Source of the DNA: Fidelibacterota bacterium
Lineage (GTDB): Bacteria > Fidelibacterota > Marinisomatia > Marinisomatales > TCS55
Assembly (NCBI GenBank): GCA_046861385.1
Contig: JBHHTW010000003.1
Location: 64,001 to 128,000, forward strand
DNA length: 64,000 nt
Direction of reading: 5' to 3'
Shown here: positions 1 through 64,000 of the stretch, piece after piece
How the letters are laid out: each line of letters starts with the position of its first letter
Position numbering within the stretch: the stretch's first letter is position 1
Notes under the pieces: generated by a model
What the model saw: only the letters and a program-made list of their open reading frames with translations
What the model was told of the DNA's origin: nothing
The model's database searches: none
Translations under genes and position numbers: made by a program

Positions 1-1762
1 ATAAAGCAAAAAGCAGCAAGGCGTAACCATTGTTCCCAAACATCCAGTTTCCAATGGCAAAATTCAATCCATAAATCAGCGCGATACCTGCAATCCAGTT
101 GAAAAAGAAACCATCGGTAACCGGCTGCATCGTTGAATGCTTTGCAAACTTCCCCCAATATCCCCCAGGTTGAACACGGTTATAGAAATTCTTTAAAGTG
201 GCTTCAGGTTCCGGTTTAGTCAAATATGTCACAACGAGCCAAACGATGATTGCCGCTGGTACTATGATCATTAGTTTATGATGAACCTGAATCGGAATTC
301 CAAATAAAATAGGCGTTTCATTAAACAGGGCATAAGTTTTACCACCAGCGATGGTTTGCTGCCAGGCAATAATTTCCAGTATAACTGTAATAATGATCGA
401 GGTTAGTAATGCAGATATTTCTGTCCAGGCATTGATTCGCCACCAAAACCAGCGAAGAATCAGGACTGCACCAATTCCAGCTCCCATGGCAAAAATAAAT
501 TCCCATGCTTTGCTGATGCTATGCATATTAATGGCAACAAAAGCGGCAAATACCATAAGTAAAACTGTTATGATTCTACTGACAAAAACATAATGATTTT
601 GATCTCCATCCTTTTTAATAAACCGTTTATATACATCATTAATTAAATAAGACGCTCCCCAATTCAGATGGGTGTCAATGGTGGACATAAATGCCGCCAA
701 AAATGAAACCACTAATAATCCTTTTAATCCCGGTCCAAGAAATTGATTCATAATGAGAGGGTAACCTGCTTTGGAACCCAACGCGGCGTGGGATTCCGGA
801 ATGATGGGAAATACAACAATTGAGACTAAGGCAACTGCAACCCAAGGCCAAACACGTAAAGCATAATGGGCTAAATTGAACCAAAGTGTCGCTGCTAATG
901 CGTGCTTTTCATTCTTAGCGGATGACATACGTTGAATAATATACCCGCCGCCATCTGTGCCGTGGTGGGACCACCACATGACAGTGATAAATATTAAGAA
1001 TTTTGAAAATGGAGATTCCCAAAATGTTGAAGTGGCAATATTGGCATCCGGAAGGGGAGGGATAAATTTCAACGTTGTATCATGAACAGCGCCTGAAGAG
1101 GAAAGAGCAGCTAATTTTTCTAATAATACATTCATACCACCCACAGCATCCACAGCGATGATTGCAAGTATAATTGAACCAGCCATGGCGATAATAAACT
1201 GAACCAAATCAGTAACCACCACACCCCAAAATCCCGAAAGAAGTGCATAAAGAAGTGCGATAATCACACAAATCCACACGGCAGTCCAGCGATCTATATT
1301 GAGCATTACCGCAGCGACTGACGCCATGGCATTAATGACCCATCCCATGACAATGAAATTATACAAAATAGCAAAATACCCAGCCTTGAATGCTCTTAAT
1401 ACAGCCGCCGGTTTTCCGCTATAGCGGATTTCCAATAATTCATTATCCGTTAATACTTCTGCCCGCCGCCAAAGCCGTGAGAAAAGCAATGCGCCAAGGA
1501 GGCCGGATAATAATAAATTCCACCAAAACCAATTTTGCCAAATTCCCGGTCCCCGGACAAATTCGGTGATGGCAAGAGGCGTATCTGCGGCGAAAGTCGT
1601 GGCCACCATAGAAGTTCCCACTATCCACCAGGGGAGGGTACGGCCGGAAAGAAAATATTCCTCCGTATTTTGTCCCGCTCGCTTGGAAAAATAAATTCCA
1701 ACGCCTAATGAAAATAAAATGTATACAATAATGATGATCCAATCGATTGTTGCTAATGCCAT
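1..1762 (-). CDS. Sodium:solute symporter (SSS family), 3' end runs off the window
   Basis: Not in the ORF track. Manual translation from ATG 1762 gives MALATIDWIIIIVYIFISLGVGIYFSKRAGQNTEEYFLSGRTLPWWIVGTSMVATTFAADTPL; the same frame reads FAIGNWMFGNNGYALLLFAL at the window edge. Starts 1 nt after the SpoIID stop. Confidence 0.93.
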   Translation of the reverse strand, partial: MALATIDWIIIIVYILFSLGVGIYFSKRAGQNTEEYFLSGRTLPWWIVGTSMVATTFAADTPLAITEFVRGPGIWQNWFWWNLLLSGLLGALLFSRLWRRAEVLTDNELLEIRYSGKPAAVLRAFKAGYFAILYNFIVMGWVINAMASVAAVMLNIDRWTAVWICVIIALLYALLSGFWGVVVTDLVQFIIAMAGSIILAIIAVDAVGGMNVLLEKLAALSSSGAVHDTTLKFIPPLPDANIATSTFWESPFSKFLIFITVMWWSHHGTDGGGYIIQRMSSAKNEKHALAATLWFNLAHYALRVWPWVAVALVSIVVFPIIPESHAALGSKAGYPLIMNQFLGPGLKGLLVVSFLAAFMSTIDTHLNWGASYLINDVYKRFIKKDGDQNHYVFVSRIITVLLMVFAAFVAINMHSISKAWEFIFAMGAGIGAVLILRWFWWRINAWTEISALLTSIIITVILEIIAWQQTIAGGKTYALFNETPILFGIPIQVHHKLMIIVPAAIIVWLVVTYLTKPEPEATLKNFYNRVQPGGYWGKFAKHSTMQPVTDGFFFNWIAGIALIYGLNFAIGNWMFGNNGYALLLFAL

Positions 1763-1763
1763 A

Positions 1764-3020
1764 TTAATAGAGTTTCTTTAGGTTTGAGTTTGTGAAATAA
1801 TGAGTGAGTATATCTTCGGTTGAATAACCGTTTAAGGCCATGCCCAACGCTCCAATTTGACAAAGGCCTACTCCATGTCCCCAGCCGGCACCTTTGAATT
1901 CAATATGGTCCCCATCCATATTGACCATAAAACATGAACTATATAAAAAGGATGGATGCAGCATTCTACGAATCTCATACTCGCTCTTAATTTGAATTGT
2001 TTTGGATTTACCTTCACTTGTTTGGTAGTCTAAATATAAGTGATTTATTCTTCCCGATTTACCACGTTTTAATGAATCAATTTTATCAATATGACTTACT
2101 GTCATATTAATTATTTTAGAAAAAAATGCGCAAAACTCTTTCTGAGTAAAATTCACGTTCCAACGAAAATAGGAGCCCTTTTTATCAACGATTCCCAAAT
2201 AGGCGTGAAGATCCATTTCATTTGCGTAAGTCGGACTACAAAAAGTATTTGGACGATCGTCGAACCATTGATCCCAATCTATGTTAACATCTGTTTCCGG
2301 TCCATCGTAAACACTGGTTAAATACGGTTTTGGTTCCATGTCCCAGACGTATTCTGCTCCCTCTGTTATTCCGCCGCAGGATTTTGAATACCTTGCATCG
2401 CAAATTTGATTGTCATGAATCAGGAATATCCCCTTTGAATCATTGGCTGCTTTGATAGATATTTCGGTCATTTGTCCCAATCCCTGATATCGCTGACAGC
2501 AATCATCGTTACAGGCATCCAAACCCAAATCGCCATGCTTCTTTTCTTCGGCAGCCATAATCCAGGACCGGGCAGTAATGGTTTGAGCTTCTAATAATGC
2601 CGGAGGGCATTTCCCGCTCATTTCCGAAACCGCCACACAAGCAAGATATTGTTCCAGAGGCACTTCATTGACCACAAGCAAATATTGATTTTGGGATTTT
2701 ATTCTGATATTTCCCGGTAAAATAACGTCAATGGGTTTTTCCCAGTGGAATCCCCGGCCAGCCGGCACTTCATGAACGGTAATGCCACGTGGATCAAATT
2801 GTGACTTGCTTTTTCGTATAAATACATCGCCGTCCTCGATCGAAATATTTAATTTATTTTTATTTTTTCCGATCCATGTTAATGGTCTGTTTGAATCTAT
2901 TTCATACTGGGACGGATGGGTAAAGGAAAGGGTGACCGATTTTCTTTGATCCTCCGGTAAAATAATCCCAATTTGAATCAGGGGCTCAGAACCGGGTAAT
3001 ATATTTGATGAAATATTCAT
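1764..3020 (-). CDS. SpoIID/LytB-domain protein (lytic transglycosylase-like), no signal peptide
   Basis: VVNEVPLEQYLACVAVSEM (catalytic Glu), LEAQTITARS, CNDDCCQRYQG, YSKSCGG, GAGWGHGVGLCQIGA. Confidence 0.92.
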   Translation of the reverse strand: MNISSNILPGSEPLIQIGIILPEDQRKSVTLSFTHPSQYEIDSNRPLTWIGKNKNKLNISIEDGDVFIRKSKSQFDPRGITVHEVPAGRGFHWEKPIDVILPGNIRIKSQNQYLLVVNEVPLEQYLACVAVSEMSGKCPPALLEAQTITARSWIMAAEEKKHGDLGLDACNDDCCQRYQGLGQMTEISIKAANDSKGIFLIHDNQICDARYSKSCGGITEGAEYVWDMEPKPYLTSVYDGPETDVNIDWDQWFDDRPNTFCSPTYANEMDLHAYLGIVDKKGSYFRWNVNFTQKEFCAFFSKIINMTVSHIDKIDSLKRGKSGRINHLYLDYQTSEGKSKTIQIKSEYEIRRMLHPSFLYSSCFMVNMDGDHIEFKGAGWGHGVGLCQIGALGMALNGYSTEDILTHYFTNSNLKKLY

Positions 3021-3059
3021 TAACCTGACAATGGAATTTCTCGTATTGCCATCATTTTT

Positions 3060-4247
3060 TCAATTATTCTTCTCGAAGAGGACTGCATCAATTCCGGCTC
3101 CTAAAGCGGGTGCATCACGAAGGGTTGAAATGTGGATCAGGTCCGGATTTAATTCTCCGTTTTTCAAATAAGTCGATTTTGCAGTGGAGTTGAGGGAGAG
3201 AGCCTCTTCGATCCGATGGACAATGTGAGCCGTCAGAGGTTCCCAAAATAATCCCATTCCCTTTGAATCATTGAGGAGCATTCCCAACCGCTGGCCCAAA
3301 ATGATTCGTTCAACCACCGTTCCCAAAAACGGGTGATCCGGAGAGGGAACTGCTCGGTCAGGGTTGATTAATCCGAATCGGCCGCTCCAACCTGAAAAAA
3401 TGGTTTCAATTCGCTCAAAAATGAGTTCGGCCAGGTTGTGACTGACATCCCGGAAAGTGAGATTTGCAGCATCTTCACCTTGGTGAGCCAGTTCCAGAAT
3501 GACTGTTGGATAGACTGAATCCCGGATTAATATATCCATTGGAATACCCGAATGGCGGCAGTAAATGGATTGAATTCCTCCCGCTGATGCAAACTTTTCC
3601 AAGGGAATGTTTTGAGCGTTGACCATTTCCCATGATTTTAATAACCAGGATTTTGTTTGATCCAGCGGAACCAATTCGCCATTTAATTTCAAGGCGTCTG
3701 CGCTACCGGTTCCACCACCTAAATAATACCCATTCTCTACGGACTGAAATAACCCATCTTTTGCATATTCCTCTCCCAATCCACAATAGTCAGCGTCGCT
3801 GCCCAATCGATGAATGGGCTTTGCCAATTGTATATTGGCATTAATGAGCGCCTTTTCTAAATCATCGGAAAATTGAGGCATTCTGGGTCCATTTGCCATG
3901 GCGGCAATTCCCCGGCCATCCAGTGTTTTTAATCCTGGCATCCCAATGCCGAGAACCACAGGTTTATCCCGATATAGGTCTGATATGGTTTTTATAAATG
4001 TTTCAATTATCGCTTTTCCTTGATTCAATTCGTCCGACGTTAATTGAATCTTCGATTTCATTTCTTTGAGTTGGATTTGAATATCAACGGGTGAAAATTT
4101 TTCGATAAAAAGGGAGGAGTCAGAATATTTATATTGAGAATGGGATTCTCCTAAACAAAATCCATCTCTGGATTGTAGAACCTCCCTGGCACTGATTTTT
4201 GTCGCACCGCCGTCAATTCCCATGATCATTGGGTGGTGAGTCATCAT
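3060..4247 (-). CDS. ROK-family sugar kinase (divergent)
   Basis: GIDGGATK phosphate-1 motif, GIGMPG, SDADYCGLGE, YLGGGTG, LEKFASAGGI, DAPALGAG; no N-terminal HTH. Confidence 0.8.
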   Translation of the reverse strand: MMTHHPMIMGIDGGATKISAREVLQSRDGFCLGESHSQYKYSDSSLFIEKFSPVDIQIQLKEMKSKIQLTSDELNQGKAIIETFIKTISDLYRDKPVVLGIGMPGLKTLDGRGIAAMANGPRMPQFSDDLEKALINANIQLAKPIHRLGSDADYCGLGEEYAKDGLFQSVENGYYLGGGTGSADALKLNGELVPLDQTKSWLLKSWEMVNAQNIPLEKFASAGGIQSIYCRHSGIPMDILIRDSVYPTVILELAHQGEDAANLTFRDVSHNLAELIFERIETIFSGWSGRFGLINPDRAVPSPDHPFLGTVVERIILGQRLGMLLNDSKGMGLFWEPLTAHIVHRIEEALSLNSTAKSTYLKNGELNPDLIHISTLRDAPALGAGIDAVLFEKNN

Positions 4248-4370
4248 ATCAGTTCTAAAAGCCTTGAATTATGGTATAAATACGAAGGTACTGCAGACAT
4301 TCTTGTCTGTACAACGACGAAAAAATAATTAATTAATAAAACGACGATTGATATTATTCTCGCTTGTTTG

Positions 4371-5897
4371 TCAAGATGATTGATTCAGTGCCTGCCTTCT
4401 ATTTATTGCTTTTAAACGCATTTCATCTTTTGCTTCATCATTTCTAACAATAGTTACTTCGTCAATGCTGTGATCGGTACCTCCGGGATGACGAATCACA
4501 TCGTAAATGGCATCATAAATTCTCCCAATGCGATATCGCTCACTGATCCGAAGAACCATTTCATAATCCTCAGCATAATTTCTAGTATAAGGATCATCAT
4601 TCATCCCAAAATAACCAATATCTTTGATGACCTGAATGGCCATGGAACGGGGGGCTCCGGCGCCACCGATCCTCAATAAATTATTTCGTCCATTATCTTC
4701 GGTCCATTCATCGTGAGTGACAGTGGGAATCTCTGTTTTCCTCAAGAGAGAGCCATCTTCTTGTTTTTCCCAGACATCATAACTCCCAATGACCATTCCC
4801 ACTTCCGGGTGGGCATTAAAAATATTCAATATTGATTCAACTGCATGTGGTTTTAACCGGTCATCAGAATCCAATTGGACGTAAAATTCTCCCCGGGAAG
4901 CCTCCACGCCTGTGTTCAGACAAAAACCAATATTATTTATATCCACAACCTGGAGTCGCACATCCGGGTTCTCTTCACGGTATTGATCCCCGCCGGGCAG
5001 ATATCGTTTGATTTCCGGAATGGTGGAATCGTCTTCTCCGCCATTTACGACGACGATAATTTCAATATTTTTTTCAGTTTGTTGAAAACAACTTTCCAGA
5101 GCTGTCGCCATGAATTCCGGTCGCTCATTCACAGGAATAATTATTGTGGCTTTGACGGTGGGTTGGTGTTGGGGTATCGGTCGTTTCCGGTAGAATTTAC
5201 CGGGAGGCAAATAAGCACCGATTCGCCGGAGATGAGCCGTACATATTTCTTCAGCTTCTAGCTGGCTGCCCTTGCTTTCCATAAGGTAATCAAACACATT
5301 CGCAGATTCTTTGGGTGCAGTGATAGTATATAAACTTCCACTGTATTTATTTCCGATCCGAATCAATTTCCCTGCTTCAGATAATTTCAACCTTAAATCA
5401 TAGAGAGGATGGTACTGAAGAGACGTCTTCATTCCTCCGCATTTTAAAAAAGCAGATGTTCGAATGCAAAAAACGCGGCCATAGTCCTGATTGTCCCGGA
5501 CCCTGCCCAAATGGTGATGCAATAAATGGATTTCCTGGATGCCATGCTCATTTTCCAAATCATAATCAGAATAAATCATGGATGCCTTGGGATTGCGCTT
5601 TAGAGTGAGTGTCAATATGTCCACAGCAGATCGATTCAAACGAACCGGTGTTGTTCGGTTATCAATAAGCAGAATAAAAGGATCATTGGATTCCTGAACC
5701 GCTTGATTGACGGAAGCAGCATAGGAATCTTTTCCTCCGGATAAAAATTGGATGGAAGAATCTGCATCGGCAAAAGGTTTGCCAATGGCTATAATTTGCT
5801 CAACAGGTGTGGATTGTGATAAAATGGAATGGATTGTATCCCGGATATCAGTAGCTGACTGATTTTTCAGGTCAGGGATGGAGAAAATGATGGTCAT
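4371..5897 (-). CDS. Glycosyltransferase family 2 protein with two GT-A-like domains
   Basis: C-terminal domain ATIIIPVNERPEF...IEIIVVVNG...QLDSDD...AEDYEMVLRIS; N-terminal degenerate GT-A-like domain (MIYSDY, LYDLRLKLS). Confidence 0.85.
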   Translation of the reverse strand: MTIIFSIPDLKNQSATDIRDTIHSILSQSTPVEQIIAIGKPFADADSSIQFLSGGKDSYAASVNQAVQESNDPFILLIDNRTTPVRLNRSAVDILTLTLKRNPKASMIYSDYDLENEHGIQEIHLLHHHLGRVRDNQDYGRVFCIRTSAFLKCGGMKTSLQYHPLYDLRLKLSEAGKLIRIGNKYSGSLYTITAPKESANVFDYLMESKGSQLEAEEICTAHLRRIGAYLPPGKFYRKRPIPQHQPTVKATIIIPVNERPEFMATALESCFQQTEKNIEIIVVVNGGEDDSTIPEIKRYLPGGDQYREENPDVRLQVVDINNIGFCLNTGVEASRGEFYVQLDSDDRLKPHAVESILNIFNAHPEVGMVIGSYDVWEKQEDGSLLRKTEIPTVTHDEWTEDNGRNNLLRIGGAGAPRSMAIQVIKDIGYFGMNDDPYTRNYAEDYEMVLRISERYRIGRIYDAIYDVIRHPGGTDHSIDEVTIVRNDEAKDEMRLKAINRRQALNQSS

Positions 5898-6009
5898 GGT
5901 GTATGGATTTTATATGTTTAATTGATTTTTAAGAAGCAGAAACTAATGAAAATAAATTCATAGTTCAGGCAACTTTTTTTGTTCTATTATCTATTATTAA
6001 AAAAACAAT

Positions 6010-7251
6010 TCAAGGAGAAACGGTTTGCATGATAATCCCACATAACCAGGCTCCGTAAGTGCCGACAGCATAACCAAAAACTGCAAGTAGAACACCCACC
6101 GATGCGAGGGATGGATGAAAAGCCGAGGCTACGATGGGCGCTGAGGCAGCCCCTCCAATATTTGCCTGACTACCCACAGCGAGGAAAAAGAAAGGAGCCT
6201 TGATTATCTTTGCTGCAACGATGAGTAAAATGGCATGAATACTAATCCAAATAATTCCCACGAGGAAAAGACCTGGATGATCAAAAATGGCTAATATATT
6301 CATTTTCATTCCAATGGTAGCTACGAGAATATAAAGGAAAAGACTTCCAAAATTGGATGCACCGACACTTTCAAGATTTCTTACCCTGGTAAACGAAAGG
6401 AATATGGCGATGGTTGTGGAAAGAACAATGATCCAAAAAAAACCAGATGTTAAACTAAATCTCGACAAATAAGGAGCATGAATTTGTATCCAGGGTGCAA
6501 TCAAATCTGATAAATAATGAGATAATGATGTAATTCCAAATCCGGCACCAAGGATAGTGAACAAGTCTACCAATTCTGGTATTTGTCTGGTTCGGGCATG
6601 GTAATTCTCCATTTTAATAACTAACCTATCAATAGAAGATGTATCTCCCTTTAACCATTTATCAATTTTTTTATGAATGCCTGCACCATATAAAAGAAAA
6701 GCCATCCAAATATTCGCAACAATTACATCGATGGTAATCATGGCTGAAAATAAGTTATCATTCACTTCGAAAACTTCTTTCATGGCGGCTTGGTTGGCAC
6801 CTCCACCTATCCAACTTCCTGCAATCGTTGTCAACCCTCGCCAAACGGCTTCGGAACCAGCGCCACCAACTGTTTCAGGAGAAATTAGAGACATAATTAA
6901 AATAGCGATAGGACCGCCAATGATAATACCAAATGTCCCTGTTAAAAACATGATTAATGCTTTGGGCCCTAATTTTAATATTTCCTTTAAATCAATACTT
7001 ATGGTTAGAAGCACTAGGCTGGTGGGTAGTAGGTATCGGGATGCAACAAAATACAATTTAGAATCGTCGCCTGAAATAATTCCAAATGAATTGAGCAATG
7101 ATGGAATAAAATAGGCCAATAATAAAGTAGGAACAAAAGTATAGAATTTTTTCCAAAAAGGAGAATTGCATTTTGATGTTCTAAAAATAAAAACAAGGAT
7201 TCCTATTAGTATACCTAATACAACTGCATCGTTTGTAATGAATGGTTTCAT
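6010..7251 (-). CDS. DUF819-family membrane transporter
   Basis: Multi-TM protein with GSWIGGGANQAAM and GSQANIGGAASAP motifs. Confidence 0.88.
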   Translation of the reverse strand: MKPFITNDAVVLGILIGILVFIFRTSKCNSPFWKKFYTFVPTLLLAYFIPSLLNSFGIISGDDSKLYFVASRYLLPTSLVLLTISIDLKEILKLGPKALIMFLTGTFGIIIGGPIAILIMSLISPETVGGAGSEAVWRGLTTIAGSWIGGGANQAAMKEVFEVNDNLFSAMITIDVIVANIWMAFLLYGAGIHKKIDKWLKGDTSSIDRLVIKMENYHARTRQIPELVDLFTILGAGFGITSLSHYLSDLIAPWIQIHAPYLSRFSLTSGFFWIIVLSTTIAIFLSFTRVRNLESVGASNFGSLFLYILVATIGMKMNILAIFDHPGLFLVGIIWISIHAILLIVAAKIIKAPFFFLAVGSQANIGGAASAPIVASAFHPSLASVGVLLAVFGYAVGTYGAWLCGIIMQTVSP

Positions 7252-7466
7252 AAAGTTTTTCTCCGTTTTCTACTATGATACGTCCATATCAAATTCAATA
7301 ATTAATCGTGTAAAACCTAACGCAAAATATTAGTAAAAAATTTCATGGAGCTTCAGAAATTAATAGTGAGCTAACTATCAATATTTTTTCTCTGTGGCGA
7401 TAAAACAGATGATCCTTTTATAGTAATGGAACGCTAATTTAAATTGTACTCGCTTTTAAGAATACC

Positions 7467-8300
7467 GTGTGGCATAAAATACTAAATAACATTTTCGTCA
7501 AAAATCAATTTCTCGTTGGTTTTGTTCTCATTTTGGCTCTTAACGGCGCGGAAAAAAATACAGTCATCATCCATAGCAATACTATGGATAAGGATTTACC
7601 CTGTATCGTTATTCTTCCCGATAATTATACTGTTTCAACAGATCGATTTTCTGTCGTTTATCTTCTCCACGGGTATGGTGGTAATTACCAAAACTGGTCT
7701 GAACATAAGGATTTGGGAAAAGAATCAGATAAATACAATCTCATAATCGTTTGCCCGGACGGAGGAACCAATAGCTGGTATTTAGATAGTCCTATCGATT
7801 TGGAAAGCCAATACAGGACTTATGTAGGACAGGAAGTGGTTCAATATATTGATATGTATTATAAAACCATTCCTGATAAGCACAATAGAGCCATTACAGG
7901 GTTAAGCATGGGGGGGCACGGTGCATTATATCTGGCTTTAGAATTTCCTGATATATTCGGAGCTGTCGGAAGCATGAGTGGCGTCGTTGATTTAACCTAT
8001 ACGACTAAAAAATATGAACTGATAGAAAAAATTGGTTCATTTGAAAAATACCCTGAGCGGTGGGAACAATATTCTGTTATTTCGAACGTGGAAAAATTTA
8101 TAGGTACCGGCACAAAAATAATTATGGACTGCGGTGTGGACGATGTATTTATTGAAAGTAATCGAGCATCCCATAAAAAATTACTTGAATTGGAAATATC
8201 CCATGATTATTCGGAAAAACCCGGCGGACATAGCTGGAATTATTGGGTAAACATTTTAGATTATCATTTGATGGCCTTTCAAAAATTTTTTCAACCGTAA
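7467..8300 (+). CDS. Alpha/beta-hydrolase esterase (CE1/EstA/S-formylglutathione-hydrolase-like), probably exported
   Basis: VVYLLHGYGG, nucleophile GLSMGG, DCGVDD, PGGHSWNYW; GTG start and hydrophobic N-terminus. Confidence 0.88.
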   Translation: MWHKILNNIFVKNQFLVGFVLILALNGAEKNTVIIHSNTMDKDLPCIVILPDNYTVSTDRFSVVYLLHGYGGNYQNWSEHKDLGKESDKYNLIIVCPDGGTNSWYLDSPIDLESQYRTYVGQEVVQYIDMYYKTIPDKHNRAITGLSMGGHGALYLALEFPDIFGAVGSMSGVVDLTYTTKKYELIEKIGSFEKYPERWEQYSVISNVEKFIGTGTKIIMDCGVDDVFIESNRASHKKLLELEISHDYSEKPGGHSWNYWVNILDYHLMAFQKFFQP

Positions 8301-8567
8301 ATTCAGCATATCCATTGTATGGAAACTTATATATTCATCCTTTTTGGTAGAAAGATCCTAGACTCTGGTAAATAACAAACTTATCTGGATTTTTGGATTG
8401 CTCCGACAGGGTCAATGGATTCCATATTCTCAACGGATTTATTTAATTATCAGAAAAGAAGAGAGGGGGGGGTGGTATAAAATCCACAATATTCCATTTT
8501 GCGTTTTATAGTTTCTAAAAAACTATTTTTTTAGTATTAGATTTGGTGCTCCAAAATCAGAGTATTC

Positions 8568-11489
8568 ATGAAAAAAACTTTCAAAATTTTACTTAATATT
8601 TCTTTTTTACTATTCCTGGCTGGCTGTTCCGGTTCGGGTCAATCCCTGGTACAGTCATCCTGGGCAGAACAAACATTGAATCAATTGACTCTACGGGAAA
8701 AAATTGCACAAATGATGGTTTACCACATGAACATGCGCTTTTTAAATGAAGAAGACCCAAAATGGAAAGAGTTAAAATCACTTCTGGAAACAGACGGAAT
8801 CGGTGGCATACATATTTGGTTTGGTGATGCCGGAACTTCCTTAACACTTCTTAATGAAATACAACGACTGTCAAAAGTCCCAATACTGGTAGATGCAGAT
8901 ATTGAATATGGCCTTCATCGACGGTTTCCTGCTGGAACGGACTTACCACCCCTCATGGCCATTGCTGCTACCGGGAGCACAAAATACGCGTATGAAGCAG
9001 GGAAAATATCGGCATTGGAAGGAAGGGCATTGGGAATCCAGTGGAATTTTTCACCCGTTACTGATGTCAATAATAATCCAAATAACCCCATTATAAATAC
9101 ACGTTCCTTCGGTGAAGACCCGGATGATGTCGGAAAATATGCTGTGCAGTTTATGAAAGGTCTGCAGGACAATGGTATGTTATCTACAGCAAAACACTTC
9201 CCCGGTCACGGAGACACAGAAACCGACTCCCACACAAGCCTGGCCACTATTCCCAGCGATTCATCCCGTTTATGGTCATTGGAATTAAAACCATTTCAAA
9301 CTGTGATTGATGCCGGAGTGGATGCGGTCATGGTGGCTCATGTTCATTCACCTGATTTCCAGCCCAATGCAAATCTGCCGGCCACTTTATCCAGATTCTG
9401 GGTTACCGATGTTCTTCGGGAGAAGATGGGTTTTAAAGGTGTCATTGTGACTGATTCTATGGGAATGGGTGGCGTCACCAGAAATTACTCAGACCCTTAT
9501 GCTTTGATCCATGCTATCAATGCTGGCTGTGATTTTATTCTGCAAAATTTTAATGTAAAAAAATCAATTGATGCAGTAGAAAATGCAGTCCAAAGGGGAA
9601 TCATATTGGAAGATCGAATTAATGATTCCGCTTTAAAAATGCTGAAAATGAAAGAAAAAGTGGGTTTGCATGAACAGCCTTATATTTCTATGGATGAAAC
9701 CAGAAAAATTCTGGGAAACCACCAGTTTAAACGAACAGCAGATAAAATGGCTTCCCGATCCATTACTTTGGTGAAGAATGAGAATTCATTTTTACCATTA
9801 AGCGTTGATGAAAATGAAGAAATTATCATTATTGATATTTATGATACTCCCAATAATCATGATGAATCGATCATGACAGCAAGAATAAAACAAAATGGAT
9901 TAAAAGTCAGATCATTTCAGGTTGATGAGTCAGACAGTAATTCCTATTATAAATCGATCCTGGAAACCATACCGGATAATGCAAAAATTATTGTAAATGC
10001 ATTTGCAAGTCCTTCAGCAAGGAAAAATCGAATATTTCTACCTGAACACCAAATGGAATTTATCCGTACATTAAATCGGATGTCAAAACGGATTCTTCTG
10101 ATTAGTTTTGGAAATCCTTATTTGATTCAGGGATTCCCTGAATCTCCGGCTTATGTCTGTGCTTGGAAGGGAAGTTTGATTATGCAAAATGCTATGGTTC
10201 AAACATTGCTTGGAAGGAATGGTTTTTCCGGCATACTACCCATAACCATTCCGGACATTGCGCAGAAGGGGTTTGGAATCCCATTAAAGCAGGATTCCCT
10301 AAAATTGGAATGGACTATTTCTATTCCAGGAACAGTAATTCAACATATTATGCCTTACGAAATGGACATTGATACTAAAGAGGTAAATACATTCCTTCAA
10401 GCAGCCGTTGCGGATTCCGCATGGCCTGGCGCAGTGTTAATTGCAGGAAAGGACGGAAAAATATTTATTCATGAGGCTGTGGGATACCATACATACAAAG
10501 GAAAACAAAAAACACAGAAATCGGATATTTTTGACCTGGCATCGATCACTAAAGTGATTGCCACTACATCAGCCATTATGAAATTGGTGGAATCCGGTGC
10601 GCTTGACCTGGATGAAAAAGTGGTAACATATCTTCCGGAATTCAAGGGGAAACAAACAAAATATTTTAAACAAAAAAGTGAAACTAGTATAAAGAATTTG
10701 TTAACCCACACAGCCGGTCTCCCACCTTTTAAACAATATTATCTCATGAATGGAGATATCCATTCGCGGCTGGACAGTGTATTTAACACAGAGCCGATTC
10801 TAGGGTTGGCGGAAAAGACGGTTTATTCGGATATTGGTCTGATTACTTTGGGAAAAGTGATTGAAAGGGTGAGTGGATCTACACTGGATGAATGGGTGGA
10901 TTCTCTTGTGTTCCGGCCATTGGGAATGAATACAACCTTTTTTAATCCACCGCGTGAAAAACTTCATCGAATTGTTCCAACAGAAATAGTCGATGGATAT
11001 CGTAAAGGATTAATTCATGGGGAAGTCCACGATGAAAATTCCTTTAGTTTGGGTGGTATTACCGGGCATGCAGGACTTTTTTCCACGGCAGAAGATTTGG
11101 CAATTTTTTCCCAAATGATGCTTAATGGAGGATTATATGATTTTCACCGGATATTTGAAGAAGAAACAGTAAATTCATTCACCACGAAAGCCAATGTGGT
11201 AGAAGGCAGTTCGCGGTGTCTCGGTTGGGATAGCCCGGAAGGAAAAGCATCTGGTGGTGTGTACCTGAGTGATAACAGTTTTGGTCATACTGGATATACA
11301 GGAACATCATTATGGATTGATCCGGAAAACCAAATGTTTGTTATTCTACTGACGAATGCGGTCCATCCAAACCGTTCTTGGAAAGATCCAAAATATTATG
11401 ATTGGAGGCAACTGATTCATTCAGCTGTTTACACAGCGGTTGGAATTACTGAAAAAAATCCTAAACTAGATTGGAGAAAAGATTGGTGA
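8568..11489 (+). CDS. Lipoprotein: GH3 beta-N-acetylglucosaminidase (NagZ-type) fused to a beta-lactamase-fold serine hydrolase (AmiE-like amidase)
   Basis: Lipobox FLAGC; KHFPGHGDTETDSH, VIVTDSMGM; C-terminal FDLASITK (SxxK), LLTHTAG, YSDIG, GHAGLFST, FGHTGYTG. Confidence 0.93.
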   Translation: MKKTFKILLNISFLLFLAGCSGSGQSLVQSSWAEQTLNQLTLREKIAQMMVYHMNMRFLNEEDPKWKELKSLLETDGIGGIHIWFGDAGTSLTLLNEIQRLSKVPILVDADIEYGLHRRFPAGTDLPPLMAIAATGSTKYAYEAGKISALEGRALGIQWNFSPVTDVNNNPNNPIINTRSFGEDPDDVGKYAVQFMKGLQDNGMLSTAKHFPGHGDTETDSHTSLATIPSDSSRLWSLELKPFQTVIDAGVDAVMVAHVHSPDFQPNANLPATLSRFWVTDVLREKMGFKGVIVTDSMGMGGVTRNYSDPYALIHAINAGCDFILQNFNVKKSIDAVENAVQRGIILEDRINDSALKMLKMKEKVGLHEQPYISMDETRKILGNHQFKRTADKMASRSITLVKNENSFLPLSVDENEEIIIIDIYDTPNNHDESIMTARIKQNGLKVRSFQVDESDSNSYYKSILETIPDNAKIIVNAFASPSARKNRIFLPEHQMEFIRTLNRMSKRILLISFGNPYLIQGFPESPAYVCAWKGSLIMQNAMVQTLLGRNGFSGILPITIPDIAQKGFGIPLKQDSLKLEWTISIPGTVIQHIMPYEMDIDTKEVNTFLQAAVADSAWPGAVLIAGKDGKIFIHEAVGYHTYKGKQKTQKSDIFDLASITKVIATTSAIMKLVESGALDLDEKVVTYLPEFKGKQTKYFKQKSETSIKNLLTHTAGLPPFKQYYLMNGDIHSRLDSVFNTEPILGLAEKTVYSDIGLITLGKVIERVSGSTLDEWVDSLVFRPLGMNTTFFNPPREKLHRIVPTEIVDGYRKGLIHGEVHDENSFSLGGITGHAGLFSTAEDLAIFSQMMLNGGLYDFHRIFEEETVNSFTTKANVVEGSSRCLGWDSPEGKASGGVYLSDNSFGHTGYTGTSLWIDPENQMFVILLTNAVHPNRSWKDPKYYDWRQLIHSAVYTAVGITEKNPKLDWRKDW

Positions 11490-11546
11490 TTGGTAGAGTA
11501 GTAACTAGTGGATTGGTGAGTAGTGGATTGGTTGTTGGTGGAATAG
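11481..11546 (+). repeat. Degenerate 7-8 nt tandem repeat array (GATTGGT/GAGTAGT)
   Basis: gattggt gattggt agagtagt aactagt ggattggt gagtagt ggattggt tgttggt ggaatag. Confidence 0.85.
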
Positions 11547-11567
11547 AAACTCGTAGAGAGGTAAGCG

Positions 11568-11855
11568 GTGAAGTTTAAAGATATTGAAGTAACTAAAACT
11601 GGTTTTATAAGTGAGCCGGATCGATTTAGGTTAGATGATTTTGAAGTCTATAAACTGGCTCATAGGTTTAGAAAGAAATTATCTCCAATGATAAATCAAT
11701 TACCTGAAAAGGAAAAATACAAATTAACAAGCCAAATGCGTGATGCAATCATTTCAGTGACCAATAATATTGCAGAAGCACATGGACGTTGGCATTATAA
11801 AGAATCAATGCTTATTTCAATAACCAAAAAAGTCAAAATAACAAATAACCAATGA
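11568..11855 (+). pseudogene. Four-helix-bundle protein (TIGR02436/23S-IVP-like), internally deleted and frameshifted
   Basis: DFEVYKLA...LPEKEKYKLTSQMRDAIISVTNNIAEAHGR matches the family; the middle ARGS-type helix is absent; a family-like tail INAYFNNQKSQNNK* lies in another frame at 11804-11848. Confidence 0.75.
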
Positions 11856-11945
11856 ATACTCACCAGTTACCACTCGCCAGTTACCGCTCACCAGCTACCG
11901 CTCACCACTCACCAGTATTATTATTTTTTACTTTTTACTTTTTAC
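11840..11945 (+). repeat. Heptamer tandem array (CACCAGT/TACCGCT, then TTTTTAC x3); first part inverted relative to 11481-11546
   Basis: aacaaat aaccaat gaatact caccagt taccact cgccagt taccgct caccagc taccgct caccact caccagt ... tttttac tttttac tttttac. Confidence 0.87.
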
Positions 11946-12733
11946 TTACCATTGGATATTCGAATCAGGACAATTGGGTGAGTTCGCTGCCAAAACCCTG
12001 GAGTTTAAATGAAGAGCAAATATCAGAAATTTTACCCCAATTTTATCAGCATTATCCCGATTTTCATGACCGCCTTAAAGCATTTGCCGTGTGGCAAGTG
12101 GGTAAACCGTACGAAATATATAAACTGGGAGATGAAGTCGAACCGGATCCTGATCCTATCATCAGGCTGGATGTTTCTGATTGTACCGTTCACGTATTGA
12201 CCAGCCTGGCCTTTTCCCAGAGTAAATCCTGGGAGGAAGCCAGATCCAATATGATAGCAATCCATTATAAAGATGGAATTCCATCTTATAAATCACGGTG
12301 GCATTATACCACTGACCGTATTCAGGAAAATCCATCTACGGTTAATATTACAGAAAAATTATTGGATAAAAACCAGTTGGAAAAAATTAACATTACTCTG
12401 AATAAAAAAGAAGATGACAGTGAATTTCTGGACTTGGATTGGGAGAAAAATACTTCTGTTTATTTTATACCGAATCAAGAAATCAATAAACAACTATTAA
12501 AAAAACTTCCGGAAGTTTGCGGTGTTGCATTTGTCAGGATAAAATATTTTAAAATTGGGATTGTAATTGCCCACGAAGGAATGATCATTGATCAACAAAA
12601 TCTGGTTCATGCATCATCGGAATATGGTGAAACTGTCAGTGTGGACTTTATGAAATATTATTTTAGGGATGATGGTCCAGTTTTTGACGGTATTATGATC
12701 TATTCATTTCATCCATTATCAGGGATCAAATGA
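11852..12733 (+). CDS. DUF1460 / NlpC-P60-like N-acetylmuramoyl-L-alanine amidase
   Basis: VGKPY, RLDVSDCTVHV (catalytic Cys), RWHYTTD, IAHEG (His), VHASS. Confidence 0.85.
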   Translation: MNTHQLPLASYRSPATAHHSPVLLFFTFYFLLTIGYSNQDNWVSSLPKPWSLNEEQISEILPQFYQHYPDFHDRLKAFAVWQVGKPYEIYKLGDEVEPDPDPIIRLDVSDCTVHVLTSLAFSQSKSWEEARSNMIAIHYKDGIPSYKSRWHYTTDRIQENPSTVNITEKLLDKNQLEKINITLNKKEDDSEFLDLDWEKNTSVYFIPNQEINKQLLKKLPEVCGVAFVRIKYFKIGIVIAHEGMIIDQQNLVHASSEYGETVSVDFMKYYFRDDGPVFDGIMIYSFHPLSGIK

Positions 12734-15048
12734 TGAAATCAAGTGTAGAGAAATGTTTTTTAGAAAGATCAAATTACATTCAACAGAATACAAAAATACC
12801 TTATATAGTTGTCGAGAATTTCCCAAGACTCGGATTATTAACGTCTTTAAGATTTCTGGAATGGGTCAGTCACCATCCGGAAGGTGTTATCAGCCTACCC
12901 ACAGGAAAAACTCCTGAATTTTTCATCAAATGGACTCAACATATTCTGGATAAATGGTCTGATAAAAAAATAGAACGAATTCGTAAGAGTAACGGACTCG
13001 AAATAAATCAAAAACCGAACATGAGCAGACTTAAATTTGTGCAGATCGACGAGTTTTATCCTATTAATCCCAGGCAGCACAATAGTTTTTATAATTATGT
13101 TCAGCGCTTTTATGTATCAGAATTTGGCCTTGATGCCACTCGAGGACTATTTATGAATTGTGATGATATTCCAACTGGGGATGGGAAATCATTAATGGAG
13201 ATATTTCCTGATCAAAAAGTGGATTTATCACTCCGATACAGAGAACCGAAGTCTGAATCAGAAAAGAATCAGCAGGATACAATTTTTCTCGTAGATCAAT
13301 GGTGTACTGAATATGAATCAGCGATCCGGGAAATGGGAGGAATCGGTTTTTTCCTGGGGGGAATTGGTCCTGATGGACATATTGCCTTTAATGTTCGTGG
13401 TTCAGATCATCATTCAACGACCCGACTCATGGAAACAAATTTTGAGACCCAAGCGACTGCCTCCACTGATTTAGGCGGTATCGATATTGCCAAAAGCCGT
13501 TTGGTAATCACCATTGGTTTATCCAGTATTACTGCTAAACAAAATGTAACAGCTATTATTATGGCAGCCGGTGAAGCCAAAGCAGAAATAGTAAAAAAAT
13601 CATTAGAAATGGATCAGAATATTCAATATCCCGCCACTGTTTTACAATTATTGGAAAACAGTCGATTCTACTTAACACAGGGAGCTGCATGTCGATTAAA
13701 TGATGTGACTGATTATCATTTATCACATGATCCGTGGACGAAGGAAAATACAGAGAGGGTGGTTGTAAATCTCTGTCAAAAACTAAATAAGTTCGGTCAT
13801 AGACTCAGTGTAGAAGATTTTAAAGATGATTCTGTAGGGTTGCTCATAAAGGATATTGATGAAACGATAGTTCCCACTGTCATTCAGTCGTTTCGCAGCA
13901 AGTTAGAAAAAGCAATTCATGTTCCGGATGGCGAAACTTTTTTACATACTGGGCCTCACCACGATGATATTATGCTGGGTTATTTACCCCATATTATTCA
14001 TTTAGTGCGGTCTCCGAAAAATAGAAACTACTTCGCGAATTTAACTTCGGGATTTACTTCTGTTACTAATCGATACCTCGCGGATGTATTGAAGGAAACA
14101 GCAAAATTATTAACTGCTGGTAGAATTGAAATGACTGATTTTACAGATTTTTTTGAAAAAGGATACAATCGAAAACGAGATAAAGATGTATATCATTATC
14201 TAGACCGGATCGCTGAAGGGAATACTCAAGGACAAAAAAGAGGATTAAGCCATCGCATCGTTCGAGCCCTTGTTGAAATCCATTCCATAAAATCCAAAGA
14301 TGAATTAATTCAAAAAATTAATGAATCCGAATCCTATTTAAAAACATGCTATGATGGTCAAAAAAATCCCGAAAATATTCAAAAGCTAAAAGGGATGATT
14401 CGCGAATTTGAAGAAGAATTGGTGTGGGCTCATTACGGCGTTCAGGTCAAAGATGTTCATCATTTACGATTGGGATTCTATCAGGGAGATATTTTCACAG
14501 AGACGCCGGAAAAAACACGGGATGTTGAACCTATTTTAGCCCTTTTAAAGAAATTAAACCCAACAGTAATTACTCTAGCGTTAGATCCGGAAGGAAGTGG
14601 TCCCGACACTCATTATAAAGTATTGCAAGCCATTGCTGAAGCGGTGCGTTTATGGGGAAAAGAAACCGATTTAACTCATTTGAAGATTTGGGGTTATCGC
14701 AATGTCTGGTATCGATTTAGCCCGTGGGAAGCGGATATAATTGTTCCTGTTTCACTCAACTCCATGGCCATGCTCCGCGATACATTTATGAATTGTTATT
14801 TAAGCCAAAAGGATGCGTCTTTCCCCAGTTACGAATTGGATGGTCCTTTCTGTGATTTAACTCAAAAAATTTGGTATGAACAGCATAAGCTAATGGAATT
14901 AGTCTTGGGCAGGGATTTTTGGTACCAGAATGAACACCCCAGGTTGCGAGCAACCCACGGTCTGGTTTACCTGCGAGAATTGTCTGTCGAACAATTTTTG
15001 AGCGAAGCCAGACGATTAGAAAAATCAATCGAAGGTGAGATCGATTAA
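12730..15048 (+). CDS. nagB: Long-form glucosamine-6-phosphate deaminase with C-terminal PIG-L/LmbE-like domain
   Basis: LPTGKTP, QIDEFYP, LGGIGPDGHIAFN, ITIGL, AAGEAKA; C-terminal GPHHDDIMLG and GPDTH. Confidence 0.85.
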   Translation: MMKSSVEKCFLERSNYIQQNTKIPYIVVENFPRLGLLTSLRFLEWVSHHPEGVISLPTGKTPEFFIKWTQHILDKWSDKKIERIRKSNGLEINQKPNMSRLKFVQIDEFYPINPRQHNSFYNYVQRFYVSEFGLDATRGLFMNCDDIPTGDGKSLMEIFPDQKVDLSLRYREPKSESEKNQQDTIFLVDQWCTEYESAIREMGGIGFFLGGIGPDGHIAFNVRGSDHHSTTRLMETNFETQATASTDLGGIDIAKSRLVITIGLSSITAKQNVTAIIMAAGEAKAEIVKKSLEMDQNIQYPATVLQLLENSRFYLTQGAACRLNDVTDYHLSHDPWTKENTERVVVNLCQKLNKFGHRLSVEDFKDDSVGLLIKDIDETIVPTVIQSFRSKLEKAIHVPDGETFLHTGPHHDDIMLGYLPHIIHLVRSPKNRNYFANLTSGFTSVTNRYLADVLKETAKLLTAGRIEMTDFTDFFEKGYNRKRDKDVYHYLDRIAEGNTQGQKRGLSHRIVRALVEIHSIKSKDELIQKINESESYLKTCYDGQKNPENIQKLKGMIREFEEELVWAHYGVQVKDVHHLRLGFYQGDIFTETPEKTRDVEPILALLKKLNPTVITLALDPEGSGPDTHYKVLQAIAEAVRLWGKETDLTHLKIWGYRNVWYRFSPWEADIIVPVSLNSMAMLRDTFMNCYLSQKDASFPSYELDGPFCDLTQKIWYEQHKLMELVLGRDFWYQNEHPRLRATHGLVYLRELSVEQFLSEARRLEKSIEGEID

Positions 15049-15080
15049 TATTTTTCAATTTATTTATAATCGTTTATAAA

Positions 15081-15683
15081 ATGTCTTTTAAAATACGCTG
15101 TTATCGCCCTGATGATTTTAATGCTATTTATAAAATTTGTCTTGAAACGGGCGATAGTGGAAAAGATGCCACAGAACTGTTCAACGATCCGGATCTTCTG
15201 GGCCATTTATATTCAGGACCCTATGTTATCCTTGAGCCGGAGTCGGCATTCATATTAGAAGATGCCATGGGTCCCTGTGGCTATATTATTGGGGCGTTGG
15301 ACTCAGAATCATTCTATAAGAAAATGAATGACTTATGGCTGCCTCAAATCCGTAAAAAATATACAGATCCGAAACCGGGTTTAACCCAATGGACGAAAGA
15401 TGAAGAATTGATTCATCATTTATTCCATCCGAAGGAGCCAGTCATTTTGCCGGACTATCCGTCCCATCTTCATATTGATTTATTATCCCGGGCGCAAGGC
15501 CAGGGACAGGGGAAAAAAATGATGGACCATTTCTTTCAATATTTAAAAGTAAATCATTCCAAAGGAATACACCTCGGTCTGAGTATTCATAATAACAGGG
15601 CGTTTCATTTTTATAAACAATACGGAATGACAGAATTATTTCGCAATTCAGACGCCATTATTATGGGGTTTTCTTTTGAGTAA
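15081..15683 (+). CDS. GNAT acetyltransferase resembling the HAT-like domain of metazoan O-GlcNAcase (OgpAT-like)
   Basis: YPSHLHIDLLSRAQGQGQG acetyl-CoA loop, NNRAFHFY..YG, FILEDAMGPCGYIIG. Confidence 0.88.
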   Translation: MSFKIRCYRPDDFNAIYKICLETGDSGKDATELFNDPDLLGHLYSGPYVILEPESAFILEDAMGPCGYIIGALDSESFYKKMNDLWLPQIRKKYTDPKPGLTQWTKDEELIHHLFHPKEPVILPDYPSHLHIDLLSRAQGQGQGKKMMDHFFQYLKVNHSKGIHLGLSIHNNRAFHFYKQYGMTELFRNSDAIIMGFSFE

Positions 15684-17115
15684 TCTTTTCAGGAAGATAT
15701 TATCTTTCGGAAAAGTCCATCCCCTGTTTTCTTTCCTATCCTTTCTGATCGCCGGGTTAAATATCTTTTTCCACATTCCTGTTCAGATTATTAATGCAGT
15801 TACTTTTTTACCGGAAACTCAGTTCAATATTCACATCAGCTGGATCAGAATATTAGTGGAACCCTTTGTGGGTTTTCCTCTCTTCCTCTTACGTTCTAGC
15901 CAAGCCCTCGAAGAATATTTTGTGATTTGGCTGTGGCTGTGTGTCATATTTGGTATTTTACTCATCCTTAGGTGGAAAAATGAATCCTACTTTCAGCCCC
16001 TGAAACTGTTTGTTCTTTCCATTCCTGCCATGGTCGGCATAGCATTATTCGTGTTGGTATGGATGGTTTTCTGGCCTTTGCCTGCAAATCGAATCGTAAA
16101 TCATTCTGAAAATATGATTTTATTCAATGCCCATTCCCATTCCCATTTTAGTCATGATGGGTTAATGATCCCTGAAGAACTGATGAAGTGGCACGAGAAA
16201 AACGGATTTGATGCTTTTTTCCTTACGGAACACAACCATAATCCGGAAACATTGAAGCTGGTTCATCGGCAAGAAACGGGTCAATTATCTCAAACGCCAC
16301 ATATCATAACAGGCATTGAATTCTCCGGAAGTAACCATTTATTATTATTAGGCCTGACAGACACCCTGATTACATTTGGGAAACAGGATACATTTGCCAT
16401 CAATGAAACCCATCGGCAGGGGGGACTGGTTGGCGTCGCCCATTGGTTTGACGGCCAAAAAAAATCATTAACCCACTACTTGGATACCGGTATAGACGGA
16501 TTTGAAATTGCCAATCAAAATTTAATCTCGTACCCGAAAGAAATCCATGATAAAATGGTAAGGTTATGCCGGGAGAATCATTTATTTCTATTAAGTAATG
16601 CTGATTACCACGGTTATGGGCCGACTTGTAATACATGGAATGGGCTGGAAATACCTCATTGGAATGATTTAAACCACCGGAAAAAAACAGAGGTCATCTT
16701 GAAAGGGCTAAAAGAAGGCAAAACAAAAACGTTGTTCTACCATGACCGTGCGAATACGATTCAGGGTAATATTTGGATAAGTCCTTTATATTATTGGTTG
16801 AACTACTTCAGGGGATTGAACGGCTGGCAGCTTTTTTCCTGGCTTCTGTGGAGTCTGTGGATATTGTATAAAAAAATAAATTGCAGTCCCCGGCGCATGA
16901 TGATCTGGATTCCATTCATAGCAGGAATCTCATTATTTATCCAAGGAGAAATACTCCTTTCAAGATCAGGGGATGTCCTGAAAACCAATGAAATTTATTT
17001 AGAATATGGACATTTACTTTTTAATTCAGGATTGGCATTATTCATCGCCGGAGCAATCCTTTTTATCTTATTCAAACGGTTTCCCCAATGGGTCCGAGTG
17101 CCTGATCGTTATTAA
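15676..17115 (+). CDS. Membrane-anchored PHP-family metallophosphoesterase
   Basis: HSHSHFSHDG, LTEHN, GIEFS, AHW, DGFEI, NADYH; N- and C-terminal TM helices; TTG start overlapping the GNAT gene. Confidence 0.82.
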   Translation: MSNLFRKILSFGKVHPLFSFLSFLIAGLNIFFHIPVQIINAVTFLPETQFNIHISWIRILVEPFVGFPLFLLRSSQALEEYFVIWLWLCVIFGILLILRWKNESYFQPLKLFVLSIPAMVGIALFVLVWMVFWPLPANRIVNHSENMILFNAHSHSHFSHDGLMIPEELMKWHEKNGFDAFFLTEHNHNPETLKLVHRQETGQLSQTPHIITGIEFSGSNHLLLLGLTDTLITFGKQDTFAINETHRQGGLVGVAHWFDGQKKSLTHYLDTGIDGFEIANQNLISYPKEIHDKMVRLCRENHLFLLSNADYHGYGPTCNTWNGLEIPHWNDLNHRKKTEVILKGLKEGKTKTLFYHDRANTIQGNIWISPLYYWLNYFRGLNGWQLFSWLLWSLWILYKKINCSPRRMMIWIPFIAGISLFIQGEILLSRSGDVLKTNEIYLEYGHLLFNSGLALFIAGAILFILFKRFPQWVRVPDRY

Positions 17116-17922
17116 TCCACCAACCATTTTTCGTTAAAAACGGCGTGCATGATAGTTTTGCCCTGAGAATTGTGGTAAGTATAAGTCAAATGGAGGTTTC
17201 CATCATTCGTTTGAATCAGTGAAGGGTAAGAAAAACTTTCTGATAAATCATTGGATAACCCGATATGACGTGTTCAACCCCAGGATTTGCCTTCGTCGTC
17301 AGATACAGACACAGCCCAGCTGTTTCGATTGTTTTCCGTGTCATTATACACCATCATCCAATGCTCATTATTTAGAACAATCACTTCCAGGCTGGAACCG
17401 GGGTTTGGAATGTCCGTATCGATAGCGAAAGACCAGGATTCTCCTTCATCGACTGATTGACTAATCATCACCCGTTGGGGAGTACTTCCACCGTCTCTTA
17501 AATAGGCGGTAATGGTTCCATTCTTTTTCACGGCCAATGTCGGTTGAACAGGGCCAAGTCCGATGATCGGAGAACTGGCTCTCCATGATGCCCCTGAATC
17601 GTCACTGATGGCCATGAGAGAGATATTGAACCCATCCGAATACAAGGGAAGTAATATTCTCCCGGAAGAAAGGATAGTGGGATGAATTCGGGTCATCCAA
17701 CCTTTCTGGCGTTTTTCCTGATCAGATGCCGCCTCAGTAATGAGTCTTTCGTAAGGCAAAGCGTACTGGGCCCAAACAGGATCAGTGTAATGATCTTCGA
17801 AGGCTTTTTTAATTAAATGATAAAAAGAATCACCCGGTTTTAATATAATGATATCCTGCCATTCCCATTGGGGGACGCCTTTTTGGTTGTAACGGGTTGA
17901 TGTCTTAACCCTCAGAATTGAA
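17112..17922 (-). pseudogene. BNR/Asp-box sialidase-like protein, N-terminally truncated with an internal TGA
   Basis: Asp boxes SDDSGASW, SVDEGESW, SDDEGKSW. After TGA 17274-17276 the frame continues TRHIGL...FSYPSLIQTNDGNLHLTYTY...FNEKWLVD to TAA 17112-17114. No own start or signal peptide downstream of the 17923 stop. Confidence 0.8.
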
Positions 17923-20277
17923 TTATTCCCGGATAAAATTGTAATATAATCCCATATAATAAGGTAAAAGAAATACCGTCCCATCGGCGAGTTCCTGTCC
18001 GTTCCCGCCTGTGTTCAGGGTCCAGGGATCCCGATTCCAGTGGTTAAAAAAACATTCGTCCACCGGAATGACTTTACCATCTACCCGATATCCCTTTCGG
18101 GAATTATCCCCGTCAAATGTACGATTCCATGAATGGAGTTTTAACAAATCGATTCTCTGACTGTTTTCATGACGCCAATTGAATCGATCCAGAGGAAAGC
18201 GAACCAGCGTCTCAACCGATTCTTCCAACCATTTTTTATGTGGAGCTAAATCATAAGTCCCCCAGGCATCTGAAAAATTCAAGCCAGTGGTAGCCGCCCG
18301 AAAAGTAAAATTGAAAAAGGGATTCAGTTCCGGCGCCAGCAGCATCCAGTTCATATACATGGAAAAGGCATATCGGGACTTCAATTCAGGATCCCACTCA
18401 TAGTTTATTAAATGATAATAAGCCATCATGGCCATTTCGTCATCCGATTGATTTCCGGTGCCAACCCCCCGTTGGAATTTCATATCAATCATATTTTGGG
18501 CATACCCGTGTTCTTTATTAAGCCATTGGGAAAGTTCTCTGTATTTTGAGTTTCCGGTCATATGGTAAGCAACTGCTAAATAGGAAAGCATACTTAGAGA
18601 ATTGAGTCCACGCTCTGCAAACCAATTTTTACTGTGATTAAGTTCGTCGGGGTTGAATCGCGCCCATCGTGTGGGTCTGCCGTCGTGGTCTACCAGTTGA
18701 AAATCGTGATTAATTAGATGATTGGTCAGCCGCACAACGTGTTCCCTCACCTCGGCTTTTTCTGCTTCCGTCTCAGCCACCAAATCATAATACAAGGCGT
18801 ATAAGAAATAATGTCCGTCCAATTCGTCAGAACTGGTATCTGTTTTATAATACCATTTTCCGTCCCTGCTTTTTGGCCATCGGGGTTCATAGACCTTCCA
18901 TAATTTATCATAATGATCATGGGTTTGTTGATCGTTTTCCAACCGCCCGTCATTTGGATCCGGCCCGCTGGTTGGAAGGATAGTCCTGGCTACAAAGCCG
19001 GGAGGAGGAGAAATGGGAGCGTTCTGGGTAACATCTCCTAAAAATTTTAATGCCTCAAATGCTTTTTTAGCCCTGGCTTTTGCTTTTGGATCTTTGGTGG
19101 CTCCATAAGCAAAACATTCAGCGGCGCCATACATTCCTGTCCACAATCCGTCATTGTCACTATCGTGTTGCGTCCACGTGGATGTATCTCCGGGAGCAGA
19201 AAGAGAAACATCCAGCACATATTCGTAAGGTGTTCGTCGGTGGAATTTGTCAATGGCATCTTCGTAAAATTCCGCTTTTTCAGCCAGGGTCATTTCAGAT
19301 TTATAAATTTTGGACAGACCTTGACTGGTAGCAAACCAGACGGTACCGTCTTTTGCAACTGCAACATCATGAATATCATCATCCGGCAGCCATCGCTTTC
19401 CCTGTCTATATTCCCAGCTGTTACCGTCAAAATGGATCGCCCCTTTATGGGTTCCAAACCACACATCCCCATCGGGTCCGGCAGCCATTTTGGTGAAATC
19501 ATTATAAGGCAGACCATCTTTTCCCTCGTAGAGAGTCCATTGACCATCATAAACACCCACACCTTGGGGGCTGGCAAACCAGAGGCGGTTTTTGGAATCA
19601 ATGACCACACTTCTGCAATCATTCAGCGCCCAGCTCCGATCACCCGATGAAGGAAAAATTTGTTCCCAGACCTTTTTTGAGTTGTACTTTTTGTATAATC
19701 CCGATCCACTAGCAATATAAAGAGTATTGTCCTCCCCGATGGCTATCTGGTTAATGTGGCTACCCGGGAATTCTATTTCTTTTAGTCCACTTTGTTTATT
19801 TTGCTTATCTGGAATATTAAATGAAAAAAGTTTCCCTGAATAGGCAAGATATACCCGGCTCTCTGAAAGAAAAATATCGCCCGATTGAACATTCATTTGA
19901 ATTTGTTTTGGTAGTGGGATTTTATGTGTCAGAATTTGATTTTTGATGATATACACCCATCCCAAACCATCTTTATTATTTTCCGGCTGAGTAAAAACAG
20001 CCACTTGCTTACCATTTGAATTAACAAAATATCCCGGTTCTTTAACGGTCCAAAATTCTTCCCATTTATTATTTTTCCGGTTCAGAATTGACATGCCCTC
20101 ATCCGTACCTCCATAAACCTCTCCGTCGTTCGTAACGACGACAGAATGAACGACTTGCCCTTTCAGTTCAACGGATTGTTTTTCCTGGAGGAAAGAAGGG
20201 ATAAATATGGATTCACCGGCAGAAGCGGAGCTGAAAAGAAAAAGAATAATATAAATGATGGATTGATTAAAGCGCAT
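17923..20277 (-). CDS. Secreted protein: N-terminal beta-propeller (Reg_prop-like repeats) plus C-terminal helical putative catalytic domain
   Basis: Signal peptide ending SSASA; repeats DSKNRLWFAS, GPDGDVWFGT, AKDGTVWFAT; acidic motifs DSDNDGLWTG, TSSDELDGH, QSDDEMA. Confidence 0.75.
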   Translation of the reverse strand: MRFNQSIIYIILFLFSSASAGESIFIPSFLQEKQSVELKGQVVHSVVVTNDGEVYGGTDEGMSILNRKNNKWEEFWTVKEPGYFVNSNGKQVAVFTQPENNKDGLGWVYIIKNQILTHKIPLPKQIQMNVQSGDIFLSESRVYLAYSGKLFSFNIPDKQNKQSGLKEIEFPGSHINQIAIGEDNTLYIASGSGLYKKYNSKKVWEQIFPSSGDRSWALNDCRSVVIDSKNRLWFASPQGVGVYDGQWTLYEGKDGLPYNDFTKMAAGPDGDVWFGTHKGAIHFDGNSWEYRQGKRWLPDDDIHDVAVAKDGTVWFATSQGLSKIYKSEMTLAEKAEFYEDAIDKFHRRTPYEYVLDVSLSAPGDTSTWTQHDSDNDGLWTGMYGAAECFAYGATKDPKAKARAKKAFEALKFLGDVTQNAPISPPPGFVARTILPTSGPDPNDGRLENDQQTHDHYDKLWKVYEPRWPKSRDGKWYYKTDTSSDELDGHYFLYALYYDLVAETEAEKAEVREHVVRLTNHLINHDFQLVDHDGRPTRWARFNPDELNHSKNWFAERGLNSLSMLSYLAVAYHMTGNSKYRELSQWLNKEHGYAQNMIDMKFQRGVGTGNQSDDEMAMMAYYHLINYEWDPELKSRYAFSMYMNWMLLAPELNPFFNFTFRAATTGLNFSDAWGTYDLAPHKKWLEESVETLVRFPLDRFNWRHENSQRIDLLKLHSWNRTFDGDNSRKGYRVDGKVIPVDECFFNHWNRDPWTLNTGGNGQELADGTVFLLPYYMGLYYNFIRE

Positions 20278-20287
20278 TTTGATTTCC

Positions 20288-21085
20288 TTAATGGATCGAT
20301 AGCAGTTGCCGCCAGAATTGATTGTAATAGTCCCACTTCATGAAATTAATTCCCCAGTGAGGCGTGGCGCTGGTCATCCATCCGGAGGCTCTTCCAAGTC
20401 CGTATCTTCGGGTAGCACAAAGGGGATGCCATTTCCCCTGATCTTCAATTTCAACAATGATTTCTGCATCATTTTTTAGACGTGTTTCATTAAACCCCAA
20501 GAGGGGAGGAGCTGTCGTCCAGTCTATACCCCGGAGTGCAGAATGGTCAGGATTTGGGGTTCGCAGGGGGTATCCGTCCGTTGATTCAATCAGGTCATCG
20601 TAAGGCATACAATGTACCGGAAGAACATCATTAAGTCTGCTCCGACCCCAGCCCCCTTTTCCCCGTTCCCCGGAAAAACTGTACCATCCTCCCAACATAA
20701 GAAAATGTCCTCCATCATGAATCCACTGTTTCAAGAGGTCAAATCGGTCGGGAAAAGTCAATGGTTGATCTCCCCATTTTCCCCGATTAAAGAAATCAGG
20801 ATGAAGCATCAGACACTTGGCTTCAACATCGCCAAACACCATATGGGTTGCCCAGGCCAATTTTTCTTCAAATGCTTCAGGAGACATGTGGTATAAATCC
20901 CAGGAAGCAGAAGATTCTACCACAGAGTTTGGGATGGTCTTCACTGCGTCGACAAATGGCTGACCATAATTATGAATTTCAACATCCTTGCTGGGAGAGA
21001 CAAAAGGGGATTCTATATATTTTTGCCCCACATGGATGCACCAGTTGCCTACATGCCAAATATTAGGTTGATTATGATTCATCAA
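20288..21085 (-). CDS. Glutamine-amidotransferase-like protein (DUF1355/GATase1-like)
   Basis: WIHDGGHFLMLGGWYSFSG..GKGGW, LPV, PPLLGFN, YGLGR, PHWG..F..WDYY..FW. Confidence 0.8.
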   Translation of the reverse strand: MMNHNQPNIWHVGNWCIHVGQKYIESPFVSPSKDVEIHNYGQPFVDAVKTIPNSVVESSASWDLYHMSPEAFEEKLAWATHMVFGDVEAKCLMLHPDFFNRGKWGDQPLTFPDRFDLLKQWIHDGGHFLMLGGWYSFSGERGKGGWGRSRLNDVLPVHCMPYDDLIESTDGYPLRTPNPDHSALRGIDWTTAPPLLGFNETRLKNDAEIIVEIEDQGKWHPLCATRRYGLGRASGWMTSATPHWGINFMKWDYYNQFWRQLLSIH

Positions 21086-21203
21086 AACTATCTCCTTCGA
21101 TTCTCTGGTTCACAGAATATTGAATATCCAACTTAATGAGAATAGAGGCAGGCTTCCAAAAGTGATTTTTGTGAATTAAATGAGTTTATGGTAATAAATG
21201 TAT

Positions 21204-21233
21204 TTGCCGGGATGTGTTAAAAGTTTCTATTAT
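21204..21233 (+). promoter_or_regulatory. Possible sigma70-type promoter for the TBDR-SSS-GH84 operon
   Basis: TTGCCG-18 nt-TATTAT about 40 nt upstream of ATG 21275; AAGGA SD-like sequence before the start. Confidence 0.3.
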
Positions 21234-21274
21234 CAATAGCAGGTCAAAAGGTTTAAAATGAGACAAGGAACAGT

Positions 21275-23851
21275 ATGAAGAAAAATAAAACACGTTTATT
21301 TCAATTCATCTTATTTTTTCCATTTATTTCTGCTTTTCTGTTAGGTCAGGAAATCTCAGGTATTGTAACGGATCAGGATGGTACTCTTTTATCGGGAGCC
21401 AATATTATTGTAGAAGGGACCAGCTCCGGTGCAGCAACTGACATGGATGGTGCATTTTCATTCCCGTACTCGCCTTCAAAAGAGTTTACCATTGCGGTCA
21501 GTTATATTGGATATCAAACGACCAGACAAACCTTTAAAAAAAATGAACCTGCAACCGATCTGCATTTTATCCTGATTCGGGGAAGCCTTTTTGGGAATGA
21601 AGTCACTGTTTTGGCGAGAAAAAGAGAAGAAATGATTAAGGAAGTTCCTATTTCAATGGTAGCTCTTCGAGAAGAAACGATTACGGATATGGGTGCAACT
21701 TCTATTGAAGATTTAACATCAGCAGTTCCCAATGTGTTTGCATACGATAAACAAACTGAAACGGGATTTAATATTCGGGGTATTACCGGTGGCGCCCGGA
21801 ATCCAGGTATGGCAACGGCTGAGGGTGTCTATATGGATGGCGTTGTGATGGGAAGACCCAATTTTATTTCCACAGATATCATTGATGTTCAACGTGTTGA
21901 ATTCCTTCGGGGTCCCCAAGGAACTTTATTTGGACGAAATACCGTTTCCGGCGCTATTAATCTAATATCGATAAAACCAACCCCCATCAATGGGAGATCT
22001 TTTTTAGTTGAAAAAGGAGATTTCGGTTATTTAAAGCTGAAAGGGTCAACCAATATTAAATTGACAGATAAAATCTACAGCAGGTTTTCCTGGTATTCTT
22101 TTGATCATGACGGATATATGAAAAATAGTTATGATGATACACAGAAGAAGTATAAAAATAATGTAGGGGGTCGATTTTCTTTACGTTTTTTACCTAATGA
22201 AAAATTAACCATTGATGCCAGTATTGATTTTTTAAATGAAGACCTCAATCAAATGGGTGAGCATGTTTCAGATTGGCGAATTTCCAGCGACGCAGAACGG
22301 TATAACAATGAGCTGCTTGACACTCTTTATTTTGCCTTGGATTCCATCGATATTTCGAATGAGGATATATATACATTTAGTCATGATACAGCAGGTAATG
22401 CCAGTAGAGATTTGAAAGGGTTGACAATCAATACGACTTATTCAATAAATGACTATCTCAATCTAGTTTCCATATTATCATACCGGACAGCGACTGTAAA
22501 ATGGTTCAATGATGAGGATGGTACCGGAATAGATTTGATGACTGGAAGATGGAATAATGTGGGAGAACAAACATCCATGGAGTTTAGACTCATTTCAAAT
22601 TTGGATTCCAAAATTTCATGGCTGACAGGTATATTCTATAATAATCTCTATGAATATTTAAATGGTCCTGTTTATCCTAAACCTTTATTAATTCATTATA
22701 TTACAGGTTATTCTTTGTTCTTAGTTGAACATCTGTATGCTGACGCTATAGTTAAACCTGAAGGAGGTGGAAATACCGTTAGTCTGGGATCTTATGCTTC
22801 TTTGGACTATGATGTATCTGATAAACTTACATTAACACTGGGAGCACGATATTCCTATGACGTTAAACATTTTAAATTCAGACAGGTAGGATTAGATGGA
22901 TTTGGTTATATTAATCTTCCAGCTGATTCAAACGGTGCCTTAGTCGATGGATTTTTTGACAGCACCAAAACTTGGAGCGCCTTGACGCCTTCGTTTAACA
23001 TTAAATATGCTATATCACCCAATATTAATTTGTTTTGCACTCTATCAAAAGGGTACAAAAGTGGCGGATTTAATACAGACTATGTGACCAGCTATGAGTC
23101 CGTGGCAATCCCCTTTAAACCTGAACAAATTACCAATTACGAGTTTGGAATTAAAGCTGGAAACCAGGCAAACACTTTTTTTCTGAATACGGCAGTTTTT
23201 CGAATGGAATATGATAATATGCAGGTGAGTCAATTCCAGGATGTGTTTGAGGGATATATGATTAGTAATGCCGCCTCTTCTACTATCAATGGACTGGAAT
23301 TGGATTTTTCAGTTCGCTTATTAAAAAACGCACTGACACTCATTGGTGGGTATGGCACGACAGAAGCAGTGTTTAATGATTTTCACGATGGATATTTTAA
23401 CGGGGACTGGGACGAAGGTGAAACCTATACAGATGCCAACATGAATGGGCAGTACGATACCGGCGAAGATTTTATTGACAAAGATAATAATTATTCCGGT
23501 CAGGAAATTAGCCTATACCCAAAGCAGTCCTGGAGTTTTATGGCGGACTTTAGAATGCCTATCAACAGCAAAATGTTGTTTGTAACTCAAATTCGAAGTG
23601 ATTTCATTGATGAAAAATTGGCTCAGTTATCCACAGATAAAGATGCAAATTTGTTAAGAGACGATGCACGGACACTGGTTAACGGACACATCGGTATTGA
23701 GACCAATACCTGGGGAATATTTGCCTGGGGGGAAAACCTGCTGGACAAGGAATATATTGTAGAGCAGGGAGTAAATTCCTATCTTGGTTTTATTGAACAA
23801 GTATGGGGACAACCCCGATTAATGGGAATCAGAGTAACCTATAAAATCTAG
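21275..23851 (+). CDS. TonB-dependent receptor with N-terminal carboxypeptidase-regulatory-like domain
   Basis: ISGIVTD..G..LSGANIIV, plug motif VEFLRGPQGTLFGRNTVSGAINLI, GYKSGGFN, NLLDKEY, C-terminal PRLMGIRVTYKI. Confidence 0.95.
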   Translation: MKKNKTRLFQFILFFPFISAFLLGQEISGIVTDQDGTLLSGANIIVEGTSSGAATDMDGAFSFPYSPSKEFTIAVSYIGYQTTRQTFKKNEPATDLHFILIRGSLFGNEVTVLARKREEMIKEVPISMVALREETITDMGATSIEDLTSAVPNVFAYDKQTETGFNIRGITGGARNPGMATAEGVYMDGVVMGRPNFISTDIIDVQRVEFLRGPQGTLFGRNTVSGAINLISIKPTPINGRSFLVEKGDFGYLKLKGSTNIKLTDKIYSRFSWYSFDHDGYMKNSYDDTQKKYKNNVGGRFSLRFLPNEKLTIDASIDFLNEDLNQMGEHVSDWRISSDAERYNNELLDTLYFALDSIDISNEDIYTFSHDTAGNASRDLKGLTINTTYSINDYLNLVSILSYRTATVKWFNDEDGTGIDLMTGRWNNVGEQTSMEFRLISNLDSKISWLTGIFYNNLYEYLNGPVYPKPLLIHYITGYSLFLVEHLYADAIVKPEGGGNTVSLGSYASLDYDVSDKLTLTLGARYSYDVKHFKFRQVGLDGFGYINLPADSNGALVDGFFDSTKTWSALTPSFNIKYAISPNINLFCTLSKGYKSGGFNTDYVTSYESVAIPFKPEQITNYEFGIKAGNQANTFFLNTAVFRMEYDNMQVSQFQDVFEGYMISNAASSTINGLELDFSVRLLKNALTLIGGYGTTEAVFNDFHDGYFNGDWDEGETYTDANMNGQYDTGEDFIDKDNNYSGQEISLYPKQSWSFMADFRMPINSKMLFVTQIRSDFIDEKLAQLSTDKDANLLRDDARTLVNGHIGIETNTWGIFAWGENLLDKEYIVEQGVNSYLGFIEQVWGQPRLMGIRVTYKI

Positions 23852-23925
23852 ATAGGATTACCTGAACAACCACAGATAAATGCAGATAGCTTAATATTTT
23901 AAAAGATTAACGAGAAAGAAACGGT

Positions 23926-25701
23926 ATGGCATTAGGCGGACTTGATTATTTTATCATTATTCTTTACCTAATCGGAACCGTTTCATTCGGAATCTATATT
24001 GGTCGGAGAATGAGATCCGGGCAGGATTATTTTCTGGCAGGACGATCTCTCCCTTGGTGGGCTATCGGAATGTCCTTGGTCGTGACTGATATTGGCGCTG
24101 TGGATATGGTGGGAATTGCCGGAGCTGCCTATTTATACGGCATTGTTCTGGGAAATTATGACTGGCTGGGGAGTGTTCCAGTGATGATCATTGGTGCATT
24201 TTTATTTATTCCCATGTTTTGGAGATCCAAAGTCAGTACCATTCCAGAATGGCTGGGAGCAAGATACAATATAAGCGTCAGAACCATTACAGCTGTCATT
24301 TGGGGTGTAGTGACTGCTTTCGGTTTGGGAATCACTCTTTATGCAACAGCCCTGATGCTTAATTTATTATTGGATTTAAATCCAAACGTAGTAGTCGTAA
24401 CCGATAGTCAGAGTACAAGAGAAAAAGTCGTCAGGGCAACGGGAGTTGGGAAAACACATGATTTTATTTTTATCAACGATTTAAATAACTTGGATCAAAT
24501 CATTATCAGTAAGAACCCAAATCTGGTCTTGGTAGATGATAAATGGAATGCAATGGATGAAGATTATCCTGTGGGAGTGTTTCAATTTCACGAAGAAGAA
24601 ATTACTAACGCATGGGGAAAATCCATGATGGACAAAGCTCGCTCACCCACCTGGACTCTCATGTATTCTATTATTATTATGAGTATTTTGATTGGAGCCT
24701 ATACCTTGCTGGGAGGATTAAAAGCGGTGGTCTATACTGACGTGATTCAATGTGTTGTCATGCTGGGAGGCTCATTATTTGTATTATTTTTTGGTATTTA
24801 TAAATTAGGCGGGCTCGGTGAATTTGTGTCCATCATCCATTCATTGGGTGAACGGGCTCAACATCATTTTGATTTGGTATTAGCCGCCGATACAGCGACG
24901 CCTCATCCCTGGTCTGGAATCTTTCTTGGGCTGGGACTGGTTCTTGCCAATGCCTATTGGCTCGGAAATCAAAATATGGTCCAGAGGACCTTAGGCGCAA
25001 AATCAGAAGCGGATGCCAAAGCATCTTATGTATTTGGTTCCATCCTGAAAATTCTGATTCCCTTTGCCATGGTCGTTCCCGGAATCATCGCCTTAGCCCA
25101 TAACCCTAATATTACCGATGCGGACAAGGCCATGGCCACATTAGTGAGGGATATTATGCCCACAGGTTTGCTGGGAATTTTCTTTGCTGCCTTTCTCGCC
25201 GGACTAATGTCTTCTGTGGATTCTGCCCTTAATTCAGGTGCGACTATCTGGACAAAGGATGTTTATCAAAAATTTATTAAACCGGATTCCACAGATGAAC
25301 AACTATTAATTGTGGGACGTTGGATTACGGCTGCCATGCTGGCGGTGGCCATTTTTTTCGCACAATTTGCCACCCGGTTTGAAAGTATTTATGATTTGAC
25401 CCAAACGTTGCTTTCGCTGTTCCAAGGCCCGATTTTAGCCATTATTATTCTGGGAATGCTCTGGAGACGGGCTACAGGGATAGGGGCCTTGACTGCTTTA
25501 CTGACCGGTGTCATTTTTTCCGGAACGCTTATGTGGGTCAACAGCCATGCAACTGTTCCGCTCTTTCAGGTGTCGGAACCCTTTTTATATATTGCATGGT
25601 GGTCTTTTGTTCTCTCTTTTATTGTAACTATTGTGGTGAGTTTACTAACTCCACCAGAACCTGATTCGAAATTGAAAGGATTGGTGTATCGCTATGAATA
25701 A
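23926..25701 (+). CDS. Sodium:solute symporter with a ~94-aa soluble insertion
   Basis: DYFLAGRSLPWW, YTLLGGLKAVVYTDVIQ, NQNMVQR, LAGLMSSVDSALNS. Confidence 0.93.
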   Translation: MALGGLDYFIIILYLIGTVSFGIYIGRRMRSGQDYFLAGRSLPWWAIGMSLVVTDIGAVDMVGIAGAAYLYGIVLGNYDWLGSVPVMIIGAFLFIPMFWRSKVSTIPEWLGARYNISVRTITAVIWGVVTAFGLGITLYATALMLNLLLDLNPNVVVVTDSQSTREKVVRATGVGKTHDFIFINDLNNLDQIIISKNPNLVLVDDKWNAMDEDYPVGVFQFHEEEITNAWGKSMMDKARSPTWTLMYSIIIMSILIGAYTLLGGLKAVVYTDVIQCVVMLGGSLFVLFFGIYKLGGLGEFVSIIHSLGERAQHHFDLVLAADTATPHPWSGIFLGLGLVLANAYWLGNQNMVQRTLGAKSEADAKASYVFGSILKILIPFAMVVPGIIALAHNPNITDADKAMATLVRDIMPTGLLGIFFAAFLAGLMSSVDSALNSGATIWTKDVYQKFIKPDSTDEQLLIVGRWITAAMLAVAIFFAQFATRFESIYDLTQTLLSLFQGPILAIIILGMLWRRATGIGALTALLTGVIFSGTLMWVNSHATVPLFQVSEPFLYIAWWSFVLSFIVTIVVSLLTPPEPDSKLKGLVYRYE

Positions 25702-25969
25702 TGTTTTATTATCAATGACAGCCATTGCTGACGCCATTGCAAATCTTTTCCGCGGAATGGGAGATGTGATGAGAGGGTGGATGCTGGCCATTCCCATGAG
25801 TGTAGCAAAAGGTATATTTATCGTGTATTTCCTCGCCTTAATTATCTGGGTAATCAAACTCCCGGATAATGAAGTAACCCTGGTATTAACCAGCGGGAAA
25901 ATAATTCACCTCCGGCCCTATGCCCTGGCTTCTTTGATAATTATGGTATTGATTTACCTCATTTTTTAA
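25694..25969 (+). CDS. Small membrane protein (about 2 TM), overlapping both the SSS and GH84 genes
   Basis: Overlaps both neighbours; hydrophobic segments GIFIVYFLALIIWVI and YALASLIIMVLIYLIF. Confidence 0.7.
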   Translation: MNNVLLSMTAIADAIANLFRGMGDVMRGWMLAIPMSVAKGIFIVYFLALIIWVIKLPDNEVTLVLTSGKIIHLRPYALASLIIMVLIYLIF

Positions 25970-27279
25970 TGAAAAATACAGACTTCATTTGCGGAACCCT
26001 TGAAGGCTTTTACGGCCGGCCCTGGAAAACATCCGATCGGTACAAGTTATTCAAGTGGATGGAAGATTGGGGAGGAATGAATACCTACATGTATGCTCCC
26101 AAAGATGATTTATACCACCGGAGCAAATGGCGGGAATTATATCCGGACCATCTGTTGAAGGAATTAAAAGAATTAATGGGTGCCTGCCATCGCCGTCATT
26201 TAACATTTATTTATGCCATTGCCCCGGGACTGGATATAAAATATGGCGATGAAAATGATTGGAATTGCTTAATGAGAAAAATCGATCAGATCCAATCGCT
26301 GGGTGGTGTTGACTTCGCCATTTTATTTGATGATATCCCAAATGAATTGTCTGAGGAAGATCAGGACAGATTTTCTTCATTTGCAGAGGCTCATGCTCAC
26401 ATCACCAACCGCTTATTTAATACGTTGCAACAATCCAATGCTGACTCATCCCTCATATTCTGCCCCACCGTTTATTGCGGCAGGATGGCCGATTACGATG
26501 TGGCCGGCAATCCTTATTTGAATGAATTGGGACGATTGTTACATCCTGAAATTGGATTTTTCTGGACGGGGCCGGACGTTATTTCATCTGAAATTTCTGT
26601 TGAATCCATCCGGGAATTGCGCCAGGTTATTAATCGAAAACCAGTCATCTGGGATAACCTCCATGCCAATGATTACGATATTCGACAAATGTTTTTTGGA
26701 CCCTATTCCGGTCGTCCTGTTGAACTGAAAAATGAACTATCCGGCATTTTGAGTAATCCCAACTGCCAGTTCTGGGCGAATGTTATTCCGCTGAAAACAC
26801 TGTCTATGTTTCATCTGTCAACCGGGGAATGGCACCCGGAGCAGGCTTATCTGGATGGTTTATCAGAGTGGAAAAATTTCTTTGGGAATGATAATCTGAT
26901 AGAAAAAGAAGTTCAATTACTGGGGGACTGTTTTTATCTCCCGGGAAAAATGGGAGAAATGGGAAATAAGTTATTGGAGAGTATGGACTCCATTTTAAAA
27001 ACAGAACCAGAAAAATGGGGTGTTCATTTAGAATCATTCAATGAAATGGAAACTTTGTTGAATTCACTTTGCAAAAAATTAATGGAAGCAACGAACCGTG
27101 ATCTCCTCTATGATTTTTATCTCATTCTTTGGGAACTGAAAGAAGAAGTGGCATACGTTTCCTCCTGGATCCAGTGGAAAATATCTGGAAAAGGTGAATT
27201 CAAATCCACGGATTTTGTCCCCAGACGCCAGGGGCTTTTATACGAAATACAACGAAGAGTTTATCCCGAAGGGAATTGA
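25969..27279 (+). CDS. GH84 O-GlcNAcase (beta-N-acetylglucosaminidase), cytoplasmic, with stalk region
   Basis: EGFYGRPW, YMYAPKDD, FIYAIAPG, FAILFDDI (catalytic DD), FCPTVY, WTGP, IWDNLHANDY, NPNC; no signal peptide. Confidence 0.95.
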   Translation: MKNTDFICGTLEGFYGRPWKTSDRYKLFKWMEDWGGMNTYMYAPKDDLYHRSKWRELYPDHLLKELKELMGACHRRHLTFIYAIAPGLDIKYGDENDWNCLMRKIDQIQSLGGVDFAILFDDIPNELSEEDQDRFSSFAEAHAHITNRLFNTLQQSNADSSLIFCPTVYCGRMADYDVAGNPYLNELGRLLHPEIGFFWTGPDVISSEISVESIRELRQVINRKPVIWDNLHANDYDIRQMFFGPYSGRPVELKNELSGILSNPNCQFWANVIPLKTLSMFHLSTGEWHPEQAYLDGLSEWKNFFGNDNLIEKEVQLLGDCFYLPGKMGEMGNKLLESMDSILKTEPEKWGVHLESFNEMETLLNSLCKKLMEATNRDLLYDFYLILWELKEEVAYVSSWIQWKISGKGEFKSTDFVPRRQGLLYEIQRRVYPEGN

Positions 27280-27424
27280 TTTGTTTTAAGTAACTTTGAT
27301 CTATGAAATGGATAGTATGGATTAGGTTTGGTTATACCCATGACCCTGTTATTTAAATAATATTACGTGCAATGCCTTGCAAAACCACCTTTTTAAAGAA
27401 TACAATAAATAGAAAAGAATATAA

Positions 27425-29017
27425 ATGGTAACGAAAACAACATTTAAAGCACTTGGACTTCCGGCAGATGTTTTGGAAGCAATTAATCAAAAAGGTTTTG
27501 AGGAACCAACTGAAATACAGGTTTTAACGATTCCTGTTATGCTCAGAAATGATACTAATATTATTGCACAGGCCCAGACCGGAACGGGAAAAACAGCAGC
27601 ATTCGGTCTACCACTAATCAGCATGATTGATACAGCGTCCAAATCCGTTCAGGCACTGATTCTGGTCCCGACACGTGAGTTGGCGATCCAGGTCTCTGAA
27701 GAGATCAATTCACTCAAGGGTAACAAACCAATTAAAACGGTTCCCATTTATGGCGGGCAGTCCATTGATCAGCAATTACGCAGATTGAAAAAAGGTGTGC
27801 ATATCGTCGTGGGATCGCCAGGCAGAGTGATAGACCATTTAAAAAGAAAGACGCTGAAACTCGGTCAAATTGATCATTTAATTCTGGATGAAGCAGATGA
27901 AATGCTGAATATGGGTTTTATAGATGATATGGAAGAAATTTTCAAATATACCAATCCGGGTAAAAAAACCTTATTGTTTTCCGCAACCATCCCGGGAAAA
28001 ATCAAAGAACTCGCTCATCGATATATGGAAGGTTATGAGCTTATTAAAGCATACAAAAAACAACTAACAACCAACCTGACTGAGCAGATTTATTTCGAAG
28101 TAAAAGCTTCAGATAAATTTGAGGCGCTATGCCGGATCATTGATATTGAAAATAATTTTTATGGTTTAGTTTTTTGCCGAACAAAGAAGGATGTGGATTC
28201 TGTACTGTCCCATCTTATAAATCGTGGTTATAGTGCTGAAGCGATTCATGGAGATATTACCCAAAGTCAAAGAGAGCGAACTCTGAATAATTTTAAGAAA
28301 AAAAGAATAAATACACTTGTAGCTACCGATGTTGCCGCCAGAGGAATCGATGTAGTAGACCTTACCCATGTAATCAATTATTCTCTTCCCGGAGATCCTG
28401 AATCTTACGTCCATCGTATCGGCCGGACCGGCCGTGCCGGGAAAGAAGGCACAGCGATTACATTTATTACACCAAGCGAATATAAACGGCTGATGTTCAT
28501 CCAGCGATTAGCCAAGACGGATATTAAAAAATCTGTCGTCCCAAAAGTAAAAGATATTATTTATGCCAAAAGGAAAAAGATCAATGATGATCTGAATACG
28601 ATTAAGAAAAGCGAAATAGATGCGAAATATTATAATTGGGCAAAAAAACTCCATGAAGAACATAATCCAACTGAAATATTAGCGGCTGTTCTGAATTATT
28701 GTTTTGAAGATGAACTTAACCCGGATGCATACACTGAAATGACGGAGTTCACCGGAAAGCGCAAAAAACTTGACCCCCAAGGCAAAACTAGACTTTTTGT
28801 TGCGTTGGGAAAGAAAGATCGGATGAATCCAAGAAAGCTGGTGGACCTGATTACGAATAGAGTATCCATTAATTCCAGACAGATTAGCAGTGTTCAGGTA
28901 ATGGATAAATTTTCATTTATAACAGTACCGTTTGAAAAAGCGGAAGAGATTATTGCCAACTTCCAGAATAAAGGACGCAAGCAGTTAGTTTCTCATGTGA
29001 AGAAAGGTAAAAAGTAA
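27425..29017 (+). CDS. deaD: DEAD-box RNA helicase with C-terminal DbpA RNA-binding domain (DeaD/CsdA-like)
   Basis: AQTGTGKT, PTRELA, DEAD, SAT, ARGID, HRIGRTGRAG, RLFVALGKKD. Confidence 0.93.
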   Translation: MVTKTTFKALGLPADVLEAINQKGFEEPTEIQVLTIPVMLRNDTNIIAQAQTGTGKTAAFGLPLISMIDTASKSVQALILVPTRELAIQVSEEINSLKGNKPIKTVPIYGGQSIDQQLRRLKKGVHIVVGSPGRVIDHLKRKTLKLGQIDHLILDEADEMLNMGFIDDMEEIFKYTNPGKKTLLFSATIPGKIKELAHRYMEGYELIKAYKKQLTTNLTEQIYFEVKASDKFEALCRIIDIENNFYGLVFCRTKKDVDSVLSHLINRGYSAEAIHGDITQSQRERTLNNFKKKRINTLVATDVAARGIDVVDLTHVINYSLPGDPESYVHRIGRTGRAGKEGTAITFITPSEYKRLMFIQRLAKTDIKKSVVPKVKDIIYAKRKKINDDLNTIKKSEIDAKYYNWAKKLHEEHNPTEILAAVLNYCFEDELNPDAYTEMTEFTGKRKKLDPQGKTRLFVALGKKDRMNPRKLVDLITNRVSINSRQISSVQVMDKFSFITVPFEKAEEIIANFQNKGRKQLVSHVKKGKK

Positions 29018-29431
29018 TATCAAAACCAGAGGGCCCGATCAACACCGTGAAATTTAGCTAATTTTTTATTTATTGCTTCTTTATACGGTCATTTCTCCAT
29101 AATTACCATCAATTCATCGCTGGTTCGATTACAAACTCTGGATGACATATTTTAGAATTCGACGAACCCAATTTTTTCATTAATCAGGCCCAATGGTATG
29201 GGGATTTTCCCTGAAATACCAATCGTATCGTATTTGGTTTTTAACGAAGGAAGAATTAATCGATCGTATGAAACAAATCCCACTGCAAGACCACCAAAAC
29301 CGGAAAGACGCCATCCTTTTTGCCGGGCACCTTTGTCATTGAAGAAAACACGCCCAACCGAAAAGTTCATCATAGATCCGCCTTGAACCGCAATATATTA
29401 CTCCGGCGATAGTTAGCGGTAACATATTAAG

Positions 29432-29521
29432 GTCATTGCGATCCACCAAATGGTGGAGAAGCAATCTCCTTCCATTAGCAAATCCAAGGAGATCGCTTTG
29501 TCGCAGACTCCTCGCGATGAC
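29432..29521. repeat. Palindromic REP/RPE-like intergenic element (GTCATTGCGA...GAAGCAATCTC...GAGATCGCTT...TCGCGATGAC)
   Basis: Outer stem GTCATTGCGA/TCGCGATGAC enclosing hairpins TCCACC-aaat-GGTGGA and GAAGCAATCTCCTT/AAGGAGATCGCTTT. Confidence 0.75.
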
Positions 29522-29709
29522 AAATTTAAATTAAGAATGAATACTAATGATTCATACGTTGCACCTATGCCAGATTAATAATTAAAGGATGTTGGATTAT
29601 TTGGAATCTTTTGGCGCCCGATAGCGATAGAATAAAATCTTGCATTAATATCATCAAAAACCCCGAGTGTAATTTCAGTATTCCAGGAAAAGCCTTCGCC
29701 AAATACAAT

Positions 29710-30942
29710 CTATAATAACATCACAACTTGATTCTTTAATCGGCTCTCTTCTGCGGCAAAGGCCATTAAATGACTCTCTAATGATGCTTCAATTGACGAC
29801 TCAAAGAGAGAAGGGTCATCTGCTCGAACGGCTTGTATAAATTGCTTAATGAGGCCATAATCACCACCACCGTGTCCGTAGGCGTCATTTGACTCATGTT
29901 CCCATACTATTTCCGGTTTTATATTGTTAAATCGTGTCAGGGTGATGGTTTGAAAGTTTCCCAATATTTCACCTTCGGTTCCCATGATCCGAGTTCGTCG
30001 TTGTCCATCGGTAAAAGCGGACATGGTGAAAGAAGCGGTCATCTTATTTTCAAATTCCATGGAAACCACCTGGTGATCCACCACATCATTGTCACAGCGG
30101 TAAACACAACGCCCATAGGGTCCACTGTGCAGCGCTTTTTCCCGTCCTTCCCTGGATAGATCATCTGTAATGACATTCACAGGCCATCCGGTCACTTCCA
30201 TATTCAAATACAGTTTAAGGGCAGAATAAGGACATTCAGTTTCTACAGGACAATGATCGATACATCGTTCGGTACTACCTTCCGGAGCATTTTCTTTTTT
30301 AAAATGAGAGAGTGACCCAAAAGAAGAAATGAATTTGCACGGGGAGTCAGCAAACCAGAGCAATAAATCCATATCATGGCAGGATTTAGCCAGAATCATG
30401 GGAGCCGATTCATCTTTTCTCCTCCAATTTCCCCGAACGTATGCATGGGCCATGTGCCAGTAATTGACCGGCTCAATATGTTCGATGGTTATAAGGGAGC
30501 CAATAGCGCCGGACTCTATTATATTTTTCATTTTTTGGTAATGGGACGTATATCGAAGGACGTGACAAAGCCCGAATATTTTCCTTGAAATTATTGCTTT
30601 TTCAGTCAGAAGCCGGCAATCCTTTTCCGTCGTTGCCATAGGTTTTTCCAAAAGGACATGATAACCGGCATCTAAAGCTGCCACCGCTGGATCCACATGG
30701 AATTGATCCTGAGTGGTAATGATAACTCCATCTGCAAAGGGCTTGTCTTTTAGGGCTTCTTCCCAAGTTTCATAATTTTGTGATGGATTTAAATGATATT
30801 TTTCGGAAAAATGTTTTCTTTTTTCTGGATTGGGTTCCGCCACAGCCACGACTTTCATATCTTCAGGAAAAAGGTCGCTATAGGAAGCGTAAGTATTGCC
30901 CCTGTTTCCTGCACCGATGATGATTATTTGCATTGGTTTCAT
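29710..30942 (-). CDS. Gfo/Idh/MocA-family oxidoreductase
   Basis: IIGAGNRG, LLEKP, HVLRY, YVRGNW, KSCHDMD, GHGGGD; start moved from 30984 to ATG 30942. Confidence 0.9.
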   Translation of the reverse strand: MKPMQIIIIGAGNRGNTYASYSDLFPEDMKVVAVAEPNPEKRKHFSEKYHLNPSQNYETWEEALKDKPFADGVIITTQDQFHVDPAVAALDAGYHVLLEKPMATTEKDCRLLTEKAIISRKIFGLCHVLRYTSHYQKMKNIIESGAIGSLITIEHIEPVNYWHMAHAYVRGNWRRKDESAPMILAKSCHDMDLLLWFADSPCKFISSFGSLSHFKKENAPEGSTERCIDHCPVETECPYSALKLYLNMEVTGWPVNVITDDLSREGREKALHSGPYGRCVYRCDNDVVDHQVVSMEFENKMTASFTMSAFTDGQRRTRIMGTEGEILGNFQTITLTRFNNIKPEIVWEHESNDAYGHGGGDYGLIKQFIQAVRADDPSLFESSIEASLESHLMAFAAEESRLKNQVVMLL

Positions 30943-30998
30943 AAATAGGTCTTTCAATCGTGTGTGGAATTTGTGAACTTTCATGTCAACTATCCAGC

Positions 30999-31730
30999 AT
31001 GAGAATGAAGTTTTTTAATAAAAAATATATCTGGTTTATTCTTTTATCCGGAATAATAACGGGTCAAACTTTACCCGGTGACTGGGTAAACTATTGGGAG
31101 GACTCCGGTCAGTCAATTATAACAGACCATACAAATCAGTGGATTTTAGGAATAGGTGCCCTGGCTGCTATCGGCGCCACCCGGGTTGATTTGAAAGTGA
31201 AAGATTATGCCCAGACCAGGGGTTTGCTTTCCGATCCTGTCTCTCATTTTGGAGATTTATATGGTGGAACCTGGGCTCACTGGATCTTATTTTCGTCCAT
31301 TTTGGTAACATCAGCCACCGGGAATGATAACCTGGATGATTTTATGGCCAAAATGGAGTTTTCCACTTTTGCCATGATGACCAATGGAACCCTGACATAT
31401 GGAATGAAAAGGGCATTTGGGAGGAAACGCCCTAATGGCAGTTGCTGTACATCATTCCCATCCGGTCATACTTCCCATAGTTTTGTTATTGCTGCCATTA
31501 TTCAGGAACTATACGGAAATAAAATAGGGAAATTTGCTTACGGGATGGCCACCCTGGTTGCCATCAGTCGCATTAATGATAATAAGCATTATTTGAGTGA
31601 TGTCATTTTTGGATCCGCTCTGGGCACAGCTGTGGGTCGGGCATTTGGAAATAATTATCATCAATACACTTTTAAAGGATTAGGAGTTGGTATCACTCCC
31701 TATAGTCTGAGGATCACTATTCCATTATGA
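30999..31730 (+). CDS. PAP2-family phosphatase
   Basis: K...GRKRP, SFPSGHT, SRINDNKHYLSDV; start moved from 30960 to ATG 30999. Confidence 0.88.
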   Translation: MRMKFFNKKYIWFILLSGIITGQTLPGDWVNYWEDSGQSIITDHTNQWILGIGALAAIGATRVDLKVKDYAQTRGLLSDPVSHFGDLYGGTWAHWILFSSILVTSATGNDNLDDFMAKMEFSTFAMMTNGTLTYGMKRAFGRKRPNGSCCTSFPSGHTSHSFVIAAIIQELYGNKIGKFAYGMATLVAISRINDNKHYLSDVIFGSALGTAVGRAFGNNYHQYTFKGLGVGITPYSLRITIPL

Positions 31731-32704
31731 GCATACATAAACAAGTTCGGACAGCTTTTGTTTATTTATTTTCTTTAACCTTATTATACTCACAAATCCA
31801 GCAGGAAACCATGAAGCCCCCTCGCGGCTATCCCAATATGACTTTTTTAAGGTGGGCTATGGCATTGGGTTTTCTGGACTTGGTGGATTTGAAACCGGAA
31901 AAACCTGATTCAATTAGGGTTTTTAAAGATCTGGTTTATAAGGAAACGGATCAACGGTCACTTCGATTGGATATTTACAAACGTAATTCGATAACAAAGT
32001 TAGCTCCCGCAATCATTTTTATCCACGGAGGTGGCTGGCATAAGGGAGATAAGGACGATTACTTGGTTTATTGTTTATCATTTGCTGAAAAAGGATATGT
32101 AACAGCATCTTTGTCTTACCGCTTTTCCCAGGAAGCAATTTTTCCTGCTCCTCTGGAGGATATTATTTGCGGGATACGCTGGATTAAATCACATGGGGAT
32201 GAATATGGAATTGATTCCAGCAGGGTGGCACTGGTGGGCGGATCAGCCGGAGCCCATTTAGCCATGATGGCCGCCTATACAGCAGATGAATTGTTTTTTG
32301 AATCGAAATGTAACGATGAAGGCATTAGTACGGAAGTACAGGCTATTGTCAATCTATATGGTCCGACGGATTTAACGACTGATTTTGCCATTGCCCAGGA
32401 ACCTACGCCCCGTTTCCTGGGGTCGACATACGGAGAGAATCCCGATATTTATTTGAAGGCTTCTCCTATACATTATATTTCTCCTGATGATCCGCCCACG
32501 CTGACATTCCATGGAACCATAGATGATATAGTACCAATTTATCAGGGAGATATTTTGGATAAAGCTATGAAACAAAATGGGATCTATCATGAATATCACC
32601 GACTGAAAGGGTGGCCCCACACAATGGATGCAGCTGTTCCTGTTAATAAATATGTTCAAGGAATCATGACACAATTTTTTGAAAAATGGTTGAGAGGATA
32701 TTGA
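31727..32704 (+). CDS. Secreted alpha/beta-hydrolase (HSL-like/BD-FAE-like esterase)
   Basis: IHGGGW, GGSAGAHL, FHGTIDDIVP, WPH. Confidence 0.9.
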   Translation: MSIHKQVRTAFVYLFSLTLLYSQIQQETMKPPRGYPNMTFLRWAMALGFLDLVDLKPEKPDSIRVFKDLVYKETDQRSLRLDIYKRNSITKLAPAIIFIHGGGWHKGDKDDYLVYCLSFAEKGYVTASLSYRFSQEAIFPAPLEDIICGIRWIKSHGDEYGIDSSRVALVGGSAGAHLAMMAAYTADELFFESKCNDEGISTEVQAIVNLYGPTDLTTDFAIAQEPTPRFLGSTYGENPDIYLKASPIHYISPDDPPTLTFHGTIDDIVPIYQGDILDKAMKQNGIYHEYHRLKGWPHTMDAAVPVNKYVQGIMTQFFEKWLRGY

Positions 32705-32706
32705 GA

Positions 32707-33678
32707 ATGAAAAAAGCATTATTATTCGCCTGTCTGGGTTTAATTTTGACATTTGTCAGGGTAAAGGCTGCAGATATGAATAGTGATAGTATTTGGGCGG
32801 AAAAATTAGGATTTCCAAAAGGAAGTCGAGTCGTGATTTTACATGCAGATGATTCCGGCATGTGTTATGAAGCCAATCAGGCAGTAAAAAATTATCTACT
32901 CAAAGGGCAGATCCAATCAAGCTCTGCCATGGTTCCCTGTCCCTGGTTTAATGATATGGCAGAATGGGCAATAGAAAATCCCCAAAAAGATGTGGGATTG
33001 CATTTAACTTTGACCAGTGAATGGAAGAACTACCGGTGGGGAGGCATTTCCGATCCACTGGACATTTCAAACCTATTAGATCCTGACGGATATCTCTGGC
33101 GGGAAGTACCGGATGTAGTCCGGCGGGCGACACCGCAAGAAATTGAAAAAGAAATCCGTGCCCAAATTGATCGATCTATTAACATGGGCTTTCGACCGAA
33201 TCACATCGACACACATATGGGAACATTATTTGCCAGGGAAGATTATGCCGAAGTTTTCTACCGAATAGCAATGGAATACGGAATACCAGCTAATGCAATA
33301 GAATTTACGCCTGAGAAGGTTGAAAAATTCAAAAGCCAGGGTTATCCTATTACTGATAAAATGATGGCATATTCAAATAATTATACTTTACCTAAACTGG
33401 ACGATTTCTTTTCCGTCCCTGAAGGAGAAACATACGAAGAAAAACAAGCTAATTTTTTCCAACTCATTGAATCACTTGAGCCCGGTATATCAGAAATTAT
33501 TTTTCATCCTTCTGTTGAAACTGAGGGTTTGAAAAAAATAACCAATTCTTGGCAGCAGCGCGTTTGGGAAGCAAAAATGTTTTCCGATGAAGAAGTGATC
33601 AATTTTATGGCAGTTCAGGGTATTATTTTTACCGATTGGAAGGAAATAATGAAACGGTATAAAGAAAGTCGTCATTAA
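32707..33678 (+). CDS. YdjC/ChbG-family carbohydrate deacetylase, secreted
   Basis: ILHADDSG, VGLHLTL, HIDTHMG, IIFHPS; signal peptide from MKKALL (start moved from 32686). Confidence 0.9.
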   Translation: MKKALLFACLGLILTFVRVKAADMNSDSIWAEKLGFPKGSRVVILHADDSGMCYEANQAVKNYLLKGQIQSSSAMVPCPWFNDMAEWAIENPQKDVGLHLTLTSEWKNYRWGGISDPLDISNLLDPDGYLWREVPDVVRRATPQEIEKEIRAQIDRSINMGFRPNHIDTHMGTLFAREDYAEVFYRIAMEYGIPANAIEFTPEKVEKFKSQGYPITDKMMAYSNNYTLPKLDDFFSVPEGETYEEKQANFFQLIESLEPGISEIIFHPSVETEGLKKITNSWQQRVWEAKMFSDEEVINFMAVQGIIFTDWKEIMKRYKESRH

Positions 33679-35240
33679 TGAGTGTAATAAAAAAAGTATC
33701 CATCGTTACTCTAATCCTGATTTTCCTCCTTTTTGGTAGTCTTATTAACAATTTATCGGATAAACATCCCAATTATACGGTTGATTTAAACATTAATCCA
33801 ACTGCACAGCCAGGGCCTATTCAGGTTGGATTTGGAAAAATGGTCATAACACCTCTTGTTGTTGATACGTGGAACGATGTTAATAGCGATGCAAAATATG
33901 ATCCGGATGACGGTGACTCGTACAATGACCTCAATGGAAATGGAGAATTTGATGCGGTTTGGATTGCCGGATTTCATAATAGTCGGCCAGCCCAGGGAAT
34001 CCATGATGATCTTTGGGCCAGAACCATCATCCTGGATGATGGTGATACGCGGCTGGTCATCGTTGCATTAGACGTCATCGGGTTTTTACACGATGATGTC
34101 GTAGATGTACGTAATGCCCTACCTAATGAGTTAAATATTGATTATACTATTATTTCCAGCACCCACACCCACGAGGGTCCCGATTTAGTGGGCATCTGGG
34201 GGGAAGGTATTTTTAAAAGTGGCGTGAATCAGGATTATTTACAATATGTTAAAGACCAGGTGGTTGCTTCTATTGAAAATGCAGCAAGAAATATTCGCCC
34301 TGCGAAGCTGAAATTTGCCCAAGATTTGACAGGCGGTTTAGATTTTGTTATAGATTCCCGGGATCCACAGGTAAAAGATGCGGGCATACAAATCATCCAG
34401 GTAATCGATTTTGAAGCTGATACGTCTCTGGGCTCATTGATCTCCTGGGCAAATCATCCGGAAACACTCTGGAGCGATAATTTACTCATCAGTTCGGATT
34501 TTCCCAATTATGTGAGAGAATCGGTTGAGAATGGTGTGAAAAATGGAAAAAGTGTATTGGCAGAAGGAATCGGTGGAATAGCTGTCTATATTAATGGATC
34601 TATTGGAGGACTCATGACCACAAGGCCACAATTTGCAATCCCCGACCCCTTTTCCGGTGAACTCATTAATGGCGCCACGTTCAAAAAAGCAAAAGCCCAG
34701 GGGCAACACATTGGATTATTAATGTTAAATGCGCTGAGAAATGAATCTGGGATTGAAATCGAACAGGCCAATATTAAGCTCCGGGCAAAAACAATCTCCA
34801 TTCCCCTGGATAACAATAACTTCAAGCTTGGATTCGCATTGGGTATCATTAAACATGGGACGACCGGATGGATTAACGTCCGAACTGAAGTGTCCGCTTT
34901 TCAAATTGGACCGGCAAGCTTTATCACCGTACCGGGAGAAATCTATCCGGAAATTGTAAATGGCGGTGTGGTTTCTCCCTCTGGGCAAGATTTTGAAATT
35001 TTACCCGTCGAATCACCTTCATTACGATCATTGATGAATGGAGAAATAAAATTCGTTTTTGGTCTGGCTAATGATGAAATTGGATATATTATTCCTAAAA
35101 GCGAATGGGATGTGGAACCACCATATCTGTTTGATCAAAAAAATTCTCCTTATGGGGAAATCAACTCTATTGGCCCCGAAGCAGCTCCCATCATTTACAA
35201 TACTCTGATTACTATGTTAAAAAGTTTGAATAATGAATAA
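33678..35240 (+). CDS. Neutral/alkaline ceramidase-family amidohydrolase, membrane-anchored
   Basis: GIHDDLWART, STHTHEGPD, WANHPE, VPGEIYPE, GLANDEIGYIIP. Confidence 0.8.
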   Translation: MSVIKKVSIVTLILIFLLFGSLINNLSDKHPNYTVDLNINPTAQPGPIQVGFGKMVITPLVVDTWNDVNSDAKYDPDDGDSYNDLNGNGEFDAVWIAGFHNSRPAQGIHDDLWARTIILDDGDTRLVIVALDVIGFLHDDVVDVRNALPNELNIDYTIISSTHTHEGPDLVGIWGEGIFKSGVNQDYLQYVKDQVVASIENAARNIRPAKLKFAQDLTGGLDFVIDSRDPQVKDAGIQIIQVIDFEADTSLGSLISWANHPETLWSDNLLISSDFPNYVRESVENGVKNGKSVLAEGIGGIAVYINGSIGGLMTTRPQFAIPDPFSGELINGATFKKAKAQGQHIGLLMLNALRNESGIEIEQANIKLRAKTISIPLDNNNFKLGFALGIIKHGTTGWINVRTEVSAFQIGPASFITVPGEIYPEIVNGGVVSPSGQDFEILPVESPSLRSLMNGEIKFVFGLANDEIGYIIPKSEWDVEPPYLFDQKNSPYGEINSIGPEAAPIIYNTLITMLKSLNNE

Positions 35241-35886
35241 AACGACTCATATGAAAATCGCCGGGTATGGAAGCTTAATTGGATTTACACAATTTCTGAT
35301 TTTTCCCACTATTGCCATGTTTTTTTATGGAGGCGGAACCCCAATGGATCATTCCATTACAGGATATACTTTTTGGGAAAACTTTTTAAGTGACTTGGGA
35401 AGAACTGTGGCCTACAATGGTGTAAAGAATACCATTTCCAGCCCCTTGTTCAACAGTTCTCTCGCCCTATTTGGTTTTTCTCTTATCTTGCTTTATTCTT
35501 CAATGTTTCGATTGATTCCATCCCTTTTAGGCTATTTGACCTCACTGACAGGGATTGTATCTGGGATTGGAATGATTATTATTTCCCTGACACCCGATAA
35601 TCTGTACCCGGATCAGCATATGTTGGGTGTCTGGCTCTGGGGGTTAGCATTGCTGGGTGCAGTCTTAATGATTATAATTCATGAGATTCAGTCAAATGGG
35701 AACCATCGTATCTTTTTACCCTTGTCCATTTTTATCGCCATTGCTTTGGTGATACATATTTATCAGGGGTTACAAGATATACGAGGTCCGATTGTAGCAA
35801 CAACACAAAAAATAGTGGTGTATTCAAATTGCATCTGGTACTTGATTTTGAGCAGGCGAATGATCAATCAGTCCGATATGATTTAA
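35233..35886 (+). CDS. Membrane protein (DUF998-like)
   Basis: YPGG-like YGGG, NFLSDLG, conserved H and QK, about 6 TM segments. Confidence 0.65.
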   Translation: MNKTTHMKIAGYGSLIGFTQFLIFPTIAMFFYGGGTPMDHSITGYTFWENFLSDLGRTVAYNGVKNTISSPLFNSSLALFGFSLILLYSSMFRLIPSLLGYLTSLTGIVSGIGMIIISLTPDNLYPDQHMLGVWLWGLALLGAVLMIIIHEIQSNGNHRIFLPLSIFIAIALVIHIYQGLQDIRGPIVATTQKIVVYSNCIWYLILSRRMINQSDMI

Positions 35887-36005
35887 ACGCCACCTTTTTC
35901 TAAAAGAACTCTTTCTTTAGAAACGTTTATCATTACAGCGGAATTATTACCGTAGAAGGAAATATATCCGTTTTTTCTCTTATTAAAATGGAGATGCAGC
36001 AGGGT

Positions 36006-37289
36006 TTAACGATATAAATAATACATTCGCGACTTTTTTCTAAACGTCACTTCGTCCCGGGAAAAATATTTGCCCACGTTTTCTGCAGACCAGGATTGGC
36101 TAAATATTTCCCGTACCTTCCCTGAACCCATCACTTTATCAAACATGTTCAATCGTGACTCATGGGCCATTTCAAATGGATTCTTTTCGGGGTATAAACG
36201 AATCAATGTTTCAAGATAATAAAATTGTAATAAAAGCAAGTTGAGTGCTTCTGGATCTGTTAAATGAATTTGAACACCGTGGATAGTATTTCCTATATCC
36301 CGTCCGTAAAAAGGTTTATACACAACAGGTCTGAAGAGAACGCCATTCAATCCGATTTTATTTAATTCATCCGCTAAGGTATCTTGATTCACCCAGGGAG
36401 CGCCTATAAACTGGAAAGGTGCAGTGTATCCGACTCCTTCCGAAATAATCCCAAGTTCACCCATCACACCGCTGCTAACATAATAGAAAGGAGAATACTT
36501 GTGAGGGATATGCGGTGATGAAGGAACCCATTCTAATCCGGTCATTTCAAATGTCATGTTTCGCTTCCAATTTTCCATGGGAATAACGGTAAGATCACAT
36601 TGGATTCCATTGGATAATAATTTTTCGCCGTTAAAATAATTGGCTAATTCTCCCGGTGTTAATCCGTAAACATAAGGAATGGGAAATTGGCTGACAAAGG
36701 AGAAGTATCCGTCTTTTACACTATTCCCTTCGACCCTGAGTCCTCCCAATGGATTGGGACGATCTAACACCATAAATGGGATTCCATTTTCCCCGCAAGC
36801 CTCCATACACAACCCCATTGTACCTATATAAGTATAGGAGCGACATCCCACATCTTGTATATCATAAACCAATATATCGATGTTCTTCAACATGGATGGG
36901 GTGGGTTTACGATGTTTACCATAAAGGGAATAAACCGGTAATCCAGTTATTGGATCAATATAAGACTCAATTTTTGCTCCTGCTGTTTCCGCTCCTCTCA
37001 CGCCATGTTCAGGACCAAATAGGGCGACCAGGTTTACCTGCTCTTCTTCGAAAAATATGTCCACAGTTGAAACCAATTTTCGGTTAACTCCGGTCGCATT
37101 GGTGACTAATCCAACACGTTTTCCCTGCAAGGGAGAAAAATGGTCTTTTTCTAAAACCTCAATTCCCGGTATAACATTGTTTTTTTCAGAAAGGATAATA
37201 GACCGGAGACTGGTACATCCCTGAATAAAGAGAAATGACATAACCATGGTTAGAAACAGTAAGAAGCGCATTTTATTATCCATATTCAT
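36006..37289 (-). CDS. namZ: Exo-beta-N-acetylmuramidase NamZ (DUF1343), lipoprotein
   Basis: VGLVTNATG, FGPEHG, YDIQDVGCRSYTY, LDRPNPLGG, WVPSSPHIP, SEGVG; lipobox IQGC. Confidence 0.92.
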   Translation of the reverse strand: MNMDNKMRFLLFLTMVMSFLFIQGCTSLRSIILSEKNNVIPGIEVLEKDHFSPLQGKRVGLVTNATGVNRKLVSTVDIFFEEEQVNLVALFGPEHGVRGAETAGAKIESYIDPITGLPVYSLYGKHRKPTPSMLKNIDILVYDIQDVGCRSYTYIGTMGLCMEACGENGIPFMVLDRPNPLGGLRVEGNSVKDGYFSFVSQFPIPYVYGLTPGELANYFNGEKLLSNGIQCDLTVIPMENWKRNMTFEMTGLEWVPSSPHIPHKYSPFYYVSSGVMGELGIISEGVGYTAPFQFIGAPWVNQDTLADELNKIGLNGVLFRPVVYKPFYGRDIGNTIHGVQIHLTDPEALNLLLLQFYYLETLIRLYPEKNPFEMAHESRLNMFDKVMGSGKVREIFSQSWSAENVGKYFSRDEVTFRKKSRMYYLYR

Positions 37290-37385
37290 ATTGAATTTCT
37301 TATCATTTTATTTCTTTCAAAACAGAAACTCAATTTTATTTTTCAACATTTGTGGAAATTTTACACCGGGAATAGTGAATAAAGT

Positions 37386-38243
37386 CTAAGAATCATCACC
37401 AAAGAATATATGGATCAACTCATTGACACGTTCGGCTTCTTCGTGCTGAACCCAATGGGTCGCTTCTTCAATAAAAACCAGACGTCCGTCGTCGCAGAGA
37501 TCAATACTGGGAGCAGCCATCTCCCGTCCTAAAAAATGGTCTTGAGCTCCCCAAATTAGCAAAGTCGGCACAGTAATACGTGGGCTGGCAGGAGGCTGAG
37601 GAGGCTTCTGCATCATCGCTCGATACCAATTGAGCATGGATCGGTATGCATTCGGTCGTGACCAGGCTTGACGATATTGAATCATATCATTATCTACAAA
37701 CGTACCTGATCGGCTGCTTTTCATCATTGCATCTACTACCATTTTCCAATTATGGCGTTGGGCCAAATACTCCGGAAGCCACTGGAGTTGATAGAAAAAC
37801 ATATACCAGCTTTTCCGCATTTGAGTAAAATTATGTCTCAAGTTTTTTACCATCACCGCTCCGTGGGGAACATTTATGATAACCATTTTTGCCAGTCGGT
37901 TAGGGTATTTAGCAGCCACCCACCAGGCAACAGCCGCACCCCAGTCGTGCCCGGCTAAAAAAGCCTGTTTTTCACCAGCAGCATCGATCAGGCCCACTAC
38001 ATCGGCTGCTAAATTATCGAGGGTATATGCTGCAATGCCATCCGGCTTATCGCTTAAATTATACCCGCGTTGATCTGGAACCCACACTCGGTAACCGGCA
38101 GATACCAAGTCGGGAATCTGCTTTTTCCATCCATATGAAAACTCAGGAAATCCATGCAATAATATCACCAGTGGTCCGTCTTCGGGTCCCTTCTGGAGAA
38201 CATGCAAACGAATACCGTTTGTTTCTATATATTGATCATTCAT
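37386..38243 (-). CDS. Epoxide-hydrolase-like alpha/beta hydrolase
   Basis: [34 protein letters not shown]. Confidence 0.92.
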
Positions 38244-38352
38244 GAAAATTTTCTTTCTGTAAGATGGCGAATATCAACCACTATTTTTATTAAGTACTAT
38301 TTAGATTTTGCTAGACGCAAATTATCTTATAATTATCCAATTTATGCACCAA

Positions 38353-40635
38353 TTATTTAACTATGGCCAATGTTCCTTTTTGAATTTTTCCATTGCTGGC
38401 AGGATCGAGAGATTTCACAACCCAGAAGTAAATACCGCTTACAACACGACCGGAGAATGAAATGGTATCCTGCCGCCATGATTCTTCTGCAGATTGTGAA
38501 TTCAGATGTTTTTTCTCGTAAACTAAATCTCCGGATGTTGTATAAATGCGAATGAGACAATTCCTTGGTAAATTGATAAACCGCAATTTATAGGGATCAG
38601 CGGCATCGGGATACATATGTTTAGTATCGTTATAGTCCAATCGGTAAGGATTAGGAACTACCTTGATAGGAACCGACATAGTATCATAGGATGCAAAAGA
38701 AGCCTGGAAGGGAGTGGTCGCAATAGCATTTTTTTGTTCAGGTGAAGTACTGCCGCTTTCCAGTGGTGGGATGGGTCCCAGATCATTTCCGTGAATATCC
38801 AACCAGTGTTCGTGCCCGGAATCGACAGTGCGGACACTGTAATAGTAGTTATAACCCGAAAATGAAGTTGAATCAGAGAATGTATAAATGCCAGTATTGG
38901 GGTCATAATACGTTGTGTCCCCCACGGAAATATCTAATAAATATTCCCAGGGACCATAGTGCCAATAATGTGATGGGGGCCAGGATTTATATATCCGATA
39001 GCTTCGAACGTCCCTGGCTTCGTCTCCTTCATAATCAGGGTCTGTTGCATTTTCTGCATCATCCGTCCAATGGACAATCACTTGTCCCAAACGTGTGCTG
39101 CCAAACCAAATATTTACATCAGGAGGTGGGTCGGGAAGATCATAATTATTTTCATAAGCAAATTTTGCTTTGTCAAAATTTTTAAATAGGGATCGCTCTC
39201 CCAATTTAATTTCTAATTTGGCTTCCGGTGTTGCAGACCATGTTAATTCATCTTCTCCCAACCAATCGGCTCCGGAGCCACCGACAAAAGCAAAAACCAG
39301 TTTGGCTTTTTGACCCGGCTCTAATTTATAGGGACCAAAAACCAATGCATGGGTCCCAGTGTCCGGTTTATTTGGGGGTGTTTTGGTTATATCGTTTTCA
39401 TCATTTAAAACAACCATATTAAACATTTCGCTATCCGTATGCTGCCTGGAATTAGGATCATCATAATCAAATTGATCAATATTACCGCTATGCCACCATT
39501 TTGTATAAGCCGGTTGTTTGTTTCCTGAAGGATGAACATAAGTGTCATCATTGGGTTTATAATCCAGAATTCCCATACCGATATATTGGTAAGCCTGGAG
39601 TTGATTTTCTTTTTGTCCCTGGAAATCATTTGGATGTCGGCTGGCTGCTTCCAGTTTGTAAGGCTGCCCCATATCATTCCATGAAGTCTCTATCCAATCA
39701 TCGTCCCGCTGGTAAAACATAATATAATCACGATAGTTTTCACTAAACTCTGGTTCATCGGCTGTAAATGTATCCGCCTTTGTATAAAAATGCAAATCAT
39801 CCTGGGTTTGTTTTCTATTTACACGCCAGTCGCTCCATCCCATACCAAATCCGTTAGCCCAACCATGAGCCATGGAATTTAAACTAAATGAATTCATGAG
39901 AGTCAGATAGGCCGGATCTAATATTTTATTACCCATATTTTCAAATATTAGTTCCTGAATAATAAAATCATCATAATCAGGATAACCCCAGGCATAGGCT
40001 TTGCGGGTAACCCGAATACCTGTTTTTGTCATCCATTGGCAAATGATGATTTCTTCCGGTACAGTATCATGAGCCGTATAGTCATGATATCGATAATTAT
40101 GAATTTCAACAGGTTCATTGCTTGAAATAGTATAATGATATGGGGAATAATTACTCCGTTCCCAATTGGGATAAGACGAATCACCTAATACGGATTCAGA
40201 TGAATTACGAATATTATATGGTGCAGGTTCAATATCATAAGTCACATTTCGAGGTCCTGAATATGAAACCAATGTGTCGTTATTATCATCCACGGCAAGT
40301 ATCCAAACTCCCTGCCCTTTGGAGCTTTGGGGAATGGTGACCCGAGGCATTTCGATTACATTTGGGTCTCCGTTGATATAAGCATCAATATCCAGAAAAT
40401 ATTCCACAAAATCCAAAGCCACCCTGGACATATTTCCGGGGTAGGTCAAACTTTCCTGAGAGTGGCTTCCTGAATGAACACGATTACCGCCGCCATCCAA
40501 TCCATTATTTCTATAGGATGACCACATTTTACCACGGGTTGAATGGCGGGGATTGAAATTGTCAATCATGTCTGCCTGAGCAAATAGCAGTGATATGAAT
40601 AAAATGCTTCCGGATAATTTTAATGCTGATTTCAA
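38353..40635 (-). CDS. Secreted protein of unknown function with Fn3-like domain and 'VVPNPY'-type T9SS/FlgD-Ig-like CTD; paralog of 44616-46925
   Basis: Signal peptide ending LLFA; PDPPP..YRIY..YYYSVRT; CTD VVPNPY..RFINLP..IRIYT.SGDLV..W..VVSGIYFW..KGTLAIVK; TTG start overlaps the upstream TGA. Confidence 0.85.
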   Translation of the reverse strand: MKSALKLSGSILFISLLFAQADMIDNFNPRHSTRGKMWSSYRNNGLDGGGNRVHSGSHSQESLTYPGNMSRVALDFVEYFLDIDAYINGDPNVIEMPRVTIPQSSKGQGVWILAVDDNNDTLVSYSGPRNVTYDIEPAPYNIRNSSESVLGDSSYPNWERSNYSPYHYTISSNEPVEIHNYRYHDYTAHDTVPEEIIICQWMTKTGIRVTRKAYAWGYPDYDDFIIQELIFENMGNKILDPAYLTLMNSFSLNSMAHGWANGFGMGWSDWRVNRKQTQDDLHFYTKADTFTADEPEFSENYRDYIMFYQRDDDWIETSWNDMGQPYKLEAASRHPNDFQGQKENQLQAYQYIGMGILDYKPNDDTYVHPSGNKQPAYTKWWHSGNIDQFDYDDPNSRQHTDSEMFNMVVLNDENDITKTPPNKPDTGTHALVFGPYKLEPGQKAKLVFAFVGGSGADWLGEDELTWSATPEAKLEIKLGERSLFKNFDKAKFAYENNYDLPDPPPDVNIWFGSTRLGQVIVHWTDDAENATDPDYEGDEARDVRSYRIYKSWPPSHYWHYGPWEYLLDISVGDTTYYDPNTGIYTFSDSTSFSGYNYYYSVRTVDSGHEHWLDIHGNDLGPIPPLESGSTSPEQKNAIATTPFQASFASYDTMSVPIKVVPNPYRLDYNDTKHMYPDAADPYKLRFINLPRNCLIRIYTTSGDLVYEKKHLNSQSAEESWRQDTISFSGRVVSGIYFWVVKSLDPASNGKIQKGTLAIVK

Positions 40636-41975
40636 TTAAAAATGAGAGTCAATTTCTGAATAATTTCCACAAAATAAGCACCATTATTGGGCCCAAACCA
40701 ATTCATTATAAATGTTTCATACTCATGAAGATCATACCAGGCATCCTTGGTAATATAACCCACATAACCTCCATTGAAGCTGGTTCCGATAAAATCAATA
40801 CCGTTTGGTTCAGTTACGTATTCAATTTCAGGAATTAATTCTCCGGAGAAATCACAGGGAGTCCCTGCAAGGATAATATCTCCCAAGCGTAAAATAGAAA
40901 TAAAATGAGGCGTGGGTTCAAAAAATAGATGAAAAATCCACGGTCTAAATCTCCAATTTGTATCGATTCTCCAATGGGGTTCTCGCAAGGGAATATTAAA
41001 TTTAAATGAATCCAAATTTAATTCACTTCTTACAGGAACGTCTAAATAATTGGATGAAACTTTATCCCTCAAACTTGATGCCAGCCAAGCGATTCGTTTA
41101 TATTTACTGTACCCTCCGCTATCCGGTCGATGGCTTCCCACGCCTCCGGCACAAAAGGCAGCGAAATCGACATTGGGCAATGTTTCCAAGGAATCAACTA
41201 ACGCTCCAGGGTAACCTCTTGAAAATCGCATTTCCCGTCCAGACAAACAAGTGGCATGGGCTGAAAATGATGTAATCAGTGCAATATTACCAGATTCTTT
41301 TTGAATTTTTACTACTCGGAACCAGGGATCGACAATTCCTTTTTCGCCAACCAATCTATTTTTGACTAATTTTCTGGCTTCATATTTACTGAAACCGACT
41401 TTGGCGTCTTCCATATTATCATTCGCATTTTTAATGGTTGTTAATATGGCTTCTGTAATATCATTCACAATCTTTGGATCAAATTCACCTGAAAATTTAT
41501 TGGCGATCCAACTATCTCCCCAGGCACCAATGGAGCAATGAGTATGGGTTGCTGATAAATATACATTTTCAAATAAAAAGCCAATTTCATGTAATCGGTC
41601 TTTTAGCTCAAATGTAACTAAGGGCGGAACCAATAAAGCGTCTAATGTTATGAGGGCACTTTTTATCACACCGTTATCAAAAACAAATCCCCGTACCCAT
41701 AAAGAATCATGAACTCCGGTAGAAAGAGCTCCTTCTCGATCTCCATAACCAGAAAGAGGAACGGAATAGGAGGGAGTCATATTGGTTTTAGCCCAGCCTG
41801 CTTTGAAATAAGCACCAGTGGAGTTTAAATCGGCTGAATTCAGGCTATCGATTCTGGACATGGCAATTTGATAATATTCAGTTTCGTGAACGTGAGTTCG
41901 ATCCACGGGGGAAAAAATGCCTAAAAATAAAAGCAGTAAAATTCCCAAAATTAACAATATTGTTTTCTTAACCAT
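40632..41975 (-). CDS. Neutral/alkaline ceramidase-family amidohydrolase
   Basis: PLSGYG, GVHDSLWVR, SATHTHCS, FSAHAT, PCDFSGE, SFNGGYVGYI. Confidence 0.82.
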   Translation of the reverse strand: MVKKTILLILGILLLLFLGIFSPVDRTHVHETEYYQIAMSRIDSLNSADLNSTGAYFKAGWAKTNMTPSYSVPLSGYGDREGALSTGVHDSLWVRGFVFDNGVIKSALITLDALLVPPLVTFELKDRLHEIGFLFENVYLSATHTHCSIGAWGDSWIANKFSGEFDPKIVNDITEAILTTIKNANDNMEDAKVGFSKYEARKLVKNRLVGEKGIVDPWFRVVKIQKESGNIALITSFSAHATCLSGREMRFSRGYPGALVDSLETLPNVDFAAFCAGGVGSHRPDSGGYSKYKRIAWLASSLRDKVSSNYLDVPVRSELNLDSFKFNIPLREPHWRIDTNWRFRPWIFHLFFEPTPHFISILRLGDIILAGTPCDFSGELIPEIEYVTEPNGIDFIGTSFNGGYVGYITKDAWYDLHEYETFIMNWFGPNNGAYFVEIIQKLTLIFN

Positions 41976-41979
41976 ATTT

Positions 41980-43533
41980 TTATCTATCTGTATTCCAGAC
42001 TGTTAGATTTTTCAAATTCCTTTTATGATCCGTTAATAACATGGCAGCAACAATGGCTAACGAGAACATCAGGATATTACCAATCAGTCCAGTGTAATAC
42101 AAATCAAATGGAACCTGAAGATATATTGGAACCAGACCATGGCTTGCCAAGATAGTCCATCCGGTAAAAATGAATGTAAAGGATAAACCGATCCAGACTG
42201 ATTTTGTACTCCCCTTTTGGGTAAAAAACCCTAAGAAATACAGACCCAATAAACCACCGCTCGTAATGGAAATGAGAATGATAGCCGTATCCCGGATTGT
42301 TTCTGTTTTCGATAGGGTCAGGACAAGCGCTCCTCCAATCATGATCCCTGAAGCTGCAAATGCCATCATTTGAGCAGATCTCAAGTAATGATGGTCACTT
42401 CTGTTTTTAACCAGATGACGTTGATAAATATCAACGATTCCCACAGTAGAAATTGCGTTAATACTCGAATCCAGGGAAGACATGGCTGCGGCCAGGGCAG
42501 CTGAAATCACCAGCCCCGTTATTCCAGGGGGCAAATAATTCATTATAAAGTATGGAAATATCTGTTCTGCTTTTCTGATTCCAGTTAACATTTCTGTTGT
42601 CTCTATCGTCGGGAAAATTTTAAAATATACGTATAGAGACGTTCCTATGAACATATAAAAAGCCCAGATGGGCAAACTGGAAACCACACAAACAAACATG
42701 GCTTTACGAGCTTCGTGTACATTTTTTGCAGTGGCGTATCTCTGAATAATATTCTGATTAGCACAATATTCTGTCAACCAACTGGTCAATCCCACCAATA
42801 GCAGCATGGTTCCCGTTTTAGTTGCAAGAGAAATGTTCCATGAGATCGGCCTTACTGTAGAATCATTCCATTCGGCAAGAGATAGTTTCCCATCAGCGAC
42901 TGCCGTTGAAATGATTTGCTCCAGACCCCCCGGTAAATGATGAATAATCACACCCAGGGTTAATAATCCGCCAAAGACTAAAATTAAAGTTTGAATGACA
43001 TCTGTCCAAATAACAGCTTTGATTCCTCCCATGACTGTATAAATAGCTACAAACATTCCTCCTAGAAAGATACAGACAATTAGAGAAAAGCCGGTCATTT
43101 CATGAATAAGAAGTGAAAGGAGATATAGAATCAAACTAATTCTGACCAATTGAGCAATAATAAAGGTGATCCCCCCATAGACCCGAACGGATGGTCCAAA
43201 CCGGTCTTCAAGGTATTCATAAGCTGATATAATTTTTCCGCGTCGAAAAAAGGGAAGAAAAATATAAGCGGCCATTGCCACGGCTACCGGCATTGCCCAG
43301 GTCGTCAGTATCCTCATCCAGGAAGTTTTAAATGCATCGCCGGGAAAGGATATGAAAGTAATGGAACTAATGGATGTTCCCACCAGGCTCATTCCAACCA
43401 CCAACCCCGAAAAATTTCGTCCTCCCACAAAATATTCTTCGGTGCTGAAATTCTTCAGGGAAAAATAAACTCCCATTCCTGCTATTAGAACAAGATAGCT
43501 AAGGATAACTGTTAAATCAAGCCAATGAAGCAT
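41980..43533 (-). CDS. Sodium:solute symporter (SiaT/NanT-like SSS)
   Basis: EYFVGGR, SISSITFISFPG, AYEYLEDRFG, GGIKAVIWTDVIQ, NQNIIQRY, AAMSSLDSSIN. Confidence 0.93.
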   Translation of the reverse strand: MLHWLDLTVILSYLVLIAGMGVYFSLKNFSTEEYFVGGRNFSGLVVGMSLVGTSISSITFISFPGDAFKTSWMRILTTWAMPVAVAMAAYIFLPFFRRGKIISAYEYLEDRFGPSVRVYGGITFIIAQLVRISLILYLLSLLIHEMTGFSLIVCIFLGGMFVAIYTVMGGIKAVIWTDVIQTLILVFGGLLTLGVIIHHLPGGLEQIISTAVADGKLSLAEWNDSTVRPISWNISLATKTGTMLLLVGLTSWLTEYCANQNIIQRYATAKNVHEARKAMFVCVVSSLPIWAFYMFIGTSLYVYFKIFPTIETTEMLTGIRKAEQIFPYFIMNYLPPGITGLVISAALAAAMSSLDSSINAISTVGIVDIYQRHLVKNRSDHHYLRSAQMMAFAASGIMIGGALVLTLSKTETIRDTAIILISITSGGLLGLYFLGFFTQKGSTKSVWIGLSFTFIFTGWTILASHGLVPIYLQVPFDLYYTGLIGNILMFSLAIVAAMLLTDHKRNLKNLTVWNTDR

Positions 43534-43654
43534 CAGTGATCAATGAACCACGAGAATGTTTTCTGGTGTAAAATCCAGAATGTTTTAGGCAATTGAAATA
43601 TTCCTTGGATATAGTCAAAAAGAAAATTTCTAAAATAGATAAATGTGATTGGGA

Positions 43655-44596
43655 TTATAAAGATCCACCAATGGAAATTCTTAGGGGAGGATCGAAATAT
43701 TCATCAAAGTTAGAATAAGCGATGTTAATTAATACTCTGCGAAGACCAATTTTTATTTTTAGTCCGGCGCCCACTGTCCAATCTTCAGTGTCATAGAAAA
43801 ACTTATATCCCCCGCGCAATGCAATCAAGTCCGCAATCCAAAGTTCAGAACCAACATGATATCGATCACGATAATCGGTTGCAAAAGCGCTTTCAGCAGA
43901 TACAAGCAACTGTATAGGGCTGCCGTGTTCGCCAATGATGCTCATGGCAGAATTAATATTGAAATAGAGGGGAAGTTTGAATTTCTTGGTTAAATATTTT
44001 GCATCCGGTCCAAAATTCTTCATGACCATGGCAATGGATAAATCTTTGAATCCTGATAAATAAAATGTGGAAAAGTCAAAAGCAAATCCTTTTGCTTTGT
44101 CGTTATCAATAAATTCTTCAATATATTGACCCTTAATGCCAAAGGATAATCTATCTGTTAGTCGAATAGCGTATGCAGTACTGATGGCAATATCTCCCGC
44201 CTCAATAAACCGTCCGGTTCCTTCTGGTTCAAAAATGGTTGTTTCTTCAAATTCTTCTGTTGTGAATCTGATAACACTTAATCCGAGCACGCTCCGTTTT
44301 CCTAAAGGGAATCCGATTGCTCCAGATATAAGTTTAGAATTAACAATCCAGTCCGTATGATTAAAACTAAAATCGATATTTTTAATATGGGTGAGTCCTG
44401 CCGGATTGAAAAAGATGGTTGTAACATCGTTTGCAACAGCCGTAAAAGCATCACCCATTCCTGCAGCACGAGCTGATGGACTGATTTTCAAAAATGAAAA
44501 TCCTGATTTTCCCAATCGCTTAAAATCGTCTCCTATCAACAAAGAACTTGTAAATAAAATAAGGGTTAGAATTTTGCCAATAGATGTCTTTTTCAT
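43655..44596 (-). CDS. PorV/PorQ-family (UPF0164, FadL-like) outer-membrane barrel
   Basis: FSFLKISPSARAAGMGDAFTAVAND...FFNPAGL, KNFGP, LPLYF, IALRGGY; signal peptide. Confidence 0.88.
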   Translation of the reverse strand: MKKTSIGKILTLILFTSSLLIGDDFKRLGKSGFSFLKISPSARAAGMGDAFTAVANDVTTIFFNPAGLTHIKNIDFSFNHTDWIVNSKLISGAIGFPLGKRSVLGLSVIRFTTEEFEETTIFEPEGTGRFIEAGDIAISTAYAIRLTDRLSFGIKGQYIEEFIDNDKAKGFAFDFSTFYLSGFKDLSIAMVMKNFGPDAKYLTKKFKLPLYFNINSAMSIIGEHGSPIQLLVSAESAFATDYRDRYHVGSELWIADLIALRGGYKFFYDTEDWTVGAGLKIKIGLRRVLINIAYSNFDEYFDPPLRISIGGSL

Positions 44597-44615
44597 AATA
44601 CTTTCATGATCAAAT

Positions 44616-46925
44616 TTATTTAACGACTGCTAATGTACCTTTTTGTATTTTCCCCTCGCTGGCAGGATCAAGAGAGTCGACAATCCAAAAATAGATACCG
44701 CTCACCACACGTCCTGAAAATGAGACAGTATCCTGACGCCATGAAGATTCAGCGGATGTTGCTTTTTGATGTACCTTTTCATATACGAGATCTCCGGAAG
44801 CAGAATATATACGAATCATGCAATGCTTAGGTAAATTAATAAAGCGTATTTTGTATGGGTCTGCAACATCAGGGTACATATGAGCCGGATCATTGTAATC
44901 TAATCGATAGGGGTTGGGAACGACTCGGATTCGTTCTGCCATTTGATCATAAATAGGAGCAGACGGCTGGAATGGAGTGACTGCAATCATATTTTTCTGT
45001 TCCGGGGAGGCATAACCGCTCTCGAGTGATTCAATGACACCATGGTCCACGCCATAGGGATCCACCCAATGATCGTGCCCTGAATCGTAGGTGCGGACAC
45101 TGTAATAATAATTATAACCGGCAAATGATTCATTATCAGTGAATGTATATTTCCCAGAGGAGGGCTCATAATAGTTACTATTTTTTAAAGGAATATCCTG
45201 GACCAATTCCCAGGGGCCATAATGCCAGTCAAAAGAGGTGGGCCAGGAGCGATAAACCCGGTAACCCCTGACATCATAAGCTTCATCTCCACTATAGTCC
45301 GGATCTCGGGCAGAATCTGCTTTGTCACTCCAGGTGAGTATCATATTCCCTGCCTGACTATTATGAAAAGTGACACTGACATCCGGAGGAGCATCCGGGA
45401 GATCAAATCCCATTTCATAAGCAAATATGGCTTTTTTGAAATTTTTTATAATTGAATGTTCACCATCTTTTATTTCAAATTTTGCATGTATTTCTTTGGA
45501 CCAGGTTATTTCATCTTTATGATGGAAATCAGCGCCGGAACCTGCCGCGAAAGCGAAGACAATTTTCGCCTTCTCCCCCGGATCTAACGTATATGGACCA
45601 AAAACCATTGCATGGGTCACCAACATGGAAGAATCGGGATTGTCTGCAATAGCTCCTCCCGTTGTATCAATCAACATTTGATACATTTCCACATCGGTAT
45701 GTCTTGATTTATTTGGTTCGTTGTAATCTAATTGATTACTGTTCCCATTCTTCCACCATTTGACCGCATAGGGCTGATTTGATAATTCCGGAGGTACATA
45801 AGATTCATTCGGATCATTTATGAATGGAGGCATAAAATCGATGAGACCACATCCAATATATTGATAACCCAAAAGCTGGTTTTCGGTCTGTCCTTGAAAT
45901 TCATTATAACTATCCAAGTCTGCAAATGTAGAGACAAATGGCTGTCCCGTATCATCATGCGGCGTACCTAACCAGTCATCATCCCGCTGATAACAAAAGA
46001 CTAAATCTTTGTAAACAGCCGTACTCTCCGGATTATCGGCTTCATAGTTTGGAGCACCTGTGTATAATAGCCAATCATCTTGGGCTGATTCAGCGTTAAT
46101 TCTCCAATCCCCCCAACCCATACCGTTTCCTTTTGCCCATTGGTGTCCACCGCTGGAAATACTAAAACTATTCATTAAAGTGAAGTAAGTATCTGTGAGG
46201 TTATTTGAACCGGAATTTTCAAAAATAATTTCCTGTAGGATGAAATCATCATATTCTGGATAGCTCCAGGCATATGCTTTTCGGGTAGCAGTGATTCCCA
46301 TTTTATTTTTCCACTGACTGATGATTATTTCTTCCGGAAATTCATCATCCAAGATATACTTCCCATGAGCATAATTATGAATTTCTATCGGTTCATTGCC
46401 CTGTACTGTAAAGTGATAAGGTGAGTAATTAGACCGTTCAATACTCGGCCAGGATGAGTCACCGAGTGATTCTTCAATAGATCCGCCCATTGAATACCGT
46501 TCATTATCAATATCATCACTTATATCGCGAGGTCCTGAATAGGAAACCAGTGTATCATTTCCGTTTACAACGGCTAAGACCCACACTCCAGTACCTCGTC
46601 CATTTTGCGGATTACAGACCCGAGCCACATCCAGGATATTGGGTGCTCCTGAAACGACTGCCTCTATATCCAGCCAATATTTCATGAAATCCTGACCCCT
46701 GCCAGCATTCCCCGGGTATTCTAATGATGTTTGATCGTGGCTTTGATATCTTGGTGTATTTCCACCTCCCTGGAGGCCATTGCTCCTAAATGTATCCCAG
46801 AGTTTAGACCGGGTTAATAATCTTGGTGAAAAACCGGTTACAGGATCTGCCTGGGCTGAAAGGGTAGTAAAAAATCCCGAAAGAGTAAATGTAATAAACG
46901 TTAGCCAAATAATTCGAATTTTCAT
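44616..46925 (-). CDS. Secreted protein of unknown function with Fn3-like domain and 'VVPNPY'-type CTD
   Basis: Signal peptide ending LSAQ; collinear with 38353-40635; CTD ends KGTLAVVK. Confidence 0.85.
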   Translation of the reverse strand: MKIRIIWLTFITFTLSGFFTTLSAQADPVTGFSPRLLTRSKLWDTFRSNGLQGGGNTPRYQSHDQTSLEYPGNAGRGQDFMKYWLDIEAVVSGAPNILDVARVCNPQNGRGTGVWVLAVVNGNDTLVSYSGPRDISDDIDNERYSMGGSIEESLGDSSWPSIERSNYSPYHFTVQGNEPIEIHNYAHGKYILDDEFPEEIIISQWKNKMGITATRKAYAWSYPEYDDFILQEIIFENSGSNNLTDTYFTLMNSFSISSGGHQWAKGNGMGWGDWRINAESAQDDWLLYTGAPNYEADNPESTAVYKDLVFCYQRDDDWLGTPHDDTGQPFVSTFADLDSYNEFQGQTENQLLGYQYIGCGLIDFMPPFINDPNESYVPPELSNQPYAVKWWKNGNSNQLDYNEPNKSRHTDVEMYQMLIDTTGGAIADNPDSSMLVTHAMVFGPYTLDPGEKAKIVFAFAAGSGADFHHKDEITWSKEIHAKFEIKDGEHSIIKNFKKAIFAYEMGFDLPDAPPDVSVTFHNSQAGNMILTWSDKADSARDPDYSGDEAYDVRGYRVYRSWPTSFDWHYGPWELVQDIPLKNSNYYEPSSGKYTFTDNESFAGYNYYYSVRTYDSGHDHWVDPYGVDHGVIESLESGYASPEQKNMIAVTPFQPSAPIYDQMAERIRVVPNPYRLDYNDPAHMYPDVADPYKIRFINLPKHCMIRIYSASGDLVYEKVHQKATSAESSWRQDTVSFSGRVVSGIYFWIVDSLDPASEGKIQKGTLAVVK

Positions 46926-46943
46926 GTATTGAAACTCAATTCA

Positions 46944-49900
46944 TCAGAAAGATGAACGGATTCCGATTTTAATTTCTCGTGGTGTGCCATGGTATCTCGA
47001 ATTCGCATAAAAATCGCCATATTCTTGATAAAGCTCATTATCAGGACGAGGTGTTTCCATTCCCCAGCGAATGTATTCTGGTCCGTAAATTGATTTAAAA
47101 CTTCCATCTCCACGTATGTCTCTTTGATTAAATAAATTCGTTATTTGAACGAATAATGTTGCTCGATAATTACCTTTTTTGAAGAATATTTTTTCAAAAC
47201 TTAAATCAGTTTGTGTTGTCAGGGGACCATTACGCCATTCATTTGGCTTCCCGGGTGGGGAGTAGTCAAAAGGAGTTCCCGTAGACATTTTGTAGATCAT
47301 ATTGATGGTAATATCCCCCAATAGTCCCCAAGGACCGAATTTGTCCGGAGTTGCAAAAAAGAGTTGTGCCTTTCCATAACTACGTATATCTGCTTCTGGT
47401 TTAGGTTGTTCTTCAGTTCCTCCCCAAAATTCCACAACCCACAAACCCGTCGAATCTAATTGGTGGACTTCCAGGCCCAAAGATCTTAAAGAATCGATGA
47501 AGGTGTTTGCTTTGGATGCATATGAATTAACCAAAAAAAATGGGAAGAGGGGCCGGGGGTTTTCAGAGCCATCCTCGTTGACAGAATATTGCGTCCAAAA
47601 ATGACCATTGGCAATGAATTGTGAATCCGGTATCCAAAATTGACTGCCAATTCCTGCTTCACCCTGAACCGCCCACTGTAAATTATAGGATAATTTGAAA
47701 CCAAAGTTTCGGTTGAAATTTTTCTTTAAGCTTAATTCGAAACCTTGGATATCCTCGTGAATACCATTCCCGGCCATGTGGGTAAATTGAAAATCAAACA
47801 TTTGCTTTGCCGGGTCCCACCAATTTAATTGAACAGATCCTGGACTGCTCACCTGATTGTTAGAACTTTTGTAAAATGTGGAGAGAGCCAGAACGTAGTC
47901 GGCATAAAAATTCCAATCAAAACCAAGCTCAAAGCTGATTGTTTTTTCATACTGAAGCCTCGGATTCCCAAAATTCCCCTCCTCGATTGTATTATATTCC
48001 TCGGTGGGATCGCTGATGCCATTTCCATTAATATCTTTGTCTCTTGAACCATCATTAGACCAATATTCTCCAAATAAAGTGTAGAAACTGGCTAATTGAT
48101 AAATATGACCATAAAAGAAATGGATCATGGAACGATCAGTAATCGGGTGGGCGACGCCAATCCGTGGGCTCCATGCTGTGATGGGTTCTACCTTTTTAAG
48201 TAAACCAAATGCATTAAGCGAATCGTAATTAAAACGTGTAAATGAATTAAAAAAGAAATCAGACGCTCCCATGGCGGTCGTCACCGGATACTCGGTGCTG
48301 GGATCAAAACGATCCAATCGTATCCCTGCATTTACTACTAAACCTTTATACTCCATTTTGTCCTGAATGTACCATGCGAATTGTTTGGGTTTTACAGGCG
48401 ATTCTAAGGTGTGATGATCCCCAATGAACGAAAATGATCTTCTGTTTAAAATATCATTATAGTTGACTGCCCATACATTATATTCCGTATAATCAAACCC
48501 TGTCTTTAGAAAATTATTTTGATTCAATTGTGTTGAAAAATCAAATTTAACACCAAAACGAATGCGTTGTCCTTTAGTGAAAGCATTTATTTTTCGAGGT
48601 AAATAAAACCAATTATCCTTATCCTTCTGGATACCGGTGGTTGAATCGGGAGTATCTTCCGGTGTTTGGGTATTAACAGAATTTGAAATACGCAATTCAT
48701 AATATGTTTTTTCACTTAACATATGGGTGAAGGACAGATAATTCATTTTATCGGTATTGACCGTTTTACCAGCGGCGGCTTCATTCATGGGTAGGAAAAT
48801 ATTTTGACCTCCGCTCCTGATTCCTGCTGTTCCTCCGCCCGAATTAAATCCCCAACTCGAAGAATACAATCCTCCAAATTTTAGGGCAATTTTTGGATGG
48901 ATGTTAATTGACAGTTTCCATGTACCATTAAAATTATCAGCAGCATGTGAAAGAGGACTAATCTCATTGACGGCTTCGTTTGAGGTGCGACCGCCCAGAA
49001 AGAAAGAAATATTTTTTGTGATGGGTCCCGCCAAATTTCCTTGAATGGCACCTCCCCAATTTTGAACATAATCAATTTTTTTATGGACGAGATTACCTGT
49101 TAAACTATCAATTTCATTCACCCATTCCGCATTGTCCCAATGCATATGGCCTCGATGTTCCGGCGAATCAAAATAATTTGGACCCCAGTGGTGCTTTCCT
49201 GATAATTCATTTGTGTATTCAATATTAGCGTGAAAGATATCTGTTCCTTCTTTGGTAACAATATTGATGATTCCAGCCTGTGCATTTCCATATTCTGCGC
49301 TCAGTCCGCCGGTGATGATAGAAATGGACTCAATATCATATTTACCCGCGCCGTTATAATTGAGAAGGCTCAATCCGTCATTGCTGATCATTTTAACACC
49401 ATCGACGTAATATACAACATCTGCAGCAATGGAGTTCATATCACCTCCACGAATCATTCCCCGTCCACCAATATCCATCCCCGGCTCCAATGCGATCAGT
49501 TCCTCTACATTTTTTACCAGCACTGAACGTCCAATATCCTCTGAACTCACGATATATTCACTGTACGTCCTATCCACCTCAACACGAGGTCTTTCTGCCA
49601 CAACAATGACTTCTTCGCCTTCAATGGCTTCTTCATACAGGGTAAAATTGACTAAGGATGTTCTGTCAGGATTAACTTTAATATTTTTAATAGTTAGAGA
49701 TTTATACCCAATCATTTGAGCAGTCAAACTGTAGGAACCAGGAGCCACATTTAATATGACAAAATATCCATCTTTATCAGCGGCTGCACCGCGGTTTGTT
49801 CCAGCCAAGAGTATATTGGTTCCGGATAAAATTTGCCCTTTACTATCTTTAACATGCCCATTTATTTTTCCAGTTATACCTCCAATCAAATTCAAGGGAA

Positions 49901-49961
49901 TTAAGATTAAGAAAATTATAAAGACAAGAAACGCCTTTTTTCCATTCATAGACAAATTCAT
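46944..49961 (-). CDS. TonB-dependent receptor with N-terminal carboxypeptidase-regulatory-like domain
   Basis: GITGKINGHV, ISIITGGLSAEYGNAQAGIINIVTK, YIQDKME..GLVVNAGIRLD, SPRIG, NLFN, PREIKIGIRSSF. Confidence 0.93.
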   Translation of the reverse strand: MNLSMNGKKAFLVFIIFLILIPLNLIGGITGKINGHVKDSKGQILSGTNILLAGTNRGAAADKDGYFVILNVAPGSYSLTAQMIGYKSLTIKNIKVNPDRTSLVNFTLYEEAIEGEEVIVVAERPRVEVDRTYSEYIVSSEDIGRSVLVKNVEELIALEPGMDIGGRGMIRGGDMNSIAADVVYYVDGVKMISNDGLSLLNYNGAGKYDIESISIITGGLSAEYGNAQAGIINIVTKEGTDIFHANIEYTNELSGKHHWGPNYFDSPEHRGHMHWDNAEWVNEIDSLTGNLVHKKIDYVQNWGGAIQGNLAGPITKNISFFLGGRTSNEAVNEISPLSHAADNFNGTWKLSINIHPKIALKFGGLYSSSWGFNSGGGTAGIRSGGQNIFLPMNEAAAGKTVNTDKMNYLSFTHMLSEKTYYELRISNSVNTQTPEDTPDSTTGIQKDKDNWFYLPRKINAFTKGQRIRFGVKFDFSTQLNQNNFLKTGFDYTEYNVWAVNYNDILNRRSFSFIGDHHTLESPVKPKQFAWYIQDKMEYKGLVVNAGIRLDRFDPSTEYPVTTAMGASDFFFNSFTRFNYDSLNAFGLLKKVEPITAWSPRIGVAHPITDRSMIHFFYGHIYQLASFYTLFGEYWSNDGSRDKDINGNGISDPTEEYNTIEEGNFGNPRLQYEKTISFELGFDWNFYADYVLALSTFYKSSNNQVSSPGSVQLNWWDPAKQMFDFQFTHMAGNGIHEDIQGFELSLKKNFNRNFGFKLSYNLQWAVQGEAGIGSQFWIPDSQFIANGHFWTQYSVNEDGSENPRPLFPFFLVNSYASKANTFIDSLRSLGLEVHQLDSTGLWVVEFWGGTEEQPKPEADIRSYGKAQLFFATPDKFGPWGLLGDITINMIYKMSTGTPFDYSPPGKPNEWRNGPLTTQTDLSFEKIFFKKGNYRATLFVQITNLFNQRDIRGDGSFKSIYGPEYIRWGMETPRPDNELYQEYGDFYANSRYHGTPREIKIGIRSSF

Positions 49962-49972
49962 AGGATATCAGA

Positions 49973-50005
49973 ATCAGACCGCCCCGATTTCCGGGGCGGT
50001 CTGAT
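49973..50005 (-). terminator. Perfect 14-bp GC-rich hairpin without a U-tract (weak terminator or mRNA-stabilising stem)
   Basis: ATCAGACCGCCCCG-atttc-CGGGGCGGTCTGAT between the 50012 stop and the TBDR start. Confidence 0.55.
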
Positions 50006-50011
50006 AGGATA

Positions 50012-51007
50012 TTATTTTATGAGCAGTAATTTTCTGGTTTGAGTAAAACTGCCTGCTTCAATACGATAAAAGTAAACTCCTGACGGCATATCTCCGGCAT
50101 CCCACACGGCTGAGTGTGTCCCGGGTGTAACCACCATATTTACCAAAGTGCTCACCTCTTTTCCCAAAACATTGAATACGGCAAGTTTAACCGGTCCTAT
50201 TTCAGGAATCGTATAGTTAATGTGTGTAACCGGATTGAATGGGTTTGGATAATTTTGATTCAACTCAAACCCTTTAGCGATCGATGCATTATCATCAATT
50301 CCGAGAGGGGGTGATTCGTTATAGTAAACATCGTCAATGTGAAGCGCGCTGGAATCATCATCAAAGACCCCAACCAAAACCAACATGGGTGCCGGATCTG
50401 TAACATTGTCTGTTGTGAACACAAATTGTGCCGTATCTGTTGGAGCTGAACCATCTGCAAAAGCCCAAACAGAAACAGTATCGCCCTTAGTTACAATTTT
50501 CTTCCAAAACCATTGATTGTATACAATAGCATCATTAATAACAGGACCGCCCATTTGATCCAATTGAAAATAATAACTGCCAACCCCGCTTATTACTGGT
50601 GATACAGCAGCAGTATAAACATTCAAGTTTGTTAAAAAATTAGGGTCAATAGCGATAGCAACATGAAATTGATCCCGGTCGGTTGGTGTTCCTGTTGTGG
50701 ATATTTTCAATTTTATCCATATTTCAGAATCGGTTGGCGTAATGGGTGCATTTGCATCAGTCGATTGATCGATTTGAAGCCAACAGGAATTATTATCAAA
50801 GGGATCAGTGCCGGGATCGGGAACGGTAAGCATTAGTTCACCTCCAGATACTTCAACACCTCCCCAACCCCACCATGTCCAGCTCATGTCACTGTTAACA
50901 GCTCCTGTAATTGCAGGAGTAGCGTCAGTCGAAAAACTCTCATGCCACCCGAATATAGTCGTCTGTATAATCATAATAGTGATCACTGCTAATATCGTTT
51001 TCTTCAT
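50012..51007 (-). CDS. Secreted beta-sandwich protein with NYPNPFNP-type (T9SS type A-like) CTD
   Basis: Signal peptide; strong SD AAGGAG; CTD LNQNYPNPFNPVTHINY..VFNVLGKEV..W..SGVYFYRI..KLLLIK. Confidence 0.85.
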   Translation of the reverse strand: MKKTILAVITIMIIQTTIFGWHESFSTDATPAITGAVNSDMSWTWWGWGGVEVSGGELMLTVPDPGTDPFDNNSCWLQIDQSTDANAPITPTDSEIWIKLKISTTGTPTDRDQFHVAIAIDPNFLTNLNVYTAAVSPVISGVGSYYFQLDQMGGPVINDAIVYNQWFWKKIVTKGDTVSVWAFADGSAPTDTAQFVFTTDNVTDPAPMLVLVGVFDDDSSALHIDDVYYNESPPLGIDDNASIAKGFELNQNYPNPFNPVTHINYTIPEIGPVKLAVFNVLGKEVSTLVNMVVTPGTHSAVWDAGDMPSGVYFYRIEAGSFTQTRKLLLIK

Positions 51008-51038
51008 TGTTATCTCCTTGGTTTGTTATCTCTGCTAT

Positions 51039-51758
51039 TTAATATTTATATGTGAGTCCTAATTCAAATGTTAAAAATTGTAATGGCACAACTTCAAATA
51101 AACCCCAGTCTTCGAATGAGCGTAAATAGCCAATAGAGGTATGATAATTAATGCTGAATAGGAGGTTCATTGTCTGATTAATTGATGAGTAACCGCCAAC
51201 GCCTAGGTTTCCACCCCAAGCGACTCGCCTGTCAGTAACGGGAGCCATTATTTTATTTTCATCCAATGGCTGTCTGTATTGCCCAGGATATATTAGACCT
51301 TTTACATGGTGAGTATAATTGTAAAACCCAATACCGTAAGTAATGGAAGGGTGGATTCTCCTACTAACCAAGTCAAATGTTTTCCCGGTAAAATATTTTC
51401 GTGTTTTTAGAATAAAATCATTCCAAATCATATTGGCATTTGCTTGGTTGCTGGAATAATAATTGTAGTCAACGATCCACTTGAATTTCTTATTTTCAAT
51501 TGATCCGTGGTTATATTTCTGATAATGAAATTCAAAAACGGTCTCTGTGCTTTCATTATTCTTAAAAGCGTATTGAATTCCAATAACAGGGGTGACGTTG
51601 TACCAATTATTTAAACCCAATATTGGAACACCCGTGCCGGTAAAAAAAGATATACTTTGATGTTTGTCAGGTAGTTGAGAGAATATAGATGAAGTGATAA
51701 TTACAGCGGTAAAGAGATAATTAAATTTGATTTTGGTAGATTTGATTCGTTCCTTCAC
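51039..51758 (-). CDS. Small outer-membrane beta-barrel protein (OmpA/OmpW-like)
   Basis: Signal peptide, amphipathic strands, C-terminal FELGLTYKY. Confidence 0.65.
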   Translation of the reverse strand: MKERIKSTKIKFNYLFTAVIITSSIFSQLPDKHQSISFFTGTGVPILGLNNWYNVTPVIGIQYAFKNNESTETVFEFHYQKYNHGSIENKKFKWIVDYNYYSSNQANANMIWNDFILKTRKYFTGKTFDLVSRRIHPSITYGIGFYNYTHHVKGLIYPGQYRQPLDENKIMAPVTDRRVAWGGNLGVGGYSSINQTMNLLFSINYHTSIGYLRSFEDWGLFEVVPLQFLTFELGLTYKY

Positions 51759-51839
51759 TTTGGTTTTTACTAAGCTGTAGTTGCTACAATGTAATTATTA
51801 AAACTTGTTTATATCAATATGTTCTATCAGCTGTACTTT

Positions 51840-54179
51840 TTACCTTTTTATGAGCCAGACTTCATTTAACCTTGACTGCAATCGCCAGTTAATGTCCGGT
51901 TCATAGGGAATCTCAAATGTTAACTTGATTGTCCCGGTCCGGTAGAGATCTTTTGAAATGGGAAATTCTTTTATTTCACCAATTCCTTTTCCATCAAGTG
52001 TAGGAAATATGTGTTTTCCGTTCACACTGACCAGACACTGACCATACCCGGTTGTCCGGAGGATATAAGTTGCAGTTGGGTCAATATGATCATATTGAAG
52101 TCCCACCGGCCAGTCCATTTTACTGACCCATGATTGGCGTACCCGAGCCATCCCATTATTCCACCACATAAAATCAGGATTTGGATTGGTAATCATGAGC
52201 GGATCTTCTGAGAACGGTTTTCCTCTCAAAACATGTTCTGACTTGGATATATTCCCTATGTCATCATAAAAACTTCCTGGACCCGGATGTTCCCAGGTAC
52301 GGATGATATCTAGCCGGGAAAGTTTTTCATCTTCAGACGTCATTTTCTCTATTTCAGCAAACTGATCTTCGATCCACCAACGATTATTCAACGGATAGTC
52401 AATATAATCCAGAACGGCACTTCGTTCCGGGTTACTGGCACCATATTTTGGCACACTGCTCTGGTAGCCCATATTCTCATATAATGTGCCACAGAGAGCA
52501 ATTATCTTTTGTCTGAATTCCGGGTGAATTGGATGATCGTCTACCCGGGCAAAAATGGCCCTGGCTTGTTCTATCGTTTGACCTGCTCCGATTTCCGGCG
52601 CTTTGCCTAAAAGAACATTCACTTCATTCTCCAAGCCCTGTTCATGAAGGAGTCTGGCCCTGATGTAGGCGTCATAATATCCTTTCAACTGGATGAACTG
52701 CCACCGCCAGGTATCATTCAATTCCGGATTAGATTGTTCGAGAGATTGGATTTCTTCCAGGGTGACATTTACTCCTGTATTTTCAACGAGGGGGCCTGAC
52801 CAATTGGATTCCAGGCTAAAAATCAATTGGGTGATTTTTGGGGAAAGAGCCGGGCTAAAAAAGAACTGAGAATACTCCCGGATTACATCCCGGACATCCA
52901 TTTGATGATCCCAACCGAGCAAACTGTAAACAAATTTGTTCACATCATCATGAATTCCGTCGGAATAGGTAATAAACCCATCAATATATTGTTCATTATG
53001 ATGAAAAATAGTGCTGTAATATACTGGTTCCGGATTGGTTCCTTCCCGACCGGAAGTAAATGCGAATGCAGGATCAATCCATACAGCGGGGTATTGAGCC
53101 CGAACCGTATGAGTAATATCGGGATAGTCCCGGAGTAAATATTGTTTTGGTAATTGTTCACGGAGATAAGGCAGGGGAGGGCTGGACGGCCCGCCGACGG
53201 CTCCCCCAAACCACGATGGTTGATACTCCTGAATCCATTGGAAAAAATACAGAATCTCGTCTTCCTCAAATCCCTGCAGGGACATCCAAATTTTGGTATG
53301 GGGAAAATGTTGTTTAAGTAATTCGGATATATCTTCCAGAAAGGGCATCACATATTTAGGGTGATTATTCCCCGGGTCGCCCCCAGGAAAAAAGACAGCA
53401 TCTAATTTTGTACATTCTTCATAAAAGGCTTCATTCTCCAGTAGATGGGCCGCCCGTTTATCCGGATCACTGAGATCCACAGTTGCTGGAGTCCATACCC
53501 AATACTGCATTCCATATTTACGGCAGATATTCCCCAGCACGCGGTTCATTTCCTTTTTAGGTAGGGGCATCAGGGGGCTTTCTCCCCCAGACAATGGAAT
53601 GTTCTCGATGGCATTCACGCCGAAAATAGCTAATTCCCGGATATATTGATCGTATTGTTCCGGCGTCCAGGCATCGTATGAATTGGCCGTAGGCCGATAG
53701 CCAAGCTGGTGGCCGCGGATACGATGATCTGGTGAGGATTGAATATTCAACGGATGATCCAACACAATTTCTCCAGGAGACATTTGAAGGGTTCGGAGCA
53801 ATTTCCCGACGCCATTCATAACCCCTTTAGGGTCAATTCCTTGAATGATGAGTATGTTATGATCCGTGGAAATTGCAAATCGACCGTTTTGTTCAGTGGA
53901 ATCTTGAAAGAAATCAGGTCCGGCTTGAATCAAAATCGCCTTTCCCTTTGTTGGGTGATCATTGGATATTTTCCAGCGGATTCCAGTTCGTTTTTCCACT
54001 TCTTCCACCAAAACCGTGACAGCTGTTTGTTCGACCAGAGGAAGGGTCTCATCTTCAATCACCACCGTTACCTGGGTCCAATGGGTGGCATTGGAAGGAT
54101 GAATATGTTGAGTGGGACGACATGAATTCCACAAAAAGAAGTAGAATAGGATCGGAAGGACATGATTCATTTTTTTCAT
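51840..54179 (-). CDS. Putative lipoprotein glycoside hydrolase: GH20/GH67-type N-terminal domain plus unassigned catalytic domain
   Basis: Lipobox-like WNSC; LVEEVEKRTG..IQGIDPKGVMNGVGKLLR..SP..RIRG; FFPGGDPG, YPDITH, YSDGIHDD. Confidence 0.65.
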   Translation of the reverse strand: MKKMNHVLPILFYFFLWNSCRPTQHIHPSNATHWTQVTVVIEDETLPLVEQTAVTVLVEEVEKRTGIRWKISNDHPTKGKAILIQAGPDFFQDSTEQNGRFAISTDHNILIIQGIDPKGVMNGVGKLLRTLQMSPGEIVLDHPLNIQSSPDHRIRGHQLGYRPTANSYDAWTPEQYDQYIRELAIFGVNAIENIPLSGGESPLMPLPKKEMNRVLGNICRKYGMQYWVWTPATVDLSDPDKRAAHLLENEAFYEECTKLDAVFFPGGDPGNNHPKYVMPFLEDISELLKQHFPHTKIWMSLQGFEEDEILYFFQWIQEYQPSWFGGAVGGPSSPPLPYLREQLPKQYLLRDYPDITHTVRAQYPAVWIDPAFAFTSGREGTNPEPVYYSTIFHHNEQYIDGFITYSDGIHDDVNKFVYSLLGWDHQMDVRDVIREYSQFFFSPALSPKITQLIFSLESNWSGPLVENTGVNVTLEEIQSLEQSNPELNDTWRWQFIQLKGYYDAYIRARLLHEQGLENEVNVLLGKAPEIGAGQTIEQARAIFARVDDHPIHPEFRQKIIALCGTLYENMGYQSSVPKYGASNPERSAVLDYIDYPLNNRWWIEDQFAEIEKMTSEDEKLSRLDIIRTWEHPGPGSFYDDIGNISKSEHVLRGKPFSEDPLMITNPNPDFMWWNNGMARVRQSWVSKMDWPVGLQYDHIDPTATYILRTTGYGQCLVSVNGKHIFPTLDGKGIGEIKEFPISKDLYRTGTIKLTFEIPYEPDINWRLQSRLNEVWLIKR

Positions 54180-54350
54180 GGTTAACGTCGAATGGGTTGG
54201 TTGAAGTTAATGGGTAAAAATCAATATTTAAGATCCTTATAATTTAAGAAATTTGTTTGCCAATGGCATATTTAGTTCCAAAATTAGGAATAACAAAGAT
54301 TCGTATTTCAATCAATTTGTGATAAATATATAACAGAAACCGATTTTATT

Positions 54351-54842
54351 ATGATTGTAGACAGTTGGGAAGAAGCAAAGAAATATGTGGAGAGTTGGAA
54401 ATCTGCCGGAGAAACCATCGTATTTACCAATGGGTGTTTTGATCTTCTTCACCGAGGTCATGTAGAATATTTAGAAGAAACTAAATCACTTGGTGATAAA
54501 CTGATTCTGGCACTGAACAGTGACCAATCCGTTCAAAAATTGAAAGGGAATTCACGTCCGATTCTACATCAGGATGACAGAGCAGTGATTCTTGACGGGC
54601 TGAAAGCGGTTGATCTGGTGGTGATTTTCGACCAGGAAACGCCGACCGAAATTATTGAATGTCTACTTCCTGATATTTTAGCAAAGGGAGGAGATTACAC
54701 CGCGGATCAGGTAATGGGCGCAGATGTAGTTAAAGCCCATGGCGGGAAAGTAGTTATTATTCCATTTAGGCCTAGCTTCAGTTCTTCGGATATAATTAAA
54801 AAGATTATAAAATTAACTAAACCAAACCTTAAGACACCTTAA
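54351..54842 (+). CDS. rfaE2: D-glycero-beta-D-manno-heptose 1-phosphate adenylyltransferase (HldC / RfaE domain II)
   Basis: VFTNGCFDLLHRGH, LNSDQSV..LKG..RP, PDILAKGGDY, SSS. Confidence 0.93.
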   Translation: MIVDSWEEAKKYVESWKSAGETIVFTNGCFDLLHRGHVEYLEETKSLGDKLILALNSDQSVQKLKGNSRPILHQDDRAVILDGLKAVDLVVIFDQETPTEIIECLLPDILAKGGDYTADQVMGADVVKAHGGKVVIIPFRPSFSSSDIIKKIIKLTKPNLKTP

Positions 54843-55401
54843 AACTTTACTCCATCTTCCGGTAATAATCGTTTAAAGTTCGTTTGCCCATTCAAGTTCG
54901 ACACCCGGTAAACGGACCCGGTATTGATGCGGTTCGCCATAGCCAATGCCCGATGGGTTGAACCTTTGACCAGATAAAAATTCATTCTCATCTCCGGGAT
55001 ATCTTACCGAAGTTCTTCACGGAAGACGAGAGTATTGGATTCGTATTTCCGCGTTCCTGCCAGGTGTTCCACATAATTATCTTTAATCAGATTCCATCCA
55101 TTTCCCAAAGTAAATAATCCATTGGATAACTACAAGATCGGGTCGTTTTTTTAAATGAGCCAGTATTTGAGCCAACGCATCTTCACCCATCGGTGGTGAA
55201 TAAAAATGCTTTTTCCAGTCAATGGAAATTGAATTTCGGCTGATCCGCCCAGGTAGACCACCCGGATGCGTCAGAAACTTCTGACAGCAGAAGGCGCTTC
55301 CAGGCTTGGTCCAGCTTTCTTGCAATGTGATAGATGTAATTTTCGCCAGCAGAGATCCAGCTTGAATAAATAAAGATAATCGCAATGATTGAAATTTTCA
55401 T
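54839..55401 (-). pseudogene. Heavily degraded remnant of a secreted protein
   Basis: Signal peptide MKISIIAIIFIYSSWISA, then protein-like segments in different frames (AWKRLLLSEVSDASGW; LSNGLFTLGNGWNLIKDNYVEHLAG; MNFYLVKGS..ALAMANRIN) with frameshifts and an internal stop; final TAA at 54839-54841. Confidence 0.55.
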
Positions 55402-55530
55402 GGTTGGAGTTTTCTTTGTATTCTATTGAAATAATACGTCATTATACATAATTGTATTTAATATTAAGCCAAAGGGGTTGAGATGACTGGAATTCGTTAC
55501 TTGAAATGAAATCGATAGAAAATATGTATA

Positions 55531-56499
55531 TTATAGTCCTATTTTTAAAATATCGTGGATATGTATCACACCGAATAAGGTATTTGGATTTTCTGGTTCC
55601 GTGACAAAAAGGGACGTAATACTGTATTCTTCCATGAGTTCCAATGCTTTAATCGCCAGCGTATTTGACGGTATTTTTTTTGGAGATTTACTCATTAAGA
55701 ATTCAGCTGTTTTACTAAAAATATTTTCTCCTCCTCGTTCGATTCCCCGGCGGATATCCCCATCGGTAATGATACCGATTAATTCATCATCATCATTGAT
55801 GACTCCTGTCATTCCAAATCCCTTTTCCGACATGGTCAGGAGCGCCTCCTGAATGCTGGTATCTTTATAGACAAGGGGGATATTTTTTTGATTGTGAATA
55901 ATCTTATCTAGAGTCAGTAATAATTTTTTCCCCAGGTTCCCGCCCGGATGACGGATGGCAAAGTCTTCTTCCTTGAAGCCTTTTTTCTCCATAATGGAGA
56001 TTGCCAGAGCATCCCCCAGAACCAGAGTAGCTGTGGAGCTGGAAGTCGGAGCGAGTCCCATGGGATCCGCTTCAGACCGGACACCAATATCCAGATGAAT
56101 TTGACTGATGTTTGACAGGGGAGAATCCGGATTTCCGGTAATGGTCATCATTTTGGCTCCAATATGTTCAATGGGGGGAATGAGTTCCAGCAATTCTTTA
56201 CTTTTCCCGCTGTAAGATATGAGCACACAAACGTCTTCTTTGGTAATCATTCCCAAGTCGCCATGCCCGGCATCACAAGCGTGCATGAAAAATGACGGTA
56301 TCCCTAAACTGGAAAAAGTAGCAGCACATTTTCTCGCTACATGTCCGGATTTTCCAAGGCCTAAAAAGATCACTTTTCCGGTGGCGTTGGCTATCGTATC
56401 AGCTGCCTGGCTGAAATCTTTTCCCAATGATTTTTCTAATTCCGCCAACGCTAGGATTTCTTTTTGAATGACTTTTTTCCCGGATGTTAAATATTCCAT
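55531..56499 (-). CDS. kdsD: Arabinose-5-phosphate isomerase (KpsF/GutQ, SIS + 2 CBS)
   Basis: GLGKSGHVARK, GHGDLGMI, SYSG, APTSSST, FAIRHPGG.LG, GIITDGDIRR, HIHDIL. Confidence 0.95.
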   Translation of the reverse strand: MEYLTSGKKVIQKEILALAELEKSLGKDFSQAADTIANATGKVIFLGLGKSGHVARKCAATFSSLGIPSFFMHACDAGHGDLGMITKEDVCVLISYSGKSKELLELIPPIEHIGAKMMTITGNPDSPLSNISQIHLDIGVRSEADPMGLAPTSSSTATLVLGDALAISIMEKKGFKEEDFAIRHPGGNLGKKLLLTLDKIIHNQKNIPLVYKDTSIQEALLTMSEKGFGMTGVINDDDELIGIITDGDIRRGIERGGENIFSKTAEFLMSKSPKKIPSNTLAIKALELMEEYSITSLFVTEPENPNTLFGVIHIHDILKIGL

Positions 56500-56533
56500 A
56501 TTGTGTCCAATTATATCATGAGAATTTAAATGA

Positions 56534-57754
56534 TTATTTTAGTAAAATCAGTTTCTGACTTTTACTAAAACTTTCGCTTACCATTTGCAAAATATAGACT
56601 CCGGTGGGGACGGAATTTCCAGACTCATCGTGTCCATCCCAAGTTAGATTATAAGTCCCCGGTTGATATTTTTTTGTCTCAGACATGATTTCCTGACCGA
56701 GGAGTGTATAAATTGTAAATGAAATATTCGATTGTTTAGGTACGCTGAAATCCACATGTGTCACAGGATTGAAAGGATTCGGATAATTCTGACTTAAAGA
56801 ATATTCTCTAAATGGTCTAGTATTATCCTGATCAACTTGAACATAATCCAGTCCTATAAACTCACTTACTCCACGAACTAAAGCATAAGCAGTCGAATCA
56901 TATGAACCAGCTTGCGCACAATTCATATCTTCGTAGGTTAATGCCATCACATTTTCGCCCTGAGTCATCCACCACCAGCTTTCCGGGTATTGATCGGGAG
57001 TACCCGATGTCCAACTGATAAAATAATTCCATGATTCAATACCGCCGGGGAAATAGGATTGGATTCCATTGATAAATTGCTGTTCAAGTAGTGCATAGTT
57101 ATTAGAAGTACCTTGGGTAGCGTGGTAAACGAAATAGCGAGAACAATTATAAGCGGAATGCATATTGAGAGCCACTTCTATCGGGTTACTAAGTGCCATA
57201 AGTTCAATGAAACGGTTTTTTAATACAATAACTTCTGGTTCCAAGATTGTATCATCCCAGCCGCTTTCAATATCTACACCGTTGGCATTCTCACGGGGAT
57301 AACCCAATTCCACTCCATCCGGATTAAACATTGGAATAATGTGAAAAACACAATTTGCCCGTACAAATTCAGCAAAGGGCATTTCAGAAAGTAATAAATT
57401 GATAATTTCATTGGTAACCCAGAAAGATTCTTCTTCTCCGGGATGGGTTCTGGCATGAATATAGACCCGTTTTAAAGATGAGGTTTCCAGATGATTTTCT
57501 GTAATTGTTAATTCCCATATGGCACGGTTTTGCGCAGTAGCTCCCAAGGAATCGATTAGGACATACGGGCTGTCCCCCCAACGATTCAAGTCGACGAGTA
57601 AGCTATCATAACCATACCCCCAATTTTGGTCAACCATATGAGTAATATCCTCATGATCCGGAATTAATCCGCATTTATTATCATCCTGCTGATAAATAAT
57701 AGCTTGTCCAATTAAAATAGAATAGAAGTAAATAATTGCAGCAATGTGCCTCAT
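56534..57754 (-). CDS. Secreted M14 zinc carboxypeptidase with NYPNPFNP-type CTD
   Basis: ARTHPGE (HxxE), PMFNPDG, RENANGVD, LNMHS, TYE; CTD LSQNYPNPFNP...KLILLK. Confidence 0.88.
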   Translation of the reverse strand: MRHIAAIIYFYSILIGQAIIYQQDDNKCGLIPDHEDITHMVDQNWGYGYDSLLVDLNRWGDSPYVLIDSLGATAQNRAIWELTITENHLETSSLKRVYIHARTHPGEEESFWVTNEIINLLLSEMPFAEFVRANCVFHIIPMFNPDGVELGYPRENANGVDIESGWDDTILEPEVIVLKNRFIELMALSNPIEVALNMHSAYNCSRYFVYHATQGTSNNYALLEQQFINGIQSYFPGGIESWNYFISWTSGTPDQYPESWWWMTQGENVMALTYEDMNCAQAGSYDSTAYALVRGVSEFIGLDYVQVDQDNTRPFREYSLSQNYPNPFNPVTHVDFSVPKQSNISFTIYTLLGQEIMSETKKYQPGTYNLTWDGHDESGNSVPTGVYILQMVSESFSKSQKLILLK

Positions 57755-57773
57755 TATCTGATTTCCACTATAA

Positions 57774-59144
57774 TTATTTTTTTACTTTCCATAAATAATA
57801 GAATGTACCGCTGGCTGTTAATGCGATTCCGATCAAAGAAGGTATAAACGCCGTCACCAAAGTAATAATGAAGAATGCGGAATAAAGAATCAGAACAATG
57901 ATCATGCTCCAAGGATAAAAAAGCGCTTTATACGGACGCTTCTTATTCGGCCATTTTTTCCGAAGAATATAAATCGCACCAAAGGTCAGTAGGTTAAAAA
58001 TTGTGCTGGTCGCAGAAAAGAAATCAATAATCATTTCATAAGCATTGGTCCCGCTTGATCCAGAAGAAATATAAGTTGAAACCACCGCAAAAATAAGTAA
58101 AACCGTTGCCCAGATTCCCTGTCCTATCAAAGCGTTATTCGGTGTTTTAAATACCGGATGGAGTTTTTTAAACTTATTAAAAAACAATCCGTCTCTGGCC
58201 ATGGCATGCCAGGTTCTGCTTTTACATAAAATTTGTGTGCTGATATTTCCAAAAGCATTTACAGCGACAGCAAGTGATATGAGAATTCCACCCGTGGCTC
58301 CCAGAACGACTTTCATGGCTGCGGAAGCAACCCATTTATTTTCTATTATGGCATTCACATCTAATTGATATAAATATCCCAAGTTGGCTCCTAAATAGAG
58401 AAGCATTACTCCCCCGATTCCCAGGAAAAGAGACAGGGGTAATGTTTTTTGGGGATGTTTCACTTCCTCTGCCAAATAGGTTGCACCTTCCCATCCGCTA
58501 AAGGCAAAAAATGAATACCGTAATGCAGCGCCAATAGCAAGAATGGTCGGCCAGCCAAAGGAATCCGGCCACAATGGATTGGTAAAATTTTGGATATTGC
58601 CGGTTGAAAAGGAAGTTAAAGTAATACCGATGATGGCTCCCAACGCGCCAATTTTTATCGTACTGAAAAAGATTTGAAATTTTCCACTCATTCTGACACC
58701 AAAGAGATTGATGCCCGTCAAAAGCCATATAGTGATAAGGGCAATAATAAATGTGAGTGTCAGGCCGAATGGTGTTCCAACCAAAATTTCTGTAATGGCA
58801 TTCAAGTATTCAGTAAAAACCAAAGCAACTGCTACTATTGAAGCTGTTTCAGATACAAAAAACATTGCCCAGCCTCGAATGAAAGCGATGTAGGGGCCAT
58901 ATGCTTCCTTCAGAAAAACATAGGGACCGCCGGATTTGGGAAGCATCGCAGTGAGTTCGGCATAGATTACTGCGCCAAAAATGGTAATGATTCCGCCGAT
59001 GACCCAAACCAGACCAAATAGTGATGTACAACCCACCAAAGCCATAATGGGTGCAGGCGTTCGAAAAATTCCTGAACCAATAATCCGACTAATGACGATA
59101 GCGACAGACTCTTTTAGCCCCAATCCTTGTTTGTAATCAGTCAT
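57774..59144 (-). CDS. APC-family amino acid/peptide permease
   Basis: IIGSGIF, AELTAMLPKSGGPY, FAFSGWE, AEEVKHP, AMARDG. Confidence 0.93.
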   Translation of the reverse strand: MTDYKQGLGLKESVAIVISRIIGSGIFRTPAPIMALVGCTSLFGLVWVIGGIITIFGAVIYAELTAMLPKSGGPYVFLKEAYGPYIAFIRGWAMFFVSETASIVAVALVFTEYLNAITEILVGTPFGLTLTFIIALITIWLLTGINLFGVRMSGKFQIFFSTIKIGALGAIIGITLTSFSTGNIQNFTNPLWPDSFGWPTILAIGAALRYSFFAFSGWEGATYLAEEVKHPQKTLPLSLFLGIGGVMLLYLGANLGYLYQLDVNAIIENKWVASAAMKVVLGATGGILISLAVAVNAFGNISTQILCKSRTWHAMARDGLFFNKFKKLHPVFKTPNNALIGQGIWATVLLIFAVVSTYISSGSSGTNAYEMIIDFFSATSTIFNLLTFGAIYILRKKWPNKKRPYKALFYPWSMIIVLILYSAFFIITLVTAFIPSLIGIALTASGTFYYLWKVKK

Positions 59145-59159
59145 AATAAAAAATGAAGC

Positions 59160-60443
59160 TTATTTATAAAGATAATAACTTGTTGAAAGCTTTTTGAAAT
59201 CCTGAATGGATTTTTCGTAAGATTGAAATAATGCTTCAGCATCTCCGTCTGAATTGATTATTTGACTTAAATCCTGATTTCCCCAAAGTCGCGGGAGAGA
59301 TGTTTTTAACTCAAAGTGCTCAGGATATAATTGATGAATCACACCCAATATTTGAATTCCCGTGGAGACCGGTTCAAATTCACGGTAATTTAAGATTGTA
59401 ATTGAAACTCCCTCGCAGGGCACGTTTTCATATTTCGGATATAACGATTTTCCGGGCAAGGAAACTGGTGTAAAGGAGATGGGCTTAAAAGACACTCCGG
59501 GTAAATGTTTTAAAATCATCATTTGTGACAATTGCTTACCATCGACCCAAGGTGCTCCAATCCATTTAAACGGATGGTCTGTTCCTCTTCCTTCGCTCAC
59601 ATTGGTTCCTTCAACCATACACATGCCTGCATAAATTACCGCCGTTTCCACATCTGGAATATTGGGCGAAGGGGATATCCAGGGGACATTCGTTTCATGG
59701 TAATAACTATTTCTCCTCCAACCTTTCATTGGTATGACGGACAACTCAGGCGTGACCGATATCCAATTTTCTCCCACAATCATTTTGGCTAGTTCACCTG
59801 CGGTGAGTCCATAACGATTGGGGATTGGATACATGCCCACGAATGATTTAAGATCCATGTGAAGGATGGGGCCGGAGACTTCGGTTCCTCCCAATGGATT
59901 GGGTCGGTCCAGAATCATTACCGGGATATTTGCTTCTGCGGCTGCTTCCATCACAAGACCCATTGTAGAAATGTATGTATAAAATCGGGTGCCTACGTCT
60001 TGTATATCATAAATAATCAAATCAAGCCCATTCAGCATATCCAGTGTTGGTTTTCTAGTTTTTCCATATAGACTAAAAATAGTCGGAAAATCATTCAGTT
60101 CCTGATTAGTTATTTTTTGCCCGGCAGAAACATTTCCAAAAAAGCCGTGTTCAGGTGCGAAAATAGCTTTTAGATGAACATCATTCAATTTCATCAATAA
60201 TTTATAATTTGGTAAACCACTCAGATCAACACCTGTATGGTTCGTAACCAGCCCGATATTTTTCCCTTTAATTAAATGTATTTGATCTTTAATTAATACA
60301 TCCAGTCCGTTTAAAACGTGTAAAATCTCGATGGGTGGAATATCTTTATTCTTGAATAATTCTGATTGCTGCTGGTGTGTGGAAGGATGTTCCTGAGATT
60401 GAATGATCGAACAAAACACCAATAGAAAAAATACATACTTCAT
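59160..60443 (-). CDS. namZ: Exo-beta-N-acetylmuramidase NamZ (DUF1343), second copy
   Basis: IGLVTNHTG, FAPEHG, YDIQDVGTRFYTY, LDRPNPLGG, SPNIP, EGTNVSEGRGT; start moved to ATG 60443 (signal peptide MKYVFFLLVFCSIIQS). Confidence 0.92.
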   Translation of the reverse strand: MKYVFFLLVFCSIIQSQEHPSTHQQQSELFKNKDIPPIEILHVLNGLDVLIKDQIHLIKGKNIGLVTNHTGVDLSGLPNYKLLMKLNDVHLKAIFAPEHGFFGNVSAGQKITNQELNDFPTIFSLYGKTRKPTLDMLNGLDLIIYDIQDVGTRFYTYISTMGLVMEAAAEANIPVMILDRPNPLGGTEVSGPILHMDLKSFVGMYPIPNRYGLTAGELAKMIVGENWISVTPELSVIPMKGWRRNSYYHETNVPWISPSPNIPDVETAVIYAGMCMVEGTNVSEGRGTDHPFKWIGAPWVDGKQLSQMMILKHLPGVSFKPISFTPVSLPGKSLYPKYENVPCEGVSITILNYREFEPVSTGIQILGVIHQLYPEHFELKTSLPRLWGNQDLSQIINSDGDAEALFQSYEKSIQDFKKLSTSYYLYK

Positions 60444-60459
60444 TATAAAATGCCAGTCC

Positions 60460-62898
60460 TTACTTAACCATTGTGACTTTTCGAAAATCCATATTCGTCC
60501 CGGAGGTAATAGAAATAATATATATTCCCGACGAAACAGGATGTCCATTATTATTGAGACCATTCCAAGTCCAAGTAAAATGATCGTGAGGGGAGGGCAG
60601 CAGGTTTGTACTGCGGATGGTTCTTCCCACCAAATCCGTAATGTGGATTTCCGTTCGCCGATTCGGGAGGTTATTATTAATTAAAATAGTCATGGAGGAA
60701 TTTGACGGATTGGGAAAAACAGATTTAATTGACACTTGATCAGGAAAAGGAGTATCCTCGAAATGATTGACGGATAGCTGATCTTCATAAAAATCAACAA
60801 TTTCGGCCATTATTTCACTCCGTTTCGATTCAGGGTAAATGGTTTCGAATCCAACGGACAAATGAACAATACCGCCCAAATCGTTTCCGGATCCAAATGA
60901 ACCAATAAATTGAATTCCCATGCCCCCTTCGGCATTATAATCAACTCCATTAAATTTAGCGCAAATGTCTGCTCCCACTGCCGGTTTAATTCCATCTGGC
61001 CAATCCACGTCATAAGTTCCGTTGCTTCCATTATCAAATGTAATATTATTGATGCCTTCAAAAATGGAACCGCTGGTACCAAAACCGCTGTAGGTTCCTT
61101 GGTGCCCCCCCGCCGCATCCGATATATAAACTGCTTTCAAATAGTCTAAGTAAAAGGCCTTGTCAGTTGAGGTTCCCTGAGCAGAAAGGTCGTAACCAAT
61201 CTCAGATCCGGAAACAAAGAGAAAACCTCCATTCTCCAAATATGTTTGTACCAGGTCTTGTTCTTCATAAGTGAATGTGCTGGTGGCGGTTCCTTCTTCT
61301 CCCAATATCCAATCGACAAAATGATAATCCAAATTAATATTATTCTGGATTACCGCTTCATTAGTGGCTGAATCAAAGGCTAATCCATTTTGAATCAGGG
61401 CATCACCATGCTGCCGAATAAAATTGTGTGTATTCGTCGTTCCACTGGTTCGGTCAAAACCATTCACAACCAGACAGGAAACAGCGTCGGTTGTAGGTAC
61501 AACACCTAAAAATTCTGTCTGTGGACTGGCACCAAATCCGTTCTGTCCAATGATGGATAAATAATACGGTTCTCCTTCATTCAAATTCTTAACGATAATG
61601 GGTCGCTGGTTGAAGACTCCTAATGTTTCGGTATTATTGGAGTTTAGAAAGGTCCGCAAAACTACAAATTCGTTAGCCGTTCGAGCTCCAGTGAAATCAA
61701 TCATAATGTCACCATTCCCAACATTGCGAATGGATAAATTACCGGGAGTAGCCGGGGGAGAACTTGCACCAAATTTAACGAACAGAAGATCCCATAATTC
61801 AGGATCTGATCCATCATAGCCCATCGCCCAGATTCCGACTCCCTTTAAATTGTGATTTAATGCGAAATCGTACTTTAGAGAGAGTGAAAGACTATCATCA
61901 TACCAGCCCTGAAACCAATCCGGGTTTTGATATTTGTACCAAGGTGTCTGTGATTCTGAATGCCACAGCTTTCCAAAAGATAGGGCATTGCTTTCCATTT
62001 CAGAATACAGTTTAGCCGTACCTGTTCCGGTAGTTGAAGCGCCGGCTGATCCGGAGGATGTTGGCCATTCAAATCCAAAATATGGGCAGCCTAAAATGAG
62101 TTTATCTGCCTGATTATTAGTTTTGCTCAAATAATCATTTACAGTCCAAGTGATAGTGTAACCCGACCCGGTTAATGGAGCATTTGGACCTGAAGTTGAG
62201 CTACCGCTATAGTGGTAATCATATCCCATGATAAATAAACCATCACTGATTTCTGCTAATGCGTTATAATCCCAGGCACTGCTCCAATCTACCGCCGGCA
62301 TAGCGAGCGTCACTTGGGAACCGGGAATAGCATTATTAAAGGCATTCTTCAAATCTGTAATAAATTGAACCATATTGTTTTTTTGGGAGGCAGGCATAAC
62401 TTCAAAATCAATATTAACTCCATCTCCATTTCCTGAGGACACTGTATTAACAAGATTATTGATGAGGTTTTGTCGGTGACTGCTGCTGCTTAAAAGTGTC
62501 GTTAAATCACTGTTGCTAAACAATGTTGCCGTCAAGACAACATCCGTTCCTGCCGCATGAGCAGTATTAATCAAAGAAGTCGGTGGCCAGCCATGATCGT
62601 TACTTATACCACCTGTTGCTGTAATTTCTGCGCTAAAATAGGCTATCGTAGATATGAGGTTAAAATTGTAGTTAGTCCATGATGTACCCATCCAGTATGG
62701 GTGATACCCAAACACTTCATGAGAAGGAGTGGTATGATTCGTTCGATAAAAACGGATAAAGGGAGCAGTATCAATTTGACGATCAATTTCTGTATAATGT
62801 GTATTATAATATTCCAGCTGTTGTTGGTGAATGCTGGGATTATGATTAGCAAAAGCAATACAAATTGAAAGGTGTATTATAAAAATATTTTGTCTCAT
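60460..62898 (-). CDS. Secreted GH18 (chitobiase/SleL-like) + Fn3 + GATase-like domain + CTD
   Basis: DGVNIDFE, FIMGYDY, LKGVGIWAMGYD; LVVNGFDR..VDWILGEE..YLENGGFLFVSG; VFPNPSNS..SSGIYII..KVTMVK. Confidence 0.88.
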   Translation of the reverse strand: MRQNIFIIHLSICIAFANHNPSIHQQQLEYYNTHYTEIDRQIDTAPFIRFYRTNHTTPSHEVFGYHPYWMGTSWTNYNFNLISTIAYFSAEITATGGISNDHGWPPTSLINTAHAAGTDVVLTATLFSNSDLTTLLSSSSHRQNLINNLVNTVSSGNGDGVNIDFEVMPASQKNNMVQFITDLKNAFNNAIPGSQVTLAMPAVDWSSAWDYNALAEISDGLFIMGYDYHYSGSSTSGPNAPLTGSGYTITWTVNDYLSKTNNQADKLILGCPYFGFEWPTSSGSAGASTTGTGTAKLYSEMESNALSFGKLWHSESQTPWYKYQNPDWFQGWYDDSLSLSLKYDFALNHNLKGVGIWAMGYDGSDPELWDLLFVKFGASSPPATPGNLSIRNVGNGDIMIDFTGARTANEFVVLRTFLNSNNTETLGVFNQRPIIVKNLNEGEPYYLSIIGQNGFGASPQTEFLGVVPTTDAVSCLVVNGFDRTSGTTNTHNFIRQHGDALIQNGLAFDSATNEAVIQNNINLDYHFVDWILGEEGTATSTFTYEEQDLVQTYLENGGFLFVSGSEIGYDLSAQGTSTDKAFYLDYLKAVYISDAAGGHQGTYSGFGTSGSIFEGINNITFDNGSNGTYDVDWPDGIKPAVGADICAKFNGVDYNAEGGMGIQFIGSFGSGNDLGGIVHLSVGFETIYPESKRSEIMAEIVDFYEDQLSVNHFEDTPFPDQVSIKSVFPNPSNSSMTILINNNLPNRRTEIHITDLVGRTIRSTNLLPSPHDHFTWTWNGLNNNGHPVSSGIYIISITSGTNMDFRKVTMVK

Positions 62899-62917
62899 AA
62901 CGTCAGCTCATTTTGAT

Positions 62918-63952
62918 TTAAAAAGTTAAACTGAGTGAGAAACCGGAAATGGAATTGAAAACACCAAACGACTGATTTACGTAGTCCAGATTTATATTTA
63001 CATTTTTCATTAACTGATGACGAACTCCTCCACCTATTGAGAATCCTTGCTCCACATTATCCACAAATAATGTGGATTGCCCCGCCCGCAAAAACACTTT
63101 TTTTCTCCAAGCATATTCAATCCCGGCATTCACATATTCCACATTATTATTGGGATGAACAGCATCAATGGATACTGTAAAGATATGGGGGCCGGATTTG
63201 AGTAAATTTGTACTCATTCCCACTCTAAAAATGAGAGGCAGAGGCCATTTCCATGTATCGAGGTGGCCATCTATACGATCATTATTACCAGTAAGGTTTT
63301 CATCAATATCATGAGTGATCCTTGTATCTTTTCCCTCTAATTGTAATTTCTCCCCAAAATTTGAAACGTTCATGCCAATACGAATATTACGATTCCGTGT
63401 TATAAACAATGAACCGATGTCAATAGCCATTGTTGAAGCCGACATATGATAGATATGTTGTTGTATAAACTTCATATTTAAACCTAAAGAGAAACTATCG
63501 GTGAATCTGCGTCCATAGCTTATTCCAAGTGCCAAGTCATTTGAGCCAAATTTCTCGCCGGTACCTTCGGGTAATGCAACAGTTCGTACTATCATATCAT
63601 CCATAGTAATCGAAGTAGCTGAGAGCCCTAGTACTCCGTTGCGCTGAATTGGAATAATAACTGCTGCAAAGTTGAAGCGAATGTCAGCTACCCATGGAAG
63701 ATGAAAAAATTGAGCAGTTGTTTTTTTTGCAGATGCAATTCCTGCCGGATTCCAGTATAGAGCTGTTGCGTCATCCGCTATGGATACGAAGGCATTACCC
63801 ATGGCCCTAGCACGTGCACCCACTCCAAACTCAAGAAATGCCGCTGCGGCAGTGCCTACTTTACTTACGTGCCTATTGTATTGGCTTAGGGCGGGATGTA
63901 CCAATAACAGAAAAATTATTGATGATATGAGCTTATGTCTGGAAGTGTACAT
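62918..63952 (-). CDS. PorV/PorQ-family (UPF0164) outer-membrane barrel, second copy
   Basis: KVGTAAAAFLEFGVGARARAMGNAFVSIADDATALYWNPAGI, SNFG, LPLIFRVG, FLRAG, C-terminal SLSLTF. Confidence 0.9.
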   Translation of the reverse strand: MYTSRHKLISSIIFLLLVHPALSQYNRHVSKVGTAAAAFLEFGVGARARAMGNAFVSIADDATALYWNPAGIASAKKTTAQFFHLPWVADIRFNFAAVIIPIQRNGVLGLSATSITMDDMIVRTVALPEGTGEKFGSNDLALGISYGRRFTDSFSLGLNMKFIQQHIYHMSASTMAIDIGSLFITRNRNIRIGMNVSNFGEKLQLEGKDTRITHDIDENLTGNNDRIDGHLDTWKWPLPLIFRVGMSTNLLKSGPHIFTVSIDAVHPNNNVEYVNAGIEYAWRKKVFLRAGQSTLFVDNVEQGFSIGGGVRHQLMKNVNINLDYVNQSFGVFNSISGFSLSLTF

Positions 63953-63954
63953 GT

Positions 63955-64000
63955 TTATTTGATGACGGCAAATTTTCCAATTTTTTCACCAATTCCCGGT
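63955..64000 (-). CDS. 3' end of an upstream CTD-bearing secreted protein (partial)
   Basis: Manual translation PGIGEKIGKFAVIK*, resembling the ...KGTLAVVK terminus of the VVPNPY-type CTD; ends 2 nt before the PorV start. Confidence 0.7.
   Translation of the reverse strand, partial: PGIGEKIGKFAVIK

Follow-up and report, generated by a model that had tools for sequence, protein, structure and literature searches.

In Bacteroidota PULs, the gene for a TonB-dependent receptor (TBDR) of the CarboxypepD_reg type, SusC, is followed at once by that of a surface protein, SusD, and a genome has many such pairs, each with its own set of degradative enzymes and a transporter of the inner membrane. The TbpB-TbpA-Slam systems of Neisseria unite a TBDR, a surface-displayed partner that captures the substrate and a dedicated outer-membrane barrel that displays this partner, and the three are often co-encoded. 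In the T9SS attachment complex of Porphyromonas gingivalis, the C-terminal domains (CTDs) of PorZ and PorU are retained, bound to PorQ and PorV, respectively, according to the review PMC10202324. The same review describes PorV of Bacteroidota as a shuttle and type B secretion as dependent on a cognate barrel; type B cargo genes cluster with those of their cognate PorP/SprF barrels, which are proposed secretion partners and anchors, and the type B CTD is probably uncleaved (SprB-SprF; PG1035-PorP) (PMC10202324).

The window analysed here, the whole 64,000-nucleotide stretch of Fidelibacterota DNA, contains at 43655-51758 a cassette of a TBDR (TBDRc), a putative surface protein (CTDX) and a PorV-like barrel (PorVc). 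Like SusC/SusD pairs, it has a TBDR with an N-terminal extension of the CarboxypepD_reg type and the gene for a partner protein directly behind it, and it too occurs in many copies per genome, with degradative enzymes that differ between copies and a transporter of the inner membrane. In contrast to these pairs, it has neither a SusD fold nor a lipoprotein, its TBDR scores below the cut-off of the SusC/RagA model, the protein next to the TBDR is a beta-supersandwich cargo of the T9SS, and the PorV-like barrel is an obligatory third gene. With the attachment complex it has in common a PorV/PorQ-family barrel and a cargo CTD, which here would stay uncleaved and bound; however, this cargo is a putative binder and no component of the secretion apparatus, the pair, encoded by adjacent genes, is present about nine times and is always tied to a TBDR, and the barrels score below the equivalog cut-offs of both PorV and PorQ. 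As in type B systems, the cargo gene precedes that of its own outer-membrane barrel, but this barrel is of the PorV/PorQ and not the PorP/SprF family, and to our knowledge the known type B pairs have no linkage to TBDRs. The Slam systems follow the same three-part logic with unrelated protein families, a lipoprotein cargo, no T9SS and Proteobacteria as hosts. A full-text literature search for a published description of the TBDR-CTDX-PorVc cassette found none.

Every gene that the initial annotation had listed for 43655-51758 was found in place on the minus strand (Table 1). The 239-aa protein gave no match in a Pfam search, and an Atlas structure search placed it with OMP_b-brl/Opacity-type barrel clusters (TM 0.64-0.78); a gene of 230-243 aa occupies the matching position at the four orthologous loci (L026-L029). 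The 331-aa protein carries a type A CTD (TIGR04183 45.2 bits, cut-off 23; PF18962 33.7 bits, cut-off 27), and a type A CTD gene lies directly 5' of the TBDR at 12 of the 20 loci of the host phylum. Downstream of the barrel gene, the symporter, likely the inner-membrane step of the cassette pathway, is present at L029 and not intact at L026-L028, while ORFs of 446-455 aa hold the position of the ceramidase-like gene at L026-L029. The second CTDX protein is 58% identical to the first across 762 residues and ends in GTLAIVK; both paralogs are retained in each of the four genomes with full-length orthologs. The recurrence of the unit at 63955-62918 was likewise confirmed: a CTDX-type C-terminus is followed by a PorV/PorQ-family gene that begins two bases past the stop codon of the CTDX ORF. 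The TBDR (918 aa) and CTDX (1081 aa) of this second cassette lie just outside the window (G000:C89:127955-133967). Among RNA runs, none was found that contains the stretch.

Table 1. Features of the cassette at 43655-51758, its downstream run and the second cassette at the end of the window.
Feature	Coordinates	Strand	Basis
Small outer-membrane beta-barrel protein, 239 aa, first of run	51039..51758	-	structure search
Secreted protein with type A T9SS CTD, 331 aa	50012..51007	-	TIGR04183, PF18962
TBDRc, 1005 aa: N-terminal CarboxypepD_reg, plug, barrel	46944..49961	-	PF13620, Plug
CTDX putative surface protein, 769 aa: signal peptide 1-24, beta-supersandwich ~25-510, FN3 ~518-615, linker, CTD 655-769	44616..46925	-	
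CTDX tail, residues 655-769 of the 769-aa protein	44619..44963	-	alignment A2
PorVc, PorV/PorQ-family outer-membrane barrel, 313 aa	43655..44596	-	NF033709
Sodium:solute symporter (SSS)	41980..43533	-	PF00474 147.7 bits, TIGR00813 228.7 bits
Membrane-anchored neutral/alkaline-ceramidase-like hydrolase, 447 aa	40632..41975	-	PF04734 62.3 bits, residues 57-244
Second CTDX protein, 760 aa, paralog of the 769-aa protein, without own barrel gene	38353..40635	-	blastp, A2 (tail included)
Alpha/beta hydrolase	37386..38243	-	Abhydrolase_1 121 bits
Exo-beta-N-acetylmuramidase NamZ	36006..37289	-	NamZ_N 288.4 bits, NamZ_C 126.9 bits
3' end of 1081-aa CTDX gene, C-terminus GKFAVIK, stop 63954-63956; ORF enters from beyond base 64000	63954..64000	-	
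PorVc of second cassette, 344 aa	62918..63952	-	NF033709 202.7 bits
GH18 with type A CTD, downstream of second cassette	60460..62898	-	Pfam
NamZ, downstream of second cassette	59160..60563	-	Pfam
Amino-acid permease, downstream of second cassette	57774..59144	-	Pfam
M14 carboxypeptidase with type A CTD, downstream of second cassette	56534..57754	-	Pfam

The 1005-aa protein is a TBDR, a class defined by a plug domain ahead of a 22-strand barrel, by its Plug (PF07715, 29.6 bits, cut-off 23.9) and CarboxypepD_reg (PF13620, 63.5 bits) domains, with a partial TIGR01782 barrel match at residues 522-765, and its paralog in the second cassette matched PF00593 with 88.5 bits. It is not of the SusC/RagA type: TIGR04056 covered the N-terminal 225 residues only, with 73.6 bits against a cut-off of 368, and the SusC signature TIGR04057 gave no match in it. 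As no SusD_RagB match (Pfam) was found in the cassette, the strict definition of a PUL, an adjacent pair of susC-like and susD-like genes, does not apply to it. The proposed absence of a SusD-like protein thus holds for the cassette and for the ORFs of the region (Pfam and NCBIfam) but not for the genome, where one canonical SusC/SusD pair is located on contig C60; its SusC-type protein scored 493 bits on TIGR04056 with the signature present, and C60:9072-9323 is the sole SusD_RagB match of the genome.

The CTDX protein carries a signal peptide of the ordinary kind and lacks a lipobox. Its 108 homologs are all annotated as "hypothetical" except one (fibronectin type III domain-containing), and the bodies of the CTDX proteins are covered by no Pfam or NCBIfam model. 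The fold was taken from AF2 models. The model of the 769-aa protein (pLDDT 83.2, pTM 0.84) aligned with the glucoamylase N-domain 1lf6_A over 238 residues (VIA-align; Z 18.6, rmsd 3.1), and that of the 1081-aa protein (pLDDT 82.5) with dextran dextrinase 9ju0 over 261 residues (Z 20.2, rmsd 3.2). Both contain a galactose-mutarotase-like beta-supersandwich, the fold class of the GH15/GH65/GH94/GH116 N-domains, and the catalytic (alpha/alpha)6 domain is absent from both. A sequence search of PDB chains with the CTDX protein gave no match, and the supersandwich assignment is one of fold only. An hhalign comparison showed homology between the two CTDX families (probability 99.8%, E 7e-30), which have a common build of beta-supersandwich, FN3 domain and tail. 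That the 769-aa protein might be an already characterised, freely secreted enzyme was not supported: no characterised family matched it, and its fold is a carbohydrate-binding supersandwich of the non-catalytic type.

The tail of the 769-aa protein carries VVPNPY and ends in GTLAVVK, and the family follows the pattern VVPNPY ... NLP..C.IRIY..GDLV...H ... W ... GIY ... G.LAVVK, with invariant V, P, P, Y, F, I, I, G, H, W, G and Y positions among the 11 copies of the genome (alignment A2). This tail is not a type A CTD by TIGR04183 (14.6 bits, cut-off 23); at E values up to 0.1 this model matched seven of the 11 CTDX tails (best E 1.4e-4). PF18962 matched four of the 11. Of the type B models, CHU_C (PF13585) was the sole Pfam match of the 769-aa protein, scoring 24.6 bits for the full-length sequence and 29.5 bits for the tail by itself (cut-off 27), and it matched 6/11 tails; TIGR04131 matched none of the 11 at E up to 0.1. 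The PorP/SprF profile TIGR03519 had no match in the genome, though its control gave none anywhere either. The CTD part of the PorZ model matched all 11 tails and, with similar scores, also the type A CTDs of the same genome, so that resemblance to the CTDs that PorZ and PorU retain does not discriminate. A blastp search of the genome with the 769-aa protein matched CTDX proteins only and none of the ~46 type A CTD proteins.

The barrels at 43655-44596 and 62918-63952 belong to the PorV/PorQ family (NF033709, 182 and 202.7 bits, cut-off 90) and are assigned to neither equivalog, with 71.9 and 78.8 bits for PorV (NF033710, cut-off 250) and 97.9 and 87.2 bits for PorQ (NF033711, cut-off 220). The best PorV candidate of the genome, a 459-aa protein on contig C2 with 195 bits on NF033710, is likely the housekeeping PorV. 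The cassette barrels form a subgroup of their own, separate from it, which agrees with the earlier idea of a private PorV paralog. A search for T9SS genes, suggested by the initial annotation, was successful in part: the genome has SprA, PorU, a PorV and a gene resembling PorZ, whereas Bacteroidota models of the motor components GldK, GldL and GldM detected none of the three.

The cassette is not a feature of one locus, as first described, but a unit of many copies and several phyla. The 2.4-Mb genome contains 14 PorV-family matches, and nine of the barrels form one subgroup. Eight of these nine lie in the order TBDR, CTDX, barrel, with gaps between the genes of -23 to +30 bp (seven measured); besides these eight copies of the trio there is one variant. 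All 11 CTDX proteins and all ten cassette-type TBDRs of the genome lie inside or adjoining such clusters, and when the 1005-aa TBDR was compared with the genome by blastp, its nine best non-self matches were precisely the remaining nine TBDRs linked to cassettes. The C-terminal pattern G..A[VIL][VIL]K occurs in five of 3470 ORFs (at least 80 aa), all five of them CTDX, and in four a PorV-family gene comes directly next, a pairing far above chance. The flanking enzymes vary as in PULs, with GH13 adjoining the cassette on contig C56 and GH18, NamZ and M14 adjoining the second cassette of the window.

In 20 other genomes of the host phylum, TBDRc and CTDX lie at most three genes 5' of the barrel at 20/20 sampled loci. 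A barrel query was also run against 185,579 species genomes, and among the best 79 loci, which are not a random sample of PorV genes, a CTDX gene is directly 5' of the barrel in 61 of 65 testable loci, and TBDRc and CTDX are 5' of it in 45 of 47. The records of these loci are labelled Calditrichota (Calditrichia), KSB1, Ignavibacteriota (Ignavibacteria/Melioribacteraceae), Gemmatimonadota, Delongbacteria and others. The neighbourhood survey that had been proposed for this gene order thus showed strongly conserved synteny. The CTDX tail was found in all 41 genomes of the host phylum (1-22 copies each, median 10), and five genomes labelled as other phyla hold 6-23 copies each.

TBDR, CTDX and PorVc are subfamilies of their own that diverge in step. 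Over eight cassettes, Mantel tests gave r 0.75 (p 0.004) for tail and barrel, r 0.68 (p 0.009) for TBDR and barrel, and r 0.85 (p 0.0006) for TBDR and tail. A complex of the barrel at 43655-44596 with residues 655-769 of the 769-aa protein, modelled for the cognate pair only, scored 0.92 in three runs against 0.00 for the best of three controls; of 80 solved complexes, 58 reached the mark, as did 2 of 110 mismatched pairs. The runs agreed in at least 92% of contacts with a partner pLDDT of at least 85, and the residues in contact belong to the conserved motifs of the tail. The score may reflect structures already known to the predictor, since PorV has been solved (6h3i, 8gl6-8gln). A CTD-PorV interface, on which the earlier reading depended, is thus predicted with clean controls. 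Together with the private PorV paralog and the conserved synteny, this is what now stands of that PUL-like reading; the rest of it we infer.

On balance, we lean towards the view that the cassette displays glycan-binding proteins through the T9SS, held by private PorV-like anchors beside TBDRs, as an analogue of PULs that lacks SusD. The CTDX protein would be exported by Sec and held on the surface because its C-terminal domain would remain bound to the cognate barrel encoded immediately downstream, in the manner in which PorQ retains PorZ, PorV retains PorU and the PorP/SprF barrels retain type B cargo. The supersandwich and FN3 domains would capture the glycan and hand it over to the adjoining TBDR, with which the CTDX protein would be in contact, and the downstream symporter and hydrolases would complete the pathway. 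T9SS display would take the place of lipoprotein export, and the CTDX protein would have a SusD-like role.

The same synteny and predicted interface would also fit a barrel dedicated to export only, that is, a cargo-specific shuttle or co-translocon factor comparable to PorP/SprF, with the CTDX protein released or otherwise attached as an extracellular enzyme or binder whose products the TBDR imports. We regard this as rather unlikely, although the shuttle role of PorV and the need of type B secretion for a cognate barrel, as described for Bacteroidota in PMC10202324, speak for it. Because GH174 fucanases matched the fold of the CTDX models (Z 14.6-15.4) and the N-domain contains many invariant acidic and His residues, the galactose-mutarotase-like domain may be catalytic and the CTDX protein an enzyme and not a binder, which export alone would accommodate. 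Neither CTDX model, however, has a recognisable catalytic domain, and a housekeeping PorV is already present for general export. Moreover, that each cassette has a single barrel, and that this barrel diverges in step with tail and TBDR, is easier to understand as a lasting one-to-one complex than as a transient shuttle.

It is very unlikely that the barrel is instead a FadL-type channel for amphipathic or hydrophobic molecules that works in parallel to the TBDR, its link to the CTD protein being secondary. The PorVc subfamily profile did match TodX and TbuX (E ~1e-7) and, weakly, Toluene_X, and genes for a ceramidase-like enzyme and an alpha/beta hydrolase follow the cassette of 43655-51758, but the match to the solved F. 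johnsoniae PorV (6h3i_F) was far stronger (E 3.4e-35), the barrel stays directly 3' of the CTDX gene despite quite different flanking enzymes, and the tail is confidently modelled on it. Likewise very unlikely is a module for surface architecture or adhesion, such as attachment to particles or an S-layer-like coat, with the TBDR-like barrel as a structural base only and no uptake. In its favour, the CTDX proteins are of large size and built from several beta-sandwich domains, FN3 among them, the large ones have Asp-rich, calcium-site-like inserts in addition, and there are many copies per genome. Against it, the TBDRs retain their plug domains, transporters and glycan- or peptidoglycan-degrading enzymes flank the cassettes, and even streamlined genomes of 1 Mb have kept one or two copies, as would suit a role in nutrition.

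For the cassette at 43655-51758, the probable substrate, named with low confidence, is a glycan of amino sugars, for instance fragments of peptidoglycan or chitin. For the several phyla in which this three-gene module is conserved, it may be their counterpart of the SusC/SusD nutrient-uptake pair.

All genes of the main locus lie tightly packed on the minus strand, and the gene set and order described in the initial annotation were borne out in every particular. Domain searches of the ORFs in this run with Pfam and NCBIfam models found no SusD-like gene, in line with the claimed lack of SusD. At its core are a TonB-dependent receptor (TBDR), a 769-aa protein whose tail (residues 655-769) carries a putative divergent T9SS-type C-terminal domain, here called CTDX, and a 313-aa PorV/PorQ-family barrel. 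This three-gene unit is referred to as the cassette. Its claimed recurrence at the window end was also found: an ORF ending in GKFAVIK has its stop two bases before a PorV/PorQ-family gene (62918-63952). Directly upstream of the main run, a 779-aa protein (51840-54179) without a Pfam match has a possible lipoprotein-type start (...LWNSC). Between 35800 and 54400, promoter-like sites (66 vs 58.7 expected, from a scan that omits FCB-type promoters) and terminator-like sites (14 vs 17.5 expected) were uninformative.

Genes of the main locus and salvage-type genes elsewhere in the window
Feature	Length (aa)	Position	Strand	Matches and remarks
SpoIID		1764-3020
GH3 fused to beta-lactamase-fold domain		8568-11489
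AmiA-like MurNAc-L-Ala amidase		11852-12733
Non-cassette TBDR		21275-23851
SSS symporter following the non-cassette TBDR		23926-25701
GH84-type beta-N-acetylglucosaminidase (NAGidase)		25969-27279
NamZ exo-muramidase	427	36006-37289	-
Alpha/beta hydrolase	285	37386-38243	-
Paralog of the 769-aa protein	760	38353-40635	-	58% identical
Ceramidase-like hydrolase	447	40632-41975	-
SSS symporter	517	41980-43533	-
PorV/PorQ-family barrel	313	43655-44596	-	NF033709, 182 bits
CTDX protein, C-terminus GTLAVVK	769	44616-46925	-	sole Pfam match CHU_C, slightly below cut-off
TonB-dependent receptor	1005	46944-49961	-	CarboxypepD_reg + Plug
Type A T9SS C-terminal domain protein	331	50012-51007	-	TIGR04183, 45.2 bits
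Small outer-membrane barrel	239	51039-51758	-	TM 0.64-0.78 to OMP_b-brl clusters (Atlas)

The cassette recurs within the source genome (2.43 Mb, 98% complete), in which the window belongs to contig C89 and whose nearest named relatives at the protein level carry the label Candidatus Marinimicrobia. The PorV/PorQ family model gave 14 matches, 11 of them above cut-off, and ORF maps of the PorV-family neighbourhoods revealed eight clusters in the order TBDR (873-1123 aa), CTDX protein (680-1241 aa), barrel, with intergenic gaps of -23 to +30 bp in seven of these canonical cassettes. In a ninth cluster, on contig C13, the TBDR adjoins the barrel and the CTDX protein lies 5 kb upstream of the TBDR. 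Judged from sequence, each of the three parts forms a subfamily of its own. Within the genome, the nine best non-self blastp matches of the cassette TBDR are the remaining cassette TBDRs and nothing else, the 769-aa protein matched CTDX proteins only and none of the ~46 type A CTD proteins, and the best matches of the cassette barrel were the remaining cassette barrels. More distant from the latter were two PorV/Q-like genes beside SprA and a 459-aa protein on contig C2 (195 bits to the PorV equivalog), which is likely the housekeeping PorV. A CTDX tail profile at E up to 1e-8 retrieved exactly the 11 CTDX proteins. Over the eight canonical cassettes, pairwise distances were correlated between tail and barrel (Mantel r 0.75, p 0.004), TBDR and barrel (r 0.68, p 0.009) and TBDR and tail (r 0.85, p 0.0006), and the cassettes have therefore duplicated and diverged as units.

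A double cassette was observed on contig C9 (14772-28152), where TBDR-CTDX pairs of 1048 + 680 aa and 1017 + 709 aa flank one PorV-like barrel and a 179-aa ORF and a 436-aa TIG-domain protein lie between the pairs. A single barrel may serve two cargo proteins there, and likewise in the case of the 769/760-aa paralogs in the window. The sole canonical SusC/RagA gene of the genome (493 bits, with the signature motif) and the SusD_RagB-like gene that follows it are located on the minus strand of contig C60 (L025 9012-13186); SusCD and cassettes therefore coexist in one genome.

A profile built on the 769-aa family matched, at E up to 1e-20, 68 of 121 genomes of the phylum and 46 of the 82 high-quality ones. 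Full-length orthologs were present in four other phylum genomes, each with two paralogs as in the window, and these four loci mirror the whole window arrangement, with the small barrel and type A CTD gene as well as the ceramidase-like gene and second paralog all in place. Twenty loci from 20 phylum genomes were labelled with HMMs built from the source genome's own families, and all 20 had a cassette-type TBDR and a CTDX gene at most three genes upstream of the barrel. CTDX tails occurred in all 41 phylum genomes at least 90% complete (1-22 copies, median 10 by our own count), and streamlined 1-Mb genomes retained one or two.

Beyond the phylum, five cassette barrels were scanned against one genome per species (185,579 species); 589 of 600 stretches were confirmed and the best 79 loci were used, which, as best matches to the cassette barrel, are not a sample of PorV genes at large. 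Among these 79, the gene immediately preceding the barrel was a CTDX gene in 61 of the 65 loci with at least 1.5 kb of upstream sequence; in three of the four exceptions a single ORF, either small or with a type A CTD, intervenes, and the fourth (locus L084) had nothing. A TBDR of the cassette subfamily and a CTDX gene were found at most three genes upstream in 45 of the 47 loci with at least 7.5 kb. In three more loci the barrel was masked by the ORF caller, and both genes directly precede the match; eleven of the 79 loci were too short for the upstream count. The neighbourhood survey thus showed the synteny anticipated in the initial annotation to be conserved. Record titles included Neomarinimicrobiota, Calditrichia/Caldithrix, KSB1, Ignavibacteria/Melioribacteraceae, Gemmatimonadota, Delongbacteria and Stahlbacteria, along with many MAGs labelled Bacteroidota; a few labels (Alphaproteobacteria, Lentisphaeria, Chromatiales) are improbable and not to be trusted. 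CTDX tails numbered 23 in a genome labelled Calditrichia, 15 in one labelled KSB1, 10 each in genomes labelled Gemmatimonadota and Melioribacteraceae, and 6 in a MAG labelled 'Bacteroidota'. Downstream of the barrel, many Calditrichia, KSB1 and Gemmatimonadota loci (L053-L062 and others) carry a conserved run of ORFs of ~430-460 aa and ~285-325 aa, in some followed by a third of ~269 aa ending in ...GLKG/E. These ORFs may belong to the large-form cassette as additional components.

Alignment of the 11 proteins defined CTDX as a C-terminal domain of ~95 residues with the pattern I.VVPNPY ... F.NLP..C.IRIY..GDLV....H ... W ... GIY ... GKFAVIK, which by its sequence is a divergent T9SS C-terminal domain. 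The tail of the 769-aa protein scored below the type A cut-off (14.6 bits vs 23). TIGR04183 matched seven of the 11 tails at E up to 0.1 (best E 1.4e-4), the CHU_C match was borderline (six of 11), and TIGR04131 matched none. The CTD part of the PorZ model matched all 11 tails and that of the PorU model six; this likeness was dropped as a sign of a retained CTD, the type A CTDs of the genome matching the PorZ part at similar scores. A search of 1.84 billion cluster representatives recovered the tail in 4919 (E up to 1e-10), a number that rises to 13,654 with E up to 1e-3, and in most of the 150 representatives listed the matched stretch ends at the last residue. Six very long listed proteins (P0229-P0231, P0247, P0299, P0378; 1516-2417 aa) contain 8-15 internal partial CTDX-like copies instead of one terminal copy, so the domain core also occurs as a repeat module.

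With the barrel subfamily profile, the solved Flavobacterium johnsoniae PorV was matched at E 3.4e-35; matches to FadL-type channels were weak. As the initial annotation had supposed, an interface of tail and barrel was predicted: complex models of the cognate pair, the only one modelled, scored 0.92 in three runs, and the best of three controls scored 0.00. The score mark applied was attained by 58 of 80 solved complexes and two of 110 mismatched pairs, counts that hold only roughly here because our own alignments were used. Contact agreement between runs was at least 92% and partner pLDDT at least 85, and the predicted contacts involve the VVPNPY, IRIY..GDL and GIY motifs and the last strand. 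Since PorV structures have already been solved, the pass may reflect likeness to these and not binding of the tail of the 769-aa protein by its barrel. The PorV/PorQ family model also matched above cut-off in the control genome of Bacteroides thetaiotaomicron, which is not known to have a T9SS; PorV-like barrels evidently also serve purposes other than secretion. Matches of the window's barrels to the BamG family model were weak.

No Pfam or NCBIfam model matched the bodies of the CTDX proteins, and their named relatives are all 'hypothetical' save one labelled only fibronectin type III domain-containing. The 769-aa family matched no PDB chain by sequence at E up to 1, and an Atlas structure search with the N-domain returned unnamed clusters only. 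The AF2 model of the 769-aa protein (pLDDT 83.2, pTM 0.84) consists, in order, of a signal peptide, a beta-rich domain (~25-510), a long helix, an FN3 domain (518-615), a linker and the tail. In this model the big domain is a galactose-mutarotase-like supersandwich, with a glucoamylase N-domain as best match (1lf6_A, Z 18.6, rmsd 3.1, 238 aligned), further best matches to the N-domains of glucodextranase and of GH94, GH65 and GH116 enzymes, and agreement from Foldseek. The model of the 1081-aa CTDX protein of the window-end cassette (pLDDT 82.5) follows this plan and adds further beta-sandwich domains and an Asp-rich insert; its best fold matches are the same (9ju0 at Z 20.2, rmsd 3.2, 261 aligned). 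Homology between the two families extends beyond the tail (hhalign probability 99.8%, E 7e-30), and CTDX proteins therefore constitute one superfamily with a carbohydrate-binding-type core. Among 8000 scored candidates, at least 2317 proved related to its large form at E up to 1e-50, and two of these come from isolates with names, Rosettibacter firmus and Melioribacteraceae bacterium 4301-Me. The insert of the 1081-aa protein (L016 2956-6201) lies at residues ~283-381, contains motifs such as DGIDND.DG and D.DGDWD, is conserved across phyla, has low confidence in the model and looks like calcium-binding repeats. These motifs are missing from the corresponding, poorly aligning stretch of the 769-aa family.

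The source genome encodes SprA (contig C30), PorU (C15:57162-60422), PorV (C2) and ~46 type A cargo proteins, and has a PorZ-like gene below cut-off (C15:96626-98959, 167.7 bits); export of CTD proteins is therefore plausible. With Bacteroidota models, GldK had a weak partial match only and GldL, GldM and GldM_1st had none in this genome, which is a weak negative because the models were silent or below cut-off in the controls as well. The PorP/SprF search was silent in this genome and the control genomes alike. Either the motor and ring genes are very divergent or the system is energised differently.

According to a T9SS review, the CTDs of PorZ and PorU are retained in Bacteroidota, where PorQ and PorV hold these two proteins, and the genes of type B cargo are found clustered with those of cognate PorP/SprF barrels, the proposed anchors (PMC10202324). 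Because of this precedent we propose that each barrel would hold its own CTDX protein beside the TBDR, and that this protein would capture glycan for import at the neighbouring receptor. This proposal is consistent with genes that pair one to one, with parts that diverge in step and with the interface predicted for tail and barrel, and we rate this model, that of the initial annotation, as moderately probable. The main rival, a barrel devoted to export alone and a CTDX protein that acts free or as an enzyme, appears unlikely. A catalytic role may nevertheless exist, as GH174 fucanases have a fold in common with the modelled CTDX N-domain (Z 14.6-15.4) and many Glu, Asp and His residues of this domain are invariant; a catalytic (alpha/alpha)6 domain after the supersandwich is absent from the 769-aa model. 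CTDX proteins have ordinary signal peptides, and inspection of the 11 N-termini by eye found no standard lipobox, the Cys present in two of them having atypical surroundings, so surface retention needs means other than a lipid anchor. Anchoring as lipoproteins was rejected on these grounds.

The cassettes are like PULs in that flanking genes vary from copy to copy. A GH13 amylase adjoins the cassette on contig C56, and GH18, NamZ, an amino-acid permease and an M14 carboxypeptidase adjoin the one at the window end. The whole window is rich in genes for peptidoglycan and amino-sugar salvage, and those at 1764-29017, together with two NamZ genes, look like a murein-scavenging island. The cultured member of the phylum is described as living on exogenous muropeptides (PMC11652737). 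Because of both, amino-sugar glycans are our low-confidence guess for the substrate of the main locus.

As degraders of organic matter, Marinimicrobia and related FCB lineages are abundant in ocean and sediments, and we know of no explanation so far for their polymer uptake without SusD. A description of the cassette was not found in the accessible parts of the full-text literature, the Caldithrix and Melioribacter genome papers and T9SS reviews, supplements and subscription journals being outside the scope. The parts are all of known kinds; their combination, multiplicity and range are, as far as found, undescribed. The T9SS review cited above even describes CTD proteins as restricted to Bacteroidota (PMC10202324). 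Tentatively, and with some doubt, the cassettes could be the main apparatus for polymer capture and import in FCB phyla outside classical Bacteroidota (Marinimicrobia/Fidelibacterota, Calditrichota, Ignavibacteriota, KSB1, Gemmatimonadota), an independent and possibly older counterpart of SusC/SusD in which the T9SS and private PorQ-like anchors replace surface lipoprotein export and one homologous supersandwich family acts as SusD/SGBP.

If the proposal is true, a large unnamed protein family would be defined (at least 2317 large-form proteins at E up to 1e-50; 4919 tail-bearing cluster representatives at E up to 1e-10), and the anchor principle of PorZ-PorQ and type B-PorP would extend to nutrient uptake and beyond Bacteroidota. 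The cassettes of the window lie within a peptidoglycan-salvage island, a setting that may connect to the reported muropeptide dependence of the phylum's cultured member. If it works as proposed, the cassette, with ~10 copies per Marinimicrobia genome and 6-23 in five genomes of other phyla, would be a genomic marker for substrate prediction in these largely uncultured phyla, as PULs are in Bacteroidota.
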